In this document: positions 1-64,000 of the stretch, in pieces
Position numbering within the stretch: position 1 is the stretch's first letter
How the letters are laid out: every line of letters begins with the position of its first letter
From: an uncultured bacterium
Lineage (GTDB): Bacteria; Omnitrophota; Gorgyraeia; Zapsychrales; Aceulaceae
Direction: 5' to 3'
Assembly: GCA_937930175.1 (NCBI GenBank)
Contig: CALGLP010000006.1
Span: 1,749-65,748, forward strand
DNA: 64,000 nucleotides
Position numbers and translations under genes: made by a program
The notes under the pieces: generated by a model
What the model was told of the DNA's origin: nothing
What the model saw: the letters and a program-made list of their open reading frames with translations, nothing else
The model's database searches: none

Positions 1-176
1 TCAAATTTTATGAATTAGCTTTTCTTTTGATATAATTTTGAGATAATAAATGAAGCTAATCATCGTAGAATGAGTTAAAAATAAGTTATTTGGCGGAATT
101 TCATTCATTTATTATTTTGAAGGATGCGAGGCAATGTTTTTATTCTATAAACATTTGATAAGGGTAGGATCACATT

Positions 177-575
177 ATGAATCAACAATTTGACGCAGTT
201 ATGGATATGATTTGCGAAAAGGACTCTCGCTATAAGAGGGAGGCCTATGAGTTTGTTATGGAGGCTTTAACCTATACCCAAAAACGTTTTCGTCGCGCAA
301 AGCATGTCACAGGCGCAGAACTTTTGGTTGGGATTAAGCAGCTTCTTCAGCGTAAATTTGGCTTGATGACCATGACGGTTCTTGAGTATTGGGGAATTAA
401 GAACACGCAAGATTTTGGACATATCGTTTTTAATCTTGTGAATTATAAGATGCTTAGTAAAACCGAAGAAGATACCTTAGAAAGTTTTCAGAATGTTTAT
501 GACTTTCGAGAAGTCTTTGATGTGGGATATCGCAAGAGATTTCATCGCCAGGTAAGCCGCATGAGGAATTTTTAA
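177..575 (+). CDS. Conserved hypothetical small protein (resembles PVC-superphylum 'Minf_1886'-type family)
   Basis: 132 aa ORF. RBS-like AGGA upstream. Family assignment is from recalled sequence pattern only (DSRYK...EAYEFV...GxELL...FNLV motifs). Confidence 0.35.
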   Translation: MNQQFDAVMDMICEKDSRYKREAYEFVMEALTYTQKRFRRAKHVTGAELLVGIKQLLQRKFGLMTMTVLEYWGIKNTQDFGHIVFNLVNYKMLSKTEEDTLESFQNVYDFREVFDVGYRKRFHRQVSRMRNF

Positions 576-591
576 CCAAGGAGGAACCCAT

Positions 592-1149
592 ATGATGATC
601 GTTGGTGTTGTGTTATTGGTTGTTGTGGCGGTAGCGTTTCTTTTATCTGTAGCTGTTTATAATGCTTTGATTGGGATGCGTCAGGCTGTTCAGAATGGAT
701 GGTCGCAAATTGATGTTCAGCTAAAAAGGCGCCACGACTTAATTCCTAATCTCATTGAAATTGCTAAGGGGTATATGGCCCATGAGCGCCAAACCTTGGA
801 AAACGTGGTCAAGGCTCGCCAGCAGGCTGTGGATGCCAGCGGACTTCAAGATAAACAGCAGGCGGAGAATTTTCTGTCAAGTACTTTGCGAAGCCTTTTT
901 GCGGTTGTTGAGAATTATCCCAATTTAAAAGCGGATCAGCAGATGTTGCGTCTTCATGAAGAGTTGACGTCCACGGAAAACAAAATTGCCTTTGCCCGTC
1001 AATATTACAACGATGAGGTGACGCGTTTTAACACCGCGGCCCAGACCTTTCCTAATAACATCGTTGCCGTTCTTTTTAATTTTAAGTCCTATGATTTCTT
1101 TGAAATTGTTAATCCTGCAGAAAAAGAAGTGCCGCAGGTTAAATTCTAA
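592..1149 (+). CDS. LemA family membrane protein
   Basis: N-terminal TM helix, then LemA-like region (NALIGMRQAVQNGWSQIDVQLKRRHDLIPNLIE...). RBS AAGGAGG 8 nt upstream. Paired with the downstream M48 peptidase gene. Confidence 0.8.
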   Translation: MMIVGVVLLVVVAVAFLLSVAVYNALIGMRQAVQNGWSQIDVQLKRRHDLIPNLIEIAKGYMAHERQTLENVVKARQQAVDASGLQDKQQAENFLSSTLRSLFAVVENYPNLKADQQMLRLHEELTSTENKIAFARQYYNDEVTRFNTAAQTFPNNIVAVLFNFKSYDFFEIVNPAEKEVPQVKF

Positions 1150-1172
1150 CTGGTTATCTTTGTAGATTCTTT

Positions 1173-2849
1173 ATGCCTTACTCGTTTACGCAGATCGAAA
1201 AAGACAAGGGCCGCGTTATCGTCCTTGTCTTTTTTTCTTTAATTGTCTTTTATTTTTTGACCGCGCTGATCCTTTATTGGTCCATCAAGGGTTTTCTTAT
1301 TCTTCAAATCAATGCCGAGTCTGAGCGCACAAACATTCCTTATCAATGGATGTGGCTCTATCCTAAGGAAATGATTGCGATCGTTTCTGTTGCCCTCATT
1401 GTTGGCATAGGGCATTGGTTTTTTACCATGGATCATCTTGTGGAAAAGATGCTAGGTGCCTTAAGGGCAGAGGCTTTGAATCCTAGCGATAAGTATCATC
1501 GTATGTTTCAAAATATTGTTGATGAAGTTTCCGTGGCCACAGGAGGAACGCCCATGGAAGGCGTTGTTATCCCCACGATGGCCATGAATGCTTTTGCGGT
1601 TGCCGACTTTAGCGGACGCAACGTCATTGGCGTGACTGAGGGACTTTTGGCAAGGCTCACACGCGCCGAAATTGAAGCTGTCGTTGGACATGAAGCAGCC
1701 CATATTGTCTCGGGCGATTGCTTGAGTGCTACCGTAACAACGTCATTGTTTGAGCTTTATAACTCGATGCGTATTGGCCTTGGAGAAATGATTTCATCTT
1801 CGAGGTCCCAAGGAAAAAAGTCTGATGGCGTGGTTTATTTGTCGTACGGTGTTTTGACGGCGGCAACCTTTATGGGAAAGATCCTGCGTATGTTTATTTC
1901 ACGTCAACGGGAGTTGCGTGCTGACGCTGCTGCGGTTCGTCTCACACGTGACCCGTTAAGCCTTTCTCAATCCCTTTATACGATTTCTTCACGTTGGCGC
2001 GGGGCAGGGCTTTCTGGGGAGAATTTAGAAGCCATTTTTATTGTCAATCCACGTTTTAGCCGGCTTGATGAGTCGCAAGGATTCTTTGCTAATCTTTTTT
2101 CAACGCATCCACCGGTTGCAGAGCGTTTGAGCATTTTACTTGACATGGCCCACAGTGACGCCAAGGTTTTAGAAAAAAAATTCCTTGAACGGCAAAATTA
2201 TCCGCGAACTCTGGCACCGGAAACGCCCGGTGCATCTTTATCTCTTGTGAATACTTCTAGTGAAAAGAATTGGATTGTTAATAAGGATGGCCAATGGCAA
2301 GGACCATTTTCGTTGTTAGATTTGGCGAATCCTGGTTTTCTCCAAGTTGATACGTGGGTGAAAAAGCTTGGTAGCGAACGTATTGAGCAAGCGTTTGAAA
2401 ACACAGAAACCCGTGATTTTCTTTGGAAAAAGAATCAGCAACAGACGCTTCTTTGTCCCAAGTGCCGTGTTTCTTTGTTTTCTGAGGCTTATGAGGGAGC
2501 ATCTATCTATCGTTGTCAGGCTTGCAATGGGGTTTTGGTGCATGAAAACGATGTCGAACGTATTGTGATTCGCCAGGAGTATGATTTCTCGCCACGGATT
2601 AAAGAAATTGCCCAGAAACTTTATCAGGAAGCGAGCAAAAAGTTACCGCACATTGATTTAACAAATGCCAATCTTTATGCCTGTCCGCAATGTCAGCATA
2701 TTAAGGCAAAAATGCCGCGCATGCTGTATTCCTTGGTATATCCTGTGGTGATTGATAAATGTAGTTTCTGTGGTTTTGCATGGTTTGACAAAGATGAACT
2801 CGAAATTTTGCAGTGCATGATTGAGCAGGCTGATCAGAAGAATGCATAA
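1173..2849 (+). CDS. M48-family zinc metallopeptidase (HtpX-like) with C-terminal GYF-like and zinc-ribbon modules
   Basis: N-terminal TM helices. HExxH motif (VVGHEAAHIVSGD). C-terminal half has a DGQWQGPFSLLDL GYF-like segment and two CxxC...CxxC zinc ribbons. Confidence 0.7.
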   Translation: MPYSFTQIEKDKGRVIVLVFFSLIVFYFLTALILYWSIKGFLILQINAESERTNIPYQWMWLYPKEMIAIVSVALIVGIGHWFFTMDHLVEKMLGALRAEALNPSDKYHRMFQNIVDEVSVATGGTPMEGVVIPTMAMNAFAVADFSGRNVIGVTEGLLARLTRAEIEAVVGHEAAHIVSGDCLSATVTTSLFELYNSMRIGLGEMISSSRSQGKKSDGVVYLSYGVLTAATFMGKILRMFISRQRELRADAAAVRLTRDPLSLSQSLYTISSRWRGAGLSGENLEAIFIVNPRFSRLDESQGFFANLFSTHPPVAERLSILLDMAHSDAKVLEKKFLERQNYPRTLAPETPGASLSLVNTSSEKNWIVNKDGQWQGPFSLLDLANPGFLQVDTWVKKLGSERIEQAFENTETRDFLWKKNQQQTLLCPKCRVSLFSEAYEGASIYRCQACNGVLVHENDVERIVIRQEYDFSPRIKEIAQKLYQEASKKLPHIDLTNANLYACPQCQHIKAKMPRMLYSLVYPVVIDKCSFCGFAWFDKDELEILQCMIEQADQKNA

Positions 2850-4929
2850 TCTCTCCGCAACTTCCATTCAGTATCTTAAAGGTGTTGGGCCTAAGCGCAA
2901 AGAAACCTTTGAACGTTTGGGCGTTACAACGGTCGAAGACCTTCTTTATTTCTTTCCCAGGCGTTATGAGGACCGCACGAAAATGACGCCTTTGTCCCAG
3001 CTTAAAGTCGGTGAATGGCAAATCGTAACGGGAAAAATCTTAAACCACAGCGGCCGCCAAAGTTGGTATACAAAAAAACATGTTTATGAAGTGGAGTTAG
3101 GGGATGAGACTTCGCGTATTTTTTGTGTGTGGTTTAACCGTCCGTATCTTGATCGTTATTTTAAGGCAGGCCAACAGCTTGTTGTTTATGGCAAGGTGGA
3201 TTTGTATAAGGACCGTTTTCAGCTCAATTCCCCAGATTATGAAATAATTACCGACGATGAAGAGGAGCAATCTTTAAGCTTAGGGCGTATTGTTCCGGTC
3301 TATCCAGCTACGCGTGGGATCAGCCAAAGGTATTTGCGTAAGACAATGAACGCTTGTTTGGAAAAATATGCATCATCCCTGGAAGATATTTTGCCTTATG
3401 ATCTTCGCAAGAAATATAAGCTTTATAATCTTGTTAAAAGTCTTGGTCAAATTCATTTTCCGGAAAATTTTAATGCGCAAGAGGCGGCTTACAAGCGTGT
3501 TTCATTTGAAGAATTCTTTTTGTTTCAGATCTCTGTCTTTTTGAGGCGCTTGAGCATTGTGACCAAAAAAGGGATTGCGCATCAGATCGATGAAGGTTTT
3601 TACAAGAAATTTATTGGGCTTTTTCCCTTTGAATTGACCTCGGCTCAGATAAAGGTGATTAAGGAAATTGCAGGCAATTTAAGTGCTCCATCACCCATGC
3701 ATCGGCTTTTGCAAGGGGATGTGGGTTCAGGAAAAACATTGGTTGCTTTTTTTGGATGTCTAGCCGCTGTTGACAATGGGTATCAAGCTGCGTTGATGGC
3801 GCCAACTGAAATCCTTGCGCGTCAGCATTTTCAGAATTTAACGAAAATTCTTGAGGGTTCTGTTTTTAAAGATGTCTCGGTTAAGCTTTTGACTAATGAG
3901 CTTGATCCTAAAGATCGCGTAGGTATTGTTGAAGATACAAAGCAAGGCAAGGTGGATATCCTGATTGGTACCCATGCCTTGATTCAAAATGAGGTCTATT
4001 TTAAGAATTTAAGCTTTGCGGTCATTGATGAACAGCATAAATTTGGTGTGCGCCAGCGAGCGCTTTTATCCGCCAAGGGAAGGAATCCGGATATCTTGGT
4101 TATGACAGCAACGCCGATTCCGCGGACCTTGTGCCTCACTCTTTATGGTGATTTAGATGTTTCCACGATCAACGAGATTCCTCCTGGTCGAGGAACCGTG
4201 AGTACGTTTCTTTTTCAAAATGAAAACGCAGGGCAAGCGTATCGCATGGTTGCCGAGGCTGTCAAACGTGGCGAACAGGCGTATATTATTTATCCGATTA
4301 TCGACGACTCTGAGAAGCTTGACTTAAAATCCGCCCAGCAGATGTTCAAGGAGCTTCAGGCGCTTGTCTTTAAAGAATACAAGCTTGGGCTTTTGCATGG
4401 CCAGATGAAAAAACAGCAGGCACAAGTGGTCATGAAAAAGTTTATTGAAAAAGAAATTGATATTTTGGTCGCAACGACTATCCTAGAGGTAGGCGTGGAT
4501 GTCCCCAACGCAACGATGATGGTCATTGAGCATGCGGATCGTTTTGGCCTTTCGACCCTTCATCAGCTGCGTGGACGTATTGGCCGCGGGGCAAAGGATG
4601 CCAAGTGCTTGCTCGTTGCCGAGGCCGCAACCCTGGAGGCCCAGGCGCGCATGGATGCGATTTTATCCACGAATGATGGTTTTGTGATCGCGCAAAAAGA
4701 TTTGATGATCCGAGGGCCTGGGGAATTCTTTGGCCGTCATCAGCATGGGCTTAATGAACTTAAAGTGGCTAATCCGCAGACACAGCTTGATGTTTTGGAG
4801 CAAGCCCGCGAAGAAGCTATGCATATTGTCAAGGATGACCCTCGTCTTGAAAAGAAGGCATCGGTAACGATTAAGCAGGTTATTTTGAAACGTTATCCAG
4901 CCTATTTGGCGAATATTTTGTCAGGATGA
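2821..4929 (+). CDS. recG: ATP-dependent DNA helicase RecG
   Basis: 702 aa. N-terminal wedge/OB region, Walker A GSGKT, DEQH box, helicase C motifs (QLRGRIGRG). Confidence 0.9.
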   Translation: MSRLIRRMHNLSATSIQYLKGVGPKRKETFERLGVTTVEDLLYFFPRRYEDRTKMTPLSQLKVGEWQIVTGKILNHSGRQSWYTKKHVYEVELGDETSRIFCVWFNRPYLDRYFKAGQQLVVYGKVDLYKDRFQLNSPDYEIITDDEEEQSLSLGRIVPVYPATRGISQRYLRKTMNACLEKYASSLEDILPYDLRKKYKLYNLVKSLGQIHFPENFNAQEAAYKRVSFEEFFLFQISVFLRRLSIVTKKGIAHQIDEGFYKKFIGLFPFELTSAQIKVIKEIAGNLSAPSPMHRLLQGDVGSGKTLVAFFGCLAAVDNGYQAALMAPTEILARQHFQNLTKILEGSVFKDVSVKLLTNELDPKDRVGIVEDTKQGKVDILIGTHALIQNEVYFKNLSFAVIDEQHKFGVRQRALLSAKGRNPDILVMTATPIPRTLCLTLYGDLDVSTINEIPPGRGTVSTFLFQNENAGQAYRMVAEAVKRGEQAYIIYPIIDDSEKLDLKSAQQMFKELQALVFKEYKLGLLHGQMKKQQAQVVMKKFIEKEIDILVATTILEVGVDVPNATMMVIEHADRFGLSTLHQLRGRIGRGAKDAKCLLVAEAATLEAQARMDAILSTNDGFVIAQKDLMIRGPGEFFGRHQHGLNELKVANPQTQLDVLEQAREEAMHIVKDDPRLEKKASVTIKQVILKRYPAYLANILSG

Positions 4930-5100
4930 AAAGAAGGTTTAAAGGGGTAGAGGACTAAAGGATTTTAGGAAAGTCAAAAGCAAAAGAATCAAGAATTAAA
5001 ATATATGTTATGTAAAATCGGTATGTTTCGACTTTTTATTTTAGTTCTTTTTGATGTCCCTTAAACCCTTTGATCCTTTAATTCTTTAACCCTATAGTTA
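4930..5100. repeat. Intergenic block with inverted TTTAAAGGGG / CCCTTTAA-type arms (solo palindromic element, CCTTTAA family)
   Basis: ggtttaaaggggtagagg ... cccttaaaccctttgatcctttaattctttaaccc. Same motif family at 6590-6650, 10490-10530 and in the cassette-4 flanks. Confidence 0.3.
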
Positions 5101-5102
5101 CT

Positions 5103-5666
5103 ATGAAAATACTCTCAGGTCGTCTTAAAGGTCGAAATTTTTATATGCCCTATGGCATAAGGCCCACATCTGATGTGATCCGGAAATCATTGTTTGATAT
5201 CCTGGGTCCTGACATTGAGGGCGTTGATTTTCTTGACCTTTTTTCTGGTAGCGGAGCTGTGGGCTTAGAGGCTATTTCGCGTGGCGCTAAAAATATTACC
5301 TTTGTGGAAAAAGACCCCAAACATGTTTCTGTGATCGAAGAAAACCTTGTGCTTCTTGAACTGCCCCTGGAAGAGCGCAAGGAGCGCTATTTTCTTGTTG
5401 AAAAAGGTGATGCGTTCGCGGTGATCAAGTCCTTGCATGCCAAAGGAAAACGGTTTGATACGGTCTTTGTTGACCCTCCATACAGTCGAGAACTTGCAAA
5501 AAAAGCCTTGAAAACCCTATGTGCCTATGATATAGTTAAGCCCAATTCGTTGGTCATATTTCAGCACGAGAAAAGAGAGGCTTTGCCACAAGCGCAAGGC
5601 CGTTTTTCTATTGAGAGGGTTAGGACGTTCGGAGCATCACTGTTAACCATGTACAGGAGCACATGA
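5103..5666 (+). CDS. rsmD: 16S rRNA (guanine966-N2)-methyltransferase RsmD
   Basis: FLDLFSGSGAVGLEAISRGA SAM motif and DPPY motif. Confidence 0.85.
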   Translation: MKILSGRLKGRNFYMPYGIRPTSDVIRKSLFDILGPDIEGVDFLDLFSGSGAVGLEAISRGAKNITFVEKDPKHVSVIEENLVLLELPLEERKERYFLVEKGDAFAVIKSLHAKGKRFDTVFVDPPYSRELAKKALKTLCAYDIVKPNSLVIFQHEKREALPQAQGRFSIERVRTFGASLLTMYRST

Positions 5667-5667
5667 C

Positions 5668-6150
5668 GTGTCACAATTAGCGGTTTATCCAGGGACCTTT
5701 GACCCCATCACGTATGGACATATTGATCTGATTGAGCGCGCACGCCATATTTTTCCCCAAGTGATCGTTGCGGTTGCAGGGACTTCACGAAAAAAGTTGC
5801 TTTTTGATGCGCAAGAACGTGTCGAGATGGTGCGGCGCGCAACCAAAGGCTTAAGCGGGGTCAAGGTGGAAGTTTTTGATGGACTGGTTGTTGATTTTGC
5901 CAAAAAGAATAAGACCCATATCTTGATCCGCGGCTTGCGCATGATTTCTGATTTTGAATATGAATTTCAAATGACGCTGACCAATCGTCGGCTTGCTGAA
6001 GAGGTGGAGACTGTTTTTTTGATGCCGTCGGAAAAATATTTTTTTATTTCGTCAACCCTTTTAAAAGAAGTTGCAGCTCTTGGCGCTGATATATCAACCT
6101 TTGTTCCTCCCTTTGTTGCGCAACAGTTAAAAGCAAAATTGAAATTATGA
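5668..6150 (+). CDS. coaD: Phosphopantetheine adenylyltransferase CoaD
   Basis: GTG start. YPGTFDPITYGHIDLIERA HxGH-type nucleotidyltransferase motif. 160 aa. Confidence 0.9.
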   Translation: MSQLAVYPGTFDPITYGHIDLIERARHIFPQVIVAVAGTSRKKLLFDAQERVEMVRRATKGLSGVKVEVFDGLVVDFAKKNKTHILIRGLRMISDFEYEFQMTLTNRRLAEEVETVFLMPSEKYFFISSTLLKEVAALGADISTFVPPFVAQQLKAKLKL

Positions 6151-6578
6151 AAATTGTGGTGAAGGCGATCCCTTTTGCAGGTGTTGATATCCAGGGGACG
6201 ATTAGTGCAGATGAGTTAACGATTCGGCCTGAAGAAATCAAGTGCCTTGAGCCTTTGGTGATGATGGGTCGCGCAGAAAAACAAGGCCATATTATTCATG
6301 CGTGGGGCAAGGCCAAGACACGGTTCCATTATGTGTGCGCGCGCTGTCTTGCCGTTTTTGATAAAGATTTCCACCAAGACTTTGATTTTCATTATGCGAT
6401 TGACGCGCAGATGACCGTTCTTGATGTCGGGGAAGATATTCGTCAAGAAATTATCCTCGGTTTTCCAGAGCGCATTTTATGTGATGAAGGGTGTCGGGGG
6501 CTTTGCGCAGGTTGCGGGGTTGATCTGAATGTGGAAACGTGTGAATGTACGAAATCTAAAAAAGGGGTCAAGGAATAA
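6147..6578 (+). CDS. yceD: YceD/DUF177 family protein (large ribosomal subunit accumulation protein)
   Basis: C-terminal CxxC...CxxC motifs (CARCLAVFD...CAGCGVDLN). Conserved position immediately upstream of rpmF-plsX. Confidence 0.75.
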   Translation: MKIVVKAIPFAGVDIQGTISADELTIRPEEIKCLEPLVMMGRAEKQGHIIHAWGKAKTRFHYVCARCLAVFDKDFHQDFDFHYAIDAQMTVLDVGEDIRQEIILGFPERILCDEGCRGLCAGCGVDLNVETCECTKSKKGVKE

Positions 6579-6651
6579 AGGAGCCAAGGGGGGAGATAAA
6601 ACGTTCCCTTAAGTCCTGTAATCCTTTAATCCTCAACAAAAGGAGATTGTT

Positions 6652-6852
6652 ATGCCATTACCAAAACGACAACATTCAAGACAGCGTGGACGCAAGCGTC
6701 GAACGCATTGGAAAATTACGCTACCGTCCTTAGGGCTTTGCAGCCATTGCGGCAAACAGGTTTTACCTCATCGTGTTTGCCCATTTTGCGGTCACTACAA
6801 GGATAAGCAGGTTGTTGAGATCAAGATCAAAGAAAAGAAAAAGACAAAGTAG
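6652..6852 (+). CDS. rpmF: 50S ribosomal protein L32
   Basis: MPLPKRQHSRQRGRKRR N-terminus and CxxC...CxxC zinc ribbon. Lies between yceD and plsX. Confidence 0.85.
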   Translation: MPLPKRQHSRQRGRKRRTHWKITLPSLGLCSHCGKQVLPHRVCPFCGHYKDKQVVEIKIKEKKKTK

Positions 6853-6950
6853 TATCTCGTATGTAGTATTTTGTATTTAGCAAGTCAAGTGATTTCGTTG
6901 TTCACCAAATACTGTATGCTAACGACTAAATACTTCTGGAGGTCGTTGCC
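6853..6950. repeat. Intergenic palindromic element (GTATTTAG/CTAAATAC family)
   Basis: gtatttagcaagtc ... gacTAAATAC inverted arms between rpmF and plsX. Same motif family as the repeats flanking four-helix-bundle cassette 2. Confidence 0.35.
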
Positions 6951-7952
6951 ATGAATATTATTGTTGATGCGATGGGCGGAGATCATGCGCCCAAAGAAAT
7001 TGTTCAAGGCGTTGTTGAGGCTGTTAAGGCCTTTGATGTTTGCGTGACCTTGATTGGCATTGAGCCGCAGGTGCGCCAAGAGCTCGCCAAATATGAGTAC
7101 CCTAACGATCGTATTGAGCTGATTCATGCGGATGAAACCATTGACATGCATGATGTGGCAACAAGTTCGATTCGTAAAAAGAAAAACTCCTCGATTTCCG
7201 TTGGCATTAATCTCCTTAAAGATTCAAAAAAATATCATGCCTTTATCAGCGCTGGTAATACCGGCGCTGTGGTGTGTGCCTCGACGTTTTTCTTAGGCAT
7301 GCTTCCTGGCGTTGAGCGTCCAGCCATCGGCTTGGCGATCCCCACGTTAAAAAATTTTGCATTTCTTATCGATGTTGGCGCCAATACGGACCCCAAGCCT
7401 GAACATCTTTTGCAATCCGCTATCATGGCCAAGGTGTATGCGCAAAAAGTTATGAATATCAATGATCCGCGCATTGGATTGCTTAATATCGGTGCTGAAG
7501 AAACCAAGGGAACGGACTTTATCAAAGAGACCCACCGTCTTTTTCTAGACCGCCTTTCTAATTTTGCCGGCAATATCGAGGCCAATGAAATCTTTTCTGG
7601 TCGCTGTGATTGTATTATTTGCGATGGGTATGTGGGCAATGTCGTGATCAAGATCTCGGAAAGCTTGATGGAGTCAACCCTGGCGCTTGTCCGTCGAGAG
7701 GTAAAGAAGAGCCCTGTCGCGATGCTAGGAGCCCTTTTGATGAAGTCGTGCATGAAAGATATCAAGAAACACGCGGATTATAGTGAATATGGCGGCGCCC
7801 CGCTTTTAGGCGTCAATGGCCTTGTGATGATTAGCCATGGCCGCTCCAACGCCAAAGCGATTAAAAATGCGATCCGTGCCACGATTCGAGAGATTGAAAA
7901 CAATATGATTGATCATGTGATCAAAGAGGTTACGAACAATGAAGCACGTTGA
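6951..7952 (+). CDS. plsX: Phosphate acyltransferase PlsX
   Basis: 333 aa, full-length PlsX-like sequence. Canonical position before fabH. Confidence 0.9.
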   Translation: MNIIVDAMGGDHAPKEIVQGVVEAVKAFDVCVTLIGIEPQVRQELAKYEYPNDRIELIHADETIDMHDVATSSIRKKKNSSISVGINLLKDSKKYHAFISAGNTGAVVCASTFFLGMLPGVERPAIGLAIPTLKNFAFLIDVGANTDPKPEHLLQSAIMAKVYAQKVMNINDPRIGLLNIGAEETKGTDFIKETHRLFLDRLSNFAGNIEANEIFSGRCDCIICDGYVGNVVIKISESLMESTLALVRREVKKSPVAMLGALLMKSCMKDIKKHADYSEYGGAPLLGVNGLVMISHGRSNAKAIKNAIRATIREIENNMIDHVIKEVTNNEAR

Positions 7953-8916
7953 GATCATGAGTGTGGGCCATTATGTTCCTTCGAAAAGGCTGACCAATGC
8001 CGATTTAGAGAAAATGGTGGATACCTCCGACGAGTGGATCATTTCCCGCACGGGGATCAAAGAGCGTCGCATTGCTGGGGAGCACGAGAAAACAAGTCAT
8101 TTGGCTATTGAGGCCGCGCGTCAAGCTCTTCATAATGCCAAGCTTTCTCCTTTAAAAGTCGAACTTATCGTTGTTGCCACAACGTCGCCTGATAGCAGCT
8201 TTCCATCTGTGGCTTGTCTTGTTCAAAAAGCGTTGGGCATCAAGAATGCCGTGGCCTTTGATGTTTCGGCGGCTTGCGCTGGATTTGTCTACGCATTATC
8301 AACTGCGCATCAGTTTTTGTTAGCGGGCAGTTACAAAAATGCCCTGGTGGTCGCAGCCGACAGGCTCACCACGATGATCGATTGGCAGGATCGCGGGACC
8401 TGTGTCTTGTTTGGAGATGGGGCCGGGGCTTGTGTGATCGAAAAGTCGTCAAGAAACGGTATTCTTTCCGAGCATTTAGAAAGTTTTGGTGAATATGGCG
8501 AGATGATGCAGGTCATTACTCCGGAGACGCGACATCCATCGAGACCTAAGCAGGCCGAGGGCGTTTTGCCTTATATTCGGATGCAAGGCCCGGAGCTTTT
8601 TAAGATCGCGGTCAATTCCATGGCGGATTGCGTTGAGAAGGCCCTTCAAAAAGCCAAGATTGAAATTGCGGATGTGGCGTGTGTTGTTCCGCATCAGGCC
8701 AATGATCGTATTATTAGCGCAGTTGCCAAAAAACTCAATATCCCTAAGGAAAAGTTTTTTATCAATATTGAGAAATACGGTAACATGTCGGCGGCTTCGG
8801 CTGCGGTTGCGTTTTATGAGGCTATCCAGGTCGAGCGTATCCGCAAAGGCGACTATGTTGTGATCGTTGCCTTTGGCGCAGGCTTGGTTTCAGGAGCAAT
8901 GGTCATTAAATGGTAA
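7939..8916 (+). CDS. fabH: 3-oxoacyl-ACP synthase III
   Basis: 325 aa. Active-site Cys context (AACAGF) and C-terminal His/Asn regions. Confidence 0.9.
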   Translation: MKHVEIMSVGHYVPSKRLTNADLEKMVDTSDEWIISRTGIKERRIAGEHEKTSHLAIEAARQALHNAKLSPLKVELIVVATTSPDSSFPSVACLVQKALGIKNAVAFDVSAACAGFVYALSTAHQFLLAGSYKNALVVAADRLTTMIDWQDRGTCVLFGDGAGACVIEKSSRNGILSEHLESFGEYGEMMQVITPETRHPSRPKQAEGVLPYIRMQGPELFKIAVNSMADCVEKALQKAKIEIADVACVVPHQANDRIISAVAKKLNIPKEKFFINIEKYGNMSAASAAVAFYEAIQVERIRKGDYVVIVAFGAGLVSGAMVIKW

Positions 8917-9345
8917 TTATTAGCGTATGGCGTTTAGCGGATAGTCGATAGAAAAAGATATGCAAACAAAAAGTTTTAAAGATTTGATTGTCTGGCAGAA
9001 ATCATTTTTGCTGGTAAAAGAAACTTATTGTTTAGCTAAAGATTTTCCAAGAGAAGAGATCTATAGTTTATCCCAGCAAATGAAGCGAGCGGCTGTATCT
9101 ATCCCTTCTAATATTGCAGAAGGTTATGGCCGACGACATCAAAAAGAATACAAGCAATCATTATCTGTTGCGTATGGTTCATTGTGTGAGCTGGAAACAC
9201 AGTATTTATTATCCGTTGAGCTAAATTTCTTAAAGAAGTCTGACGTCTTTGATGGTTTGCTTAAAGAAGTCGGCAGTATGCTTTATCGAATGCTGAACCC
9301 TAAAATTTAACAAAAACTAACCGCTATACGCTATTTGCTTTCCGC
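8917..9345 (+). mobile_element. IR-flanked four-helix-bundle gene cassette 1 (rRNA-IVS-like element) inserted between fabH and fabD
   Basis: Inverted arms tagcgtatggcg (8921-8932) and cgctatacgcta (9322-9333) bracket a 116 aa ORF. Confidence 0.45.
8960..9310 (+). CDS. Four-helix-bundle protein (23S rRNA intervening sequence protein family)
   Basis: Hallmark sequence WQKSFLLVKETY...KRAAVSIPSNIAEGYGR...GSLCELETQ. 116 aa. Confidence 0.8.
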   Translation: MQTKSFKDLIVWQKSFLLVKETYCLAKDFPREEIYSLSQQMKRAAVSIPSNIAEGYGRRHQKEYKQSLSVAYGSLCELETQYLLSVELNFLKKSDVFDGLLKEVGSMLYRMLNPKI

Positions 9346-10279
9346 TATGAAAGATATTGCATTAATTTTTCCCGGTCAAGGCGCCCAAAAGGTGGGCATG
9401 GGAAAAGAATTTTATGATTCTTGTTCCAAGGCCAAGGCTGTCTTTGATGCGGCCCAGGCGATTTTAGGCAATGATTTCTTGAATGTTGTTTTTAATGGCC
9501 CGCAGGAAAAACTCACGCTCACATCCTATTCTCAGCCCGCCATTGTTGCGTTTTCCATCGCGGCTTTAGAAGCCTTTAAAAAAAGTGAAAAATTTAAAGA
9601 TGTGAACGTTAAGTTTGCGGCTGGCTTGAGCCTTGGCGAATACTCAGCGCTGATTGCCTGCGGCGGGTTGCCTGTGGAAGAAGGCATTCGCTTAGTTCAG
9701 AAGCGCGGCAGCTTTATGGAAGAGGCTTGTAAGCTTAACAATGGCAAGATGGCCGCCATTATTGGTTTTGGTAAAGAGCGGCTTAAAGAAATTTGTGCTC
9801 AAACGGGCGCGCAAGTCGCTAATTTTAATTCTTCCGAGCAGATTGTGATTAGTGGCCATGCGGATAAGGTCGAAGCCGCGGTTGCCCTGATCGAAAAAGA
9901 AGGTGCCAAGAACATTGTGATGCTTGAGGTGGCGGGTGCCTTTCATTCCAGCTTGATGAGCTCTGCTGCGGACAAATTTAAAGCGACGCTTGATTCTTTT
10001 ACCATCCATCCTCTAAGCATTCCTTTGGTTTCCAATGTCAGCGCTAGCGCTGTCTTGGATCCTCAGGTCATCCGAGAAAATCTGCCCAAGCAAATCGTTT
10101 CTTCAGTCCTCTGGGAAGATTCGATTCGTTTTATGGCGCTCCAGGGCGTAAAAACCTTTATCGAGATTGGGCCAGGACGCGTGCTCAAAGGCCTTATGCG
10201 AAAGATTGATCCAGGCCTCAAGGTTTTTAACATTGAGAAGCCGGAAGACATTGTCGCGCTGGCAGTCGATAGTATCTAG
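9335..10279 (+). CDS. fabD: Malonyl-CoA:ACP transacylase
   Basis: GQGAQ motif and GLSLGEYSAL active-site Ser motif. 314 aa. Confidence 0.9.
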   Translation: MLSAMKDIALIFPGQGAQKVGMGKEFYDSCSKAKAVFDAAQAILGNDFLNVVFNGPQEKLTLTSYSQPAIVAFSIAALEAFKKSEKFKDVNVKFAAGLSLGEYSALIACGGLPVEEGIRLVQKRGSFMEEACKLNNGKMAAIIGFGKERLKEICAQTGAQVANFNSSEQIVISGHADKVEAAVALIEKEGAKNIVMLEVAGAFHSSLMSSAADKFKATLDSFTIHPLSIPLVSNVSASAVLDPQVIRENLPKQIVSSVLWEDSIRFMALQGVKTFIEIGPGRVLKGLMRKIDPGLKVFNIEKPEDIVALAVDSI

Positions 10280-10282
10280 TCG

Positions 10283-10360
10283 TTAGTATTTAGTGAACAA
10301 CAAAAGCGTTTTAGTTGCTAAATACTAGATACTATTCACTAAATACTAGATACTAAGGAA
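10283..10360. repeat. Intergenic palindromic element (agtatttagtgaa / ttcactaaatact inverted arms)
   Basis: Arms separated by about 40 nt, plus ctagatactagatac motifs shared with the cassette-2 flanks. Confidence 0.4.
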
Positions 10361-10535
10361 AAATCCTCTCTTTTTACAATTCACCTTTTTTGCAATTTTC
10401 CCACATTTTAAGTGAATCTTTCCCTATATTGTTGTATTATTATATATAAATATATATAATTCCGAAGGCAGTTTCTTACGTTCAGGTCTGAGGAATTATC
10501 CTTTAACCCAAAGGGTTAAGGACAATATTATATTT

Positions 10536-10979
10536 ATGATGAACAGCCGACCCCTAAGCCTTAAAGAAATTGAGTCCATCCTGCCACAGCGTTATCCTTT
10601 TTTATTGATCGACAAAGTCTTAGATTACAAAGAAAATGATTATCTTGTCGCTGTCAAGAATATCACCGGCAATGAGTGGGCGCTAGGAGAAAAACAGGAT
10701 CAGCTGTCTGTTTTTCCAGAGATGTTGCTTGTGGAGGCAGCTTTGCAGGCTTCAATTCTTTTGTACCATATAAGTAAAAATCTTCCTGATGAAAATCCTT
10801 CGTATTTTATTGGTAAGATTGAATCTAGGTTTAGTGATTTACCCAGAGTTGGCGATTCACCAAAGATTTCGGTTTTTGCAGAAAAGCTTATGCGAAGCGG
10901 TGGTTATGCCAGCATTAAAGTAGAGAATCAGAAGGAAAAGTTAGTTAATATGGATATTTTTTTTAGCGTGAAAAGATGA
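10536..10979 (+). CDS. FabZ-like hotdog-fold protein lacking the catalytic His
   Basis: RYPFLLIDKVL...VKNITGNE...VFPEMLLVEAALQA aligns to the FabZ core. The GHFP histidine is replaced (GEKQD...SVFPE). The Glu is conserved. Confidence 0.6.
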   Translation: MMNSRPLSLKEIESILPQRYPFLLIDKVLDYKENDYLVAVKNITGNEWALGEKQDQLSVFPEMLLVEAALQASILLYHISKNLPDENPSYFIGKIESRFSDLPRVGDSPKISVFAEKLMRSGGYASIKVENQKEKLVNMDIFFSVKR

Positions 10980-12199
10980 TAAAGGAAGAAAATAAACAAA
11001 GAGTTGTTATCACAGGTCTAGGTGTTGTGTCGTCTATTGGCATAGGCTGGCAAGAATTCTGGAAAAACCTTTTGGCTGGAAAATCAGGCATTAGCAAGAT
11101 AGAGTCATTTGATACATCGCCATATGATCGTCATTTTGCCGGCGAAGTGAAGACTTTTGACCCTGTCCAGTTTATTTCAAAGCGTCGCGCTCTCCAAATG
11201 GGCCGCGCTTCGCAGATGGCTATTGCGGCTGGGCAATTAGCTCTCAAAGATGCTCAATTTGACAAGAAATATTTTCCGAGAGACGCAATAGGGGTCTGCG
11301 TTGGAACAACCATGGGTGAGCCCCAGATCCTTGAGGAGGCCATTTCCCGATCGATCCCTAAGGGCAAGTTTAAGGCAGATGGGATCTCGGCACTAACTTT
11401 TCCATCTAATTCGATTGTTTGCAATGTCTCTCATGAGCTTAAAGCTCGTGGGCCAAGTCTGCTTTTTGGGAATGCTTGTTCTGCGGGAAACTATGCCTTA
11501 GGATATTCTTTTGACCTTTTAAGAAGTGGTAAGGCAGATGTGATGATCGCGGGCGGTGTGGATGCTTTCTCAAAGATTGCCTTTACTGGCTTTAATAGGC
11601 TCTTGGCCATGGCGCCAGAAAAATGCCAGCCCTTTGATAAAAATCGCAAAGGTATGATGCTTGGGGAAGGCTCAGGCATGATGGTTCTTGAAACCCTTGA
11701 ATCAGCTATAAAGCGAAAGGCCTTTGTTTATGCCGAAGTCCTTGGCTATGGCCTTTCTTGTGATGCGGCAGACATGACAGCTTCGCATTGGGATGTAATC
11801 AAAAAGGCAACACAGAAGGCGCTAAGAAATTCTGACGTCAGGGCTGATCAAGTTGATTATATTTCTGCGCATGGAACAGGGACGATAGAAAACGATCGCG
11901 TCGAATGTCGAGCCATTGAAGCTGTTTTTGGTAAACGTTCGAAAGAAATTCCTATCTCATCCATCAAGTCAATGCTTGGCCATACGCTGGGGGCTGCTGC
12001 AGCGATCGAGGCTATTGCGTGCTGCCTAGCTATCAAGGAGCAGAAACTGCCTCCAACTGTTAATTTTGAAACAAGGGATCCAGAGTGTGACATTGATTGT
12101 GTGCCGAATAAGGCGCGGAAACACAAAGTGAAAGTAGCTTTAAATAACTCCCAGGCTTTTGGTGGGAATAATGCAAGTGTGGTTTTTCGAAGAGCATAA
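10976..12199 (+). CDS. Beta-ketoacyl-ACP synthase (KAS I/II-like)
   Basis: Cys-His-His triad contexts: GNACSAGNYALG, SAHGTGT, GHTLGAAAA. 407 aa. Start overlaps the upstream gene's stop (ATGA). Confidence 0.8.
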   Translation: MIKEENKQRVVITGLGVVSSIGIGWQEFWKNLLAGKSGISKIESFDTSPYDRHFAGEVKTFDPVQFISKRRALQMGRASQMAIAAGQLALKDAQFDKKYFPRDAIGVCVGTTMGEPQILEEAISRSIPKGKFKADGISALTFPSNSIVCNVSHELKARGPSLLFGNACSAGNYALGYSFDLLRSGKADVMIAGGVDAFSKIAFTGFNRLLAMAPEKCQPFDKNRKGMMLGEGSGMMVLETLESAIKRKAFVYAEVLGYGLSCDAADMTASHWDVIKKATQKALRNSDVRADQVDYISAHGTGTIENDRVECRAIEAVFGKRSKEIPISSIKSMLGHTLGAAAAIEAIACCLAIKEQKLPPTVNFETRDPECDIDCVPNKARKHKVKVALNNSQAFGGNNASVVFRRA

Positions 12200-12279
12200 A
12201 ATACAAATCAGTATGTTTTATAAGTTTCACAAGACAACCTTTAAGCTGTAAATATTTATTTTGGAAAGGCTTTAGAGAG

Positions 12280-13431
12280 TTGATTATAAAAAGAAAAGAT
12301 TACATATTTAATGACGAATTCTACAAAACAACTTGTTTCTTAGGAAGAGACTATTTGTGCCAACTAATCCTAGAAGTATTTATTGCTCTTGATATTTTTA
12401 GCTCTTTAAAGGAAGGTTTCTTTTCTTTTGTTGATTTAGCAAGAATAAACAAATTGCCTGAAAATCGTTATTATCATTTAAATTGGATGGTTGAATTTCT
12501 TTTTCATAATAATTATTTAGATTTTCAATTTGTATCTGGTCTTAGGAAATATCAATTGAAAAGAAACATTCAGGCATCAGGATCTTTATATTATCGTAAT
12601 TTAATTGTCCGAACAAGTAGTCAGATGATACCGTCTTGTGATTTGATGGAACATGTTGCAAAGAATTATCCAGATTTTTTGCAGGGGAAATTGAATGGCT
12701 TTGAAATTCTTTTTATAAAAGATAAGATGAAGTTATGGAAGCAATATTTCAGCAACGAGCACTTAGGATATTCAGTTTATAATTCTTTTGGCGCAGAAGC
12801 CTTTATTGTTTGGATGCCGAAAGGTAATTTTAGAGTTCTTGAAGTTGGAGGAGGGACTGGTAATGCGTGTTTATCAATTCTTCAGCTTTTGAAGAAGAAT
12901 TTATCTTTTGATTTGCTTGATAAGTACATTTTTAGCGATATTTCTCCTCTTTTTATGCGGATGGGAAAGGATCTAATTGAGAATAATCTGGGATCTCTTG
13001 AAAACTTTGCCACTAAGAAGATTGATTTTAATGTGCCTTTCGATGTCCAGGGAATAGAAAATGATTCATGTGACGTTGTCTATGGCGTGAATTCATTGCA
13101 TGTAGCAGAAAACATAACGAAAGTATTAGGCAACATAATAAGAGCATTGAAGCCTGGCGGTAAGATAATAATTTCTGAGAGCGTGCGACAGACTAGACAA
13201 CATTTATTAATTCAGGAATTTATATTTAATTTGCTTGATGAATACACTGGAATTCGTAATACTCAAAATGATAGCTTTGCAAAAGGATTCCTTGCTTATA
13301 CTGATTGGCTTGATATCTTCAAAGTAGTAGGTTTGCGCAATATAAGATACGCATTGAACGTCGAAAATAGCCTTGCGAAGCCAACGTATCCAATTTTAGC
13401 TGCTGTTTTTAAAGGAGAAAAGAATGGCTAA
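12280..13431 (+). CDS. Class I SAM-dependent O-methyltransferase (Methyltransf_2/COMT-like, with N-terminal dimerisation domain)
   Basis: VLEVGGGTGNACLSIL SAM motif. About 150 aa N-terminal helical domain. Non-ATG (TTG) start inferred. Very AT-rich coding sequence. Confidence 0.55.
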   Translation: MIIKRKDYIFNDEFYKTTCFLGRDYLCQLILEVFIALDIFSSLKEGFFSFVDLARINKLPENRYYHLNWMVEFLFHNNYLDFQFVSGLRKYQLKRNIQASGSLYYRNLIVRTSSQMIPSCDLMEHVAKNYPDFLQGKLNGFEILFIKDKMKLWKQYFSNEHLGYSVYNSFGAEAFIVWMPKGNFRVLEVGGGTGNACLSILQLLKKNLSFDLLDKYIFSDISPLFMRMGKDLIENNLGSLENFATKKIDFNVPFDVQGIENDSCDVVYGVNSLHVAENITKVLGNIIRALKPGGKIIISESVRQTRQHLLIQEFIFNLLDEYTGIRNTQNDSFAKGFLAYTDWLDIFKVVGLRNIRYALNVENSLAKPTYPILAAVFKGEKNG

Positions 13432-14728
13432 AGATTTTAACAAGCGTCGTATAGTTATTTCCGGGATTGGGTCGTTGAGTTCGTTAGGAATTGGTAGCGA
13501 GTCTATATGGAAGAATTTTGTTAACGGAAAGTGTAATGTAGAAAATCTTTCGGCTTCTGGATTTGATGGAATTTTAGATAAATTTAAAGTGTATAAGATT
13601 AAGAAATTTAGTAGAAATATATTTAACTTTGATAAAAAAGTATATAGCGAGATATTGTATTGGAAGAATCAACATAAATCTTTTGATTTACTCTATTTTT
13701 TTTCATCTATTCAGATTGCGATTGAAGATAGTAGAATTAAGGAAAAAGACTTGAAGAGAGCAGGATTAGTCTTAACTCACGAAAACCCTGGAGTTGAGCA
13801 ATTTTGTTCTGATGTGATAAATGAGACATATAGGATGAATTCCCTCCAATGCTTTAAATCAAAAAGTGAATATTTTCAAAAACTTTACCATAAATTTACA
13901 AAAAATGTTAATGATTTGCAGACTTTTATATATCTTTATTTTGTTGGTAAGATGTTTAAGATTCAGGGATATTCTTTGTTTGTGAATAATTCATGTGCTT
14001 CTGGCTTGTTTGCACTTGAAGCTGCTGCTGAAAGTATTCGAAGCGGAAAATCTGAAGTAGTTGTTGTTGCTTCTTCTGAGCATCCTTCAATTTATAAACA
14101 TTTATGGTTTAAGCAGCTAGGACTATTATCTAGAAGGGGAGAAATAAGGCCTTTTGCTGAAGGGAGGGATGGTTTTCTTTGTGGAGAAGGTGGAACTGCA
14201 ATAATTTTAGAAAGCTTGAATCACGCACGTAATCGTGGTGCAAAAATATATGCTGAATATCTTGGGGGAAGCTTTTTGCTTGATAGTTGGAAAATAACTC
14301 TTCCGAATGTATCCGAAAGAAATTATTCTAGGACTCTTCAAGCAGCATTGAGGAACTGTAATCTTGAAGCAGGTCAAGTTGATTTTGTGTGTGCGCATGG
14401 GTTAGGGTCACAACTTTTAGATTTATACGAGGCCAGATCATTTCAAGAAGTTTTTAAAGGAAGAGGAAATATGCCGCATATCACAGCTTTTAAGCAATAT
14501 GTTGGCCATACTTTGGGTAATTGTGCGCTTCTAGAAGTAGTTTTAATGGTTCTATGCTTAAAAAATGATTTTATCGTTCCTGTGATGGGAGGTAGTAGCA
14601 TTGATTCAAATATAAAAATACAATTAGTAAAAGAGGCTTTAGAAAGAAGAATTAAGATAGGGTTGAAATCTGTTTGGGGTTTCGGTGGTTATAACGCAGC
14701 AGCGATATTTAAGAAATTCCATGGATAG
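13424..14728 (+). CDS. Divergent beta-ketoacyl synthase-like protein
   Basis: Retains Cys (NNSCASGLFALEAA) and both His (CAHGLGS, VGHTLGNCA). N-terminal region diverges from FabF/B. AT-rich. AAGGAG RBS. Confidence 0.6.
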   Translation: MAKDFNKRRIVISGIGSLSSLGIGSESIWKNFVNGKCNVENLSASGFDGILDKFKVYKIKKFSRNIFNFDKKVYSEILYWKNQHKSFDLLYFFSSIQIAIEDSRIKEKDLKRAGLVLTHENPGVEQFCSDVINETYRMNSLQCFKSKSEYFQKLYHKFTKNVNDLQTFIYLYFVGKMFKIQGYSLFVNNSCASGLFALEAAAESIRSGKSEVVVVASSEHPSIYKHLWFKQLGLLSRRGEIRPFAEGRDGFLCGEGGTAIILESLNHARNRGAKIYAEYLGGSFLLDSWKITLPNVSERNYSRTLQAALRNCNLEAGQVDFVCAHGLGSQLLDLYEARSFQEVFKGRGNMPHITAFKQYVGHTLGNCALLEVVLMVLCLKNDFIVPVMGGSSIDSNIKIQLVKEALERRIKIGLKSVWGFGGYNAAAIFKKFHG

Positions 14729-14731
14729 TTA

Positions 14732-16906
14732 ATGAGAATAAACTTATTTTCAATATTAGCATTTATAAGCTTTCTAATTAGCGCAACGGTTTTTTTCATT
14801 GTTTTGCAGAACCGGAAATCTAACCTGCATAATCAATGGCTACGGTTTATCTTTGCCGCAGCATTTTGGGAATTCAGTGCGTTTCAAATCGGAATATCAC
14901 AAACAGGAGATAGAGCTTTATTTTGGTGGAAAATAGCTCATGTTGGCATTATTTTCCTTGCGATATTTTTGTTCCACGTTGTTTATGAGTTTTGTGGACT
15001 AAAGAAGAAAAGAATTTTATTCTTTATTTATGCGCAAGGGTTTTTCTTTTTATTTTTTAATTTTTTTACAAATTTTTTCTTATCTGGAACGAGATACGTT
15101 TTTTCATCTTTTTATTATGGAACACTAGGTCCCTTCTATCATCCTTTTATGATTATTTGGCTCCTTATTGTTTTTTATAGTCATATTGAGCTATTTATGT
15201 CTTATGAAAAGTTTCAAGGGGTAAGAAGAACACAGCTAAAATATTTTATCGCTTCAAATTTGGTAGGATTTTCAGGAGGATTGACCAATTTCCTTCCAGC
15301 CTATGGCATAGATATTTTTCCTTTTTATGGGTGCTTTAGCACTGCCTTGTACTGCGCCATATTCACATATGCTATTTTAAAGCATAGGATCATGGATATC
15401 CGCTTAGCCATAACTAGAACTGGCATCTTTATTCTTGTTTATTCTTTTGTTCTTGGCATTCCCTTTGCCATGGCTTTTGGTTTACAAAAGTATTTAACAG
15501 CTTTTTTTGGTCCGACCTGGTGGATTGTCCCATTAATTACGTCAACACTTTTAGGCACTGCAGGTCCTTTTATTTATTTCTTTATCCAACGCAAGGCAGA
15601 AGACACCCTTTTGCGAGATCAAAAGCGATATCAAACAACCCTTAAGCAAGCCTCAGCCGGTATGACGCGCATTAAAGATTTGAAGAAGCTCTTGAATATG
15701 ATTGTTTATATCTTGGCGAGGACAGTCAATATTACGCATGCGTTTCTTTATTTATATGATGCAAAAAGCCGTGATTATGCCTTAGAGGCAACCCGTGGAG
15801 AAAGGGCTTCCAAGGAAAGTTATTATTTAAACAAAAAATCTTCGTTGATAAGCTATTTAGAGAGAGTCAGGGCGCCGATTGTTTTTGAAGAGATCAGGCA
15901 GCAGAGTCAAGATTATGATAGTGATGAGCTCAAAGATGTTCAAAATGAGTTGATTATGTTAGGTGCCGCAGTTGCGGTCCCTATTTTTACAGAAAAAAGG
16001 CTTTTGGCTATAGGGATTTTGGGTAAGAAAAAGTCAGGAGCAATGTATACTCAAGATGATTTAATTGTTTTTTCTATTCTTGCCAACCAAGTCGCTTTAG
16101 CCATTGAAAATGCCCAGTTTTATGAAGAGTCGAAACAGACCCAGGAGCAGCTTTTTCAGGCAGAGAAAATGGCCACCATCGGTACCATGGCTGATGGGCT
16201 TTCGCATCAGATCAACAATCGCTTGCATACGCTTGGGTTTATTGCTGGAGACGCGCTTGACACGATCAAATTAAGTAAAGAGGTGCAGAATCCTGATAAA
16301 TTTCAGGAAATTTTAGCGGAGATCTCCAAGGCGCTTGTCAAGATTCAGGATAACGTGCGTCAGGGCGGGGAGATTGTCCAAGGTCTTTTGCGCTATACCC
16401 GTAAAGGCGAGGAAGGCTTTGGAGATGTGGTCCTTGACAAATTGGTGGATGAAGTGATCGAGATGGCACAGTTTAAGATCAAAAAAGAATATGTGTCGAT
16501 CGTTAAAGATTATGCCCAGGATCAGCCCTTGATCCGCGGAAATTTTACACAGCTGCAAGAAGTCCTTTTTAACATCATTGATAATGCCTATGACGCGATC
16601 ATGCAAAAGAAGTCTGAGATGGGTGACGACCATTTTATGGGCAAGATCAAGATCTCGACGCGTCAGACAGAAAAGTTTTTAGAGGTTAGCCTTTTAGACA
16701 ATGGCATGGGGGTTAAGGATGAGGACCAGATCAAGCTCTTTACGCCATTTTTTACAACAAAGTTTTTCAACAAAAAGGGCACAGGCCTTGGGCTTTATGT
16801 GATCAAGAAAATAGTTGAGGATAATCATCAAGGCGAGGTCTTTATCTCCTCAGAGTACAAAGTTGGCACACTGTTTGTGATACGCTTGCCGATGGGAAAG
16901 CAGTGA
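14732..16906 (+). CDS. Sensor histidine kinase with polytopic N-terminal membrane domain and GAF domain
   Basis: About 9 TM helices, then a GAF-like region. H-box (GLSHQINNRLHT) and HATPase_c N/G1/G2 boxes (NAYDAI, DNGMGV, GTGLGL). Confidence 0.8.
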   Translation: MRINLFSILAFISFLISATVFFIVLQNRKSNLHNQWLRFIFAAAFWEFSAFQIGISQTGDRALFWWKIAHVGIIFLAIFLFHVVYEFCGLKKKRILFFIYAQGFFFLFFNFFTNFFLSGTRYVFSSFYYGTLGPFYHPFMIIWLLIVFYSHIELFMSYEKFQGVRRTQLKYFIASNLVGFSGGLTNFLPAYGIDIFPFYGCFSTALYCAIFTYAILKHRIMDIRLAITRTGIFILVYSFVLGIPFAMAFGLQKYLTAFFGPTWWIVPLITSTLLGTAGPFIYFFIQRKAEDTLLRDQKRYQTTLKQASAGMTRIKDLKKLLNMIVYILARTVNITHAFLYLYDAKSRDYALEATRGERASKESYYLNKKSSLISYLERVRAPIVFEEIRQQSQDYDSDELKDVQNELIMLGAAVAVPIFTEKRLLAIGILGKKKSGAMYTQDDLIVFSILANQVALAIENAQFYEESKQTQEQLFQAEKMATIGTMADGLSHQINNRLHTLGFIAGDALDTIKLSKEVQNPDKFQEILAEISKALVKIQDNVRQGGEIVQGLLRYTRKGEEGFGDVVLDKLVDEVIEMAQFKIKKEYVSIVKDYAQDQPLIRGNFTQLQEVLFNIIDNAYDAIMQKKSEMGDDHFMGKIKISTRQTEKFLEVSLLDNGMGVKDEDQIKLFTPFFTTKFFNKKGTGLGLYVIKKIVEDNHQGEVFISSEYKVGTLFVIRLPMGKQ

Positions 16907-17415
16907 AGAGTGAATAGTGAAAAGTATCTAGCAGTGGTTGAATAAGGGTTAGAGGAATAGTTGATTAAAGGGGTAAAAAGCAAATTGTGAATGGCGATGA
17001 AGATTCAGCAAAAGACGTAAAAATTAGAAGCTTCAGGAATCTAAATATTTGGAATCTTGGTAAGGAAATTGTTGTTGAGACTTACAAAATTACTAGAAAT
17101 TTTCCCAAAGAAGAGGCTTTTGGCCTTACATCGCAGATGCGTAGGGCAGCTGTTTCCATTCCTTCGAATGTTGCAGAAGGGTTTAATCGTTATCATAATA
17201 AGGAGTACAAACAGTTTCTTTTTCTTGCTCTGGGTTCCTGCGCTGAGCTTGAAACGCAGGCTGAAATATCCCTTGAATTAGATTATATTGATATTGCTAC
17301 CAAAGAAAGATTGCTTGAGAAGATCGTATATGAGTCAAAGATGATTCGAAATCTTATTAAAAAGTTGTAAGTTCCTTTATTTTTACTAGATGCTCTTCAC
17401 TAGATACTAGATACA
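16907..17415 (+). mobile_element. IR-flanked four-helix-bundle gene cassette 2
   Basis: Upstream gtgaagagtgaatagtgaaaagtatctag and downstream ctagatgctcttcactagatactagatac are mutually inverted (gtgaagag/ctcttcac, tatctag/ctagata). Confidence 0.45.
16987..17370 (+). CDS. Four-helix-bundle protein (23S rRNA IVS protein family)
   Basis: RRAAVSIPSNVAEGFNR...GSCAELETQ. 127 aa. Confidence 0.8.
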   Translation: MNGDEDSAKDVKIRSFRNLNIWNLGKEIVVETYKITRNFPKEEAFGLTSQMRRAAVSIPSNVAEGFNRYHNKEYKQFLFLALGSCAELETQAEISLELDYIDIATKERLLEKIVYESKMIRNLIKKL

Positions 17416-17435
17416 ATTGTAAAGGAGATTAACTA

Positions 17436-17804
17436 ATGTCAAAATTACTAATTGTCGACGACGAAGCGGATATCCGCGAATTTGCAAAACATTTTTTTCA
17501 AAAGCGGGGCATTGATGTTGTGATCGCGTCCGGCGGCCAGGAAGCTCTAGATCTGATCGCCTTAAGCAATCCGGATTTGACACTGCTGGATGTGCGTATG
17601 GGGGACATGACCGGGGTTGATGTTTTAAAGAAGTTACGTGATGCCGGCAACCAATCAAAGGTAATCATGGTCACAGGGGTTGAAGATCCCGTTATTGTTA
17701 AGCAGATCCAAGAGCTGGGTGTTTGCGGCTATGTTCACAAGCCCTTGGCTTTAGATGAGCTCGAACACGTTGTGATGAAGGAGTTGAAAGAATTAAAAGG
17801 TTAG
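17436..17804 (+). CDS. Single-domain response regulator (receiver only)
   Basis: LLIVDDE, LLDVRMGDMTG (phosphoacceptor Asp), MVTG and KP motifs. 122 aa. Confidence 0.85.
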   Translation: MSKLLIVDDEADIREFAKHFFQKRGIDVVIASGGQEALDLIALSNPDLTLLDVRMGDMTGVDVLKKLRDAGNQSKVIMVTGVEDPVIVKQIQELGVCGYVHKPLALDELEHVVMKELKELKG

Positions 17805-17809
17805 GTGAA

Positions 17810-17940
17810 GGGTATCTTGTATTTAGTATCTAGCCAGCAAGGCAGAGAAAAGCGATTATTAAGAATTTGATATTATTCGGCAGATACTCGATGTGTTTTG
17901 TCTTTTACTAAATACTATTCACTAGATACTAGATACGTTT
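17810..17940. repeat. Intergenic palindromic element (gtatttagtatctag ... ctagatactagatac)
   Basis: Inverted arms flank about 100 nt between the receiver and HD-GYP genes. Same motif family as the cassette-2 repeats. Confidence 0.4.
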
Positions 17941-17949
17941 ATTTTTCTT

Positions 17950-19125
17950 ATGCTTAACTACAAAAAAGAACTTGAAAAAGCAAGCCGATTGATGATCCGG
18001 ATCCACGATCCGGGTATTTTGATCCGTTTGATTATCCGCATTATTGTCCGCAAGGTTGATGTCAAGCACGCGGGGGTTCTTCTTTTTGATGCTGCCCGCG
18101 ACTGTTACGTTCTTACGATCTCCGGCGGAGAGGCGGGCACGAGAATTCCTCAGGGTTTCGCGAAATTTGTTCCAGAGAATCCTTTGATTAGATTTTTCAC
18201 GGATAAAGAATATAAACTGATCGTTAAGAAGCGTGGGATCCTGACCTTAGAGAGCTTAAATCAAATGATTTGGGGGGAAAACATTTTTCCCCAGGCGCAA
18301 GAGCGAAAGGCCTTTTTGCAGAAGATTGCCGAGCAAATGGAGATGTTTAATGTCTCTGTCTGTATCCCAGCTTATTTTCGTGATCATTTAAGCGCTTTGC
18401 TTTTGTTGGGTGAGAAAGCCAATGCTAAGGTTTATCATCAGGATGAATTTGATTTTTTAGCCGCGCTATCCTCCGACGTGGCCATGGCGATTCAAAACGC
18501 GCAATTGATCGAGGATTTGCGCAAAGAGGTTGAAAAGAATAAAACCCTTTTTATCAACACAACGCTTTCGCTTGCCTCAGCTATCGAGGCCAAGGATCGC
18601 TATACGCGAGGCCATACCGAGCGGGTCACAAAGTTTGCGCTGGCGATCGCAGACGAACTTAATAGCAAGGGCATCATCCATCTACCCAAGAAATTCTTAA
18701 ACGATCTCTATATTGCGAGCCTTTTGCACGATATTGGAAAGATCGGCGTTCCTGAGCAAATTTTATCAAAAGAAACAAGGCTTACCGACGAAGAATTTAT
18801 CCAGATCAAGAAGCATCCTGAACGTGGTGCGGAGATCTTAAAGACGTTGCCAGAATTTGAAGAGTCGCTTAAAGGTGTCAAATATCATCACGAGCGCTAT
18901 GATGGCAAGGGATACCCTGAAGGGCTTAAAGGGGAAGAGATTCCTTTGATTGCTGCCATTGTCGCGGTTGCGGATACCTATGATGCTATGACCTCAGATC
19001 GAACATATCGCAAGGCTCTTTCGCGAGAAGCCGCGATTGCTGAGATTGACAAGAATGTTGGTATTCAATTTAATCCTGTTATTGCCCAGGCGTTTTTAGA
19101 AGTGTTAAAAAGAGAAGGAATATAG
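17950..19125 (+). CDS. HD-GYP domain c-di-GMP phosphodiesterase with N-terminal GAF-like domain
   Basis: HDIGKIGVP and HHERYDGKGYPEGL motifs. 391 aa. Confidence 0.85.
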   Translation: MLNYKKELEKASRLMIRIHDPGILIRLIIRIIVRKVDVKHAGVLLFDAARDCYVLTISGGEAGTRIPQGFAKFVPENPLIRFFTDKEYKLIVKKRGILTLESLNQMIWGENIFPQAQERKAFLQKIAEQMEMFNVSVCIPAYFRDHLSALLLLGEKANAKVYHQDEFDFLAALSSDVAMAIQNAQLIEDLRKEVEKNKTLFINTTLSLASAIEAKDRYTRGHTERVTKFALAIADELNSKGIIHLPKKFLNDLYIASLLHDIGKIGVPEQILSKETRLTDEEFIQIKKHPERGAEILKTLPEFEESLKGVKYHHERYDGKGYPEGLKGEEIPLIAAIVAVADTYDAMTSDRTYRKALSREAAIAEIDKNVGIQFNPVIAQAFLEVLKREGI

Positions 19126-19156
19126 TTTTTAGTGTCTTGGCACGATGTGCCAGATA

Positions 19157-20770
19157 CTAAATGCTGCTCTTTGTGGGTAGTTCAATGATAAATTTTGTTC
19201 CCTTTCCAGGTGTACTTTCTACCAAAATTCTTCCATTGTGATCTTCAATAATCCGCTGTGTAATGGAAAGTCCTAGGCCCGTGCCATGATCTTTTTTGGT
19301 ATAAAAGGGATCAAAGATGTGCTTGAGGTCTTTAGGCAAGATGCCGATACCTGTGTCTTCAACGATGATGGTGATCTTTTTTTCATGAGGTATTATCCCG
19401 ACAGATAGTTCTCCACCGGTGTTCATTGCGTCAATCGCGTTGAGGAGGATATTGAGAAGCGCCTGGCGAAGGCGGTTTAAGTCAGCGTTTATTAGAAAGT
19501 TGCTGTTGGGGGCGTATTTCCTAATGACCTTAATATTGTGCTTTAAGAAGTTGCTGTTAAGAAAATCAACTGTGTTGTCGACCAGTGAACAGATATCAAG
19601 GTTCTTTAAGTTTAAGGGGGATGGCTTGGCAAACTCAAGAAGTTCGTGCACAAGTTGGTCAATGCGATCAACCTCGCGTCCTACAATTTTAGAGAAATTT
19701 TTAAGAAACTCTTTATCGTCAAGTTTTTCTGGAAGGTATTCAGTGAACGTCTTGACAGCCGTCAGGGGATTGCGGATTTCGTGCGCAATGCCTCCTGCAA
19801 GGATGCCAATCGATTTTAGCTTTTCAGCGCGCAGGAGCTCTTCTTTAAGAAATTCGTTTTCATGCACAATTTCTTCATGAGTGCCGTGGAAAAAGAGTTT
19901 ATCGATGAAATTTTGTATTTTGTTTTTAAGTGGATAGAATATTACAGAAATAATCGCACAGGAAGAAACGGATGCAAACATCGTTTGATAGCCAGTTAGT
20001 TTCTGAAATATTTTCTCAAACACGATAACAAAGACTAGATAAATGATAGAAATTAAAGCTGCCAAAAGTGAGTAAGCAATGCTGCGCCTAAAGAAAATAT
20101 TTATTTCCATTAATTTGTGCTTGATGATTGCGTACATAAAGGTCAAGACAAAAATTGTTGCTGGTATGAAGCCAATAGGCCTTATGTTAATTGTATAATT
20201 TGGAAGAAAATCAAGTCCGGATAGGGTAAAAATTCCATAACCAATCAGGATGTATTTTATTTGAGATCGCTTTAAATCTGGTATTCTTTTATTTCTTGAT
20301 GCGATTACTAGAAAACTAAATGCAAATATGGCAATAAAGAGAAACATGATAAGAAAGTATGGATGCAGGATCCCTGCCCTAGGGTAGGGGCCCCACGGAT
20401 AGTTGTGCATGTTTGAAATGATTAAGTTACTTGTTAGGATGAGCGTGCACACAAAGATGCTATATGTATATATAACTATTAAATATTTTCTTAGATTTAA
20501 AAGATTTAGATATAGATAAACGAAATGAAAGATGAAGGCTGGAATTAAGGCGATGCCACAATATGAAATCCGTATCCAGAAGGGGATTTCTTCTCCCATA
20601 GACCCCTTGCATAACATAAGAAGGTAATATGACAACCAGGTGGTAACGGAAAGACACAAAAGAAAGAAGATTTGATTAATTCTTGACCAGAGCCCTTTGA
20701 GTAAAACAAAGATTCCAGAATTGAGAATTAAGGTTGCGCATATAAGTTGTGATATTAAGAGAATTTTCAT
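19157..20770 (-). CDS. Sensor histidine kinase with polytopic N-terminal membrane domain
   Basis: N-terminal multi-TM region. H-box GIAHEIRNPL. HATPase motifs NAIDAM, DTGIGI, GTGLGL. Confidence 0.8.
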   Translation of the reverse strand: MKILLISQLICATLILNSGIFVLLKGLWSRINQIFFLLCLSVTTWLSYYLLMLCKGSMGEEIPFWIRISYCGIALIPAFIFHFVYLYLNLLNLRKYLIVIYTYSIFVCTLILTSNLIISNMHNYPWGPYPRAGILHPYFLIMFLFIAIFAFSFLVIASRNKRIPDLKRSQIKYILIGYGIFTLSGLDFLPNYTINIRPIGFIPATIFVLTFMYAIIKHKLMEINIFFRRSIAYSLLAALISIIYLVFVIVFEKIFQKLTGYQTMFASVSSCAIISVIFYPLKNKIQNFIDKLFFHGTHEEIVHENEFLKEELLRAEKLKSIGILAGGIAHEIRNPLTAVKTFTEYLPEKLDDKEFLKNFSKIVGREVDRIDQLVHELLEFAKPSPLNLKNLDICSLVDNTVDFLNSNFLKHNIKVIRKYAPNSNFLINADLNRLRQALLNILLNAIDAMNTGGELSVGIIPHEKKITIIVEDTGIGILPKDLKHIFDPFYTKKDHGTGLGLSITQRIIEDHNGRILVESTPGKGTKFIIELPTKSSI

Positions 20771-20774
20771 ATTG

Positions 20775-20840
20775 TCTATAGGGCTTTTTTACCGCCTTCA
20801 ACACCTCTTCGGCGTTAAAAGGCTTGACGATATAGTCGCA
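20775..20840 (-). repeat. Remnant copy of receiver-gene 3' end (would encode ...DYIVKPFNAEEVLKAVK)
   Basis: About 52/55 nt identical to 21446-21500, the 3' end of the receiver CDS 21426..21788. Lies directly upstream of the kinase start. Confidence 0.6.
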
Positions 20841-20866
20841 AGCCAGCCAAGGCATTACGCCAACTC

Positions 20867-21112
20867 TTAAGCCTGAGCGACTTTGTGCAATATTTCAGAA
20901 ATAAACGTTTGGTATTTGACGCCGAGCTTTTCAGCCTTTTGTTTCAAGGTTCTGATGTCGTTGCTGTTGACCCGGATATTCAGGACAGCATCTTTTTTGC
21001 GCGCGGTAATGGCATTGACAATCTCTGTGTGTTCATCTTTGCCCAGAGGAATGAATTGTTCTAGGCTTTCTTCAATAAGCTTTTCTTCTTTTGTTAGTGT
21101 TATTTTTCTCAT
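20867..21112 (-). CDS. BrnA/CopG-like type II antitoxin
   Basis: 81 aa. Pattern ...NIRVNSNDIRTLKQKAEKLGVKYQTFISEILHK typical of BrnA-family antitoxins. Start overlaps the upstream toxin stop (ATGA). Confidence 0.6.
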   Translation of the reverse strand: MRKITLTKEEKLIEESLEQFIPLGKDEHTEIVNAITARKKDAVLNIRVNSNDIRTLKQKAEKLGVKYQTFISEILHKVAQA

Positions 21113-21369
21113 GATGTCTTTCCTTTTTTGTAAAGCTTCATTAGTTTTCTGCTTGGAAATATTGTTTTAAGGAAAATTTTGTTGCTCTCAACGACATAGG
21201 GCACTGCCCACAGGTATCCTTTGTGATCAAACACAAGGATTTATTGATGATCTTTTCCAAGGTTTTTTCGTATGTCAATGAGTCGGGCATGGATAATTTC
21301 TTCGAACGAGACTCCGCGCGTTCGTTTTAGCCGTTTACTTTTTAGTAAGTTCCACCTGATTTCTTTCAT
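21109..21369 (-). pseudogene. BrnT/DUF497-like toxin gene interrupted by an in-frame TAA
   Basis: Minus-strand translation MKEIRWNLLKSKRLKRTRGVSFEEIIHARLIDIRKNLGKDHQ*ILVFDHKGYLWAVPYVVESNKIFLKTIFPSRKLMKLYKKGKTS. The stop at 21241-21243 is in frame. Confidence 0.5.
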
Positions 21370-21425
21370 GGCTCTTCAGATGTATATACAATTGTAATAT
21401 ATTAGGATTTATTGTCAAAAGAAAA

Positions 21426-21788
21426 TTATTTCAATGAAGACTTTACCGCCTTTAACACCTCTTCGGCTTTAAAAGGCTTGACGATATAGCCGCAAGCTCC
21501 CAGGCGCACTGCTTCTTCAACCGTTTCGACCGATTTGTATCCTGTGATCATGATGATTTTAAGGCTGGGGCGCAGTTCCTTCATCTTTTCCAAGACTTCA
21601 AGGCCATTGATTTTTGGCATTTTGATATCCATTAAAACAAGGCTAATGTCAGGCGCATTCTTGATGCAGTCGAGGGCTTGAAGCCCATCTTCGGTCAGGA
21701 TGAGGTTATGTTGGTCGCCTAAGATTAGCTTGAGCGATTCCCTGACACCGAGTTCATCATCGACGATAAGGATTTTTTTGTTTAGCAT
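21426..21788 (-). CDS. Single-domain response regulator (receiver only)
   Basis: ILIVDDE, LMDIKMP, MITG, VKPF motifs. 120 aa. Confidence 0.85.
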   Translation of the reverse strand: MLNKKILIVDDELGVRESLKLILGDQHNLILTEDGLQALDCIKNAPDISLVLMDIKMPKINGLEVLEKMKELRPSLKIIMITGYKSVETVEEAVRLGACGYIVKPFKAEEVLKAVKSSLK

Positions 21789-21819
21789 AGAGCTCTCCTT
21801 GTATTGATAGGGCTATTTT

Positions 21820-22386
21820 TTATAATTGCACCGGAGACACGATCACAATCGCCTTAGCCAGGCTTTGGCTATTATTAATAAATTGATGCTTTTCATCCGC
21901 GGAAAAATAGAGTGAATTCTTGGGCGAGAGATCATAGCTTTTGTCCGCTATCTTAACGCAAAGGGTTCCCTCCAAGACAAAGACAAATTTCTCGCTTGTT
22001 TTCTGGCAAACTTCAATGTTTGTCTGCCCCCCAGGGTCAACTCTAAGCAGGGTAGGCATCATTTTCTTGGTAAGGATTTTATTGGTCAAGATTTCATAAG
22101 AAGATTTCTCGTTGTAATTAAAAACATCCGCCAAGCTCTCGTTACTCAGGACTTCTATTTTGTTTTCGTGCTTTGTCTCGGTCTTAACATCCTGATAAAG
22201 TTCGGTCAAGTCAATGCCGAAGGCTTGAGCGATCTGGATGTGCGACTCAAGGGTTCCTGTCATCTTTTGGTTTTCTATGCGGCTTAGGGTCGCGATCTGT
22301 ACACCACTTTTTTCTGCAAGCTCGGTTAAGGACATTTTTCTTGTCTTGCGCAATTCTTTTATTTTTGATCCGATCAAAACAATCAC
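21820..22386 (-). CDS. XRE-family HTH transcriptional regulator with C-terminal cupin domain
   Basis: N-terminal HTH (LRKTRKMSLTELAEKSGVQIATLSRIEN). C-terminal cupin-like beta region. 188 aa. Confidence 0.8.
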   Translation of the reverse strand: MIVLIGSKIKELRKTRKMSLTELAEKSGVQIATLSRIENQKMTGTLESHIQIAQAFGIDLTELYQDVKTETKHENKIEVLSNESLADVFNYNEKSSYEILTNKILTKKMMPTLLRVDPGGQTNIEVCQKTSEKFVFVLEGTLCVKIADKSYDLSPKNSLYFSADEKHQFINNSQSLAKAIVIVSPVQL

Positions 22387-22631
22387 CTTCCTTCCTTTAT
22401 ATAGGGGTAAAACAAGCGTTAGAAACTAAAGAACAATTAAATTTTGCCATCTGAATTGTTGTGCGATAAGCGATGCGAATTCATTAATCATCTTGAAATA
22501 ATGATAGCATATTTTGATTAATAGTCAATATTAATTTAGCAAAAATCAAAATAATTTTTTTTGAAAAATATGATTTTTTAAATAAGTTTATGTAAGTTGT
22601 TGTAATTAATGAATTTATAATTTTGCATATG

Positions 22632-22650
22632 ATTTGATTAAAAATCAAAT
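22632..22650. promoter_or_regulatory. Near-perfect palindrome ATTTGATTAAAAATCAAAT (candidate operator) in AT-rich divergent intergenic region
   Basis: Palindrome read directly. Related half-sites (aaaaatcaaaataat, aataatcaaacatgtgat) nearby. Adjacent to the XRE regulator gene. Confidence 0.35.
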
Positions 22651-22655
22651 ATATG

Positions 22656-22684
22656 TTGACAAATAATCAAACATGTGATATATT
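22656..22684 (+). promoter_or_regulatory. Sigma70-like promoter candidate (TTGACA - 17 nt - TATATT)
   Basis: -35 at 22656-22661, -10 at 22679-22684 with 17-nt spacer. Oriented towards the genes starting at 22745/22974. Confidence 0.4.
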
Positions 22685-22973
22685 TTGTTCTGCAGTTAAT
22701 CGCGATAGAAAAATCCATGATCTTTTAACAGCCCTTGAATTGACATGAATAACTCAAGAAATATTTTCTTCCGATCAAGTAACATTGTCATTATCTATAC
22801 CGCATTAAGAATTCTCCTTGCCATGGAAAAGCAGTTAGGGCTTGAAGCCATGCTTGAGTATCATCGTAAATACATTCAAGTTATCGATGGAAACAATCCC
22901 GTCTTGAAGCACGCGGTTAATCGCGCGTTATCCCTCATTAGTGTTGAAAAAATTTACAAGGAGTCCTTTCCCT

Positions 22974-24608
22974 ATGAGAACTAAGGTCATGATTTCAATG
23001 TTTTTGGGTTTGATGTTCGTGGTTTCCATTTATGGTTTTTCTGGCAATTTTGAAAGCGATAATCTTCCAAAGCCTGAAGGCGTTGAGCAGATGCCAGGCC
23101 TTGGTTCGTTGTCTTGGGAAAAAGTTGGCCACGGAATAAGCGAGGCAGAGGTAACAGCGATTGCTGTTAGTGTTTCGGCGCGTCCTGTCCTATACGCTGG
23201 AACTTCAAAGGCAATCTATCGATTGACAACTGGCGCGAACAGTTACCTCGCTTCGCTTTATTTAGAAGGGAGCCAGCGCCAGGTTAATGATCTTTATGTG
23301 GATGGAGAGGATCAGTCTGCTTATGCGGCAACAGACTCAGGATTGTACGTTAGCCGCGATGAAGGCAAGTCTTGGAAAAAGATTTATTTTTCAAAAGAGA
23401 GTAAGGTGCAGCAATGCCTTTGCGTTGTCGTGAGCGGCGCGCGCATTTTTCTAGGGACATCCCGAGGGCTTTTGGTTAGTGATAAGAACATGATTAGCTG
23501 GAAAGAAGTGGATGGTTATTTTAAGAATAAGTCTATTTTTGGCCTTTGTGCAAATAGCGAGTTTGTTTATGTGGCCTTGGGGAGTCATGTCTATCAATTT
23601 GGAAAAGATTTTACGAGCCCCAAAAGAGTTTTTTCTCTTTCTTCGCATGAGATCGATATGGATATATCGGTTGAAGAATCAGTCGATGAGCCGCTTATCC
23701 GTTGCCTGGTTGCCGCGGAGGGTCATCCTTCAGGGATTTGGATTGTTTCAGCACAAGGTATTTTTTATTCCGATGATTCTGCTCAGAATTGGACGCGACT
23801 TGGGCAGGGCAGTCTTTCGTTAAAAGAAATCCGATCCGCGGTTTATGCCAGGGAGATGTTTTTTATTGCAGGGGAAGACGGCGCGTATGTTTTGAGAAAT
23901 AATATTTGGCAGCCTATTTATCAAGGTGCTGAAACTAGTCATTTTAATCACTTGGCCAAGGACGCCGAAGGTGATGTTTATGCGGCAACAGATAAAGGTG
24001 TTTTTCATCTTGTTGTTAGATCTGCTGATGCCCCAGCACCAACGCGTTCATTATCACGAAACGATGAAAGTTTTGCTAATGAGCCAACGATCCGCGATGT
24101 GCAGAAAATGGCGATTGATTACGCGCAAGTGGATCCAGAAAAGATCAAACAGTGGCAAGTGCGAGCACGGAATAAGGCCTGGTTGCCAGATTTTTCGATA
24201 GGAGTGAACGGGGATAAAAATCGGACGCTTTCTGATAATGTGTATGGCAGCTATACCGGTGGAGGGCAATCGTATGTGGGGCCTCGCGATAAGACGTTTT
24301 ATAATAATTTTGGTTGGGATGCTTCGCTTTCATGGGATTTGGGAGAGCTCATCTGGACCTCGGATCAGACATCAATTGATTCGCGATCGAAGTTGATGAC
24401 GGAGCTGCGTGAAGATATCTTGAATGAAGTGACACGCCTGTATTTTGAACGACGACGGCTTCAGTATGAAATATTACGAGATGCGAGCAATGTTTCCGAT
24501 GGCGATATGGAAAAGAACATGCGCCTTGAAGAGCTGACGGCATTGATTGACGCGCTGACCGGAGGACAATTTAGCCATGTCATCTTCGCATTGGATCAGC
24601 GTATTTGA
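22974..24608 (+). CDS. Exported beta-propeller-like protein with BNR/Ycf48-like repeats
   Basis: Start chosen at the ATG after AAGGAG. Signal/TM stretch MISMFLGLMFVVSIYG. Repeated S/TxDxGxxW-like units (SRDEGKSWKKI, SDKNMISWKEV, SDDSAQNWTRL). Confidence 0.5.
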   Translation: MRTKVMISMFLGLMFVVSIYGFSGNFESDNLPKPEGVEQMPGLGSLSWEKVGHGISEAEVTAIAVSVSARPVLYAGTSKAIYRLTTGANSYLASLYLEGSQRQVNDLYVDGEDQSAYAATDSGLYVSRDEGKSWKKIYFSKESKVQQCLCVVVSGARIFLGTSRGLLVSDKNMISWKEVDGYFKNKSIFGLCANSEFVYVALGSHVYQFGKDFTSPKRVFSLSSHEIDMDISVEESVDEPLIRCLVAAEGHPSGIWIVSAQGIFYSDDSAQNWTRLGQGSLSLKEIRSAVYAREMFFIAGEDGAYVLRNNIWQPIYQGAETSHFNHLAKDAEGDVYAATDKGVFHLVVRSADAPAPTRSLSRNDESFANEPTIRDVQKMAIDYAQVDPEKIKQWQVRARNKAWLPDFSIGVNGDKNRTLSDNVYGSYTGGGQSYVGPRDKTFYNNFGWDASLSWDLGELIWTSDQTSIDSRSKLMTELREDILNEVTRLYFERRRLQYEILRDASNVSDGDMEKNMRLEELTALIDALTGGQFSHVIFALDQRI

Positions 24609-24670
24609 GAGAGCGCTTGGGTTATCAATAGAATCTATTCTCACTAACAGCTGCGAGAAAAGGAGGGACT

Positions 24671-24964
24671 ATGCATGTGAGAAAAATCTTCATCGCAGGG
24701 TTGTGTTTATTGTTTTTGGCGGTCAATAGCTTGGCCTTTGCTGAAGACGTTTACATAACTCAAAACGGCAAGAAATATCACAAGGCTGATTGCCGGTTTA
24801 TCAAGGATCGAGAGACGCAAAAGATTGACAAGCAAGAGGCGATCCAGCAAGGGCACGTGCCTTGTCAGAAATGCTATAGCGAAGATTTGGCAGCTGAGAA
24901 GAACAGCAACGTCAACGAAAAGACAACAAAAAGTAAGAAAACAAAAAATCAGAAAGACGGATAG
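24671..24964 (+). CDS. Small secreted protein with Ada-like Cys/His metal-binding motif
   Basis: Signal peptide (LLFLAVNSLAFA). KYHKADC...GHVPCQKC arrangement. Lys-rich tail. 97 aa. Confidence 0.45.
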   Translation: MHVRKIFIAGLCLLFLAVNSLAFAEDVYITQNGKKYHKADCRFIKDRETQKIDKQEAIQQGHVPCQKCYSEDLAAEKNSNVNEKTTKSKKTKNQKDG

Positions 24965-25070
24965 TCAAGGTAGGCGTTTACCTGGCTGGTAGCTGTTAGT
25001 GAAATAGATTAAGGTGAAGTTCGTTTTGGCCAAGACATCATTTGATATTTTCGATAACAAGGAGGGCCAG

Positions 25071-28000
25071 ATGCAAAAGAGAAGAATTTTTATCGCGTTG
25101 GTTGTTTTGTCTTTGATCTTTAGTTCACCTAAGCTTTGGGCTGCCGCGAGTCAAGAGGGACCAAAATCTCAACAGCAAGTTTTCTCAACAGAAGATAAGT
25201 CTCAGCCCGCAGAGCAAGGATTTTCTCTCAAAAAAGAACAGTTATCGACGAGCGATGCGAAGTCTTCTCCTGCTGCTCTTTATGAGGACAGAGCTTTTCA
25301 ATCCGTTGAAAGGCTTGACGTTGATCCTGCCACAGGAACCGCGACTGTTGGGATTCCTATTTCTGTTCCATTAGGGCGCGCTGGCATCCAGCCATCGATT
25401 GCCTTGGCGTATAATTCTAGTTTTTCTAATGGGCTTATGGGTATGGGCTGGAGTCTTGAATTTGGCAAAATAAGCCGATCAACTAAATATGGCATGCCCA
25501 CCTATACTAATACCGATTGTTTTGTTTTGACACATTCTGGATCCCGACAAGAGTTGGTTGACGTAAGCGGCAATGCCACGCTGTTTCGCCCTGAGATTGA
25601 TGATGCCTTTATGAAGATAGAATTTGTCAACGGTTCGTATTGGCGGGTGACGGATAAAAAAGGTATTGGTTATTATTTTGGTCAGACCGCAGCGTCGCAG
25701 ATCGTTGATCCAAGCAACAGTGCGAATGTTTTTGAGTGGTATTTAGACAAGGTTGAAGATATGTATGGCAATGACATGAGCTTAACGTACATCAAGGATC
25801 AAAACCAGATTTATCCCTATCAGATTCACTATACGGGAAATACTCCGGGAAATTTATTACCTTTCGCAACCATTGAATTTGAGACGGAAAGCAGGCCAGA
25901 CACGATGTTTTCTTACTTGACGCGTTTTTTGATTAGAACAGAGAAGCGTATATCAGCTGTGAAAGTTTTTGCTCAAGGCGTTCTTCAGCGAAAATATCAA
26001 CTCGTTTATTCGCAGAGTCCTATGACGCAGCGATCGCTTCTTTCACAGGTTATTCAATACGGCGCTGATGGCGTGAGCAGTTTGCCAGCAACGACGTTTA
26101 CTTACCAGCAAGGGGATAAAGGATTTCAGGTTGCCTCCGGATGGAATATTCCGGCAAATGCTAAATTTGCTGAATACCAGCAGGGTAATCGTTATGCGGA
26201 TTTGGGCGTGCGCATTGCGGATGTCAACTCCGACGGCTATCCAGACCTTCTTCGCTATCATCAGTATAGCAATGGAACGACAATCCGAGAGACATTTTTG
26301 CATAATAAGAACCAAGGATGGGAGGCCTCATCTGCAGAGTGGAAGTTTCCAGCGAGCTTGGCTAATTTCTTATTAACCGCTCCAGAGATCGATAAGGCTT
26401 TTGGACTTTGTCTTGCGGATGTTAACGGCGATGGGTGGGTTGATCTTTTTCGCCACTTTCAGGATCATCCGGCGAATGCAGGGGGAGTGATTACCAATCA
26501 AGCTTTTATTAATAACCATGTTAATGGATGGGATCTTGATGCGAGCTGGCAACTTCCTGAGGAGGGTGTTTTGCCGATCAACTGGGTTGTTTCCCAGTCG
26601 GGTTATTTTTATCATGAATATACGGGCAACATCATCGACGATGTTAATGGTGATGGCTTTGCGGATTATGTGAAATCAAAAAAAGAGGGATTTGGACCTC
26701 AAGCGCATATGACGTTTATCAACAAGAAGCCTTTAGCAGGTGGATGGACTTATAATAGTGCGTGGAATACGCAAGATTCGATTTACACTGATTTTGCTCA
26801 TGGCGCTATTCTTGCTGATCTTAATGGTGATAATTTGAAAGATATCATGTATTCAAAAGAGGGAATAATCAAAGTTTTTATTAATAACGGAGCAACGTGG
26901 TATGAAGACGACAGTTCTCCGTGGAAAAATGAGTTTGGGTATACAAATTTCAGCGATGGATCAACGCAGTGTGCGGATATTAATGGAGATGGATTAGTGG
27001 ATTTGATTGTCTCCAGCGACGCGTCCGAGAAAGCCTTGCTTAACAATGGTCAAGGGTGGGTCTTAGATTATGCTTGGGTTGTTCCTGGTAATTTAAAAAG
27101 TAATGGCACTAAGCTTCTTGATGCCGATGCCGATGGCATGTTGGATGTTGTGAAACATTTTAATGGAACGACTCCGGAAGTTTACTTGAGCAGGGGCAAG
27201 GTCCCGGATCTTTTAGTTGAAATGAACAATGGCATGGGTGGGGCAAGAGTGATCAGCTATGATTCTGCCTGTCATTACAATAATGATTTTTTTCCTTTTG
27301 CCGCGCAGGTTGTTCAATCGTTAACCCTTAGCAGCGGAGATGGGGATTCGTATACAACCTATTATACGTATGGCCATGGGTTGTGGAGTGCGAGCAAGCG
27401 AGAGTCGCGTGGTTTTGGTTATGTGAAAGTCATGGAAGCAGAGGGTAATTACAGCGAGACCTATATGCATCAGGATGACATTTATAAGGGAAAGATTGAT
27501 CGTCAGGAACATTATGATGGGAGCGGAAATCTTTTTTCCAAGGCCGTTTATCAGTGGAATCATCAACAGCTTGATCCGAGTGTTTTTTTTGTTTATCTTG
27601 AGCAGGTGGATCAATTTGTTTATGATGGAAATACGACGGGCGTGCGAACGCAGGAAAAATATTTTTATGAAGAGTCGCCACAATATGGCAATGCTACAAA
27701 GACCGTTCAGCTGGGCAGGGTGGATCTCACAACCGGAGAGGACATGGGTGTTGATAGCCGAACGGTTGAGGCAGCCTATCATAACAATGTAGAAAGTGGT
27801 CATTGGTTTATTGGGATTCCTAAACAAGTTATTGTTAAGGATGATGGGGGTACACAAGTTCGCAAGAGTTGGTTTTATTATGATGGCAGCAATGATATTA
27901 ATGCCTTGCCGGTTAAAGGGGCACTGACAAAAAAGCAGTTTTGGGCTGGCAATGATCCTGGCGCGGTTGACCCTGTTACGGAATACACCTACGACCCTTA

Positions 28001-36411: not shown

Positions 36412-36555
36412 CGTATGATGCTTTTGACCGGAACGTTGCTTGAAGAAGGACTCTGACAAGGGTTTTCCTGCACATGTATTTCCTTTAAAAATCAGTAGAA
36501 TTGGCGTCGTTTTCTTAATATAATAAAAAAAATTAAGAAATAGCAAGGAGAATAG

Positions 36556-36987
36556 ATGGTGTGCTCTCTAGGGTCCTTTTTTGCGCGATTTGGGAAAAAA
36601 GCATTGCTGGCTGGTCGTCGTATTCTTGTTGTTGAAGATGAACCCTCGCAACGATTGACTCTGCAAAAGATTTTAGAAAAACAAGGCGCGCAAGTTTTGG
36701 TGGCGGAGAATGGTCAGGAAGGACTGCGTCAAGCTGCTGAAGCCTTTCCTGATTTGATCCTTTTGGATGAGCGCATGCCTATCATGACGGGTCGCCAGCT
36801 GTGTCAAGAATTGAAGGCGCATGACGCCACACGAAGTATTCCTATTATTTTCCTCACGTCTGCAGATTCCCCGGATGAGATCGTCGAGCATTTTGAGCTT
36901 GGCGCTGAAATCCACCTTTCCAAACCCATTAATGCTAATGAACTGATCGCGCAGATTCAGATTAGTTTGAGCAACCTTAAGGAATAA
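36556..36987 (+). CDS. Single-domain response regulator (receiver only)
   Basis: ILVVEDE, LLDERMP, FLTS, SKP motifs. Precise start uncertain. Confidence 0.8.
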   Translation: MVCSLGSFFARFGKKALLAGRRILVVEDEPSQRLTLQKILEKQGAQVLVAENGQEGLRQAAEAFPDLILLDERMPIMTGRQLCQELKAHDATRSIPIIFLTSADSPDEIVEHFELGAEIHLSKPINANELIAQIQISLSNLKE

Positions 36988-36991
36988 TATC

Positions 36992-38263
36992 ATGCTTGAT
37001 CTAAAACTTATTCGTGAACATAATAAAGCAGTTCGTAGTGCCTTGGTCGCGCGTGGCGGTTACACCGTTGATATCGATAGTCTGATGGACATGGATCAAA
37101 AACGACGCAAGCTTTTAACAAAATTAGATGAGTTACGCGAAAAGAAAAATATTGCTAACGATGAGATCAGTCAATGCCTAAAGGAAAAAAAAGATCCTAA
37201 GCCTAAGATCGATGCGATGAAAGACATTTCTGCACAGATTGGTATCCTTGAGCCTGAGATCAAAACCCTTGATGCAGAGATCGAGTCCATCTTGATGCGG
37301 ATTCCCAATCTTCCGCATATTTCTGTTCCCGTGGGTAGCCCTGAGAAGAACAAGGAAGTCCGTCGAGTTGGAGAAGCTCCAACTTTTGATTTTAAGCCTA
37401 AGACGCATTTTGAAATAGCGGAAAGCTTAGATATGATTGATTTTAAACGCGCTTCCAAAATCACAGGATCGAATTTTATTGTTTATAAAGGGGCAGGCGC
37501 CAGGCTTGAGCGTGCGCTTCTTAATTTTATGCTTGATCTTCATACCCAGCACCACGGATACCTTGAAATCTTTCCTCCTTTTTTAGTTAATCGCGCTTCG
37601 ATGACGGGAACGGGTCAACTGCCCAAGATGGAAGAGGATATGTATCGGGTTCAGGATGAGGATTTATTTTTGATCCCTACGGCTGAGGTTCCTGTCACGA
37701 ATCTTCATCGTGATGAAATCCTTAAGGAGGAAGATCTGCCGATCTGTTATGCGGCGTATACGGCCTGTTTTAGGCGGGAAGCGGGATCCTATGGTAAGGA
37801 CACGCGAGGCCTTTTGCGCGTGCATCAATTTGACAAAGTGGAACTTGTCAAGTTTGTGAAGCCAGAAGAATCTTATGAGGAGCTTGAAAAGCTCGTTGGC
37901 CATGCGGAAAAAGTTTTGCAGCTTTTAGGACTTCCGTATCGGGTTTTAATGCTTGCGACTGGGGATTTGAGTTTTGCCGCGGCGAAATGTTACGACCTCG
38001 AGGCGTATGCTGTAGGGCTTGATAAGTGGCTTGAGGTTTCGAGTTGCTCGAATTTTGAAGATTTTCAGGCTCGACGGGCAAATATCAAATTTAAAGGCAA
38101 GGATGGTGCGAAGCCTGCGTGTGTTCATACGCTTAACGGTTCTGGAGTTGCTTTAGCACGCACGATGGCCGCGATCTTGGAAAACTATCAAACCAAAGAC
38201 GGTACGATCGTTATTCCGCAAGTTTTAAGGCCGTATCTGGCAGGGGAGGATCACCTTGGTTGA
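36992..38263 (+). CDS. serS: Seryl-tRNA synthetase
   Basis: N-terminal coiled-coil arm. Class II motifs (FRREAGS, GSGVALAR region). 423 aa. Confidence 0.92.
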   Translation: MLDLKLIREHNKAVRSALVARGGYTVDIDSLMDMDQKRRKLLTKLDELREKKNIANDEISQCLKEKKDPKPKIDAMKDISAQIGILEPEIKTLDAEIESILMRIPNLPHISVPVGSPEKNKEVRRVGEAPTFDFKPKTHFEIAESLDMIDFKRASKITGSNFIVYKGAGARLERALLNFMLDLHTQHHGYLEIFPPFLVNRASMTGTGQLPKMEEDMYRVQDEDLFLIPTAEVPVTNLHRDEILKEEDLPICYAAYTACFRREAGSYGKDTRGLLRVHQFDKVELVKFVKPEESYEELEKLVGHAEKVLQLLGLPYRVLMLATGDLSFAAAKCYDLEAYAVGLDKWLEVSSCSNFEDFQARRANIKFKGKDGAKPACVHTLNGSGVALARTMAAILENYQTKDGTIVIPQVLRPYLAGEDHLG

Positions 38264-38861
38264 AAGAATATTAAGCGCCTTAAAATTTTTTCTTTTTTTA
38301 CTTTTATTGCCGTTGATCTTTGCCACGACCACAGGGTTCTTAAACGAGCTTTTTCTTCTTGATCCTATTCAGAGCAATTGTTTTTTATGGGGGATCATTG
38401 CCTATCTTATTTTTCATCTTTTTATCGCAGAACCTCAGGGGTTGTATCAGTATGGCAAGGGTATTGTGGCAAATATTTTTAAATTTTTTGCACCCTTGGT
38501 TGTTGTCGCTCCGCTTGTCCTTCCGATTTTCTCGATTTTGCTGTTGATTTTGCTTTATTTTGCGCCGTATGTCTTTAAAGGGATTGATCTTTCTGTTTAT
38601 TTTCTTTTTTTCGCAAGTTTTGCTTTTGCCATGCATATGGTTTTTACAGCCCGCGATTTACGCCAACAAGATACCGAGACTTTAAAGTCTCGGTATTTTT
38701 TCTCGATGGCTTTAGTCTTTTTGGCAAGCTTGTTCATGATGGCCTTGATGCTTTATTTGAGTCTTTCCAGGTTTTCTTTTGTTAATGTTGTTCAAGCAAC
38801 ATTTTCAATTTCCGAAAAAATTTATAGAGTTATTTTTCATCAGCTTTTTGTCCCTCGATAG
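38256..38861 (+). CDS. Polytopic membrane protein of unknown function
   Basis: 201 aa, about 5-6 predicted TM helices. Overlaps the serS stop. Confidence 0.4.
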   Translation: MVERILSALKFFLFLLLLPLIFATTTGFLNELFLLDPIQSNCFLWGIIAYLIFHLFIAEPQGLYQYGKGIVANIFKFFAPLVVVAPLVLPIFSILLLILLYFAPYVFKGIDLSVYFLFFASFAFAMHMVFTARDLRQQDTETLKSRYFFSMALVFLASLFMMALMLYLSLSRFSFVNVVQATFSISEKIYRVIFHQLFVPR

Positions 38862-38878
38862 CGCTTCTGAAGGTATCT

Positions 38879-41800
38879 ATGAAAATTAAATCTTCGCTAT
38901 TTCTTCTCTTCCTTGCAGGTTTGTTTTTTTTGTCTGGAGCCTGCGGCCTTGTTTATGAAATAATTTGGGTGCGCAAGCTGGGACTCATTTTCGGCAATAC
39001 GACTTTGGCGATTAGTACTGTCTTGGCCGTCTTTATGGCTGGCCTAGGGCTTGGGAGTCTTTTTTTTGGCAAGCAAATCGACAAGCATGGACATCCGTTT
39101 GCGTGGTATGGGTTTTTAGAAATAGGGATCGGTTTCTTTTGTTTTTGTACGCCGTGGTTTTGGGTTTTCATTGAAAAGTTTTATGTCTGGGTTTACCAAT
39201 GGCTTCCGCTTTCGTTCTGGCCTTTTAGTGTTTTTCGTTTTCTTCTTTGCTTTGCATTTCTTTTTGTCCCGACTTTTTTGATGGGCGGGACCTTGCCAGT
39301 TTTAACAAAATTTCTTATCCGTGATCATCGTCTAACCTCAAGGGTTGTTGGCGTTTTGTACGGGATTAATACCTTAGGTGCTGTCGTCGGCGTTCTTGGG
39401 ACCAGCTTTTACGCGATTTATGTTTTTGGTCTTCAAGGCACTGTGTTGATGACAGCAGGCATTAACATCTTGATTGGTTTGATCGTTCTTTTTGTTTTGA
39501 GGCTTAAACGCTTTATTTTTACGGGTGGCAATCCTGCACAAGACGTTGTTGGGCTGCAAGGGGAAGATGATGCTATCGAGAGCCCTGTCGAAAGCCATGT
39601 GAGCGAGACCAATCTCGCGACAATCTTATTGTTTGCGTTTGCGTTATCGGGCTTTACATCCATGGCCTATGAATTGTGTTGGACCAAGGTTTTGGCGCTT
39701 TGTCTGGGTAGCTCCGTGTATTCGTTTGCGATCATGCTGGCATCGTTTTTGACGGGATTAGCCTTGGGTAGCTTGTTGATCGGTTGGCTAGCCAAGAAAA
39801 TACGTGTTTCTTTTTATCTTTTTGGACTCCTCGAGCTTGGTATTGGTCTTTTTGCGCTGTGGGGCATCAATATTTTTGATCAGATGCCTTTGTATTTTCT
39901 GCAGCTCTTTGCATTCTTTGGCCAGCAGAGTGTTCATCTGCATATTGCAAAGTTTGTTTTAGCCAGCCTTGTTATTTTACCGCCTGCGATGTGTATTGGA
40001 GGCACCTTTGCCGTGGTGGCGCACATCCTCAATCGTCTACCAGAAAAGACAGGCCAAACCATTGGCCGCGTCTATTTTATTAATACGCTTGGTTGCATCG
40101 CAGGGTCAGTCTTGACAGGCTTTGTTTTGATTCCATGGGTGGGGATTTACAAGACTCTCCTTATGATGATTGTGGTGAATATCTTGTTGGGATTGATGAT
40201 CCTTTGTGTTGCACAAAAGCGATTCTCATCCTCTGAGAAATGGACCTTAGGTTTTCTTGTTATTCTTTTGAGTGTTCTTTTTCTGCAGACGCACCCCTGG
40301 TCGAAAGGCCTTTTGACGTCCAATATCGCTATTGATCCGAGAACTTATCTTGGTCACAGTAAGTTTGAGATTTTAAATAGCACGCAGCAATCGGAATTGC
40401 TTTATTACAAAGAAGGCTTGAGCGCAACCGTTGCTGTCAAGCGCCATCAGGATGTTCTTTCATTGTCTATTAATGCTAACGTGGATGCTTCGACGGGAAC
40501 AGATATGTATACACAGCTGATGCTTGGGCACTTGCCGAGCTTGCTTGTTGATCATCCTAAACGCGCCTTAGTCATTGGGATGGGAAGCGGGGTAACTTTG
40601 GGAGCTTTGGCGACCTATGATTATCACGAAATTCATTGTGTTGAGCTTGAGGGAGCTGTTCTCAAGGCAGCACAATATTTTTTGAAACAAAATCGTCATG
40701 TTTTAGCGGATCCGCGGCTTACGAATTTTGTTAATGATGGCCGTCATCATCTTTTAACAGAGAATTTTTCTTATGACGTGATTGTTTCTGAACCATCGAG
40801 TCCTTGGATGGCGGGTGTTGCCAATTTGTTTACGCGAGAGCAGTTTGAGCTCATGAAGAAGCGCTTGTCTAGGCAAGGCGTTGTTTGCCAGTGGCTCAAC
40901 ACCTATAGCATGTCGTCAGACAATATTCAGATGATTGTCAAAACATTTCGTGAGGTTTTTCCTTACGCGAGTCTTTGGCAAACCATTGGCGCGGATCTTC
41001 TGTTGGTGGGGTCGACGTACCCTATCGCCTATGATATTGACGCGATTAATAAGAAGTTCGCGCATAATGCCTTGCTGAAAGAAGACTTAAAAGATTTTAC
41101 TATTGATGATGCGGTTGGGATCTTGTCTTGTTTCTTGCTTACGAATGATGAGTTGCTTGCGATGTCCCTTAATGCGCCGATCAATAGCGATAACGTTCCT
41201 TTGTTAGAATATTCTGCCCCTCTTAATCTCTATGGGTTTGAGCAAGTTGTTTCCGACAACATGCAAATGATTACGATACAACGAAAGCAGCGATATCCTG
41301 CGATGGTGAGGCCTCCTCAAAATAGCAAGGAAGTCATCGCTTTTCATAATACGCTTGCGCGTGCTTTTCTTCAAAAAGGAAATTATCAGGAAGCTGGGAT
41401 TGAGATCGGTCTTTCCAATCAGGAGGAGGCCTTTAATCCTGAGGCGATTTTAAATTATGGCATTCTTCAGACATTTCTTGGGAATGCGGATGAGGCGATT
41501 ACGAATCTAGAGAATTATCTCAATATTGGCAAAGAAAATGCTGAGGCTTATTTTTATCTTGGGAAAGCGTACGAATTTAAACAGCTTTTTGATCAAGCCT
41601 TAAAGTACTATCAGCTAGCCGTTATGGCAGAGCCTAGTCATGCGGAATATCTTTTTGTTTATGGCGAGTCTCTGATGGGTCAAGGAGAGAAGGTTGAGGG
41701 AATTCGTTTTTTACAAAAGGCTATTGATTTTGAAGGTCTGGATTTTAGAAGCGGTCTTATTTTAAGTCAGGCCTTCTTTTTTAATCAGCAGCTTGACCCA

Positions 41801-42067
41801 GCGGTGCGAACCCTCGAGCTTCTTTTAAACGATTATCCACATTTTTATAAAATTTATGAAACTATGGCAAGTTTTTATGAAGCGGTTGGGCAGAATTCTC
41901 AGGCCCTTGCTGTTTATCATGAGGCGAATAAGAAATTGCCGTTTGATGCAAGAATTTATTATGCGATGGCCACTCTTTACCAGAAATTGGGAAAAATAAA
42001 AGAATCACGGATGATGATGCGAAAATATTTTTATTATAACAATGCGCCGCGCATTGGCGTGCGGTAA
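38879..42067 (+). CDS. Spermidine-synthase-family protein fused to an N-terminal polytopic membrane domain and C-terminal TPR repeats
   Basis: About 12 TM helices, then an aminopropyltransferase-like core (VIGMGSGVTLGAL...VIVSEPSSPW). C-terminal TPR-like repeats. 1062 aa. Confidence 0.7.
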   Translation: MKIKSSLFLLFLAGLFFLSGACGLVYEIIWVRKLGLIFGNTTLAISTVLAVFMAGLGLGSLFFGKQIDKHGHPFAWYGFLEIGIGFFCFCTPWFWVFIEKFYVWVYQWLPLSFWPFSVFRFLLCFAFLFVPTFLMGGTLPVLTKFLIRDHRLTSRVVGVLYGINTLGAVVGVLGTSFYAIYVFGLQGTVLMTAGINILIGLIVLFVLRLKRFIFTGGNPAQDVVGLQGEDDAIESPVESHVSETNLATILLFAFALSGFTSMAYELCWTKVLALCLGSSVYSFAIMLASFLTGLALGSLLIGWLAKKIRVSFYLFGLLELGIGLFALWGINIFDQMPLYFLQLFAFFGQQSVHLHIAKFVLASLVILPPAMCIGGTFAVVAHILNRLPEKTGQTIGRVYFINTLGCIAGSVLTGFVLIPWVGIYKTLLMMIVVNILLGLMILCVAQKRFSSSEKWTLGFLVILLSVLFLQTHPWSKGLLTSNIAIDPRTYLGHSKFEILNSTQQSELLYYKEGLSATVAVKRHQDVLSLSINANVDASTGTDMYTQLMLGHLPSLLVDHPKRALVIGMGSGVTLGALATYDYHEIHCVELEGAVLKAAQYFLKQNRHVLADPRLTNFVNDGRHHLLTENFSYDVIVSEPSSPWMAGVANLFTREQFELMKKRLSRQGVVCQWLNTYSMSSDNIQMIVKTFREVFPYASLWQTIGADLLLVGSTYPIAYDIDAINKKFAHNALLKEDLKDFTIDDAVGILSCFLLTNDELLAMSLNAPINSDNVPLLEYSAPLNLYGFEQVVSDNMQMITIQRKQRYPAMVRPPQNSKEVIAFHNTLARAFLQKGNYQEAGIEIGLSNQEEAFNPEAILNYGILQTFLGNADEAITNLENYLNIGKENAEAYFYLGKAYEFKQLFDQALKYYQLAVMAEPSHAEYLFVYGESLMGQGEKVEGIRFLQKAIDFEGLDFRSGLILSQAFFFNQQLDPAVRTLELLLNDYPHFYKIYETMASFYEAVGQNSQALAVYHEANKKLPFDARIYYAMATLYQKLGKIKESRMMMRKYFYYNNAPRIGVR

Positions 42068-42166
42068 AAATTGATCGATAGTGTGAGGATATAAGTTTTT
42101 GAATATAAAAATTGACGCGGATAATTCAAAATAGTATTATTGAGCATCATTAAGCGGTTTTTGTTT

Positions 42167-42255
42167 GGAGAGGTGGCTGAGTGGTTGAAAGCGGCGGTCT
42201 TGAAAACCGTTATTCCGAGCGATCGGGATCTAGAGTTCAAATCTCTACCTCTCCG
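42167..42255 (+). tRNA. tRNA-Ser (anticodon TGA), long variable arm, no encoded CCA
   Basis: GGAGAGG acceptor stem pairs with CCTCTCC. Anticodon loop CTTGAAA. Long extra arm. T-loop GTTCAAATC. Confidence 0.85.
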
Positions 42256-42270
42256 TTTTTTATTTATTTT

Positions 42271-42298
42271 TGTTAGAAAATCTCGGACTAAAACCCGA
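42271..42298 (+). terminator. Perfect 10-bp hairpin AAAATCTCGG-actaaaac-CCGAGATTTT downstream of tRNA-Ser
   Basis: Read directly. T-rich tract precedes the stem instead of following it, so terminator function is uncertain. Confidence 0.3.
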
Positions 42299-42514
42299 GA
42301 TTTTCTGGTGAGGATAACCCCATGAAGCCAAGCGCTAAACAATTGGGTGAGGCCGGTTCATAAAACAGCAATAAAGGCTTTAGTCGTTGGGTTGCGTTTC
42401 TCCTGTCAGTTATTTTCCATCCTTTGGGTAAGAAAAGCGTGCTAATCATTGACATTCTTGCTTAAGTTCTTTAATCTATATTTATCGATATATTGATTTA
42501 AAGGGAGGGATCAA

Positions 42515-43105
42515 ATGTTTTTTTCAAAACCAAAACCGGAAGAAGTATCAGGGCAGCTTGAAATCGATTTGATCATGTCGATGGTTAAGGCGGTGAACAA
42601 GGTTGTTCTGCAGAAATTTGAAATTAGTTTCAAAGAAAAGCCCAAGATCGACAAGAAGATGGTCGTGCAATGGCAAGGCAAGATGAAGATCGTGAAGCCT
42701 TCCGATTGTGTTTTTATTTCTGTGACCGTGATTGAGCGTCCTCAAGCCAAAGACAATGGTATTGTTGTCCTTTATATTCCTGAGTCGATTGCAGAAACCA
42801 TTGCAGTTGTTTTTGGCGCTAAGCGTAGCGATGGCGTTGAAGGCCTTTTGAAGGCATGTGGTAGTTTTTTGACGGAAGTGGCGGATTGTTTTAAGGCTTA
42901 TATGACGAAGCTTGGGTATGAAGATCTTAAGTTTTCTGCGCCGATGAATTTTACGTTGAAGGTTGACCAGCTTTTTGATTTTTATCAGGCAACCAGGTTT
43001 CAGATTACGTTTTCTCATGAGGGTGAAAAATTTCTTGAATTTGATGTTGGTACGGGGCCTCTGAAAAAAATTGCGATGCCTCAGCCTGGTGGCAGTCCAT
43101 CATAG
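42515..43105 (+). CDS. Hypothetical protein (possibly CheX/CheC-like signalling accessory)
   Basis: 196 aa, no TM. Function guessed only from position upstream of a receiver and hybrid kinase. Motifs not conclusive. Confidence 0.3.
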   Translation: MFFSKPKPEEVSGQLEIDLIMSMVKAVNKVVLQKFEISFKEKPKIDKKMVVQWQGKMKIVKPSDCVFISVTVIERPQAKDNGIVVLYIPESIAETIAVVFGAKRSDGVEGLLKACGSFLTEVADCFKAYMTKLGYEDLKFSAPMNFTLKVDQLFDFYQATRFQITFSHEGEKFLEFDVGTGPLKKIAMPQPGGSPS

Positions 43106-43145
43106 AAATTTAGAATAAATGTGAATCCATGATCAAGGAGGATGT

Positions 43146-43541
43146 ATGTGGAAGATATTAGTCGTTGATGACAATCCTAACAATTGTATGCTTTTGGTTT
43201 CAACCCTTGAGGATCTTGCGATCTGTGATGTCGCTGAAAATGGCGAGGACGCGCTTGCGGCTTATGATAAGTCCCTTGAAGACAAGAAGCCTTATGACGC
43301 CATTCTTTTGGATATTGCTATGCCTGGTATTGATGGCGTTGAAGTCTTGAGACGCATCCGCGCCAAAGAACAGAGCGCTAATGTTTTAGCGCCGAAGGCT
43401 ATTCCTATCTTTATGGTGACGGCCCATAAAGCTCCTTTTATGGATTCGTTTAATGTTGGATGCGATGACTATATTCTAAAGCCGATTGAGCCGGATAAAG
43501 TGATTTTGAAGATTAAGGATAGGCTCGAGGGGTCAACATAA
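43146..43541 (+). CDS. Single-domain response regulator (receiver only)
   Basis: ILVVDDN, LLDIAMPG, MVTAH, ILKPI motifs. Confidence 0.85.
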   Translation: MWKILVVDDNPNNCMLLVSTLEDLAICDVAENGEDALAAYDKSLEDKKPYDAILLDIAMPGIDGVEVLRRIRAKEQSANVLAPKAIPIFMVTAHKAPFMDSFNVGCDDYILKPIEPDKVILKIKDRLEGST

Positions 43542-43576
43542 GGTATTCGCTGAGAAATTTCTTTATAAGTGCGCAG

Positions 43577-46204
43577 ATGATGTCATCATTTTTTCATCGC
43601 ATACAATTTATATCTTGTCTTTGCTTAGAAGGTTTTGGGCTTGCGTTCGCTGCAAGCCTTTTTTATTTCTTTCTTGTTATTGTGAGTGCGTTATTCTTTC
43701 CTCACGACAGATCTTTCTTTTTTGCGGCAGTAACTTCGTCACTATCATTAGGGCTTTATTTTTTCTGGCGCATGAAAAGAAAAAGGAATTCATTTTCGCA
43801 TTTCTCACGTGAGCAAGAAAAAGTCCTCCATGCCATTCTTCCCGCCGGAATTTTTACTATTGATCATAATCGCTGTATTACGAGCTGGAATGCCGCGGCA
43901 GAGGAGATTACCGGTTATTCTGCGCATGAGGTTATGGGACGTCCATGCACGATTCTTGCTATGAAATCCTGTGATCTTGATGAGGAAAAGCAAAAATTCA
44001 AGAACAGCTATGTATGCACGATTCGTAGAAAAGATGGTCAGCAGAGGTATGTCTTAAAACGTGCGGATTATGTGCGTGACCATACGGGGAAGATTATCGG
44101 AGGGATTGAGAGTTTTGAAGATATTACCGAGCGCCGTGAATCCGAAAGGTTATTAAAGGAATCGGAAGAGCGTTTTCGGACCATTTTCGAGAATTCAGCT
44201 GCGGGCATCACCGTTACGGATAAGGATGAGCGTCTTGTTTCGTGGAATAAACATGCCGAACAGATTTTGGGAATGGAGCATGCCGATTTGTATCTTAAGC
44301 CTGTGAGTTCCCTGTATCCACAGCAAGAATGGGAAAAGATACGCGCGATGAATATTCGTGAGGAAGGATTTCGTCTTAATTTTGAAACCATGTTGATCCG
44401 CAAGGATCAAGCTATGATTGATGTCGATATGTCGATTAGCATTCTCAAAGATGCCCAGGGGAACGTCTCGGGCTCCATTGCAGTTATCCGTGATATTACA
44501 GGACGCAAGCTTCATGAGCAGATCTTGAAAGAATCAGAAACTAAATTTCGGTCTATTTTTGAGAATTCCGCGATTGGGATTATTGTGAGCGACAAGAACA
44601 ACCGTCTTGTTTCATGGAATCGCTTTATCGAGCAGTTTCTTGGCAAGGGTTATGATGATCTGTATTTTCAGCATGTAAGTTCTTTGTATCCTCTTGAGGA
44701 ATGGAAGCGGATTTGTGAATTTGGTTTGCGTGCGCAAGGGGCGGATCATCATTATGAAAGTAAAATGGTCCATAATGATGGAACTGTGCTTGATGTGGAC
44801 GTTTCCATTTCTGTTATTTGTGATGATGCTAAAGACATTGTTCGAACGATAAGCTTTGTTCGTGATATTACGGATCGCAAGAAAGCTGAAAATGATTTGC
44901 TGATCGTTAACCGGGATCTTATTGCCAATGAGCGCGCCTTACGTACATTGCTTGAAGATTTAAACAAGACTCATGAGGAGCTTAAAGGCGCCCAGGCGCA
45001 AATTTTGCAACGGCAGGAGGAGCTGATCGAACGCAATAAGCAAGAACAAATTTTACGCGAAGAGGCCGAAGCCGCGACTCGCGCTAAGGGGGATTTTCTA
45101 TCTAATATGAGTCATGAAATTCGAACACCGCTAAATTCAATCATTGGATTTTCTCAGCTCTTGCGGAAGATTGCTTTGGATGAAAAGGGAAAGAAATTTT
45201 TGATGATCATTGAGTCAAGCAGTCAGCATCTTTTGAATATTGTGAATAATATTCTTGATTATGAAAAAGCCATTGCAGGCCGCATTGTTCTTGATGAAAG
45301 CAAGATTGATTTTAACGCGCTTGTGGCTCAGGCGTTTCGTGTGGTTTCTGGCAATGTGGCCAATCGTGCTCTTGAACTTAGTTTTAAGATCGATGAGCGT
45401 ATTCCACCGGTTTTGTATGGTGATGATATGAAGATTAAGCAGGTTTTTATCAATCTTGTGGCGAACGCGGTTAAATTTACTAAGAAAGGCTCTGTCAAGC
45501 TTTTGGCGACTCTTGATGGTGTTCGTCAAGAACCCACGGGAAAGATTTTTGACCTGTTGATCACTGTCGAAGATACGGGGATCGGTATTCCTCAAGAAGC
45601 TCAGAAAAAGATTTTTGAACAATTCACCCAAGCCGATAGCTCAACGACACGACATTTTGGTGGGACAGGTCTTGGGCTCGCGATTTGCAAGGCCTATGTT
45701 GAGCTGATGGGTGGGAAGATTTGGGTTGAGTCGCAAGCAGGTAAGGGGAGTAAGTTTATTCTTAAAATACCGTTTTATGAAAATCTTGAACATACGCAAA
45801 AGGTTGAGTACCAGGAGCGTTTTCTTGCCTTTGAGCATGTCAACGTTTTAGTGGCGGATGAGGACCCGGCTCGCCGAGAACAGCTCGTTGGTTTTCTGGA
45901 AGCGTTAAAGTGTCAATGGACGTGCGTGCAAGATGGTCAAGCCTTGCTTGAGGAGGTTAAGAAGAAGAAATATGATCTCTGTTTTGTTAATGTCATGCTT
46001 CCTAAGTTAACCGGTGTGGCCGCGATTCAAAAGATCCGCCTAGAATCAGGAAAAAAGATCCCGATTATTGCTTTGACCGCTGCGAGCTTTTTTGAGGATA
46101 AGCAAAATTGTCTTGAGGCGGGGATGGATGATTTTGTTTCGATTCCGTTATCTGCAGAGCAGATCAAGGAAAAGCTTTACACCTACGCTCCAAAATCACC
46201 CTAG
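43577..46204 (+). CDS. Hybrid sensor histidine kinase: 2 TM, multiple PAS domains, HisKA, HATPase, degenerate C-terminal receiver
   Basis: Three to four PAS-like repeats (FRTIFENSAAGI.., FRSIFENSAIGI..). H-box SNMSHEIRTPLNS. HATPase boxes. The C-terminal receiver has Asn at the phosphoacceptor position (CFVNVMLP) and lacks the conserved Lys. Confidence 0.85.
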   Translation: MMSSFFHRIQFISCLCLEGFGLAFAASLFYFFLVIVSALFFPHDRSFFFAAVTSSLSLGLYFFWRMKRKRNSFSHFSREQEKVLHAILPAGIFTIDHNRCITSWNAAAEEITGYSAHEVMGRPCTILAMKSCDLDEEKQKFKNSYVCTIRRKDGQQRYVLKRADYVRDHTGKIIGGIESFEDITERRESERLLKESEERFRTIFENSAAGITVTDKDERLVSWNKHAEQILGMEHADLYLKPVSSLYPQQEWEKIRAMNIREEGFRLNFETMLIRKDQAMIDVDMSISILKDAQGNVSGSIAVIRDITGRKLHEQILKESETKFRSIFENSAIGIIVSDKNNRLVSWNRFIEQFLGKGYDDLYFQHVSSLYPLEEWKRICEFGLRAQGADHHYESKMVHNDGTVLDVDVSISVICDDAKDIVRTISFVRDITDRKKAENDLLIVNRDLIANERALRTLLEDLNKTHEELKGAQAQILQRQEELIERNKQEQILREEAEAATRAKGDFLSNMSHEIRTPLNSIIGFSQLLRKIALDEKGKKFLMIIESSSQHLLNIVNNILDYEKAIAGRIVLDESKIDFNALVAQAFRVVSGNVANRALELSFKIDERIPPVLYGDDMKIKQVFINLVANAVKFTKKGSVKLLATLDGVRQEPTGKIFDLLITVEDTGIGIPQEAQKKIFEQFTQADSSTTRHFGGTGLGLAICKAYVELMGGKIWVESQAGKGSKFILKIPFYENLEHTQKVEYQERFLAFEHVNVLVADEDPARREQLVGFLEALKCQWTCVQDGQALLEEVKKKKYDLCFVNVMLPKLTGVAAIQKIRLESGKKIPIIALTAASFFEDKQNCLEAGMDDFVSIPLSAEQIKEKLYTYAPKSP

Positions 46205-48747
46205 GGGTTTTTCTCTAAGTCGTTTATAAATGTTTCCCAATCTATCTTAAAAGCAAACAATTGAGTCTGTTCCGTGAGATCGTGTTCATCGACAAAAGGC
46301 TCAATGTAGCGAAAGCTTTTTGCTCCCCAGAAATAAAGTTTTGCCATGATGGAGTCGGCAATGATCTCGTCCATGAGAATGCACGCGTAGCGATGATCCC
46401 TTGTTTGGAAAACAAAAACGCTGTAGGGAAGAGTGGCATTTAAAAACTCTTTTTTGATGGGTGCTGTTGCGGTCTCAACGAATAAATGCTGAGGAACTCC
46501 TGTACCAAATTTTGGTGAGGTAGCTGTGACACTTAGGTTTTTTAAGTCAACAGCGATTCCGTTTTGAAATGAGATCTTTTCATCTCCCTCGTTTATTTGA
46601 TTGAGGATCTCGCTATAGCGTAGGAGGCCTCCTTGTGTATCCCAAAGAAGGGAAATATAGTCTTTGGAGTTAAGCTTGCGGACTTGCTTAAGCAGGGAAG
46701 GATTGGCGTTGATGTCCTCGAGCTTTTTGATATTCCAACGGGCGGCAAAACCGATACCGATATTGGATTCGATCATGTCATTATAGAGAAATACATACGA
46801 AGGGGGAGGTTGTCCGTGGGTGAGATTAATAAGGGTATCCGCGTCTTGGCTGTTTAATGTTTTCATAAGAAATGCTTTGGCTTTGTTTTGAGGTAGGACG
46901 ACAATATATTCAATGATATCAACGACTTCGGAAAGCTTTTTACCTTTGTTAAGAAGAAATTCGCTTGCCTTATTCGCGCTGGTGTTAAGCATACGAAGGA
47001 TCCCTAAAGTCTTTTTCTCGCTTGGGCTGTAGAGGGCGCGTGCCATCCAGAACGCCTGTGGAACATTGATTGTGGCTCCGTCAAAGGTCACGCGTCGTTG
47101 GGCAATCGCCTTGATAAAATGACCCGGTGGCCACCAGGTATTGATGATGCTATCGTGCGGTGTTTTTTCTTGAAGGGTCACAAGGGCGCGTTCCCAGGCT
47201 TCGTTAAAGATCGGTCTGATGCGTGATGCCAAGTCGTCAGCTTTTAAGATCGGCGCGATTGCAAAAGAAACCACAATAAGCACGCAAAGCGTAGTTTTGA
47301 TTTCTGTAGACCACGGAGGGTAAGGATTAAATCTATTAATGGCGCTTTGAAGTCCGATAAAGATTTTTTCAAACCCATAAGCTGCCAAAAGGCTAAGCGG
47401 TACAACGAGCAACAAGACAAATCTTTGCGCCTGAAGCGCCAAGAGTAACGAGGAGAAAAAGAAAATAAAGACAAGGAGCATTTTATAACTTGTCTTCTTA
47501 GAAGGGTGGTGGAAAAGGTCAAGAAAAAAGCAGATGCTGCCCCCGATCGCGATTAAAAACCAGAAGGCATTTCCGGCTAAATCAAAGAGTTCTGACCAAG
47601 ATGTCCGGTTTAGTTCTCCGACGCTCATATAGATATCAGGCCAGAGACTCAAATTGGAGGAAAGAAAGAAATCGTTTAAGACCGACCATCCTTCTTGGAA
47701 GAGAAAGAAGAATTGGTTAAGTCCAAAGGCCGCCACGACACCAATAAAGATCGTTACAAACGTGATGCCAAAAAAAATAGCTACGTTGGAAGTCTTTTTT
47801 TCTTTTTTCAAGATAAAATATTCCACCCCTGTGACAAGAATTCCTGCGGCTAAAATAACACAGAAAAGATAAACCCAGCCTTGCCAAAAGAAGGCATAGC
47901 AGACGATGCTAAGTGCAGTTAACAAGGCAAAAAGTATTCGTTTTCTTTGATGGTGAGCGTTTTCAATGCCCAGGAAGGTCAGCCAAAGGATCAACAAAGG
48001 AAAGAAAATATTGTAAATGTCATTGTCGTACCATCCAAAAAAGCTTCGTCGCAAGAAAATAGGAGCCAGGATAAATAGTGAGCCTCCGATTAGGCAAGCC
48101 CAGGAATGGATGCCAAGGTGTTTTAATAATAAAAGAAATAAAAGAGCTGAAAGGATTGTTAAGAAAACAGGAAGGAAGCTTATGGCGAGCATTAGGGAGA
48201 TCTGCGGATTAAACATGCGCATCAATTGATAGGTCCAAAAACCGACAAAGGGATGAAGGTTGATCTTCTCCCAGTATCCTAAGGGTGCTAGCATGAGATC
48301 ATTAAAGTATTCCGCGCCTTTGCGTTTTTGCATGATTTGTTTGTTTTCTGCAAGTTGTTTGGTCATGCCATAAAAATAATAGGAATCAGAATCCGGAAGA
48401 TAGATCTCAGGTTCTTTTTTGTCTGGATTTTCAATGAGTTCGCGGCCGTAGATTTTTTGCGCGAGGGTAAAGATCGATTGCTGAATTTGCTTCCTCTTTT
48501 GTGAGGTGATTTCGCTAAATTTTTGGTCAGCTAAAAGACGTTTTTGATCGTCATTGAGGCCTGGATAAAGGCGGTTGACATTCTGCTCAATGTCTGTGCG
48601 TATTTGTGAAAAAACCATCAGGGTGGCTTTTTCTTCAGAGGCGGATGAGATGCGGTAGAGAAAAGGATAGAGCCTGAAGTAGGATCCAACGATGATAACG
48701 ATCGCGGCGATCAAAAGGTACTTTAGTGGTTCTTTAAGGTTGTTCAT
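46201..48747 (-). CDS. STT3/PglB/AglB-family oligosaccharyltransferase homologue (variant WWDYG motif)
   Basis: 848 aa. About 13 TM N-terminal domain with YLPDSDSYYFYG (acidic catalytic motif region). Large periplasmic C-terminal domain containing INTWWPPGHF in place of WWDYG. Confidence 0.6.
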   Translation of the reverse strand: MNNLKEPLKYLLIAAIVIIVGSYFRLYPFLYRISSASEEKATLMVFSQIRTDIEQNVNRLYPGLNDDQKRLLADQKFSEITSQKRKQIQQSIFTLAQKIYGRELIENPDKKEPEIYLPDSDSYYFYGMTKQLAENKQIMQKRKGAEYFNDLMLAPLGYWEKINLHPFVGFWTYQLMRMFNPQISLMLAISFLPVFLTILSALLFLLLLKHLGIHSWACLIGGSLFILAPIFLRRSFFGWYDNDIYNIFFPLLILWLTFLGIENAHHQRKRILFALLTALSIVCYAFFWQGWVYLFCVILAAGILVTGVEYFILKKEKKTSNVAIFFGITFVTIFIGVVAAFGLNQFFFLFQEGWSVLNDFFLSSNLSLWPDIYMSVGELNRTSWSELFDLAGNAFWFLIAIGGSICFFLDLFHHPSKKTSYKMLLVFIFFFSSLLLALQAQRFVLLLVVPLSLLAAYGFEKIFIGLQSAINRFNPYPPWSTEIKTTLCVLIVVSFAIAPILKADDLASRIRPIFNEAWERALVTLQEKTPHDSIINTWWPPGHFIKAIAQRRVTFDGATINVPQAFWMARALYSPSEKKTLGILRMLNTSANKASEFLLNKGKKLSEVVDIIEYIVVLPQNKAKAFLMKTLNSQDADTLINLTHGQPPPSYVFLYNDMIESNIGIGFAARWNIKKLEDINANPSLLKQVRKLNSKDYISLLWDTQGGLLRYSEILNQINEGDEKISFQNGIAVDLKNLSVTATSPKFGTGVPQHLFVETATAPIKKEFLNATLPYSVFVFQTRDHRYACILMDEIIADSIMAKLYFWGAKSFRYIEPFVDEHDLTEQTQLFAFKIDWETFINDLEKNP

Positions 48748-49504
48748 TTCTTTGTTTTACTTCCTCTAAAAAAGTTAAATAGGTTTGGATAATTTTGTCT
48801 GAGGGGATCGCAAAGCAGAGCCTATCTTGATCGCCTTGTTTGGCCACCATGAGTCCGATCATCTGTCCCTTGGTGTTAAACAAAGGTCCTCCGCTATCAC
48901 CTTGGTAAATATTGATATTGAGTTGAAGAAAATCTGGAGGACTGTTGGTATAAGGATTGCCATGCTTGGCCACGCCAGTGACTCTCCCGCCGGATAACGT
49001 TTGTTTTAAAAAGGGTGAATTGCCAACAGTGACAACCTCATCATCAATGTTGACATTAGCAGAATCGATCATCTCGACGCGACTTAAGGGATAGGGAGGG
49101 GTAATTTTAAGAAAGGCAAGGTCTCGCTCAGGAAAAACTTTTAAGATTTGGGCTATGGTGACTGCGCCGTCCATGAGGCGGATCTCAACCCGGGCGCCCT
49201 CGTTGACAGTGTGGGCGTTGGTCACAATAATGCCCGCGGGATCAATAATAACACCAGAGCCTTCGCGGGTATATTCCGCAGCCTTGACGCTGTCAACTTG
49301 AATCAGTTGGCCTGTTTGTTTATCAATAAAAGCTCCGCCAGGTACCTTAAACATCATGGCATTCTTGGCTGTTATTTCCACGATGCAGGGCAAAACATAT
49401 TGCATGCGCTCGATGATCGAGTCTTGCGCCAAGGCGCTAGAGATACCCGTATAGAGGACAAAAAGGAAAAGGCTAAGGAATTTTAAGGCATTCATTTTAT
49501 GCAA
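48734..49504 (-). CDS. Secreted trypsin-like serine protease (S1 family, no PDZ domain)
   Basis: Signal peptide. His (TNAHTV), Asp and GDSGGPLFN Ser motifs. Overlaps the start of the downstream OST-like gene. Confidence 0.8.
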   Translation of the reverse strand: MHKMNALKFLSLFLFVLYTGISSALAQDSIIERMQYVLPCIVEITAKNAMMFKVPGGAFIDKQTGQLIQVDSVKAAEYTREGSGVIIDPAGIIVTNAHTVNEGARVEIRLMDGAVTIAQILKVFPERDLAFLKITPPYPLSRVEMIDSANVNIDDEVVTVGNSPFLKQTLSGGRVTGVAKHGNPYTNSPPDFLQLNINIYQGDSGGPLFNTKGQMIGLMVAKQGDQDRLCFAIPSDKIIQTYLTFLEEVKQRNEQP

Positions 49505-49947
49505 AGATATTCTTTGGGTTGATGAAAGGTGATCATGAATTATTTACCATTCTACCTATCAAGGATAAGAAATTCAAGATAAAGTTGGGGAGTTGTCTGA
49601 TCGAGGCCAGGAGAATGGAAAGGTGGAAAATGTTATTGCTAGTTTCTTTGCTAACTTGTACAAACTTTATGAAACAAAGGGAGTTCTTTAGCAATATAAC
49701 AACTTCAAGGATGTGGAGTTACATCTATTTTGTATTGACAGGAGTGATCTTGTTTTGTACTATATGTTCATTGTCTGAACGCTTTATACGCTGATGGAGC
49801 CCAACGACTAAAGTTATCCGTCCTTCTAGCAAAAGGGCGAACATTTGCCGAAGCGGCAATATTGATACTATTTTCGTATTCCGCAACGGGTAAACCCGTG
49901 GTATTCTGCGTAGGCGGACGAATTGAACGCTTCAAGAAAGTAGCCCT

Positions 49948-50496
49948 ATGCTTGATGAAAGAGAGTTCGAGCTCGTGAACATCGTTGGCGCAGAAATTGT
50001 CTCCAGTCAGCGTGATCTATCCCGCAATATGAACCTTTCCTTGGGTCAGACAAACATGCTTTTGCGTCGGCTTATCACCAAGGGCTATATTCGCATCAGC
50101 AAGCTCGATAAGCGTAGAGTAAAATACCTTCTCACTCCTCAAGGTATTGCTGAAAAAATGGACAAATCCATCAAATATACCTTAAGAACGATTAATTCCA
50201 TTGGTCTTATTAAAGAGCGGTTTAAAGATATTTTGAAAGAGATTTACGCCAAGGGTGAGCGAAAATTTTTTATTCTCGGTGAATCTGATTTAGCGTCCTT
50301 GGTTGAGATGGCTGCGCACGAGCTTTCCTTTATGGATTGTTCGTTTACGCGTATTCAAGACGTTTCCGCTGACTCTGCGACTGGGACGGTTCTTGTCTGC
50401 CAAGAGGATGTTTTTGACAAAGTCGTGGCTAACAATAAGATCGATTTGATTCATGAGTTGGCCAAGGATTCGGCGTTGCTAAAGGGAAAAGGATGA
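49948..50496 (+). CDS. Winged-helix (MarR-like) transcriptional regulator
   Basis: N-terminal wHTH (SQRDLSRNMNLSLGQTNMLLRRLITKGYI). 182 aa. Confidence 0.5.
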   Translation: MLDEREFELVNIVGAEIVSSQRDLSRNMNLSLGQTNMLLRRLITKGYIRISKLDKRRVKYLLTPQGIAEKMDKSIKYTLRTINSIGLIKERFKDILKEIYAKGERKFFILGESDLASLVEMAAHELSFMDCSFTRIQDVSADSATGTVLVCQEDVFDKVVANNKIDLIHELAKDSALLKGKG

Positions 50497-50954
50497 AAAT
50501 TAAAATCGATTTTGAATATAAGTCATTTGTGGACGACATCAAAAAATGCGTCCGTGCTTCACAATACGAAGCGTTGAAGGCGGTTAACAAGGAGCTTATT
50601 TCTCTTTATTGGGACATTGGACGGCAGATTGCCGATAAGCAGAAAAAGCTTGGTTGGGGCAAGGCAGTGGTTGAGAATCTGGCGAGTGATTTGCAGAAAG
50701 AGTTTCCAGGGATCAAAGGGTTTTCGACTCAAAATTTGTGGTATATGCGGCAGTTTTATAGCGAATATCAAGGGAGCCTAATTCTCCAACCAATGGTTGG
50801 AGAAATCAGTTGGGCAAAACATTTAGTTATTATGAGCCAATGCAAGAAAGTTGAGGAGCGTGCTTTTTACATCAATATGACTAAAAAGTTTGGCTGGACC
50901 AAGGATGTCCTCGTCCATCAGATTGAGAATCAGTCAGTGGAATTTGCGATTTAA
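50493..50954 (+). CDS. YhcG/DUF1016 N-terminal-domain-only protein (truncated paralogue)
   Basis: LISLYWDIGRQIADKQKKLGWGKAVVENLASDLQKEFPGIKGFSTQNLWYMRQFY matches the N-domain of the following full-length gene. No PDDEXK nuclease part. Confidence 0.6.
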   Translation: MKIKIDFEYKSFVDDIKKCVRASQYEALKAVNKELISLYWDIGRQIADKQKKLGWGKAVVENLASDLQKEFPGIKGFSTQNLWYMRQFYSEYQGSLILQPMVGEISWAKHLVIMSQCKKVEERAFYINMTKKFGWTKDVLVHQIENQSVEFAI

Positions 50955-50990
50955 ATCAGGAATCTATCACTTGACAGCAAGGGGATAAGC

Positions 50991-52013
50991 GTGAGTAAGG
51001 TTATTGATCAGTCTTTTAAGGAAGTTGTAAGTCTTATTCGCGGTGCACGGCAAAGGGCTTATAAAACGGTTAATACCGTTTTGATAGATCTATATTGGCA
51101 AATTGGTGAGTATGTTTCGCGAAAGGTTGATGCGCAGGAATGGGGCCGTGCTGTTGTTCAACAGTTGGCCGAGCATTTAGCACAGGCAGAACAGGATTTA
51201 AAGGGATTTTCTGCTTCGAATATATGGCGTATGAAGCAATTTTTTGAGATGTATAAGGACGCCCAGAAACTCGCAACACTGTTGCGAGAATTATCTTGGT
51301 CAGCGCATCTGCATATTATGTCCAAGTGCAAATCTTTAGAGGAGCGAGAGTTCTATATGCAGGTTGCCGTTAAGGAACGCTGGTCTGTCCGGGATTTGTC
51401 TAGAAATATTGATAGTTGTTTTTACGAAAGGATGCGGCTTTCTCCAGCAAAGCTCTCTACAGCGTTACAAGAACTGCATCCTGCTGCGGGACAGGCGTTC
51501 AAAGATGCATATGTTTTCGATTTTTTAAATTTACCTGAGAAGCATTCAGAGAAAGAACTTCAAAAGGGGCTCATCGCTGATCTCAAGAAGTTCCTTGTGG
51601 AGCTCGGATCTGATTTTTGTTTTGTTGGTGAGGAGTATCGTTTGCAGGTGGGTGTGCAGGATTTTTTTGTGGATCTTTTGTTCTTTCATCGGGGGCTATC
51701 GTGCCTGGTTGCTTTTGAATTGAAAGTTGATCTTTTCAAGCCAGATTATTTGGGCCAGCTTTCTTTTTATCTGGAAGCGTTGGATCGAGATGTGCGTAAG
51801 CCGTATGAAAAACCAAGTGTTGGGATACTTCTATGTAAGTCTAAAGACAGCGAAGTGGTTGAGTATGCTTTAAGTCGCACGCTTTCGCCTGCATTGATCG
51901 CGGAATATCACACAAAACTTCCTAATAAGATATTACTGCAGAAGAAGATGGAAGAGTTTTATGCATTGGAGTCAGAGCGAACGATTGCAAATGATGCAAT
52001 AGCAGGATCTTGA
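50991..52013 (+). CDS. YhcG-family PDDEXK nuclease-like protein (DUF1016)
   Basis: N-domain (LIDLYWQIGEYVS...FSASNIWRMKQFF) plus C-terminal PDDEXK-like core (D...ELK: LVAFELKVD). Confidence 0.7.
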   Translation: MSKVIDQSFKEVVSLIRGARQRAYKTVNTVLIDLYWQIGEYVSRKVDAQEWGRAVVQQLAEHLAQAEQDLKGFSASNIWRMKQFFEMYKDAQKLATLLRELSWSAHLHIMSKCKSLEEREFYMQVAVKERWSVRDLSRNIDSCFYERMRLSPAKLSTALQELHPAAGQAFKDAYVFDFLNLPEKHSEKELQKGLIADLKKFLVELGSDFCFVGEEYRLQVGVQDFFVDLLFFHRGLSCLVAFELKVDLFKPDYLGQLSFYLEALDRDVRKPYEKPSVGILLCKSKDSEVVEYALSRTLSPALIAEYHTKLPNKILLQKKMEEFYALESERTIANDAIAGS

Positions 52014-52208
52014 AGGGCGCTAATGGGGCGAAAGGGAAAACGGATTAGCTCATGGATGATAGCTTATAGCGTAAGACGTGGGACGTGAGGACGTAAGGCG
52101 TGAGGACGTGGGATGTGGGACGCTGTGAATGAAGGATGAAGGTAAAGGTCTGAGGCTGGAAAGTCCAAAGTCCGAGGTCCGAAGTTGAAAGTTTAGGAAA
52201 TAAAAGAA

Positions 52209-52583
52209 ATGAAAATAGAAAAATTTGAGGATATTGGAGCCTGGCAGCAAGCAAGAGATCTAGTAAATTTAGTTTATGAATCTGTCCAAGGAAATTTATT
52301 TTCTAAAGACTTTGGTTTAAAAGACCAGATCCAAAGAGCTTCGGTTTCTATCATGGCCAATATTGCTGAAGGCTTTGATTCAAGCTCAGATGTTGATTTT
52401 ATAAAATTTTTAATTTATTCAAGGCGTTCTGCAACCGAGGTTCAGTCTCATTTGTATGTTGCTTTAGACCGAAAATATGTGACGCAGAAAGAATTTCAAG
52501 AATTATATAAAAGATCTAACGAGGTAAAAGCGCTCATTGGTGGATTTATTAAATACTTAAGAAAGCCAAGACCACGGACGTAG
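52209..52583 (+). CDS. Four-helix-bundle protein (23S rRNA IVS protein family)
   Basis: QRASVSIMANIAEGFDS...SRRSATEVQSHL. 124 aa. Confidence 0.8.
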   Translation: MKIEKFEDIGAWQQARDLVNLVYESVQGNLFSKDFGLKDQIQRASVSIMANIAEGFDSSSDVDFIKFLIYSRRSATEVQSHLYVALDRKYVTQKEFQELYKRSNEVKALIGGFIKYLRKPRPRT

Positions 52584-52745
52584 GGCCTTGGATATCGGAC
52601 CTTGGATTTCTGGCTTTCGACTTTGGACCCTGGACTTTCGTTTTTCGACTCTGGACTTCGGACTTTTTGTTTTTAGATTTTGGACTTTTGTTTTTCGACT
52701 TTGGACTCTGGACCTTGGACTTTTAACCTTACAATCGACTAAGTT
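52584..52745. repeat. Degenerate tandem repeat array (~28-30 bp units: cgactttggaccctggactttcgttttt ...), not CRISPR
   Basis: About 5 imperfect units read directly. No unique spacers. Confidence 0.6.
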
Positions 52746-53117
52746 ATGAACGAATATCAAAAAGAATATCTTGTTTCGGTAGGCGAGCGGCCTTGGGGCA
52801 GCTATAAGGTGCTTTTAAACGGCGATGATCACAAGGTCAAAGAGATTACGGTCTTGCCTGGTCAGCGATTAAGCCTTCAAAGGCATCAAAAGCGAGAAGA
52901 GCACTGGTTTATTCATCATGGTCAGGCCAAGGTGACGATTAACGGTGTCGCGCATTTGCTTGCTGTTGGCCAGTACATTGATATCCCTCGGGGTTGCGAG
53001 CATCGTATCGAAAATGTCAGCAAGGAAGACCTTGTTTTTATCGAGATTCAAACCGGGGATTATTTTGGTGAAGATGATATTGAGCGCTTGGATGATGATT
53101 ATGCAAGGAAAAAGTGA
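52746..53117 (+). CDS. Cupin-domain protein (type II phosphomannose isomerase / ManC C-terminal-like)
   Basis: WGSYKVL...EITVLPGQRLSLQRHQKREEHWFIHHGQAKVTING...IPRGCEHRIEN cupin motifs. 123 aa. Confidence 0.65.
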   Translation: MNEYQKEYLVSVGERPWGSYKVLLNGDDHKVKEITVLPGQRLSLQRHQKREEHWFIHHGQAKVTINGVAHLLAVGQYIDIPRGCEHRIENVSKEDLVFIEIQTGDYFGEDDIERLDDDYARKK

Positions 53118-53640
53118 AAGGTGATCGGCGCATAGTTGACGGGTTAATAAGGTTAAAGGTTGAAGGGTGAAGGATTAAGTGCAAGAAAAGAGCCAAAATA
53201 AAGATTTAGAACAAAGGACCTTTAATTTTTCAGTTGAAGTTGTTAAATTCCTGAAGGAAATCAGGTTTTCTAAAGTTCACGATGTCATAATATATCAACT
53301 AGCAAAGTCCGCAACATCTATAGGCGCTAACTATTAGGAGAGTCAGGGAGCTTATAGCAAGGAAGATTTTAAATTCAAGGTATCGATTTGTTTGCGTGAG
53401 GCAAAAGAGACTCATTATTGGCTAAGGATTATAAAAGAGACCGGTATCGCAAAAGGTGAAAAGTTAGAAAAATTAATTCAAGAATCAAGTGAGTTTAACA
53501 AAATATTTACAAGCATTTTAAAAAAAATCCATTACCGTAAAGATGTTTAATGTTATTTTTTCAACCTTCAAACTTTAACCTTGACCCTTTAACCTTTTAA
53601 AATTCTAAGAACTAAGAGTTAAGAGTTATCAACTAACAAA
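53118..53640 (+). mobile_element. IR-flanked four-helix-bundle cassette 4 (gene inactivated)
   Basis: ggttaaaggttgaagggtgaagg upstream vs ccttcaaactttaaccttgaccctttaacc downstream are inverted copies. Confidence 0.45.
53179..53550 (+). pseudogene. Four-helix-bundle protein gene with in-frame amber stop (TAG at 53335-53337)
   Basis: GTG start after AAGGA. Translation ...LAKSATSIGANY*ESQGAYSKEDFKFKVSICLREAKETHYWLRII matches the family across the stop. Confidence 0.55.
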
Positions 53641-53653
53641 CAAGGAGTCTAAT

Positions 53654-54493
53654 ATGATTGATAATCAAAATATGTATGATGACGAAATTGACCTAAGAGA
53701 ATATATTAACGTTGTCATTAAGTGGAAAAAGCTTATTATAGGCATATTCCTCGCATCTGTGATTGGCGCAGCTATTTATAGCTACAAGATGCCAAAGATT
53801 TATGAAATTAATTCTACGCTTGCGCTTGGCAGCGTTAACGGGCCTTTGATTGGTAATGAAGAAGCCAAGCAAATTCTTCTTAATCAGAACAGTCTTTTAT
53901 CGATCATTAAAGAACTCGGTCTCAAAGGCGAGCCTGCAAGCCTTAAGAAATTGATCAAGATTGAAGATGTTAAAGACACAAATTTGCTTAAAATCAGGAT
54001 AACGTCATCAGACCTCGAAAAAGCCCTCAAGATCAACGATGCTATTGTTAAACCATTTATTGCTCAGGGGCAAAAGCTTTACCTTCAACGCCTGTCCATG
54101 TTTAATGTGAGATTAAATGAACTTGAATTAGAAATTAAGAATGCCGAAGGCGATATTGCTCGCACGCAAACCCTGATCTCCGGACTTCCTGCGTCAACGG
54201 GCATTTCTCAGTCCGATGTATCGCTAAGGATCATTCTTTTGCAAAATACTCTTCCAAATTATGAAAGCAATCTTACGGCGCTGAGGAATCAAAGAAGCGA
54301 CTTAAGGCTTTTGCTTGAAAGTGCGAAGGATTTCAAGGTTTTTGAGTCGCCGATTGTTCCAAAGCATCCTGTAGGACCAAACAAAAAGAAAATCGTGGCG
54401 CTGGCTGGAATCTTGAGTCTCATGGCCGGTGTCTTTCTGGCGTTTTGTATGGAATTTTGGCAGAAAAGTAAAATTGGAGAAGTTAAGAAATGA
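53654..54493 (+). CDS. Wzz/polysaccharide co-polymerase (chain-length determinant) family protein
   Basis: N-terminal TM. Periplasmic coiled-coil region. C-terminal TM ([22 protein letters not shown]). 279 aa. Confidence 0.7.
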
Positions 54494-55557
54494 AAAAAGC
54501 GCTTATCACAGGCATTACCGGGCAAGACGGCTCCTATTTGGCAGAATTCTTGCTCTCGAAGGGATATGAGGTCCATGGACTGAGGCGTCGTGTTAGTACT
54601 TTTAATACTCATAGGATAGACCATATATATGTAGATCCTCACAGTCCTAATGCAAAAATGTTTCTCCACTTTGGCGACCTAAACGATGCTAGTCAGCTTA
54701 CGCATATGATTTATAATATTCAACCCGATGAAATTTACCATCTTGCTGCGCAGAGCCATGTCAGGACGAGTTTTGAAATTCCCGAGTACACGAGCGACAT
54801 CACCGGGCTTGGCACGGTGCGCCTTTTAGAGGCGGTGAGAAGAAGCGGAATACGAACGCGTTTTTATCAAGCATCATCGAGCGAAATGTTTGGAGCTTCG
54901 CCTCCACCTCAAAATGAGCAAACTCCATTTTATCCAAGAAGCCCTTATGGTGCAGCCAAAGTTTATTCCTATTGGATGATTGTTAATTACCGAGAAAGCT
55001 ATAATATGTTTGCTTGCAACGGGATACTATTTAACCATGAAAGCCCTAGGCGCGGTGAGACGTTCGTCACTCGTAAGGTCACGAGGGCGATTGCGCATAT
55101 TCTTGCTGGGAAGCAAGATAAGCTGTATCTAGGTAATTTAAAGGCTAAGAGAGATTGGGGTTTTGCTCCCGAGTTTGTTGAATGCCAATAGAAAATCCTT
55201 CAGCAGGACAGACCCGATGATTATGTCATAGGGACTGGTGAAAGTCATTTTGTTGAGGAGTTTGTGGTTGAGGCCTTCGGATATTGCGGGTTAGAGTACA
55301 AAAAATATGTTGAAATTGATCCTGTGTATTATCGCCCATCTGAAGTTGACTATCTTTTAGCCGATATTTCTAAGGCTAAGAGGGTTCTTAGCTGGTCACC
55401 ACGAATTACGTTTAAAGAGCTTGTCAAGATTATGGTGGATTCTGATACAAGGTTGGTTGGGTTAAAGCCAAAGGGTGAAGGCGATGCTATTTTAAGGGCG
55501 AAAGGCATTGCTTGGACTAAAAATATTATTCAATATCAAGTCCCTTCTAAGGAATAA
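54490..55557 (+). pseudogene. gmd: GDP-mannose 4,6-dehydratase gene interrupted by an in-frame TAG at 55189-55191
   Basis: N-part ([17 protein letters not shown]...) and C-part (PDDYVIGTGESHFVEEFV...) are in the same frame. Only one stop, at the position where GMDs have the Trp of the EAMW motif. Confidence 0.7.
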
Positions 55558-55558
55558 A

Positions 55559-64000: not shown

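Follow-up and report, generated by a model that had tools for sequence, protein, structure and literature searches.

A PF05635 four-helix-bundle gene between inverted heptamer arrays occupies the fabH–fabD junction of an uncultured Omnitrophota bacterium

To our knowledge, the open reading frame (ORF) of the intervening sequences (IVSs) of 23S rRNA has had no function assigned to it since the early 1990s, and we know of no accepted role for heptamer tandem repeats, which many bacteria over-represent more strongly than any other long simple repeat. A single answer may apply to both of these long-standing puzzles. In Coxiella, the IVS contains a 28-bp stem of inverted repeats and 2–3 GACAGAT heptamers ahead of its S23p ORF, and RNase III cuts at the first repeat (PMC4990558). 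Xanthomonas XCC0516 (PDB 2GSC) has been described as a homopentamer (PMC4990558), and the 2GSC entry contains 5 chains. This gene is preceded by 4x GGGAATC, 6 nt past accB, and gene-less convergent arrays are found at groES–groEL, atpA–atpG and similar junctions (PMC4692102 Table A). In all, 186 arrays stand against a four-helix-bundle (4HB) gene with the same GGGAATC unit, and the heptamer arrays are transcribed (PMC4692102).

We analyzed a 64,000-nt stretch of DNA from an uncultured Omnitrophota bacterium (the window), in which a sequence-only reading had placed a 116-aa four-helix-bundle gene between fabH and fabD. The gene is present as an intact ORF at 8960–9310 on the + strand. By profile search, its product belongs to the PF05635/TIGR02436 family, matching PF05635 with E=3.5e-34 and 117.7 bits (cut-off 33.8; residues 7–109 on profile positions 1–105 of 106) and TIGR02436 with E=1.9e-31 and 108.5 bits (cut-off 24); residues 8–95 also match the sequence of PDB 2GSC (E=4.8e-19). 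The family is very large, with 18,906 clusters at 50% identity matching this protein. Upstream, fabH (7939–8916, + strand; PF08545/PF08541; 80 orthologues) ends in a TAA stop at 8914–8916, 4 nt ahead of the first arm of the element. Downstream, fabD (9347–10279, + strand) begins with the ATG at 9347, and its last codons and TAG stop fall within the next heptamer array, a gene-less one. The 4HB gene and its arms, hereafter cassette 1, occupy the entire fabH–fabD spacer of 430 nt (8917–9346) in sense orientation. Promoter and terminator scans found no promoter- or terminator-like sites within cassette 1, neither Rfam nor PADLOC returned a match for it, and a Shine-Dalgarno sequence for fabD is absent.

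The profile searches also returned weak similarity to Avd of diversity-generating retroelements (PF22296 bAvd, E=1e-4; NF033474, E=1.9e-6; PHROG 3206 'Avd', E=3e-7). Avd is likewise a small four-helix-bundle protein; it assembles into pentamers and binds nucleic acid as well as a polymerase. The scores are far below the curated cut-offs (23.2 vs 40 bits for PF22296 and 28.1 vs 80 bits for NF033474), the window contains neither a reverse transcriptase nor a template/variable repeat pair, and the neighbours of cassette 1 are housekeeping genes. We therefore rejected an Avd identity as exceedingly improbable and regard Avd as a remote homologue of the cassette 1 protein.

The arms of cassette 1 are built from heptamers. 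The 5′ arm region (8917–8959, + strand) contains approximately four degenerate units (TAGCGTA, TGGCGTT, TAGCGGA, TAGTCGA and a final TAG; 8921–8951) followed by a weak purine-rich pre-start (GAAAAAGAT), and the 3′ arm region (9311–9346, + strand) contains complementary heptamers (CTAACCG, CTATACG, CTATTTG, CTTTCCG and CTA; 9316–9347) that reach the fabD ATG. Although the arrays are degenerate, with AGCG spaced at 7 or 14 nt, the lag-7 self-match is 0.64 in each arm as compared with at most 0.50 at other lags. The recurrence of TAG every 7 nt in the 5′ arm places stops in all three frames. A repeat finder reported inverted repeats at 8921–8945/9316–9339 (24 nt, 79%), 8921–8937/9317–9333 (17 nt, 88%) and 8935–8951/9331–9347 (17 nt, 76%), so the short inverted arms that had been described as bracketing the gene are real and longer than was stated. 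The arm duplex has a predicted energy of -29.0 kcal/mol vs -13.6 ± 3.1 for shuffled arms (z=-5.0). In the minimum free energy (MFE) fold of the whole cassette, 8921–8931 pairs with 9323–9333 as an 11-bp closing helix, while a portion of the 5′ arm finds its partner within the ORF; the stem is short, at 11 bp contiguous or ~26 bp imperfect.

Comparison with orthologous loci, a check proposed in the sequence-only reading, supports its view of the cassette as an insertion. Both genes were present on the locus in 74 related Omnitrophota species. Their spacing is -6 to 205 bp in 72 of these, and in the closest relative (FabH 91% identical) they overlap through the stop/start ATGGTAG. Neither tblastn nor profile search detected a 4HB gene in ~650 kb of these loci, and the fabH–fabD junction lacks the cassette in every relative examined. 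Since fabH and fabD are adjacent and 4HB-free in these relatives, the 430 nt represent a lineage-specific insertion: in the line leading to this species, cassette 1 entered at the exact point that separates the fabH stop from the fabD start. The same loci bear on the idea of an ancestral small gene that was lost elsewhere and whose low-complexity flanks are complementary by chance. Purine-rich and pyrimidine-rich flanks do pair partly by composition, to the extent that shuffled arms of cassette 3 (see below) reach -85 kcal/mol. However, the adjacency or overlap of fabH and fabD in all but two of the relatives, the nearest included, the superior pairing of cognate over non-cognate arms, and the spread of a shared arm family alongside its gene subfamily to other contexts leave this idea with almost no plausibility.

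No target-site duplication was visible between filled and empty junctions (fabH–fabD vs loci L010–L015; RR2–cupin in L182 vs L184, the window and L183); the nearest empty sites come from different species, and the ends of the element are not definable in these comparisons because divergence is too high. The annotated genes of the window include no recombinase, transposase or reverse transcriptase, and the element encodes the 4HB protein alone. Contigs from other samples with identical 4HB, FabD or cupin proteins all keep their cassettes, without population polymorphism: their nucleotide sequences are 100% identical, apart from one mismatch in a single contig. Ongoing movement was thus not observed, and the samples bear neither way on movement or on changes in repeat number.

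The relationship between arms and gene was apparent in seven further cassettes whose proteins are 60–67% identical to that of cassette 1. All seven have (T/C/G)AGCG(T/G)(A/T) units at a spacing of 7 or 14, and their gene contexts are unrelated. More generally, arm k-mer similarity follows protein identity, with 0 of 300 permutations reaching the observed correlation, and fades when proteins fall below ~65% identity. These data demonstrate that arms and gene constitute one unit of descent, inherited jointly into new gene contexts. We also considered whether arms are copied from the target, a possibility raised by locus L144, whose repeat unit is matched by GGCTAG, the stop of groES. We discarded this idea, since cassettes of one gene subfamily keep a common arm family even where their contexts are unrelated. 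Within one syntenic block shared by the window, L182, L184 and L183, cassette presence varies at five junctions, and at one of the junctions two species have cassettes unrelated to each other, while a third species has a gene-less module. Modules have therefore been gained, lost or replaced at operon junctions of close relatives.

A profile search of the window identified exactly four 4HB cassettes, the same four that the sequence-only reading had listed (cassette 1, 16907–17415, 52040–52745 and 53118–53640). Cassette 2 (16902–17416, + strand) lies between histidine kinase (HK) and response regulator (RR) genes, with a 127-aa ORF (16987–17370) between the arms GTGAAGA, GTGAATA, GTGAAAA, GTATCTA and CTCTTCACTAGATACTAGATAC; L184 has an orthologous cassette at this junction, where the 4HB protein is more conserved than the neighbouring kinase (76% vs 68% identity), indicating purifying selection. 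Cassette 3 (52040–52745, + strand) has long arms, with GACGTGG and AAAGTCC units upstream and ~18 GGACTTT units downstream of its 124-aa ORF (52209–52583). Cassette 4 (53118–53640, + strand) has the arms AAGGTTA, AAGGTTG, AAGGGTG, AAGGATT and AACCTTC, AAACTTT, AACCTTG, ACCCTTT, AACCTTT; its ORF (53179–53550) has an in-frame TAG at codon 53 in all population samples, so the gene is probably a pseudogene. The arm duplex z-scores of cassettes 2, 3 and 4 are -4.5, -2.4 and -3.6, respectively. Folding of the flank pairs, which had been suggested as a check, favoured a stem for cassette 1; for cassette 2 the outcome was marginal, as its inverted repeat is weak and its arms pair no better than non-cognate arms. 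The proposal that each cassette has its own inverted-repeat family also needs qualification, as families are not fully private: TAGTATC units of cassette 2 recur in gene-less modules.

At least five gene-less arm pairs occupy other operon junctions of the window. A heptamer/octamer inverted-repeat module lies at recG–rsmD (4930–5102, + strand; fold z=-3.7), and modules of the TAGTATY family lie at rpmF–plsX (6850–6950, + strand), where the first unit takes in the TAG stop of rpmF, at fabD–fabZ (10264–10356, + strand; spacer fold z=-4.4) and between the response regulator and an HD gene (17805–17936, + strand; fold z=-3.9). A minimal TAGTATY-type inverted pair is present at the convergent HD–HK2 junction (19123–19159, no strand assigned), and the relatives L182 and L184 carry a 4HB cassette there. 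The motif TAGTATYTAG has 23 matches as compared with 5.0 ± 2.1 expected, and 18 of these are at intergenic junctions or in the arms of cassette 2. The modules share a period of 7, ~3–5 units per array, a start at or near the upstream stop and, often, an arrangement as convergent pairs. Neither the heptamer-array nature of the arms nor the gene-less versions at neighbouring junctions had been noticed in the sequence-only reading. In conserved operons of several phyla, heptamer modules begin 0–16 nt past stop codons, and some copies lie in-frame within ORFs and are translated through, the intragenic copies having been retained for long.

These locations, together with the purifying selection on the HK–RR 4HB gene and the long retention of intragenic copies, could be taken to indicate a domesticated host regulatory module, in which the hairpins would act as intercistronic elements for mRNA stabilisation, processing or translational coupling (like REP/BIME) and the 4HB protein would be an RNA-binding regulator or chaperone rather than a selfish factor. 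We consider this unlikely, as positions vary among close relatives, most junctions are empty in most species, one copy in the window is a probable pseudogene and the modules of a single genome differ from each other in their heptamers.

To place the arms in a family-wide context, flank duplex z-scores were calculated for 78 metagenomic 4HB genes and 159 control genes. Values below -3 were found for 38% of the former and 3% of the latter (Mann-Whitney p=1.7e-14); this enriched complementarity, along with the variable presence among relatives, bears out the earlier suggestion of a family of small insertion modules bounded by inverted repeats. Lag 7 is the sole periodic signal in the 4HB flanks of the 78 loci (0.59/0.53 vs ~0.38), and arrays typically contain 3–5 units (medians 4.3 and 3.6). 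For 25 of the 78 genes (~3 expected), the cognate downstream arm paired better than each of 25 non-cognate ones. Co-orientation of 4HB genes with their neighbours is slightly above background (~80% vs 74%, with crude gene calls), an excess too marginal to uphold a strong bias in orientation relative to host genes. Family-wide, G·U is not in excess among arm mismatches (49 G·U vs 50 A·C), which argues that selection on a sense-RNA helix is not general. Within this Omnitrophota clade G·U prevails over A·C by 38 to 16 (p=0.004), an excess that could stem from sense-strand C-to-T mutation bias rather than selection, whereas outside the clade the counts are 36 vs 47. An RNA-specific G·U signature was thus rejected, being absent family-wide and confounded in the one clade where it is present.

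These observations bear on two further models, each of which we hold to be possible without thinking it probable. In the first, which follows the sequence-only reading, the cassette would be purely an RNA-level passenger: the arms would form a double-stranded stem at which RNase III frees the 4HB mRNA and splits the fabH and fabD messages, as in the 23S IVS. IVSs with the same ORF family are indeed excised by RNase III, with the 5′ cut at the first heptamer (PMC4990558), cassette arms pair better than shuffled ones, G·U mismatches predominate in this clade and the Xanthomonas arrays are transcribed (PMC4692102). However, the case is weaker than that reading had suggested: the stem of cassette 1 is short and that of cassette 2 weaker, the G·U excess does not extend beyond the clade and may be mutational within it, and the conservation of heptamer motifs within subfamilies is not demanded by a pure helix constraint. 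Furthermore, a cut would leave fabD without a Shine-Dalgarno sequence and uncoupled from fabH. In the second model, the module would be a DNA-level mobile element. Its inverted arrays would act as terminal repeats to which the pentameric 4HB protein attaches, contributing to synapsis or conferring specificity; gene-less pairs would be non-autonomous, MITE-like derivatives, and host enzymes would cut and join. The co-variation of arms with protein subfamily and the gain, loss and replacement at junctions are consistent with this, as are the symmetric G·U and A·C mismatches family-wide, the correspondence of 3–5 units per array to the 5 chains of 2GSC, and the sharing of heptamers between gene-less modules and the resident gene-bearing cassette, with the 186 Xanthomonas arrays as a parallel. 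Against it, no target-site duplication and no catalytic domain were found, 7 bp is not a helical repeat of double-stranded DNA, and the fading of arm similarity below ~65% protein identity is equally expected from simple co-descent.

Taken together, we think it likely that cassette 1 is a promoter-less, transposase-less IVS-type cassette in an mRNA operon, with a PF05635 gene between inverted, subfamily-specific heptamer arrays. We predict that it is co-transcribed with plsX-fabH-fabD and is tolerated because its heptamers close every reading frame with stop codons on the 5′ side. Pairing of the arms would loop the cassette out of the transcript and bring the fabH stop beside the fabD AUG, and/or the paired arms may offer a site for a double-strand-specific RNase. 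The arms would also serve as cis-acting ends, for which we speculate that the oligomeric 4HB protein itself is the most plausible recognition factor, with catalysis of movement supplied by host functions. A broader and more tentative model, which we put forward as a conjecture that may well prove wrong, is that PF05635 4HB proteins are sequence-specific partners of heptamer arrays (STRR, GGGAATC and others), with one heptamer of a 4–5-unit array read per subunit of the ring-shaped pentamer. They would form a transposase-less class of elements, comprising autonomous cassettes and gene-less arm pairs, that colonises rRNA helices, operon junctions and ORF interiors as dual-coding inserts, with the 23S IVS as the special case noticed first.

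This window, the 78 metagenomic loci and two published sources, the Coxiella IVS and the Xanthomonas repeat table, together show that gene and repeats form one module, which enters essential operons (fab, groESL, acc) and, at times, the interior of genes. Genome annotation may be affected, because interrupted operons and split-looking ORFs may derive from such modules, and the modules bear on how polycistronic expression survives insertions of this kind. XCC0516 with its 4x GGGAATC, in a culturable organism and with a solved structure, is open to experiment. Our literature search, in which most subscription journals were outside coverage, found nothing linking PF05635 genes to heptamer arrays beyond the Coxiella IVS.

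Cassette 1 has stem-forming complementary termini and a sense 4HB ORF after tandem heptamers, and the 23S rRNA IVSs of Coxiella burnetii and Leptospira likewise combine a PF05635 protein, a length of ~430 nt and a sense ORF with terminal inverted repeats, tandem heptamers just upstream of the ORF, a weak Shine-Dalgarno sequence and a sporadic distribution suggesting horizontal spread (PMC4990558). The gene-plus-repeat architecture that the sequence-only reading had likened to the IVS is thus the same build, down to the heptamers. In contrast, IVSs sit in helix 9, 25 or 45 of 23S rRNA whereas cassette 1 sits in a protein-coding operon junction, and Rfam detected no rRNA in the window, which has one tRNA only. 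The stems also differ (28 bp in Coxiella vs 11–26 bp, imperfect), RNase III excision is known for the IVS, and a cut protein operon, unlike 23S rRNA, cannot rely on ribosome assembly to keep its pieces together.

The Xanthomonas GGGAATC arrays and the cyanobacterial STRR resemble the window modules in their period of 7 and usual ~4 units. The GGGAATC arrays are, furthermore, near or overlapping the upstream stop, often form inverted pairs at operon junctions (groES–groEL, atp, glt) and are occasionally intragenic (PMC4692102). Studies of heptamer simple sequence repeats (SSRs) took such arrays as G-quadruplex (G4) or SSR features unlinked to a gene, whereas in the window and at XCC0516 they flank a PF05635 gene. 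The window units are not G-tract sequences, and hence G4 formation is not the common denominator. The arms of one 4HB locus, L127, are (ACTGGGG)n, a unit that we take to be complementary to that of STRR1 (Mazel et al. 1990).

Finally, these modules resemble MITEs, REP/BIME and Rickettsia palindromic elements (RPE) in being small inverted-repeat units at intercistronic sites, with gene-less copies outnumbering gene-bearing ones. Ogata et al., in 2000, are said to have described RPE inserted in-frame inside ORFs and translated through. The arms of the present modules, however, are tandem heptamer arrays instead of unique terminal repeats, and the gene-bearing version encodes, in place of a transposase or RAYT, a 4HB protein without a known catalytic domain.

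The database match of the window is contig DAIMJH010000013.1 of MAG GCA_036722365.1, and its nearest relatives, 'Ca. Aceula' among them, are MAGs of Candidatus Omnitrophota. The genes run on the + strand in the order recG, rsmD, coaD, yceD, rpmF, plsX, fabH, a 116-aa ORF, fabD, fabZ and fabF. The ORF (8960-9310) is a full-length PF05635 four-helix-bundle (4HB) gene (E=3.5e-34) and also a TIGR02436 member; among its sequence relatives only Xanthomonas campestris XCC0516 has a solved structure (PDB 2GSC, E=4.8e-19). An Avd identity was rejected, as the scores fail the Avd family cut-offs. A search for fabH in one genome per species gave 80 orthologous loci; every source is an Omnitrophota-type MAG, some of them carrying the title Planctomycetales or Planctomycetia. 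fabD is present at 74 of these loci, and at 72 of them it lies -6 to 205 bp from fabH; the other two comprise an alignment starting at residue 134 and a fabD-like match 3.5 kb off. Neither tblastn nor a profile search of all ORFs found a 4HB gene at the relatives' loci; the nearest relative, whose FabH is 91% identical, has a fabH stop that overlaps the fabD start (ATGGTAG). Because fabH and fabD are adjacent in the relatives, without a 4HB gene, the 430 nt at 8917-9346 are new in this lineage, and the sequence-only reading of them as an insertion module was right. The insert starts directly after the fabH stop and ends at the fabD ATG, which lacks a Shine-Dalgarno sequence. Simple scans found no promoter- or terminator-like sites inside this cassette (cassette 1), and no recombinase or reverse transcriptase lies near it.

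Complementary arms (8921-8951 and 9316-9347) occupy the spacer on either side of the ORF. Their predicted duplex has an energy of -29.0 kcal/mol, vs -13.6 +/- 3.1 for shuffled arms. Folding the complete cassette gives a closing helix between 8921-8931 and 9323-9333. The stem expected from the sequence alone is thus predicted to form and is stronger than shuffled arms would give, but the description "long" does not hold for this short helix; the following 14 nt of the 5' arm are paired within the ORF. In 7-nt steps the 5' arm reads TAGCGTA, TGGCGTT, TAGCGGA, TAGTCGA and TAG, and the 3' arm is complementary to it. Self-match at lag 7 is 0.64 in each arm, with other lags at or below 0.50. Since TAG, TGA or TAA recurs each 7 nt, the arms place stops in all three frames. 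We infer that cassette 1 is co-transcribed with the fab operon, where it would be tolerated through these stops in every frame and through arm pairing, which would bring the stop of fabH and the AUG of fabD together at one helix base.

A profile built from the cassettes recovered exactly four in the window, the number originally proposed, and the three further ones (cassette 2, 16902-17416; cassette 3, 52040-52745; cassette 4, 53118-53640) are all real, with a heptamer pattern clearer than in cassette 1. On its upstream side, cassette 3 bears an additional array of GACGTGG/GACGTGA units (52040-52125) that has no complementary downstream partner and may be left over from a nested or earlier module. 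Just upstream lies a DUF1016/YhcG-type gene pair (50493-52013; a 153 aa N-terminal fragment and a 340 aa full-length copy). Codon 53 of the 4HB gene in cassette 4 (53179-53550) is an in-frame TAG in every population sample, so this copy is either decaying or dependent on read-through. Elsewhere the window holds an RHS/YD-repeat toxin-like gene of ~2,600 aa (25014-32897) and, as its sole Rfam match, one tRNA gene (42167-42255).

Arm pairs also occur without a gene, at recG/rsmD, rpmF/plsX, fabD/fabZ and the response regulator (RR)/HD gene junction (fold z -2.7 to -4.4). The motif TAGTATYTAG is present in 23 copies vs 5.0 +/- 2.1 expected, 18 of them in intergenic junctions or the cassette 2 arms, and TAGTATY units are also carried by cassette 2's protein subfamily in the relative L182. 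Comparable gene-less modules stand at other junctions in relatives, including a TAGCGTA module, of cassette 1's unit family, in L011. The opening units of a gene-less TAGTATC array supply the final codons (V D S I) and TAG stop of fabD (10264-10279), and the rpmF stop (6850-6852) likewise lies within an array; modules can therefore rewrite host-gene 3' ends. A second dispersed element of ~60-80 nt (…aaattcrcrcaggctgacttgacg…cgtaagtcaggyrctcattt…), found at several operon junctions of the Ca. Aceula relatives L011, L013, L015 and L010 (e.g. L015:1059-1178, L013:1103-1201), appears to be a further intercistronic hairpin family.

To follow turnover, the syntenic block was located in three relatives (L182, L184 and L183) via histidine-kinase (HK) orthologues. 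The fabH/fabD junction, which holds a 4HB cassette in the window, is empty in L182 and L183 and not covered in L184. At HK/RR, orthologous cassettes (type X; same arms, 4HB 76% identical) are present in the window and L184, L182 has another 4HB (type Y; 42% identical) with other arms, and L183 has a gene-less, TAGTATT-type hairpin. HD/HK2 carries a 4HB cassette in L182 and L184, is empty in L183, and retains only a remnant arm pair in the window. The junction between the 547-aa and 96-aa genes is occupied in L182 and L184 and empty in the window and L183; RR2/cupin is occupied in L182 and empty in the other three. The cassette unique to L182 sits between a stop codon and the next gene's Shine-Dalgarno sequence, with no visible target duplication.

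The gene-plus-arms architecture is general among 4HB genes. We surveyed 80 metagenomic loci that encode proteins related to those of the window, setting the 120 nt before each of 78 4HB genes against the 120 nt after it, with genes of the same loci as controls. The median flank duplex z was -2.34 vs -0.11 for controls (Mann-Whitney p=1.7e-14), with 38% vs 3% below -3, and in 25 of 78 cases (~3 expected) the cognate downstream arm outpaired each of the 25 non-cognate arms. Mean best-window lag-7 self-match was 0.59 upstream and 0.53 downstream (controls, 0.43 and 0.46), the sole periodic signal in these flanks (~0.38 at other lags). Upstream arrays hold a median of 4.3 units and downstream arrays 3.6; the unit varies by locus (ACTAGGG, TCTGGGG, CTAGTCG, GTGAAGC, AGGTGTC and others), and host junctions include groES/groEL (L144) and pabB-like/pabC-like (L101). 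All seven cassettes with proteins 60-67% identical to that of cassette 1 carry (T/C/G)AGCG(T/G)(A/T) units at spacing 7 or 14 in unrelated gene contexts. Over all pairs, arm 5-mer similarity climbs with protein identity (0.197 at 65-80% vs a baseline of ~0.07), a correlation reached by none of 300 permutations. These comparisons show that arms and gene descend together; they also suggest, without proving it, that the arm sequence is itself constrained. Arm mismatches have no G·U excess family-wide (49 vs 50 A·C) and an excess within this clade (38 vs 16, p=0.004), which could alternatively come from strand-biased mutation. Putative recognition of the arms by a 4HB oligomer would be consistent with subfamily-specific heptamers, arrays of 3-5 units and a pentameric relative.

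Five of the 78 cassettes lie entirely within long same-strand ORFs whose frame stays open across arms and gene: a LeuRS (L127:1821-4754), three methyltransferase/PglX-like genes (L128:1815-6347, L123:1-2610 and L108:324-1718) and one ORF with no identity assigned (L158:536-3646). Exactly these five have a 4HB gene free of stops in the +2 frame (median 7 elsewhere), so the host protein must be translated through the cassette. The L123 and L128 hosts are homologous (52% identical) and carry the cassette at the same site, which argues that such dual-coding inserts are long-lived. The LeuRS ORF also contains a second, outer, STRR1-like heptamer tract pair (about 2570-2600 and about 4190-4230), translated as GLGTGDWGLG and PSPQSPVPSPQTPQS, with ~1.6 kb of gene between. 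Among 2.9 million viral contigs only 20 4HB loci were seen; two IMG/VR 'viral' contigs (L185, L186) have cassettes within PglX/BREX-like methyltransferase genes near a GLA(Y/F)AGG…QW motif, as in L108.

Insertion, turnover, co-descent of arms and gene, and gene-less derivatives are documented here, and the element is best classed as a heptamer-armed cassette of the intervening-sequence (IVS) type in an mRNA operon. The 428-nt Coxiella IVS has a terminal stem of 28 bp and an S23p ORF preceded by two or three tandem GACAGAT heptamers, whose copy number differs between strains; its 5' RNase III cut falls at the first repeat (PMC4990558). By analogy, RNase III cleavage of the cassette 1 arms is plausible, but their helix is short and the G·U comparison gave a mixed picture. 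Xanthomonas campestris has 186 GGGAATC arrays, typically of four units, near or overlapping the upstream stop codon; 70 are members of convergent pairs, at groES/groEL, atpA/atpG, atpD/atpC, gltB/gltD, holC/pepA and inside purL, and Rehm et al. linked the arrays to no gene (PMC4692102). Our full-text literature search found no paper connecting 4HB genes with heptamer arrays other than those of the Coxiella IVS. Array #15 of Rehm et al. lies 6 nt past accB and overlaps the start of XCC0516 (PMC4692102), and XCC0516 is the 4HB protein of PDB 2GSC.

Follow-up and report, generated by a model that had tools for sequence, protein, structure and literature searches.

The genes found downstream of fabD may well derive, by lineage-specific reduction, from a widespread lipid-tailoring module of type-II FAS/PKS-like character, a reading we hold with roughly even confidence and whose mechanism is in part inferred. 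The best-studied member of this module family is 'Cluster I' of anammox bacteria, which falls into the antiSMASH class 'ladderane'. Ladderane-type machinery would then be a widespread lipid-tailoring kit not restricted to anammox bacteria. The window, i.e. the whole stretch of 64,000 nucleotides that was analysed, probably stems from a member of the Omnitrophota and contains the following features:

6951–7952, + strand: plsX (Pfam FA_synthesis, 345 bits), opening the primary lipid operon that carries the module as an appendage
7939–8916, + strand: fabH, KAS III (NCBIfam fabH, 425 bits, above cut-off)
9335–10279, + strand: fabD, malonyl-CoA:ACP transacylase (TIGR00128, 317.5 bits against a cut-off of 260.9)
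10270–10355, no strand: six heptad-like boxes ACTA[AG]ATACTA forming an inverted repeat in the fabD-hotdog spacer
10536–10979, + strand: His-less FabZ/amxFabZ-like hotdog protein, a predicted pseudo-dehydratase of 147 amino acids
10976–12199, + strand: KS1, a putative amxFabF2-type β-ketoacyl synthase of 407 amino acids
12280–13431, + strand: MT, a free-standing homologue of PKS-type C-methyltransferases of 383 amino acids
13424–14728, + strand: KS2, of a distinct unclassified KS family, 434 amino acids
14732–16906, + strand: 7TM-GAF histidine kinase (Pfam HisKA_7TM, GAF and HATPase_c)
17436–17804, + strand: stand-alone receiver (response regulator), conserved 3' of the kinase in relatives
17950–19125, + strand: HD-GYP-type (HD_5/HD) phosphohydrolase (Pfam HD_5 and HD matched in the identical locus L001), conserved in relatives

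The first-pass annotation had correctly placed four genes (hotdog, KS1, MT and KS2) 3' of plsX-fabH-fabD. All four ORFs are intact, and copies identical to the locus are present in several independent samples. Overlaps of 4 nt between hotdog and KS1 and of 8 nt between MT and KS2 suggest translational coupling; the kinase gene begins 3 nt past KS2. The base composition of MT and KS2 is foreign, with GC3 values of 0.28 and 0.25, respectively, as compared with about 0.5 for the fab genes. The reported absence of ACP, KR and fabG-acpP-fabF genes was borne out for the 64 kb: an HMM search of the six-frame translation did not detect an ACP (best E value 0.89), BLAST with reference proteins retrieved no KR, KS0 or PDH (the latter two being introduced below), and neither fabG nor a canonical fabF is present. 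Malonyl-ACP for the module probably comes from FabD.

In its full form the module occurs in Nitrospirota and many Omnitrophota and consists of a FabG-like KR, a triad-less, CLF-like synthase of the amxFabFmut type (KS0), an amxACP-like ACP, an amxFabZ-like dehydratase, KS1 and an active KS2, usually supplemented by a phytoene-desaturase-like flavoenzyme (PDH) and followed by a 7TM-GAF histidine kinase, a receiver and an HD-GYP protein. Synteny analysis of 62 core loci recorded KS1 in 40/43, the hotdog in 35/43, the ACP in 34/43 and KS0 in 30/43 cases, and a radical-SAM enzyme was not found across 63 core loci. KS0 of locus L014 matches amxFabFmut (9s5h_C) with 357 bits and carries Val/Asn/Glu at the triad positions. 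The triad is mutated in 44 of 44 KS0 sequences, and amxFabFmut falls inside the KS0 clade of a neighbor-joining (NJ) tree that was built without bootstrap and with few canonical references. The best matches of the module ACP of relatives are the amxACP entries 7qv0_D, 7auf and 9s5i_E.

Together with L041, L052, L069, L071, L078, L095 and L096, the window forms a reduced Omnitrophota lineage in which KR, KS0 and ACP are lost and the module lies directly 3' of plsX-fabH-fabD. The proximity to primary FAS genes, which had been called unusual, is instead conserved throughout these eight loci, and L095 and L096 share the synteny of the window (recG-rsmD-coaD-yceD-rpmF-plsX-fabH-fabD-hotdog-KS1). 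The hotdog-KS1 pair is invariant in every member, even in those without KS2. Between KS1 and the kinase lies a swappable cassette slot, which holds MT and KS2 in the window and PDH plus KS2, KS2 alone, PDH plus a thioester reductase, or the thioester reductase alone in relatives. In L095 and L096 it is filled by a release-type thioester reductase; as both loci do without KS2, MT and KS2 are accessory rather than core components.

Judged by its sequence, KS1 is an amxFabF2-type synthase. Its best PDB match is amxFabF2 (9s5h_B, 440.8 bits), followed by Iga11 (327 bits), whereas canonical FabF proteins (more than 25 structures) score at most 309 bits, and amxFabF2 nests inside a clade of 50 KS1 sequences in the NJ tree. 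The Cys-His-His triad previously claimed for both ketosynthases was confirmed by alignment; in KS1 it corresponds to C165/H298/H335 of amxFabF2, and the residue numbering of 9s5h_B agrees with the published C165/H298/T300/T302. AmxFabF2 is inactive alone and requires amxFabFmut, and the window lacks a KS0 that could be such a partner. Given that L095 and L096 keep hotdog-KS1 without KS0 or KS2, KS1 of these loci must act alone or with an unlinked partner. In KS2 the triad Cys191-His325-His362 is intact. C191, H325, K357 and H362 are invariant in its family, all 79 members of which have C-H-H and which forms its own clade in the NJ tree (no bootstrap). Based on the retention of the Cys and both His, KS2 is not a CLF. 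Its best PDB match reaches only 152 bits, and the window protein is the most divergent member of the family (≤50% identity).

The label of a COMT-type O-methyltransferase, which MT had been given, does not hold. The Pfam Methyltransf_2 score (17 bits) is below the cut-off of 22.3 and COMT-type enzymes match at noise level only (E values 0.3–2), while the family profile retrieved from the PDB only the PKS C-methyltransferases CurJ, DisA, AprA-MT2, PsoF, LovB and PksCT plus an unnamed methyltransferase, 7dmb (E values 4e-38 to 2e-17, spanning about 350 of 397 profile positions). MT starts with TTG, a start backed by conserved N-terminal residues in homologues, and contains the SAM motif GxGxG and a His274-Glu300 dyad, both residues of which are invariant in the family. 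In PKS C-methyltransferases the His-Glu dyad is the machinery of Cα methylation (PMC9821293). MT is thus classified by homology as a polyketide-type C-methyltransferase in which the dyad is kept. An assignment as UbiE or rRNA methylase was rejected, with UbiE models scoring 20–27 bits against cut-offs of 158–378. Relatives of MT are also found away from any KS (L007 and L008).

The hotdog protein was described in the first-pass annotation as a FabZ-like protein with its His missing and its Glu retained, and alignment agrees: where FabZ and amxFabZ have NEPxFxGHFP...MPGVL..IEAMAQ, the window protein has NEWALGEKQD...FPEML..VEAALQ, such that Lys replaces the catalytic His, Glu67 is kept and both GHFP and PGVL are gone. 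It scores 32 bits with Pfam FabA and 70 bits with NCBIfam FabZ (cut-off 113), and its AF2 model (pLDDT 87; TM 0.82–0.87 to E. coli FabZ and amxFabZ) indicates a FabZ fold. The top PDB sequence match is Kuenenia amxFabZ (8ayd), with which it shares a bulky Ile at the tunnel position of Ile69 (Ile-for-Gly). Sequence comparison identifies the missing His as the hallmark of a conserved subfamily and not as a private defect. One search returned 29 clusters down to 43% identity; a second yielded at least 60 representative clusters, whose identity extends down to about 40% and in which 28 positions are invariant. N-terminal and central-helix motifs are conserved, including the invariant Glu67 where the central helix begins, whereas the loop that formerly held the His varies or is expanded. 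AmxFabZ is reported to dehydrate amxACP-bound substrates only (PMC10139942); loss of the catalytic His therefore fits loss of the dedicated ACP. The hotdog is missing altogether from L012 and L017 and may thus be dispensable.

In the usual fab operon fabG-acpP-fabF occupy the position that is held here by hotdog-KS1. This arrangement, the invariance of the pair irrespective of KS2, the lack of a second fabF within 64 kb and the foreign composition of MT and KS2 leave some room for the possibility that KS1, with or without the hotdog, is the housekeeping elongating synthase of this lineage and replaces fabF, with only MT and KS2 being an accessory, recently acquired cassette. KS1 also passes the cut-off of the generic NCBIfam subfamily 'beta-ketoacyl-ACP synthase II' (403.6 against 387 bits); however, KS1 proteins of full modules pass it as well, which makes it non-discriminating, and the FabF equivalog cut-off is failed (414 against 494 bits). 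The much closer relationship to amxFabF2 than to any canonical FabF structure, the inactivity of amxFabF2 alone, and a fabF-rnc pair separate from the adjacent module in the Nitrospirota locus L013 likewise argue against a housekeeping role. Loss of KS0, ACP, KR and the hotdog His, an unconstrained loop, the absence of the hotdog from L012 and L017, the low GC of MT and KS2 and the divergence of KS2 might alternatively be taken as signs of a decaying, functionless remnant of the full module. This is improbable in view of four intact, overlapping ORFs that recur identically in independent samples, the retention of all family-invariant catalytic residues in KS1, KS2 and MT, and the broad conservation of the His-less subfamily.

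Less remote, yet still unlikely, is a neofunctionalised hotdog that acts on the KS1 product as an acyl-ACP thioesterase or as a decarboxylase/cyclase resembling AmcE (cispentacin cyclising decarboxylase). Hotdog thioesterases use a single carboxylate, which Glu67 could provide within an intact FabZ fold, and the release-type thioester reductase in the downstream slot of L095 and L096 is in line with such a function. Yet the NCBIfam match to AmcE is weak (55 bits), far below the cut-off of 140 and also below the FabZ score, the oxyanion-hole Gly is replaced by varying residues (E, Q, P, G), and the loop of the subfamily contains no conserved alternative catalytic residue. Kinship with aryl-polyene/flexirubin pathways, as proposed in the first-pass annotation, would imply a pigment cluster in which a KS pair, a dehydratase and a methyltransferase produce an O-methylated polyene. 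Canonical hotdogs of full modules do match Pfam ApeP-like and ApeI-like, and KR of L014 matches FlxB, a flexirubin reductase, below threshold. In addition, an ACP and an ApeI/ApeP-like gene lie next to a remote relative of MT (29% identity), and the second PDB match of KS1, Iga11, forms polyenes. We nevertheless consider a pigment cluster very improbable since the window shows no aryl-polyene hallmark: a CLF partner, ACP, KR, aryl-starter enzyme, LolA/MMPL export gene and acyl- or glycosyltransferase are all missing, MT is of the C-methylating type, and the hotdog lacks the dehydratase His needed for polyene formation. The nearest characterized relatives are instead the anammox proteins amxFabF2 and amxFabZ. 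The same annotation was right in kind in postulating a specialised, non-housekeeping lipid module. KS1 groups with the amxFabF2 type, KS2 stands in its own clade, and MT is neither UbiE nor an rRNA methylase.

For the reduced lipid-tailoring module we propose that, without an ACP of its own, it uses the general acyl-ACP of the cell and FabD-derived malonyl-ACP. KS1 would form a β-ketoacyl-ACP, the His-Glu dyad of the C-methyltransferase would methylate Cα of this β-keto intermediate, and KS2, as a second active condensing enzyme, would take the tailored intermediate further. Housekeeping FabG, FabZ and FabI could then complete reduction to a methyl-branched acyl chain destined for membrane lipid, and a methyl-branched acyl chain on the general ACP is hence the likely product. 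Devoid of His, the hotdog would not dehydrate via a His/Glu dyad; most likely, it serves without catalysis of its own, as a partner or as a subunit that binds acyl-ACP, for example together with canonical FabZ. The active site of FabZ is composed of His from one subunit and Glu from the other, so that a His-less, Glu-retaining subunit could still complete one cross-subunit site in a hotdog-FabZ pair. Mycobacterial HadA and HadC, the partners of HadB, are catalytically dead hotdog proteins. Another such pairing is the YcsD-FabZ heteromer model of B. subtilis (PDB 9a6k), and by analogy the window protein could associate with an active dehydratase and influence which substrates that enzyme accepts. 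Unlike HadA/HadC it is FabZ-like rather than MaoC/Had-like, and its pairing is purely conjectural.

Cluster I (KustE3603–3608) encodes amxACP, amxFabZ, amxFabF2, amxFabFmut, a phytoene-dehydrogenase homologue and a B12 radical-SAM enzyme and is a putative ladderane cluster. Biochemical work on the module family is confined to such anammox members, and functions in the present locus are predicted by homology. Shared with Cluster I are KS1 nearest to amxFabF2 and a hotdog nearest to amxFabZ in the PDB with its bulky tunnel residue, in full modules of relatives also the amxFabFmut-like KS0, amxACP-like ACP and phytoene-desaturase homologue, and in the Nitrospirota-type arrangement the ACP-dehydratase-KS run. 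By contrast, these modules lack the radical-SAM enzyme and possess an additional active KS2, KR and the kinase/receiver/HD-GYP set; in the window ACP, KS0 and PDH are missing as well, the hotdog is devoid of the His, and a C-methyltransferase is present. These modules reside in Omnitrophota and Nitrospirota, whereas ladderanes are described only from anammox Planctomycetota. Clusters of FabF paralogues, dehydratases and phytoene desaturases outside anammox bacteria are known from Omnitrophota, Desulfobacterota and others, including Desulfotalea psychrophila (Rattray et al. 2009), and a role in the synthesis of unusual fatty acids or anaerobic PUFA has been suggested for such 'ladderane-like' clusters. 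They reflect the same general phenomenon, but the reports are automatic cluster calls or coarse synteny, unlike the component-level matching used here. In a limited literature search we found neither a prior component-by-component match to amxFabF2, amxFabFmut, amxACP and amxFabZ nor a description of the KS2 family, the kinase linkage, the fabD-linked reduced variant, the His-less subfamily or the cassette slot.

Among the enzymes of anammox FASII clusters is AmxMT1 (PDB 8HD2), a SAM methyltransferase that stands alone, binds an ACP and possesses a His-Glu dyad. The reaction predicted for it is Cα methylation of a short β-ketoacyl-ACP, giving rise to branched lipids. MT of the window is likewise stand-alone, similar to PKS C-methyltransferases, part of a FASII-like cluster and equipped with the dyad. 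However, the dyad spacing differs (H274...E300 versus H304-E308), a sequence-profile comparison gave no match even at E≤10, and MT is nearer to the modular-PKS domains of CurJ, DisA and AprA. Discrete KS, DH, KR and ACP components also characterize aryl-polyene systems and the highly reducing type-II PKS of ishigamide with its KS/CLF pair Iga11-Iga12. Unlike a CLF, however, KS2 is of the active type, the CLF-like KS0 is missing from the window, and polyene-specific accessory genes are absent.

A 7TM kinase of the type encoded here lies 3' of KS2 in 41 of the 45 loci whose flanks extend far enough, and in L012 it is fused to MT. Membrane kinase, receiver and HD-GYP protein, presumably co-transcribed with the module, might tie membrane or lipid state to signalling and to regulation of the block. 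The window contains 16 boxes of the ACTA[AG]ATACTA type (1.19 expected), all of which fall in spacers of the plsX/hotdog/receiver/HD-GYP block, among them boxes located 5' of the receiver gene (17399–17416) and of the HD-GYP gene (17817–17834 and 17907–17931). L041 and L095 carry the motif in their homologous spacers, and the box cluster is a candidate for a shared operator or a REP-like element.

The four genes that follow plsX-fabH-fabD in the window are a reduced lineage variant of a module that occurs in fuller form in related genomes. They encode a His-less FabZ-like hotdog protein, two ketosynthases (KS1 and KS2) and, between the latter, a methyltransferase (MT), and are followed by genes for a signalling set:

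Gene order around the four-gene block of the window
upstream of plsX, + strand: recG, rsmD, coaD, yceD and rpmF
6951-7952, + strand: plsX
7939-8916, + strand: fabH
8960-9310, + strand: small gene of the 23S-rRNA-intervening-sequence (IVS) family
9335-10279, + strand: fabD
256-nt spacer between fabD and the hotdog gene
10536-10979, + strand: hotdog
10976-12199, + strand: KS1
12280-13431, + strand: MT
13424-14728, + strand: KS2
14732-16906, + strand: 7TM-GAF histidine kinase
16987-17370, + strand: second IVS-family gene
17436-17804, + strand: receiver
17950-19125, + strand: HD-GYP-type protein

The hotdog and KS1 genes overlap by 4 nt and the MT and KS2 genes by 8 nt, and the kinase gene starts 3 nt past KS2. 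The block and its flanks are identical in contig DAIMJH010000013.1 of the metagenome-assembled genome GCA_036722365.1, and the identical block was recovered from several independent samples; the nearest relatives of the window carry the annotation Candidatus Omnitrophota. Searching the six-frame translation of the full 64 kb with an ACP profile gave no match (best E 0.89), and BLAST with reference proteins found no ketoreductase (KR), no ketosynthase resembling a chain-length factor (CLF; KS0 below) and no phytoene-desaturase in the 64-kb window. The report of the first-pass annotation that fabG, acpP, fabF, ACP and KR are missing from the window therefore holds, and its description of the block was largely borne out, the class of the methyltransferase excepted. 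No remnant of an ACP gene or fabG was found in the spacer between fabD and the hotdog gene or across the window, an Rfam scan of this spacer returned sub-threshold noise only, and promoter and terminator scans from 6.5 to 19.3 kb gave counts equal to the shuffled expectation.

For comparison, 80 loci were fetched by alignment of the KS2 family, further loci were reached via individual proteins, and all were annotated by BLAST against reference proteins. The conserved module reads (KR) (KS0) (ACP) hotdog KS1 (ACP) (PDH or MT) KS2 (PDH) 7TM kinase, receiver, HD-GYP, where parentheses mark variable components and PDH is a phytoene-desaturase homologue. Among those of the 62 core loci that had enough flank, KS1 lay upstream of KS2 in 40 of 43, the hotdog gene was present in 35 of 43, KS0 in 30 of 43, ACP in 34 of 43, KR in 26 of 43 and the phytoene-desaturase homologue in 20 of 34, and a 7TM kinase followed downstream in 41 of 45. 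One locus (L023, 1238-11298) has two tandem KS0-hotdog-KS1 units, the upstream copy with KR, before a single KS2-PDH-kinase set, which indicates that the core was duplicated inside the module.

Several components point to the putative ladderane gene cluster of anammox bacteria (Cluster I). In PDB entry 9s5h, the amxFabF2 positions C165, H298, T300 and T302 correspond, with a five-residue offset, to Cys, His, Thr and Thr of chain B, and the triad of chain C reads Val, Asn and Glu like that published for amxFabFmut, so that the entry represents the amxFabF heterodimer. The KS0 protein of locus L014 scores 357 bits to 9s5h_C versus at most 284 for canonical FabF, the triad is destroyed in 44 of 44 KS0 proteins, and amxFabFmut falls inside the KS0 clade of a neighbour-joining (NJ) tree; KS0 is the counterpart of amxFabFmut. 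Best PDB matches of the module ACP of relatives are the three amxACP entries, and their PDH sits in the slot held by MT in the window. Based on these component matches and the NJ tree, the full module is a homologue of Cluster I (amxACP, amxFabZ, amxFabF2, amxFabFmut and PDH). It differs from Cluster I in the absence of a B12 radical-SAM enzyme and in the additional KR, KS2 and signalling genes; by a crude motif test, none of the 63 core loci, the window among them, has a CxxxCxxC ORF of 300 aa or more within 9 kb of KS2. The window itself shares with Cluster I an amxFabF2-type ketosynthase but lacks the amxFabFmut partner, amxACP, phytoene dehydrogenase and radical-SAM enzyme. Of an aryl-polyene or flexirubin-type pathway, by which the block had initially been interpreted, the window is without the hallmark KS/CLF pair, ApeI/ApeP dehydratases, ACP, KR and aryl-starter enzyme, and neither its ORF map nor the reference searches revealed LolA/MMPL export or acyl- and glycosyltransferases. 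The overlap is limited to two ketosynthase genes and one inactive hotdog; that interpretation got the kind of system right and the family wrong.

The reduced architecture is shared by eight loci, namely the window, L041, L052, L069, L071, L078, L095 (Ca. Aceula meridiana) and L096, and in all eight the module lies directly behind plsX-fabH-fabD and is without KR, KS0 and ACP. What varies is the content between KS1 and the kinase:

Content of the slot between KS1 and the kinase
window: MT and KS2
L041 and L071: PDH and KS2
L069 and L078: KS2 alone
L095: PDH and thioester-reductase-like SDR
L096: thioester-reductase-like SDR alone

In the window, GC3 is 0.28 for MT and 0.25 for KS2 versus about 0.5 for plsX, fabH and fabD, and, relative to the flanking genes, KS1 and KS2 are nearer to their homologues in L012 and L017. 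Given this slot variation among syntenic genomes, the GC3 values and the affinity of KS1 and KS2, we take the slot for an exchangeable cassette and MT-KS2 for a fairly recent acquisition. The SDR that replaces KS2 in L095 (13140-14228) and L096 (11665-12741) matches TIGR01746 with 141 bits and NAD_binding_4, and an acyl-ACP-reductase-like gene lies upstream of KR in several full modules (e.g. L014, 3684-4697). These genes suggest that some variants release aldehydes or alcohols.

The hotdog protein is FabZ-like but weakly so (Pfam FabA, 32 bits), and its 70.1 bits lie below the cut-off of 113 of the FabZ equivalog NF000582. Its AlphaFold model (pLDDT 87) superimposes on E. coli FabZ and amxFabZ with TM scores of 0.82-0.87, and its top PDB sequence match is Kuenenia amxFabZ (8ayd). 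It has a bulky Ile where canonical FabZ has the tunnel Gly, a substitution that is a hallmark of amxFabZ (Dietl et al.). In the alignment, G-E-K-Q stands at FabZ G-H-F-P and P-E-M-L at P-G-V-L. Compared with an amxFabZ-type dehydratase, the protein thus has the Ile and the Glu of the central helix but not the catalytic His, and the former His loop is the lowest-confidence stretch of the model. The His is absent from every hotdog motif inspected in the lineage (window, L041, L052, L069, L071, L078 and the proteins defining L095 and L096), while every hotdog of modules that retain KR, KS0 and ACP keeps GHFP...PGVL. One search gathered 29 His-less clusters down to 43% identity; in an exhaustive search, none of the 35 highest-ranking representatives had the His, and at least 60 of the first 150 were likewise without it. 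In this subfamily 28 positions are invariant, among them those of the LPxxxPFLLID start, of KNxTGNEW and E67, Q71 and A72 of the central helix, and its former His loop is variable and in some members expanded by up to 45 residues. Such a coherent, conserved subfamily with a variable former His loop points to a retained protein that gave up His/Glu chemistry rather than to random decay. amxFabZ acts only on amxACP-bound substrates (PMC10139942), and we infer that losing the dedicated ACP along with the catalytic His was a coherent evolutionary step. The His-less hotdog probably serves as a non-catalytic partner protein. The FabZ active site takes its His and its Glu from different subunits, so that a heteromer with canonical FabZ would keep one complete site; HadA and HadC, which pair with HadB, are a precedent, and a YcsD-FabZ model found in the structure search is another. 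Membership in cispentacin families was rejected for AmcE, with 55 bits for the hotdog against a cut-off of 140, and for AmcF, with 227 bits against 325.

KS1 has an intact Cys-His-His triad and scores 440.8 bits to chain B of 9s5h, compared with 327 for the ishigamide ketosynthase Iga11 and at most 309 for more than 25 canonical FabF structures. A clade of 50 KS1 proteins in the NJ tree encloses amxFabF2. By score, triad and tree position, KS1 is of the active, amxFabF2 type. It reaches 414.5 bits with the fabF equivalog TIGR03150, below the cut-off of 493.75, and just passes only the generic subfamily model NF005589, which KS1 proteins of full modules pass as well. The main rival explanation is that KS1 is simply the FabF of this lineage. 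It draws on L095 and L096, which hold the His-less hotdog and KS1 without KS2 and in which KS1 must act alone or with an unlinked partner, and we consider it somewhat unlikely. These two loci also count against the mechanism proposed below, as does the inactivity of amxFabF2 alone, since the window has no KS0. A net-charge proxy for the ketosynthase dimer interface (helix-loop-helix 110-140 and helix 196-206), a crude sequence charge used to ask if KS2 could stand in for KS0 as partner of KS1, did not reproduce the published asymmetry of amxFabF2 and amxFabFmut.

KS2 belongs to a large, previously unclassified family, mainly from Omnitrophota and Nitrospirota, whose members have about 430 residues, with C191, H325, K357 and H362 as invariant ones. 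It is not of the CLF type, which lacks the active-site Cys: C191, H325 and H362 are kept in the window and in all 79 family members. Its top PDB score is only 152 bits, it reaches 194.7 bits with TIGR03150 (cut-off 493.75), and in a distance tree the family forms its own clade far from FabF, amxFabF2, amxFabFmut and Iga11. A different cluster occurs in cultured Paenibacillaceae (Paenibacillus, Longirhabdus, Cohnella and Brevibacillus; L080 and L086-L094), where KS1-like (about 38%) and KS2-like (about 32%) genes are accompanied at most loci by a C-MT-like methyltransferase, KR and ACP. The Paenibacillaceae locus examined, L092 (2687-12290), lacks a 7TM kinase; beside the genes just named it has a truncated KS-like ORF, a class-III aminotransferase and an AraC regulator. 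With this aminotransferase and regulator, no kinase, and 30-40% identity of their KS1- and KS2-like proteins, the Paenibacillus and Brevibacillus loci were set apart; they may offer culturable handles on the KS2 family.

MT had been labelled a COMT-type O-methyltransferase, a label that proved wrong. In Pfam it matches generic class-I methyltransferase models, Methyltransf_12 first, whereas the COMT-type model Methyltransf_2 (PF00891) gives 17.1 bits over 36 residues only, below the cut-off of 22.3, and COMT structures were reached only as noise (E 0.3-2). Both as a single sequence and as a 25-member profile, MT matches in the PDB only C-methyltransferase domains of polyketide synthases (CurJ, DisA, AprA MT2, PsoF, LovB and PksCT) and an unnamed 'putative methyltransferase' (7dmb), with E values from 4e-38 to 2e-17. 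Against DisA (E 3e-36) and CurJ (E 4e-38), the alignment covers profile positions 30-388 of 397, about 350 positions including the N-terminal helical part, and MT has both the GxGxG motif and the N-terminal helical subdomain of class I SAM-fold C-methyltransferases, alignable to these two proteins. E188, G190, G192 and G194 of the SAM motif are invariant in the family, as are H274 (in NxLH) and E300 in 25 members, which align with the NVLHA...YE motif of CurJ. PKS C-methyltransferases use such a His-Glu dyad for Calpha methylation of carrier-bound beta-ketoacyl groups (PMC9821293). MT is accordingly classed by sequence as a PKS-type C-methyltransferase homologue, for which Calpha methylation is predicted. 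Identity with UbiE/MenG was rejected (20-27 bits, cut-offs at least 158), and so was orthology with anammox AmxMT1, to which there was no profile match; AmxMT1 is a functional analogue of MT without detectable orthology.

The MT family is small (44 clusters). Homologues stand beside KS2 in Nitrospirota (L016 and L020) and Omnitrophota (L012, L017 and L052), and relatives also occur away from any ketosynthase (L007 and L008), which argues for a mobile accessory. In L012, an Omnitrophota genome (GCA_041643015.1), a complete 7TM-HisKA-HATPase kinase and a full-length MT, 40% identical to that of the window, are encoded in one 941-aa ORF (7171-9996) directly upstream of KS2. Independently, this fusion hints that kinase and tailoring enzymes are functionally linked.

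Alongside the observed homologies, active-site states, synteny and cassette behaviour, a route can be proposed. Having no carrier of its own, the reduced module would draw on the general ACP and receive malonyl-ACP from the adjacent FabD. Condensation by KS1 would yield a beta-ketoacyl-ACP, whose Calpha would then be methylated by the C-methyltransferase; KS2, an active ketosynthase placed after the tailoring enzyme in all arrangements, may hand the modified chain on. Housekeeping reductases and dehydratase would complete the cycle to give a methyl-branched acyl chain. Relatives with PDH or thioester reductase would instead make desaturated or reductively released products. The constant linkage to 7TM kinase and HD-GYP protein suggests a candidate lipid-sensing circuit, in which kinase, receiver and HD-GYP protein plausibly sense membrane or lipid state.

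The synthesis of ladderanes has been an open question for two decades, and anammox bacteria are without genetics. Recent structural papers (2023, 2026) present Cluster I as restricted to ladderane producers and regard its CLF as the first known from fatty-acid synthesis; the 44 KS0 proteins qualify both statements. Homologues of four Cluster I proteins, with a phytoene-desaturase-family enzyme in the corresponding slot, are present in dozens of Omnitrophota and Nitrospirota genomes, the radical-SAM enzyme alone being missing. The search for the ladder-forming step thus narrows to that enzyme, an unusual non-ladderane chain is probably what the common core makes or primes, and natural 'deletion series' such as the window can be used for comparative work. 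It is tempting to go further and regard the Cluster I core (ACP, short-chain dehydratase, KS/CLF pair and desaturase homologue) not as ladderane-specific but as an ancient, widespread anaerobic module for acyl-chain tailoring, with the B12 radical-SAM enzyme as the only ladderane-specific invention. One Omnitrophota lineage would have wired this module into its primary fab operon, with the His-less FabZ pseudo-enzyme and the amxFabF2-type ketosynthase as fixed core, a plug-in slot (C-methyltransferase, desaturase, extra ketosynthase or thioester reductase) setting the lipid type, and, for sensing and control, a circuit of its own made up of 7TM lipid-sensing kinase and HD-GYP protein, together with a shared candidate ACTAnATACTA operator. 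Taken as a whole, we regard this scenario as unlikely.

The kind of system was already known: antiSMASH has had a 'ladderane' class, built on Rattray et al. 2009, since version 3, and 'ladderane' calls of unknown function are reported in Omnitrophota and other non-anammox phyla; Rattray et al. 2009 had also described synteny to Desulfotalea psychrophila and put forward a PUFA-like pathway of anaerobic type. A limited literature search returned no description of a component-by-component match to amxFabF2, amxFabFmut, amxACP and amxFabZ outside anammox bacteria, of the KS2 family, of the near-constant linkage to 7TM kinase and HD-GYP, of the fabD-linked reduced variant and His-less hotdog subfamily, or of a cassette slot with a CurJ-like C-methyltransferase. 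The interest lies mainly in the light shed on the ladderane cluster and in the conserved His-less FabZ subfamily, a new candidate pseudo-enzyme in lipid synthesis.

A heptad-like motif, ACTA[AG]ATACTA, occurs in the window in 16 copies with at most one mismatch versus 1.2 expected, in these boxes:

Motif boxes in the window
6850-6935
10270-10355
17399-17416
17817-17834
17907-17931
19123-19133

Every copy lies in a spacer (rpmF/plsX, fabD/hotdog, IVS/receiver or receiver/HD-GYP) or just past the HD-GYP gene, often as inverted-repeat pairs, and the motif recurs at homologous spacers of L041 and L095. The boxes are candidates for a shared operator or a REP-like element, and a conserved HTH-cupin gene (21820-22386) is a candidate for their binder. 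When the motif clusters were folded as RNA, they formed hairpins that were modestly significant (z -3.6, -2.4 and -1.6), which are compatible with a DNA operator and an RNA element alike because inverted repeats fold anyway.

Convergent to the module, 19157-22386 on the minus strand encodes a second 7TM histidine kinase (HisKA_7TM and HisKA), a second receiver and an HTH_XRE-cupin regulator, syntenic in L001, L012, L041, L069, L095 and L096. IVS-family genes, encoding four-helix-bundle proteins, lie at 8960-9310, 16987-17370, 52209-52583 and 53179-53550, the last two called from the ORF list only and 53179-53550 apparently split by a stop. Their GC3 is low (0.32), and they sit between operon genes (fabH/fabD and kinase/receiver); in relatives they occur at differing sites of the module, accompanied by AbiEii, HepT/NTase and GIY-YIG genes, a distribution that resembles that of mobile insertions. 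Beside an IVS-family gene, the spacer at 52597-52725 holds a short degenerate tandem array of 7-nt (GGACTTT) and 28-nt units. Elsewhere in the window, 25014-32897 is a 2627-aa ORF with a signal-peptide-like start, and 38001-40000 shows a strong negative AT skew (-0.345) over membrane-protein genes.

Follow-up and report, generated by a model that had tools for sequence, protein, structure and literature searches.

A degraded toxin-antitoxin cassette in a receiver-kinase operon of an Omnitrophota-like bacterium

How did a small toxin-antitoxin cassette come to lie between a receiver gene and a kinase gene in a bacterial signalling operon, and is its toxin dead? The locus is part of a stretch of 64,000 nucleotides, hereafter called the window, and all of its genes are on the minus strand. 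The conserved locus begins with an XRE-HTH/cupin regulator (21820–22386; Pfam HTH_3 E 3.5e-11, Cupin_2 E 2.2e-10), orthologues of which precede the receiver in all relatives. It is followed by the receiver, a single-domain response regulator of 120 aa (21426–21788; Response_reg E 1.7e-27), and by a 7TM sensor histidine kinase of 537 aa (19157–20770; HisKA_7TM E 6.9e-12, HisKA E 4.2e-13, HATPase_c E 1.9e-28). Compared with their counterparts in syntenic relatives, the receiver is 71–80% and the kinase 43–53% identical. The host locus, with the order XRE-cupin / receiver / kinase / HD-GYP, belongs to an Omnitrophota-like lineage. An exact look-up of the 537-aa kinase gave no match because gene callers take a later start (480 aa). 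A metagenome scan with the HD-GYP neighbour found only 6 loci, 0 of which reached the receiver-kinase junction. The sole Rfam match in the window is a tRNA-Ser.

The interval between receiver and kinase holds a 598-bp insert, bracketed by a direct repeat. It carries a strong promoter with a putative palindromic operator, a toxin reading frame and an intact antitoxin gene, and its identification as a type II toxin-antitoxin cassette is supported. The only genes found in it are those of the toxin and the antitoxin, with no transposase or integrase; a repeat search found no inverted repeats at its ends, and BLAST found no second copy of the cassette in the 64-kb window.

The initial annotation had placed the flanking repeat at 21446–21500 and 20778–20832. 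The repeat exists, but its boundaries had to be moved to 21442–21497 (copy 1, receiver codons about 98–116) and 20788–20843 (copy 2). The two copies are 56 nt long, agree at 53 of 56 positions (95%) and are spaced 654 nt start to start; BLAST pairs them at E about 1e-20 and finds no third copy in the 64 kb. Copy 2 (ACDYIVKPFNAEEVLKAVK) is a non-functional remnant of a receiver 3′ end and the counterpart of remnants in the relatives L009, L110 and L112. Homology ends abruptly at both sides. We considered whether the remnant reaches upstream past 20843 and rejected this, as the 23 nt there are ~35% identical, which is the level of chance. At the other edge, the last 16 nt of the receiver (gtcttcattgaaataa) are unrelated to the 17 nt (aaagccctatagacaat; 20771–20787) that separate copy 2 from the kinase ATG. 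Read directly, the latter look like an old receiver tail and its junction: with one A restored to the A-run, they would read ...KKAL*, with the TAG 5 nt before the kinase ATG. This tail resembles those of the remnants in L009, L110 and L112, as well as the tail of the L095 receiver. The frame of copy 2 is open from 20676 to 20855, and the kinase ATG at 20770 is indeed out of frame with it (85 nt offset), as had been noted. Annotation pipelines call a spurious 59-aa "gene" at 20676–20855 on this receiver remnant.

The toxin frame spans 86 codons (21109–21369) and is interrupted at codon 43 by an in-frame TAA (21241–21243), where 33 aligned homologues have K, R, Q or N. We compared the region 20600–21900 among GCA_036722365.1 (NCBI), ERZ724081-84 (ENA), and SRR3330208, SRR3330211 and ERR7850085 (Logan). 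The eight contigs are 100% identical wherever they cover it; 6 of the 8 cover it fully and all 8 cover the TAA, which is therefore genuine. Short-read assemblies do break at repeats of ~55 nt, and in a relative the end of contig L109 and the start of L009 overlap by 55 nt at exactly this point, as would suit a chimeric join at a repeat. Such a join, or a miscalled base, is nevertheless extremely improbable, as the identical 1301 nt, with both repeat copies and the TAA, recur in eight assemblies that were built with different assemblers from three or more data sets. An alternative genetic code was rejected as well: TAA also terminates the receiver and antitoxin genes, and long open reading frames are normal under code 11.

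The lesion has company in other lineages. In L109 codon 43 is a TAG (CAG in its close relative L110), and in L112 the start codon has changed from ATG to CTG. Thus, the toxin has been inactivated independently in at least three lineages (those of the window, L109 and L112), and the knockout is not a one-off event. The window toxin keeps every invariant residue of its family, including those past the stop (W6, K10, S11, R13, L14, K15, R18, G19, S21, F22, Y52, W54, P57, K68, T69 and R74), and the near-invariant H36 and P37 are replaced by N and L. With the TAA at codon 43 and the loss of these two residues, it is a null allele.

One may ask whether a stop at codon 43 is a knockout at all. The gene could be read through, could yield two fragments by re-initiation (at GTG-46 here and ATG-45 in L109), or could encode a non-toxic partner of 42 aa for the antitoxin. 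The same codon was struck by two independent nonsense mutations, TAA and TAG, for which we estimate a chance of about 0.023; the invariant residues after the stop are all retained, and an in-frame GTG or ATG follows it by 2–3 codons. Against this, a 1-in-40 coincidence among few events is unremarkable, the internal starts lack an evident Shine-Dalgarno sequence, and the best 120 of 704 homologues are uninterrupted. P37 is gone in both stop-bearing alleles, and H36 too in the window, while L112 was inactivated otherwise, by loss of its start; the pattern is therefore decay-like. We regard a functional interrupted gene as very unlikely. The same low credence goes to its more elaborate form, in which the codon-43 stop would be recurrently selected instead of arising by random decay, with a harmless 42-aa fragment (or a split or readthrough toxin) partnering the antitoxin and the cassette domesticated as a conserved, autoregulated promoter and repressor driving the kinase of the split operon.

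To which family does the toxin belong? We found 704 homologues, mostly from Omnitrophota, and the best 120 of them are intact and 82–112 aa long. Joined across the stop, the window toxin matched nothing in NCBIfam and, at E ≤ 0.1, nothing in Pfam. Among intact relatives, 28 of 34 matched BrnT_toxin (PF04365), all below threshold (best E 5e-4). A search of PDB sequences with the toxin profile gave nothing meaningful, and neither did one with the antitoxin profile. The AlphaFold model of the toxin (pLDDT 91) has BrnT (3U97) as its top PDB match (probability 1.00, TM 0.57/0.62), followed by RelE. The predicted fold is beta-alpha-alpha, four beta strands and a C-terminal helix, with the antiparallel four-stranded sheet on short helices that characterises the BrnT/RelE-like fold. 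The DUF497/BrnT label given initially thus stands as a distant likeness of fold, but not as membership at the level of Pfam. The toxin belongs to a separate family, only distantly BrnT-like, and would be a ribonuclease-type protein of BrnT/RelE fold.

The antitoxin gene (20867–21112) encodes an intact CopG/RHH protein of 81 aa. Its match to PF12441 (CopG_antitoxin) reached 24.3 bits against a cut-off of 28 (E 5.6e-5), and all 41 aligned antitoxin relatives matched this family at E ≤ 0.01 (best 3.8e-7). More than 1000 homologues exist, many of which carry a precomputed PF12441 label. BrnA fared worse: PF14384 gave E 0.029 and 15.2 bits (cut-off 26.1), short of membership, NF047399 of NCBIfam gave 19.6 bits (cut-off 60), and only 8 of 41 relatives matched BrnA, weakly. 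Of the proposed BrnA/CopG-like assignment, the CopG part is therefore the one that we keep. The stop of the toxin gene overlaps the antitoxin start in an ATGA (21109–21112), as described before, and the adjacent pair recurs in L101, L103, L105, L109, L110 and L112. The two genes are small, co-oriented, coupled and recurrent as a pair, as expected of a type II module. The claim that the antitoxin is retained also holds: its reading frame is intact and its dN/dS between lineages is 0.01–0.09 (0.01 for L109 vs L110 and 0.09 for the window vs L112; toxin, 0.14). The protein presumably remains a repressor of the cassette promoter and may neutralise related toxins.

The promoter in question, TTGACA-N16-TACAAT (21391–21418), starts 7 nt past the receiver stop codon, matches the sigma-70 consensus at 11 of 12 positions and keeps its place across 8 cassettes of the family. 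Its −10 hexamer is crossed by overlapping palindromes, TACAATTGTA and GTATATAC, within the 15-mer TACAATTGTATATAC (21382–21396). This 15-mer is identical in 8 of 8 cassettes examined, including those at the unrelated loci L102, L103 and L105, and is a putative operator of the antitoxin. No terminator-like site was found on the minus strand between receiver and kinase. Transcripts that pass through the cassette, as well as those that start in it, would thus probably include the kinase.

The initial annotation had suggested a comparison with relatives to find the uninterrupted receiver-kinase junction. Four syntenic relatives indeed have it without the cassette (L010, L098, L099/L100 and L095), with the receiver stop 3–12 nt from the kinase ATG. 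The junction is occupied in four lineages besides that of the window: L101 and L110/L111, both with an intact toxin, L112, and L109+L009, which are adjacent contigs overlapping by 55 nt. Presence and absence are interleaved among relatives (L101 vs L010, L109/L110 vs L095, L112 vs L099).

The window, L109+L009, L110/L111 and L112 have a common left junction, in which the receiver stop is followed, after 4–6 nt, by TTGACAATA. The window, L109/L009, L110 and L112 also share two distinct classes of receiver "tail". The tails of the two copies, KSSLK* against KKAL*, both resemble genuine receiver C-termini. In comparisons of the window cassette with the others, synonymous sites have reached saturation. 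The remnants in L009, L110 and L112 are longer (about 80–100 nt) and only 79–84% identical to the receiver 3′ end of the same genome; over the core, the two copies within a genome agree at 53/56 positions in the window, 47/56 in L109/L009 and 44/56 in L110. The junctions of L101 differ, with a left spacer of 40 nt and an antitoxin gene that runs on in frame into a remnant of 35–42 nt, which resembles the receiver of L101 itself. In L098, L099 and L010, it is the "upstream-type" receiver tail that adjoins the kinase. Identity between L109 and L110 is a mosaic (94% upstream, 88% over receiver and toxin-antitoxin genes, 74–83% downstream), and their dS in the cassette, 0.43–0.47, is threefold that of the XRE gene (0.15); recombination in the locus is therefore indicated. 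Finally, at a locus unrelated to the operon, a perfect direct repeat of 26 nt flanks the L105 cassette, and Rfam found no match around this repeat.

We consider it fairly probable that the locus is a degraded type II cassette from an old shared insertion, the toxin of which was lost repeatedly and the repeat core of which was homogenised. The cassette would have entered the receiver-kinase junction in the distant past and would have left a second, now non-coding receiver 3′ end beside the kinase start. In this genome the remnant would have acquired a −1 frameshift, and gene conversion with the functional receiver 3′ end would most probably have homogenised its 56-nt core. Given an old shared insertion and the longer, more diverged remnants of the relatives, the sharp-edged core of 95% identity looks like such a later conversion, although the identity pattern that suggests it would look the same after a recent re-duplication. 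The flanking repeats would also lend themselves readily to a precise excision of the cassette. We infer a single ancestral insertion, which needs several independent losses because occupied and empty junctions are interleaved. Some observations sit uneasily with this reading, namely the "upstream-type" tail beside the kinase in L098, L099 and L010, which simple recombination between repeats does not yield, the different junctions of L101, and the mosaic identity and dS pattern of L109 and L110.

Part of these observations would be accommodated by lateral spread among related genomes through homologous recombination. The two copies would then be the receiver 3′-end alleles of donor and recipient rather than a duplicated target, and the occupied junctions separate acquisitions. 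The mobile unit would comprise the 3′ portion of the receiver, the promoter, the toxin and the antitoxin. Its entry would take a crossover within the receiver gene together with a join, illegitimate or through short homology, on the upstream side of the resident receiver 3′ end, by homology-facilitated illegitimate recombination or by Campbell-type integration of a repeat-excised circle. The interleaved occupied and empty states, the unrelated tails of the copies, both like genuine receiver C-termini, the L095 receiver tail of the remnant class, the mosaic identity and raised receiver-toxin-antitoxin dS of L109/L110, the deviating L101 and the L105 cassette with its perfect repeat all fit such traffic. 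In L110, moreover, a manual count put 9 of 11 codon differences between receiver 3′ end and remnant as synonymous, as is expected if both copies had a history as coding sequence before coming to lie side by side. As proof of a donor and recipient origin this excess was rejected; it is not statistically decisive, since a constrained upstream copy alone gives about 60% synonymous differences. Neither a circular form nor a donor nor a recombinase was identified, and one event with vertical descent is simpler because the left junction and both tail classes are common to the window, L109, L110 and L112. We therefore hold lateral spread, in its outline and in these details, to be a tentative and rather doubtful account. 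A recent insertion in this genome, with a target duplication of 55–56 bp, after which the copies diverged by ~5% and the toxin was knocked out, deserves little credence. The sharp-edged 56-nt repeat of 95% identity flanks the insert and relatives have empty junctions, as it predicts, but beyond the two copies the tails are unrelated, and a simple duplication extending to the insertion point is thereby excluded. The same cassette, junction and tail classes also occur in lineages with saturated synonymous sites in the cassette, the repeat or remnant varies in length (35–42, 56 or about 80–100 nt), and the insert has no transposase or integrase. Nor does the insert fit a transposon-type insertion with target-site duplication, as the length of the duplication is not fixed and both transposase and terminal inverted repeats are missing. 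Of the footprint proposed initially, a duplication of the target followed by inactivation of the toxin, the insertion and the genuine TAA remain, and the fresh duplication is made unlikely by the shared junction, the saturated synonymous sites and the unrelated tails.

Among the closest known systems is BrnT/BrnA of Brucella abortus (PF04365/PF14384; 3U97), a type II system that regulates its own expression and has a RelE-like ribonuclease as its toxin (PMC5086665). In both, the toxin gene precedes that of the antitoxin, both proteins are small, and the antitoxin is of RHH type; the predicted fold of our toxin is closest in the PDB to BrnT. The BrnTA promoter is autoregulated (PMC5086665), and the cassette has a putative operator. 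In B. abortus BrnT, the residues for catalysis or toxicity are Asp6, Glu7, Lys9, Arg41 and Glu78 (PMC5086665). In contrast to BrnT, the toxin family of the cassette falls below the Pfam threshold, with the window copy lacking any match, and has no PDB sequence match even by profile. The antitoxin also differs, as its matches are to CopG_antitoxin (PF12441) and NikA-like proteins, with BrnA matched only weakly and in 8 of 41 relatives.

Degraded systems are a common source of orphan antitoxins, which are possibly kept as regulators or anti-addiction modules (PMC7354431). As in the degraded loci of Klebsiella and Mycobacterium surveyed there, an intact antitoxin adjoins an inactivated toxin. Unlike in those loci, decay can here be traced across lineages at one orthologous site, with three inactivations, two of them in the same codon, and the cassette is embedded inside a two-component operon.

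The direct repeats of the cassette derive from the 3′ end of the upstream gene, which stays functional and intact while the displaced copy lies on the far side. Some integrative islands, with att sites in tRNA, tmRNA and protein genes, likewise leave a second copy of the 3′ end of the gene that they target. Unlike such islands, the insert is only about 600 bp long and has no integrase, its repeat boundaries vary by lineage (35–100 nt), and the tails of the copies differ.

In general, this is an ordinary degraded toxin-antitoxin locus, which has met the usual fate of selfish cassettes. Its value lies in a clean natural series at one orthologous site in uncultured Omnitrophota-like lineages, where empty junctions, intact toxins and three independently killed toxins occur and the antitoxin is always conserved. 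Some genomes show leftover direct repeats that appear homogenised, and in others the repeats have decayed. The series illustrates the toxin-first decay of chromosomal cassettes, after which antitoxin and operator may persist within the host operon. A scan of viral contigs with the toxin profile gave only 2 distant matches; thus, the family is not phage-borne in the collection scanned. The locus also draws attention to a large toxin family that lies below the BrnT threshold of Pfam.

The locus is a degraded type II toxin-antitoxin cassette of a BrnT-like/CopG family abundant in Omnitrophota. On the minus strand, an XRE-HTH/cupin regulator (21820-22386) is followed by a single-domain response regulator, the receiver (21426-21788; Response_reg E 1.7e-27), an 86-codon toxin reading frame (21109-21369), an antitoxin ORF of 81 aa (20867-21112) and a 7TM sensor histidine kinase (19157-20770; HisKA_7TM, HisKA, HATPase_c). 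The initial annotation described this arrangement essentially correctly, with the exception of its "fresh duplication footprint" and its firm DUF497 and BrnA labels. As it had read, the antitoxin ATG overlaps the upstream toxin TGA (ATGA), and on translation the toxin frame is broken by TAA at 21241-21243, codon 43.

The direct repeat around the cassette also exists, slightly displaced from where it had been placed: its 56-nt copies lie at 21442-21497, within the receiver 3′ end, and at 20788-20843, near the kinase start. They are identical at 53/56 positions (BLAST E ~1e-20), and BLAST found no third copy within the window. Identity breaks off sharply at both ends, and the 16 nt ending the receiver gene (KSSLK and stop) are unrelated to the 17 nt between the second copy and the kinase ATG. 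This ATG is, as proposed, out of frame with the second copy, which is crossed by a 59-aa ORF (20676-20855, minus strand). The ORF begins 9 nt past the antitoxin stop, shares 95 nt with the kinase start and is annotated as a gene in several public annotations (e.g. 6258-6437 of comparison contig L001); it is almost certainly spurious, lying on a decayed gene fragment. The kinase N-terminus itself (20600-20770) is about 5 codons short compared with all relatives, including the region of the conserved LNPFA(I/V)SGLL motif. The ATG at 20770 has no Shine-Dalgarno sequence ahead of it, and gene callers favour Met58, which follows an AAGGGG; the resulting 480-aa protein lacks part of the 7TM sensor domain.

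In related MAGs the conserved order is DUF6242-like gene, small ORF, XRE-cupin regulator, receiver, kinase and HD-GYP gene. The uninterrupted junction anticipated by the initial annotation was found in four lineages (comparison loci L010, L098, L099/L100 and L095), where only 3-12 nt separate the receiver stop from the kinase ATG. Thus, the cassette is an insertion between the two genes. The same junction is occupied by the cassette in four further lineages (L101, L109 with L009, L110/L111 and L112). In L101 the antitoxin (1203-1475) lacks its usual C-terminus (VAQA and stop) and continues in frame into a receiver remnant of 35-42 nt, ILHK being followed by EEVLATVKSTLKR and a stop. The remnant is probably translated, since of the 6 codons in which it differs from the receiver, 4 are synonymous or stop-to-stop changes. 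L109 (3729-3783) and L009 (1-55), two contigs of MAG CAZAOD01, have exactly 55 nt in common where the receiver-like repeat starts; the repeat thus broke an assembly made with k-mer 55, and such loci will often come out split in short-read MAGs.

Eight contigs, one from GCA_036722365.1, four from ENA assemblies and three from Logan runs, show 100% identity over whatever part of 20600-21900 each covers, six of them over the full span. All eight carry the TAA, which rules out an artefact; the toxin null allele is fixed in the sampled population. Codon 43 is also a stop in L109 (TAG, 3370-3372). That stop is an independent C-to-T change, because its close relative L110 (XRE 95% identical) has CAG. 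The L112 toxin has CTG in place of its ATG start, and the toxin is intact in L101 and L110/L111. The probability of two nonsense mutations in the same codon is ~0.023, which makes the coincidence notable, not compelling. Both stop-bearing alleles have lost the near-invariant P37, as expected for relaxed constraint. What is unusual about the locus is confined to this coincidence and the comparative series.

Joined across the stop, the window toxin matches no Pfam or NCBIfam family, and a profile search of PDB sequences gave no match. Its homologues at E<=1e-3 number 704; the best 120 listed are uninterrupted (82-112 aa) and mostly from Candidatus Omnitrophota, several being named "toxin" and one "DUF497 family". 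In an alignment of 33 homologues, codon 43 encodes K, R, Q or N; the window copy keeps 18/18 invariant residues, with near-invariant H36 changed to N and P37 to L. Pfam BrnT_toxin is matched by 28 of 34 family members, all below threshold (best E 5e-4), and the DUF497 assignment at Pfam level was rejected. The closest intact homologue was modelled with AlphaFold (pLDDT 91); among PDB structures the model most resembles BrnT 3U97 (prob 1.00, TM 0.57/0.62), then RelE. The sub-threshold matches and this fold match make the toxin a distant BrnT-like protein of predicted RelE fold.

The antitoxin is intact and conserved, with over 1000 homologues (81-82 aa). Each of the 41 relatives aligned matches PF12441 CopG_antitoxin as well as an RHH NikA-like model, and only 8/41 match BrnA, weakly, so the firm BrnA label was dropped; the window protein scores 24.3 bits against PF12441 (cut-off 28). 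Its dN/dS is 0.01 (L109 vs L110) and 0.09 (window vs L112), with 0.14 for the toxin, showing that strong purifying selection still acts on the antitoxin. An AGGA-type ribosome-binding site of its own precedes the antitoxin ATG. The cassette promoter (TTGACA-N16-TACAAT, 11/12) begins 7 nt past the receiver stop and is conserved together with a palindrome: the 15-mer TACAATTGTATATAC, two overlapping palindromes spanning the -10 hexamer, is identical in 8/8 cassettes examined, including those at unrelated loci. It is therefore likely to be the antitoxin operator. The receiver-to-kinase interval holds no terminator-like site on the minus strand, leaving the kinase without one ahead of it.

Several observations suggest that the insertion is old. 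The window, L109, L110 and L112 share a left junction (receiver stop, 4-6 nt, then TTGACAATA) and receiver tails of one type (K-S-x-L/M-K-stop); their remnants have tails of another type (K-K-…; gt[ag]aaaaaa…), found also as the receiver tail of cassette-free L095. Allowing a one-base loss in its A-run, the window remnant ends as KKAL and stop, with the TAG 5 nt before the kinase ATG, and is thus the decayed end of a coding sequence. The relatives have longer remnants: ~80 nt in L009, ~85 nt in L110 and, with stop and start overlapping as TAATG, at least 100 nt in L112. Core identity to the own receiver is 53/56 in the window, 47/56 in L109/L009 and 44/56 in L110, and synonymous divergence of the window cassette from the others has reached saturation. 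A cassette shared by four lineages at such divergence does not fit a fresh footprint, and with variable length, no transposase and differing tails, target duplication of the classical transposon type is unsupported too. Most simply, a single old insertion would account for the window, L109, L110 and L112; the 95% core of the window repeat, with its sharp bounds, would then reflect later gene conversion between the copies, and re-duplication would leave the same pattern.

A serious rival is that homologous or illegitimate recombination carries a unit of receiver 3′ part and cassette from one relative to another, the copies being donor and recipient alleles; L095 would then be either uninvaded or a product of recombination between repeats. 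We keep this possibility because cassette-bearing and empty states are interleaved among relatives, the L101 junctions differ, the differences between receiver and remnant in L110 are mostly synonymous, and L109 and L110 form a mosaic. Their DNA identity is 94.4% upstream, 88.1% over receiver and cassette, 81% over remnant and kinase start, and 74-83% downstream (kinase 73.6%, HD-GYP 82.6%), and their dS is 0.43-0.47 in the cassette and 0.15 in XRE. At L105, an unrelated locus, a cassette of the same family lies in intergenic DNA between perfect 26-nt direct repeats, CCCAGCCACATAAACCTCTCTGAATC (2684-2709 and 3541-3566; spacing 857 nt), with no Rfam match at the repeat. Insertion of this cassette may thus generally involve flanking repeats; in the window, the two copies would make precise excision possible.

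By the BrnTA paradigm (PMC5086665) and the orphan-antitoxin literature (PMC7354431), the ancestral toxin would have been a ribonuclease neutralised by the RHH antitoxin, which would repress the cassette promoter. After toxin loss, the antitoxin may have stayed as a repressor and/or a shield from related toxins, of which these genomes have many, and the promoter would now add to kinase transcription.

Small 23S-rRNA-IVP/bAvd-like four-helix-bundle genes occupy differing positions of this locus across relatives (window 16987-17370; L095 3395-3787; L110 2383-2751 and 5535-5807; L009 1764-2204), in L095 accompanied by an ORF6N-domain gene, and look like another mobile small gene. In L103, a 96-nt tandem repeat (2631-2845; 2.2 copies, 100% identical) including a TTGACA-like motif lies upstream of the cassette promoter. 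The kinase 7TM sensor domains are only 43-59% identical between lineages whose neighbouring genes share 75-95%, pointing to rapid evolution or recombination of the sensor domain. A few kb from the locus, at about 25000-33000 (L001 annotation), lies a giant SpvB/TcdB/RHS-YD-shell protein of ~2600 aa, also present in L099.

Follow-up and report, generated by a model that had tools for sequence, protein, structure and literature searches.

In the known oligosaccharyltransferases of the STT3 family, the WWD motif and a DK-type Lys, conserved in archaea, bacteria and eukaryotes alike, define the N-x-S/T sequon; the Asp in WWD serves recognition rather than catalysis, forming a hydrogen bond with the +2 Ser/Thr of the sequon (PMC7226087). 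An Asp of the first external loop (D56 of PglB, D49 of STT3A) binds the acceptor carboxamide and the metal, the Asn carboxamide is activated by this Asp together with a Glu of the fifth external loop, and the donor phosphate is contacted by an Arg (R375 of PglB, R404 of the yeast enzyme) (PMC7226087). Among the enzymes with solved structures, Campylobacter lari PglB (3RCE/5OGL) is a single-subunit bacterial enzyme with its own WWDYG and MxxI motifs and sits in the pgl glycan-assembly locus, eukaryotic STT3A/STT3B carry the WWDYG and DK motifs and belong to a multi-subunit oligosaccharyltransferase complex, and A. fulgidus AglB (3WAJ/7E9S) is the archaeal reference. Membrane glycosyltransferase genes also occur in or beside type IV filament clusters, as for the pilin glycosyltransferases TfpO/PilO, and TfpW of Pseudomonas, which make O-linkages to pilin Ser/Thr; TfpO/PilO belongs to a different protein family. 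Finally, in the GacI/GacJ/GacL system of Streptococcus, GacI (GT2) and GacJ (DUF2304) make GlcNAc-P-undecaprenol, the donor for a GT-C enzyme (bioRxiv 10.1101/180810). The same logic of GT2 synthase, DUF2304 activator and GT-C enzyme is found in PpgS/Rv3632/Rv3779 of Mycobacterium; in both cases a polysaccharide is the acceptor and the GT-C enzyme comes from outside the STT3 family. Gtr systems likewise count among these three-component arrangements, in which a small GT2 synthase and a DUF2304 or GtrA-type partner are encoded next to the GT-C gene.

In the 64-kb stretch of Omnitrophota DNA analysed here (the window), a preliminary description made from the sequence had pointed out an STT3/PglB-like homologue co-oriented with a secreted S1 protease. 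Both open reading frames were recovered, with LPDSDSYYFYG at residues 117-127 and INTWWPPGHF at residues 535-544 of the 848-aa protein. The genes and the sites around their junctions are as follows:

49549..49577 (-): TTGAAT-17-TAGAAT, a weak sigma-70-like site some 55 nt ahead of the protease ATG; candidate operon promoter
48734..49495 (-): gene of a secreted, PDZ-less S1 (trypsin/HtrA-like) serine protease; 253 aa, signal peptide MNALKF...ALA/QD, triad H95, D125, S201 (GDSGGP)
48734..48747 (-): 14 nt in which the protease ORF, at its end, overlaps the first codons of the STT3 ORF (STT3 ATG at 48747, GAGGA upstream)
46201..48747 (-): STT3/AglB-family GT-C glycosyltransferase gene; 848 aa, 13 TM helices, long first external loop, C-terminal periplasmic domain

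The STT3/AglB-family gene and its protease partner

The Pfam STT3 N-terminal domain (PF02516; CAZy GT66) matched residues 115-468 of the 848-aa protein with 82.1 bits (E=7.5e-23; gathering score 24.5). PF21436, the C-terminal STT3/PglB/AglB core, reached 12.8 bits on this protein versus a gathering score of 23, and a precomputed PF21436 match is carried by several members of a sister branch of the family. Against solved structures, the family profile found STT3A at 3.7e-22, A. fulgidus AglB at 3e-13 and the C-terminal domain of C. jejuni PglB at 4.7e-4; the membrane domain of PglB gave no match by sequence search. In sequence, the 848-aa protein resembles PglB less than it does archaeal AglB or eukaryotic STT3. 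Eukaryotic STT3A/STT3B, the best sequence match among solved structures, have YDN[D/E] as the form of the DxD/E motif in common with it, and their SVSE resembles its SVGE.

The AF2 model of the protein (pLDDT 88.4, pTM 0.84) placed it equally within this family. Helices of the predicted model and the hydropathy profile agree with 13 TM helices followed by a soluble C-terminal domain of ~340 aa, bearing out the earlier proposal of about 13 TM helices and a large soluble C-terminal domain. Foldseek with this model returned PglB (3e-19, TM 0.67), STT3A (1e-15) and AglB (1.6e-13) at the top, which together with the Pfam STT3 match upholds the STT3/PglB-like identity; C. lari PglB, the best structural match, has the catalytic residue set in common with the 848-aa protein, and differs from it in sequence (about 15% identity).

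The preliminary description had named as its counter-case an ArnT/PMT-type or other non-STT3 GT-C, or an unrelated membrane protein. A distant fold is common to all GT-C enzymes, and ArnT, PMT, DPY19 and AftA were indeed found as weak Foldseek matches. However, their E-values (5e-7 to 1e-3 for DPY19/AftA/ArnT/PMT, with ArnT at 4.7e-5 and Pmt4 at 1e-3) lagged 4 to 16 orders of magnitude behind those of PglB/STT3/AglB (3e-19 to 4e-11), no PMT or ArnT Pfam family (PF02366, PF13231) matched at E<=1 as against 82 bits for STT3, and the PDB sequence matches within the significance threshold were STT3 and AglB. On this profile and fold ranking we rejected an ArnT/PMT-type or unrelated protein, which we consider extremely improbable.

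For the protease, the ATG at 49495 was preferred by gene callers and on inspection over a longer ORF that starts at a TTG (48734..49504(-), 256 aa). The product has a Sec-type signal peptide and, in common with HtrA/DegP/DegS proteases, a chymotrypsin-fold protease domain (Trypsin_2, 89 bits) with a His-Asp-Ser triad, which is invariant in 5/5 orthologues. HtrA/DegP/DegS proteases carry one or two C-terminal PDZ domains; no PDZ match was found in the 253-aa protease, and TIGR02037 scored 123 bits versus a cut-off of 416, covering model positions 7-229 of 434 only. The 14-nt overlap is consistent with translational coupling of the two genes. In 66 of 76 informative loci the STT3 gene has an S1 protease gene directly upstream and in the same orientation, the other flanking genes being variable, and this adjacency, along with the overlap, supports the co-transcription of the pair that had been proposed. 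The protease is missing in about 13% of loci; the 10 protease-less loci showed no alternative protease, two of them having an AraC-type regulator and one a polytopic membrane protein. Scanning for promoters and terminators gave the weak candidate promoter listed above and nothing else, and such sites were no more numerous in the region than expected from shuffled sequence.

Catalytic residues and the +2 acceptor pocket

Alignment to the solved enzymes located the following motifs in the STT3 gene:

48379..48399 (-): first external loop motif LPDSDSY, aligned to STT3A IHEFDPY; D121 corresponds to PglB D56 and STT3A D49
48019..48033 (-): second external loop motif WYDND, aligned to STT3A SYDNE; D241-x-D243 is the metal-binding DxD/DxE (PglB D154/D156)
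47611..47625 (-): fifth external loop motif SVGEL, aligned to STT3A SVSE; E378 is the equivalent of PglB E319 (SVSE/TIxE motif)
47422..47424 (-): R442, aligned to the Arg of STT3A 'mvRlml'; equivalent of PglB R375 and yeast R404
47119..47136 (-): WWPPGH in place of WWDYG(Y/H), with both Trp, Gly and His kept, Asp replaced by Pro and Tyr by Pro
46762..46785 (-): YNDMIESN, which group consensus comparison and a pairwise alignment to P0129 put opposite SEDMVGKS, the DK-type motif of the sister group with WWD; Lys lost

The check on the DxD and fifth-loop (EL5) catalytic residues proposed in the preliminary description showed D121, D241xD243, E378 and R442 all to be kept. D121 is invariant in 35/35 sequences and in every region-covering sequence among 181 family proteins, D241 and D243 are at least 90% conserved, and E378 and R442 are invariant, with homologues down to 23% identity.

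The WWDYG motif has fared differently. HMMER alignment put WWPPGH on WWDYGY of human STT3A, and W538, W539, G542 and H543 are invariant. Among the 181 family proteins the motif reads WWPP in 114, WWSP in 27, WWCP in 7, WWAP in 5 and WWTP in 2, so that the Asp position holds P/S/C/A/T in 155 (family pattern WW[P/S/C/A/T]PG[H/Y]); WWD is confined to 21 sequences with WWDF, of which the three named ones are from Candidatus Woesearchaeota (WWDFGH). Since the Asp position is free to vary in this way, it appears to have no specific role. The DK-type Lys of the WWD group is missing from both Omnitrophota groups in the alignment, where the region is by sequence the putative equivalent of that with yeast K586 or PglB I572. 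The replacement of WWDYG by INTWWPPGHF thus stands as first described; the missing Asp, taken then for a catalytic one, is a recognition residue, and the catalytic acidic residues are intact. By contrast, the accompanying suggestion that acceptor recognition differs has gained support, because a large clade with invariant catalytic residues has the substitution throughout and, by alignment, the DK-type Lys is lost as well. With the WWD Asp replaced, the Tyr changed to Pro and the DK-type Lys gone in the alignment, the protein therefore probably does not read a +2 Ser/Thr as known oligosaccharyltransferases do.

The same residues bear on whether the protein could be an ordinary N-oligosaccharyltransferase acting on the Asn of N-x-S/T, in which the two kept Trp and their neighbours bind the +2 hydroxyl. 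Such an enzyme would fit the invariant Trp, Gly and His of the motif and the intact catalytic residues, and retention of D121 and E378, which correspond to the carboxamide-activating pair of known enzymes, favours an Asn acceptor. However, the Asp position varies, Pro invariably stands in for the Tyr next to it, and the DK-type Lys, by alignment the other residue in contact with the +2 position, is lost too, and we therefore regard an ordinary N-oligosaccharyltransferase as rather unlikely. Judged from its retained residues, the 848-aa protein is probably active, and it probably glycosylates a target other than the usual N-x-S/T.

Distribution, ancestry and genomic context

At least 192 GTDB species genomes, nearly all labelled Omnitrophota, contain a family member, and an exhaustive search returned 1,352 cluster representatives of the wider family at E<=1e-30, a search in which the rank of the WWD proteins is inflated by two of them being part of the query profile. 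The preliminary view that oligosaccharyltransferase homologues outside Campylobacterota and Desulfovibrio-type bacteria are rare does not hold for the Omnitrophota, to which the family is specific, going by the names that the sequences carry. Literature searches found no paper linking Omnitrophota/Omnitrophica with STT3 or oligosaccharyltransferases, and those on bacterial-oligosaccharyltransferase surveys and on WWDYG with pilin found none likewise.

The closest WWD-bearing relatives are uncharacterised AglB-like proteins of Candidatus Woesearchaeota (DPANN), such as MBR9677219.1, which are collinear with the Omnitrophota proteins from end to end, the long first external loop and the beta-rich C-terminal domain among the shared parts; a Woesearchaeota WWDF protein aligned end to end with the 848-aa protein at 26% identity (E=3e-81). 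Both groups have the catalytic Asp, DxD, Glu and Arg and the WW-x-x-G-H frame in common, whereas the archaeal proteins keep WWDFGH and the DK-type Lys and the bacterial ones are without both. The one archaeal locus looked at had no protease or filament-operon neighbours. Taken together, the alignments indicate that the Omnitrophota gene probably derives from a DPANN-archaeal AglB-like gene, the direction of transfer being inferred, and the full-length likeness suggests that two groups of ultra-small, host-dependent prokaryotes have exchanged genes.

In 63 of 79 loci, the protease/STT3 pair abuts a convergent block of a GspG-type type IV filament operon, composed of TPR, a PilO-like gene, PilMN, T2SSK and a pseudopilin. 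The STT3 gene of the sister branch lies inside the orthologous filament operon, on the same strand and beside an S41 protease gene, in 4/4 loci, and in three of these a small GT2 gene and a DUF2304 gene, resembling the GacI/GacJ polyprenyl-phosphate-sugar synthase, stand beside it. The flanks of the window's own branch have no GacI/GacJ-like pair and show a small GT2 alone in 8-9 loci; the block there, being convergent, is not co-transcribed with the pair, and its position could partly reflect retained ancestral gene order. Filament-operon adjacency is absent in the window and in the related Aceula lineage, and tblastn (E<=1e-3) found no filament genes, GacI/J-like genes or S41 protease in the 64 kb, so that the operon link is lost in the window's own lineage and the filament link is inherited context rather than local evidence. 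Two candidate substrates were inspected for sequons: the linked operons encode a major pseudopilin of conventional GspG type with no conserved sequon-like feature, and the window's protease contains no N-x-S/T at all and is therefore not an obvious canonical substrate.

The embedding of the sister-branch gene among PilMN, PilO-like, TPR and T2SSK genes, together with the loss of the hallmark motif, could also indicate a catalytically dead pseudo-enzyme that the type IV filament machine has co-opted as a membrane scaffold. A scaffold would have no need of the metal-binding and catalytic residues or of the phosphate-binding Arg, which are kept over deep divergence, and the sister branch has donor-synthesis genes alongside; we accordingly judge a pseudo-enzyme to be very unlikely.

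A nonulosonic-acid and polysaccharide locus does begin at about 52.7 kb of the window, about 3 kb away, as the preliminary description had reported in substance. Its proximity is not conserved in other genomes and is therefore given no functional weight, and a functional tie was rejected, the locus not travelling with the gene pair elsewhere. The filament-operon link, missed in that description, is the stronger context signal of the two.

These neighbourhoods also bear on a non-protein acceptor (envelope polysaccharide, lipid A/LPS core or another lipid), served from a polyprenyl-phosphate monosaccharide donor as in GT-C enzymes of the GacL/ArnT/GtrC type. Characterised systems with a GacI/GacJ pair decorate polysaccharides (bioRxiv 10.1101/180810), such a pair accompanies the gene in three of the four sister-branch loci, the loss of the peptide +2 pocket fits, and the window has the polysaccharide locus nearby. 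Against this, the fifth-loop Glu that activates a carboxamide is invariant, the large STT3-type C-terminal domain is kept in its entirety, what is conserved next to the gene is a periplasmic protease gene and a protein-filament operon and not polysaccharide genes, and closeness to the polysaccharide locus is not conserved. A non-protein acceptor is, in our estimate, unlikely.

Proposed function and its significance

We give roughly even credence to a reading in which the 848-aa protein is a periplasm-facing GT-C enzyme of the STT3/AglB lineage, catalytically competent and with a rebuilt pocket, that acts with the protease to glycosylate exported proteins and was ancestrally linked to the filament machine. 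Made from one transcript with the secreted S1 serine protease, the enzyme would take a sugar from a polyprenyl-(pyro)phosphate carrier on the periplasmic side, and its pocket would probably not read the +2 Ser/Thr of N-x-S/T as known oligosaccharyltransferases do. Its most likely job would be to glycosylate at least one exported protein, and its first substrates would have been parts or cargo of the filament machine; the gene was probably wired ancestrally to the GspG-type (T2SS/T4P-like) operon. The protease, in turn, may process or quality-control the substrates that the enzyme glycosylates. Homology, fold, the kept catalytic residues, the replaced motif and the gene linkages are what the analysis shows, whereas the enzymatic activity, the protein acceptor, the type of donor and, for this genome, the filament link are what we infer from it. 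By analogy with the Gac and Ppg systems, the GacI/GacJ-like pair of the sister branch suggests a polyprenyl-monophosphate monosaccharide donor.

A more far-reaching version, which we put forward tentatively as possible though doubtful, is that the Omnitrophota turned a DPANN AglB-like gene into a new protein glycosyltransferase that would recognise a motif other than N-x-S/T, possibly with another acceptor atom, would draw on a monosaccharide donor of the GacI/GacJ-like polyprenyl-monophosphate kind and, with the periplasmic protease, would mature components or cargo of GspG-type filaments in ultra-small, possibly predatory bacteria.

With at least 192 species, and with many of the 1,352 representatives, the family is a large natural clade in which the catalytic apparatus is whole and, by alignment, both halves of the +2 pocket are replaced. 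If active, it would show how the acceptor specificity of the STT3 family can be rewired, would carry glycosylation of the STT3 type into a bacterial phylum far from Campylobacterota and Desulfobacterota, and would offer a new specificity for the glyco-engineering toolbox. The filament-operon link, in addition, suggests that surface filaments are glycosylated in organisms whose way of life is suspected to be attachment or predation.

Identity and active site of the 848-residue protein

The two genes under study form one of the few minus-strand units of the window, the rest of which is nearly all plus-strand:

46201..48747 (-), large ORF, 848 aa
48734..49504 (-), protease ORF, 256 aa with a TTG start, directly upstream of the large ORF on the same strand

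Both ORFs of the preliminary description and its strings LPDSDSYYFYG and INTWWPPGHF were found in the translations; gene callers begin the protease with the ATG of position 49495, so that it has 253 aa and starts with MNALKF. The Pfam STT3 N-terminal model matched residues 115-468 of the large protein (E=7.5e-23, 82.1 bits, gathering score 24.5), and the C-terminal STT3-PglB core model reached 12.8 bits, below its threshold of 23. Against PDB sequences, a single-sequence query matched human and dog STT3A, and a 35-member family profile matched STT3A (3.7e-22), A. fulgidus AglB (3e-13), yeast Stt3 (2.7e-8) and the C. jejuni PglB C-terminal domain (4.7e-4). The AlphaFold2 model computed from the family alignment was confident (mean pLDDT 88.4, pTM 0.84) and comprised TM1, a long helical first external loop (residues ~35-133), 12 more membrane helices and a mixed alpha/beta C-terminal domain, in agreement with the 13-TM topology and large C-terminal domain proposed earlier. 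Foldseek analysis of this model against the PDB returned C. lari PglB at the top (E=3e-19, target TM-score 0.67). STT3A/B, AglB and yeast Stt3 ranked next, and DPY19, AftA, ArnT, ALG3 and PMT were far behind (5e-7 to 1e-3). The preliminary description had proposed an STT3/PglB homologue, naming an ArnT/PMT-type enzyme or an unrelated membrane protein as the opposing case. Both opposing readings were excluded by the profile matches and the Foldseek ranking, since oligosaccharyltransferases outrank the other GT-C folds to which the weaker matches belong; an ArnT/PMT-type enzyme is scarcely credible and was rejected. The predicted structure shows an STT3-lineage GT-C fold, and by homology the protein belongs to the STT3/AglB/PglB superfamily.

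HMMER alignment to STT3A gave the motif equivalences LPDSDSY to IHEFDPY (D121 being equivalent to D49), GWYDND to GSYDNE, SVGE to SVSE, R442 to the Arg of 'mvRlml', and WWPPGH to WWDYGY. As described in a structural review (PMC7226087), the metal in PglB is bound by D56, E319, D154 and D156, the first two of which also form hydrogen bonds to the carboxamide of the acceptor, and R375 makes contact with the pyrophosphate of the donor. The hydroxyl of the +2 Ser/Thr is hydrogen-bonded by the WWD motif, and the DK or MxxI motif provides the other contact to this residue. D121, E378, R442, W538, W539, G542, H543 and D556 are invariant in a 35-sequence alignment, and D241 and D243 are conserved at no less than 90%, so that the DxD/EL5 residues hold and nothing of the catalytic and donor-binding set is lost. 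The earlier statement that the catalytic Asp is missing therefore had to be corrected: the lost WWD Asp is a recognition residue, and the catalytic acidic residues are all present.

A motif census of 181 proteins aligned to the family model revealed WWPP in 114, WWSP in 27, WWCP in 7, WWAP in 5, WWTP in 2, WWDF in 21 and others in 5, with the catalytic Asp, DxD, Glu and Arg retained throughout. The following groups were distinguished:

WWxPGH, 129 sequences, containing the window protein
WWxPGY, 26 sequences, named members Omnitrophota
WWDFGH, 21 sequences, three of three named members being Candidatus Woesearchaeota archaea

A DK-type motif, ITSeDMvGKsGVW, is present in the WWDFGH group, and the aligned segment has no Lys in the window protein (YNDMIESN) or in the WWxPGY branch (YnDlieqNlA). 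Because the WWD Asp is replaced and the aligned DK Lys is absent, both halves of the canonical +2 pocket appear to have been replaced together, the Asp position being free to vary; the alignment shows a replaced putative +2 pocket in the window protein. Such a pattern would be expected of a specificity change rather than of enzyme decay, and a pseudo-enzyme serving as a scaffold, which the altered signature might suggest, is highly improbable beside the retained catalytic residues. Characterised N-oligosaccharyltransferases are defined by WWD, which the window protein lacks, and its DK/MI motif is probably also missing; it is for these two reasons not filed as a canonical N-oligosaccharyltransferase. 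With the D121/E378 pair retained, Asn may still provide the acceptor atom, yet a canonical N-x-S/T enzyme is decidedly unlikely given the replaced pocket. We consider an active STT3-family enzyme with altered acceptor recognition the likely reading.

Conserved gene neighbourhoods

The STT3 ATG lies 14 nt inside the protease ORF end and is preceded by GAGGA, as read directly from the sequence. The protease has a signal peptide of the Sec type (…SSALA|QD), matches Trypsin_2 at 89 bits and contains a triad, His95-Asp125-Ser201 (GDSGGP), that is invariant in 5 orthologues. Although similar to the proteolytic part of HtrA/DegP enzymes, it lacks a PDZ domain and falls far under the cut-offs of that family. 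To measure linkage, ORFs from the fetched DNA of 84 loci were searched with a protease HMM, the denominator being the 76 loci with at least 800 nt upstream. The protease was directly upstream on the same strand in 66 of these 76 (87%), the spacing being mostly between -32 and +60 nt, and the remaining upstream genes vary from locus to locus; the ten protease-less loci have unrelated upstream genes, e.g. an AraC-type regulator. The overlap in the window and the adjacency conserved across loci support a two-gene operon, bearing out the co-transcription proposed earlier.

Clustering of all flanking ORFs from the 84 loci gave a second and stronger association, a recurrent filament-type block convergent with the STT3 gene:

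TPR protein, ~297 aa, 64 loci, median gap 16 nt
~205-aa protein, weak PilO match in one locus
PilM-PilN fusion, 47 loci
T2SSK-like minor pseudopilin, 39 loci
N-methyl pseudopilins, counts limited by the 5-kb flanks

The block occurs in 63 of 79 loci (80%) with at least 1 kb downstream, 53 of which have both block and protease. All four WWxPGY loci examined (L088, L090, L091 and L092, from other genomes; example L090:1-13570) place the STT3 gene inside a complete GspG-type type IV filament operon, on the same strand. The genes run in the order T2SSE (MshEN in these loci, with PilZ additionally in three of the four), T2SSF, GspG-type pseudopilin, minor pseudopilins, PilMN, ~210-aa gene, TPR, and then STT3, a ~110-aa gene of no assigned family, in some cases a GT2, T2SSK and an S41/PDZ protease; in three of the four, a divergent small GT2 and a DUF2304 gene (a GacI/GacJ-like pair) stand between TPR and STT3. 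The TPR, ~210-aa, PilMN and T2SSK genes are orthologues of the convergent block of the window's branch (~30-37% identity), and because the operon genes are orthologous between branches, the TPR-STT3 junction is older than their split. The filament link to a GspG-type operon was thus shown to be ancestral. In each branch the enzyme has a periplasmic serine protease alongside it, but the families differ (S1 versus S41).

No filament gene and no GacI/J-like gene was found by tblastn over the 64-kb window. In the window and the related Aceula lineage, three genes have taken the place of the filament block, coding for a 196-aa protein, a response regulator and a hybrid histidine kinase with PAS domains:

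42515..46204 (+), and also 8563-12253 of another fetched locus, L004: convergent to STT3, overlapping its stop by 4 nt

The kinase (875 aa) is a PAS-PAS-HisKA-HATPase-receiver hybrid, the response regulator is stand-alone, and the 196-aa protein has no Pfam match. Candidatus Aceula lacicola has the trio at the same position, making it a second conserved neighbourhood in this sub-lineage only. A minority of loci of the window's branch (L006:8812-11205, L053:8634-10295 and about 7 more) carry a small GT2 (~245 aa) and a PMT_2-type GT-C (~550 aa) between STT3 and TPR, a second lipid-linked-sugar transferase pair at this junction.

Distribution and archaeal relatives

A word-seeded search over 5.8 billion proteins returned 37 full-length relatives (32-72% identity), the named ones being Candidatus Omnitrophota, Candidatus Omnitrophica or Candidatus Aceula, and two distant matches (22-24% identity) with canonical WWDFGH. 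Such homologues had been called rare, a view not sustained for this phylum by a scan of one genome per GTDB species, in which 192 genomes encode a relative; the best 80 of the 192 are nearly all labelled Omnitrophota, with several placeholder 'uncultured Planctomycetales' MAG labels and one likely mis-binned record. When 1.84 billion cluster representatives were searched exhaustively with HMMER, 4,964 of them passed E<=1e-3 and 1,352 also passed E<=1e-30; the profile included two WWD sequences, which inflate the ranking of their relatives. The pairwise comparison of the window protein with P0129, a Candidatus Woesearchaeota WWDFGH protein, is unaffected by this bias: the two align from N- to C-terminus, including the unusual long first loop (26% identity, E=3e-81), and the second Omnitrophota branch is only slightly closer to the window protein (27%, E=6e-115). 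The Woesearchaeota locus examined differs in having neither protease neighbour nor filament operon. We somewhat favour a move of the gene from archaea into bacteria. Database labels of the family are confined to 'STT3 domain-containing protein' or automatic EC names; a full-text literature search found no paper joining Omnitrophota to STT3 or oligosaccharyltransferases, and two Omnitrophota genome papers covering T2SS/T4P loci do not mention the enzyme.

Putative donor and acceptor, and other genes of the window

DUF2304 is the GacJ family; GacI (GT2) and GacJ make GlcNAc-P-undecaprenol for the GT-C GacL, and mycobacterial PpgS/Rv3632 is analogous to GacI/GacJ (bioRxiv 10.1101/180810). Since GT2 and DUF2304 genes adjoin the sister-branch (WWxPGY) genes, the analogy suggests a polyprenyl-monophosphate monosaccharide donor there; the window protein may use one too. 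The presumably active enzyme would work on the periplasmic side, draw its sugar from a polyprenyl-phosphate carrier and modify one or more exported proteins by a recognition rule unlike N-x-S/T, and the S1 protease would process or police its substrates. No acceptor can be named: the linked operons encode a major pseudopilin of ordinary GspG type in which no sequon is conserved, and N-x-S/T does not occur in the window protease. On balance we lean towards a protein acceptor; its placement in the filament system is tentative, and a non-protein acceptor, also raised in the preliminary description, is unlikely.

That description placed the enzyme near a nonulosonic-acid and polysaccharide locus, which is present, although not syntenic with the STT3 pair in the other genomes examined:

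52746..63881 (+), surface-glycan locus: mannose-6-P isomerase-type cupin, Wzz, dehydratases, DegT aminotransferase, CBS-nucleotidyltransferase, PglD-like acetyltransferase, NeuB, UDP-GlcNAc 2-epimerase-type enzyme, PIG-L deacetylase
54490..55557 (+), GDP-mannose 4,6-dehydratase gene: single in-frame TAG at 55189-55191 (…PEFVECQ*KILQQDRPDDYVIGTG…)

The locus is a legionaminic- or pseudaminic-type nonulosonic acid pathway. The dehydratase stop falls at a position normally occupied by a conserved Trp, so that TGG would have become TAG. Two further assemblies of the organism have this gene called as the same two pieces of 233 and 97 aa, and the TAG is most likely a real nonsense mutation.

GC skew is above 0 in all 2-kb bins (1..64000) and long ORFs are nearly all plus-strand, consistent with one replichore in which gene-strand bias is strong. 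Between 12 and 16 kb, where methyltransferase, ketoacyl-synthase and 7TM-kinase genes lie, GC content falls to 0.33-0.36. Other genes include:

25014..32897 (+), 2,627-aa protein with SpvB, TcdB middle/N-terminal, FG-GAP and RHS-repeat domains, by its domains a putative Tc-toxin B/C-like or RHS polymorphic-toxin-like giant protein
50493..52013 (+), 153-aa ORF with the DUF1016 N-terminal domain only, directly before a 340-aa full-length DUF1016/YhcG PDDEXK nuclease; the pair looks like a partial tandem duplicate
52209..52583, 23S rRNA intervening-sequence protein gene, after the DUF1016 pair
38879..42067 (+), 1,062-aa fusion of an MFS-like polytopic N-terminus, a spermidine-synthase-like domain and C-terminal TPR repeats
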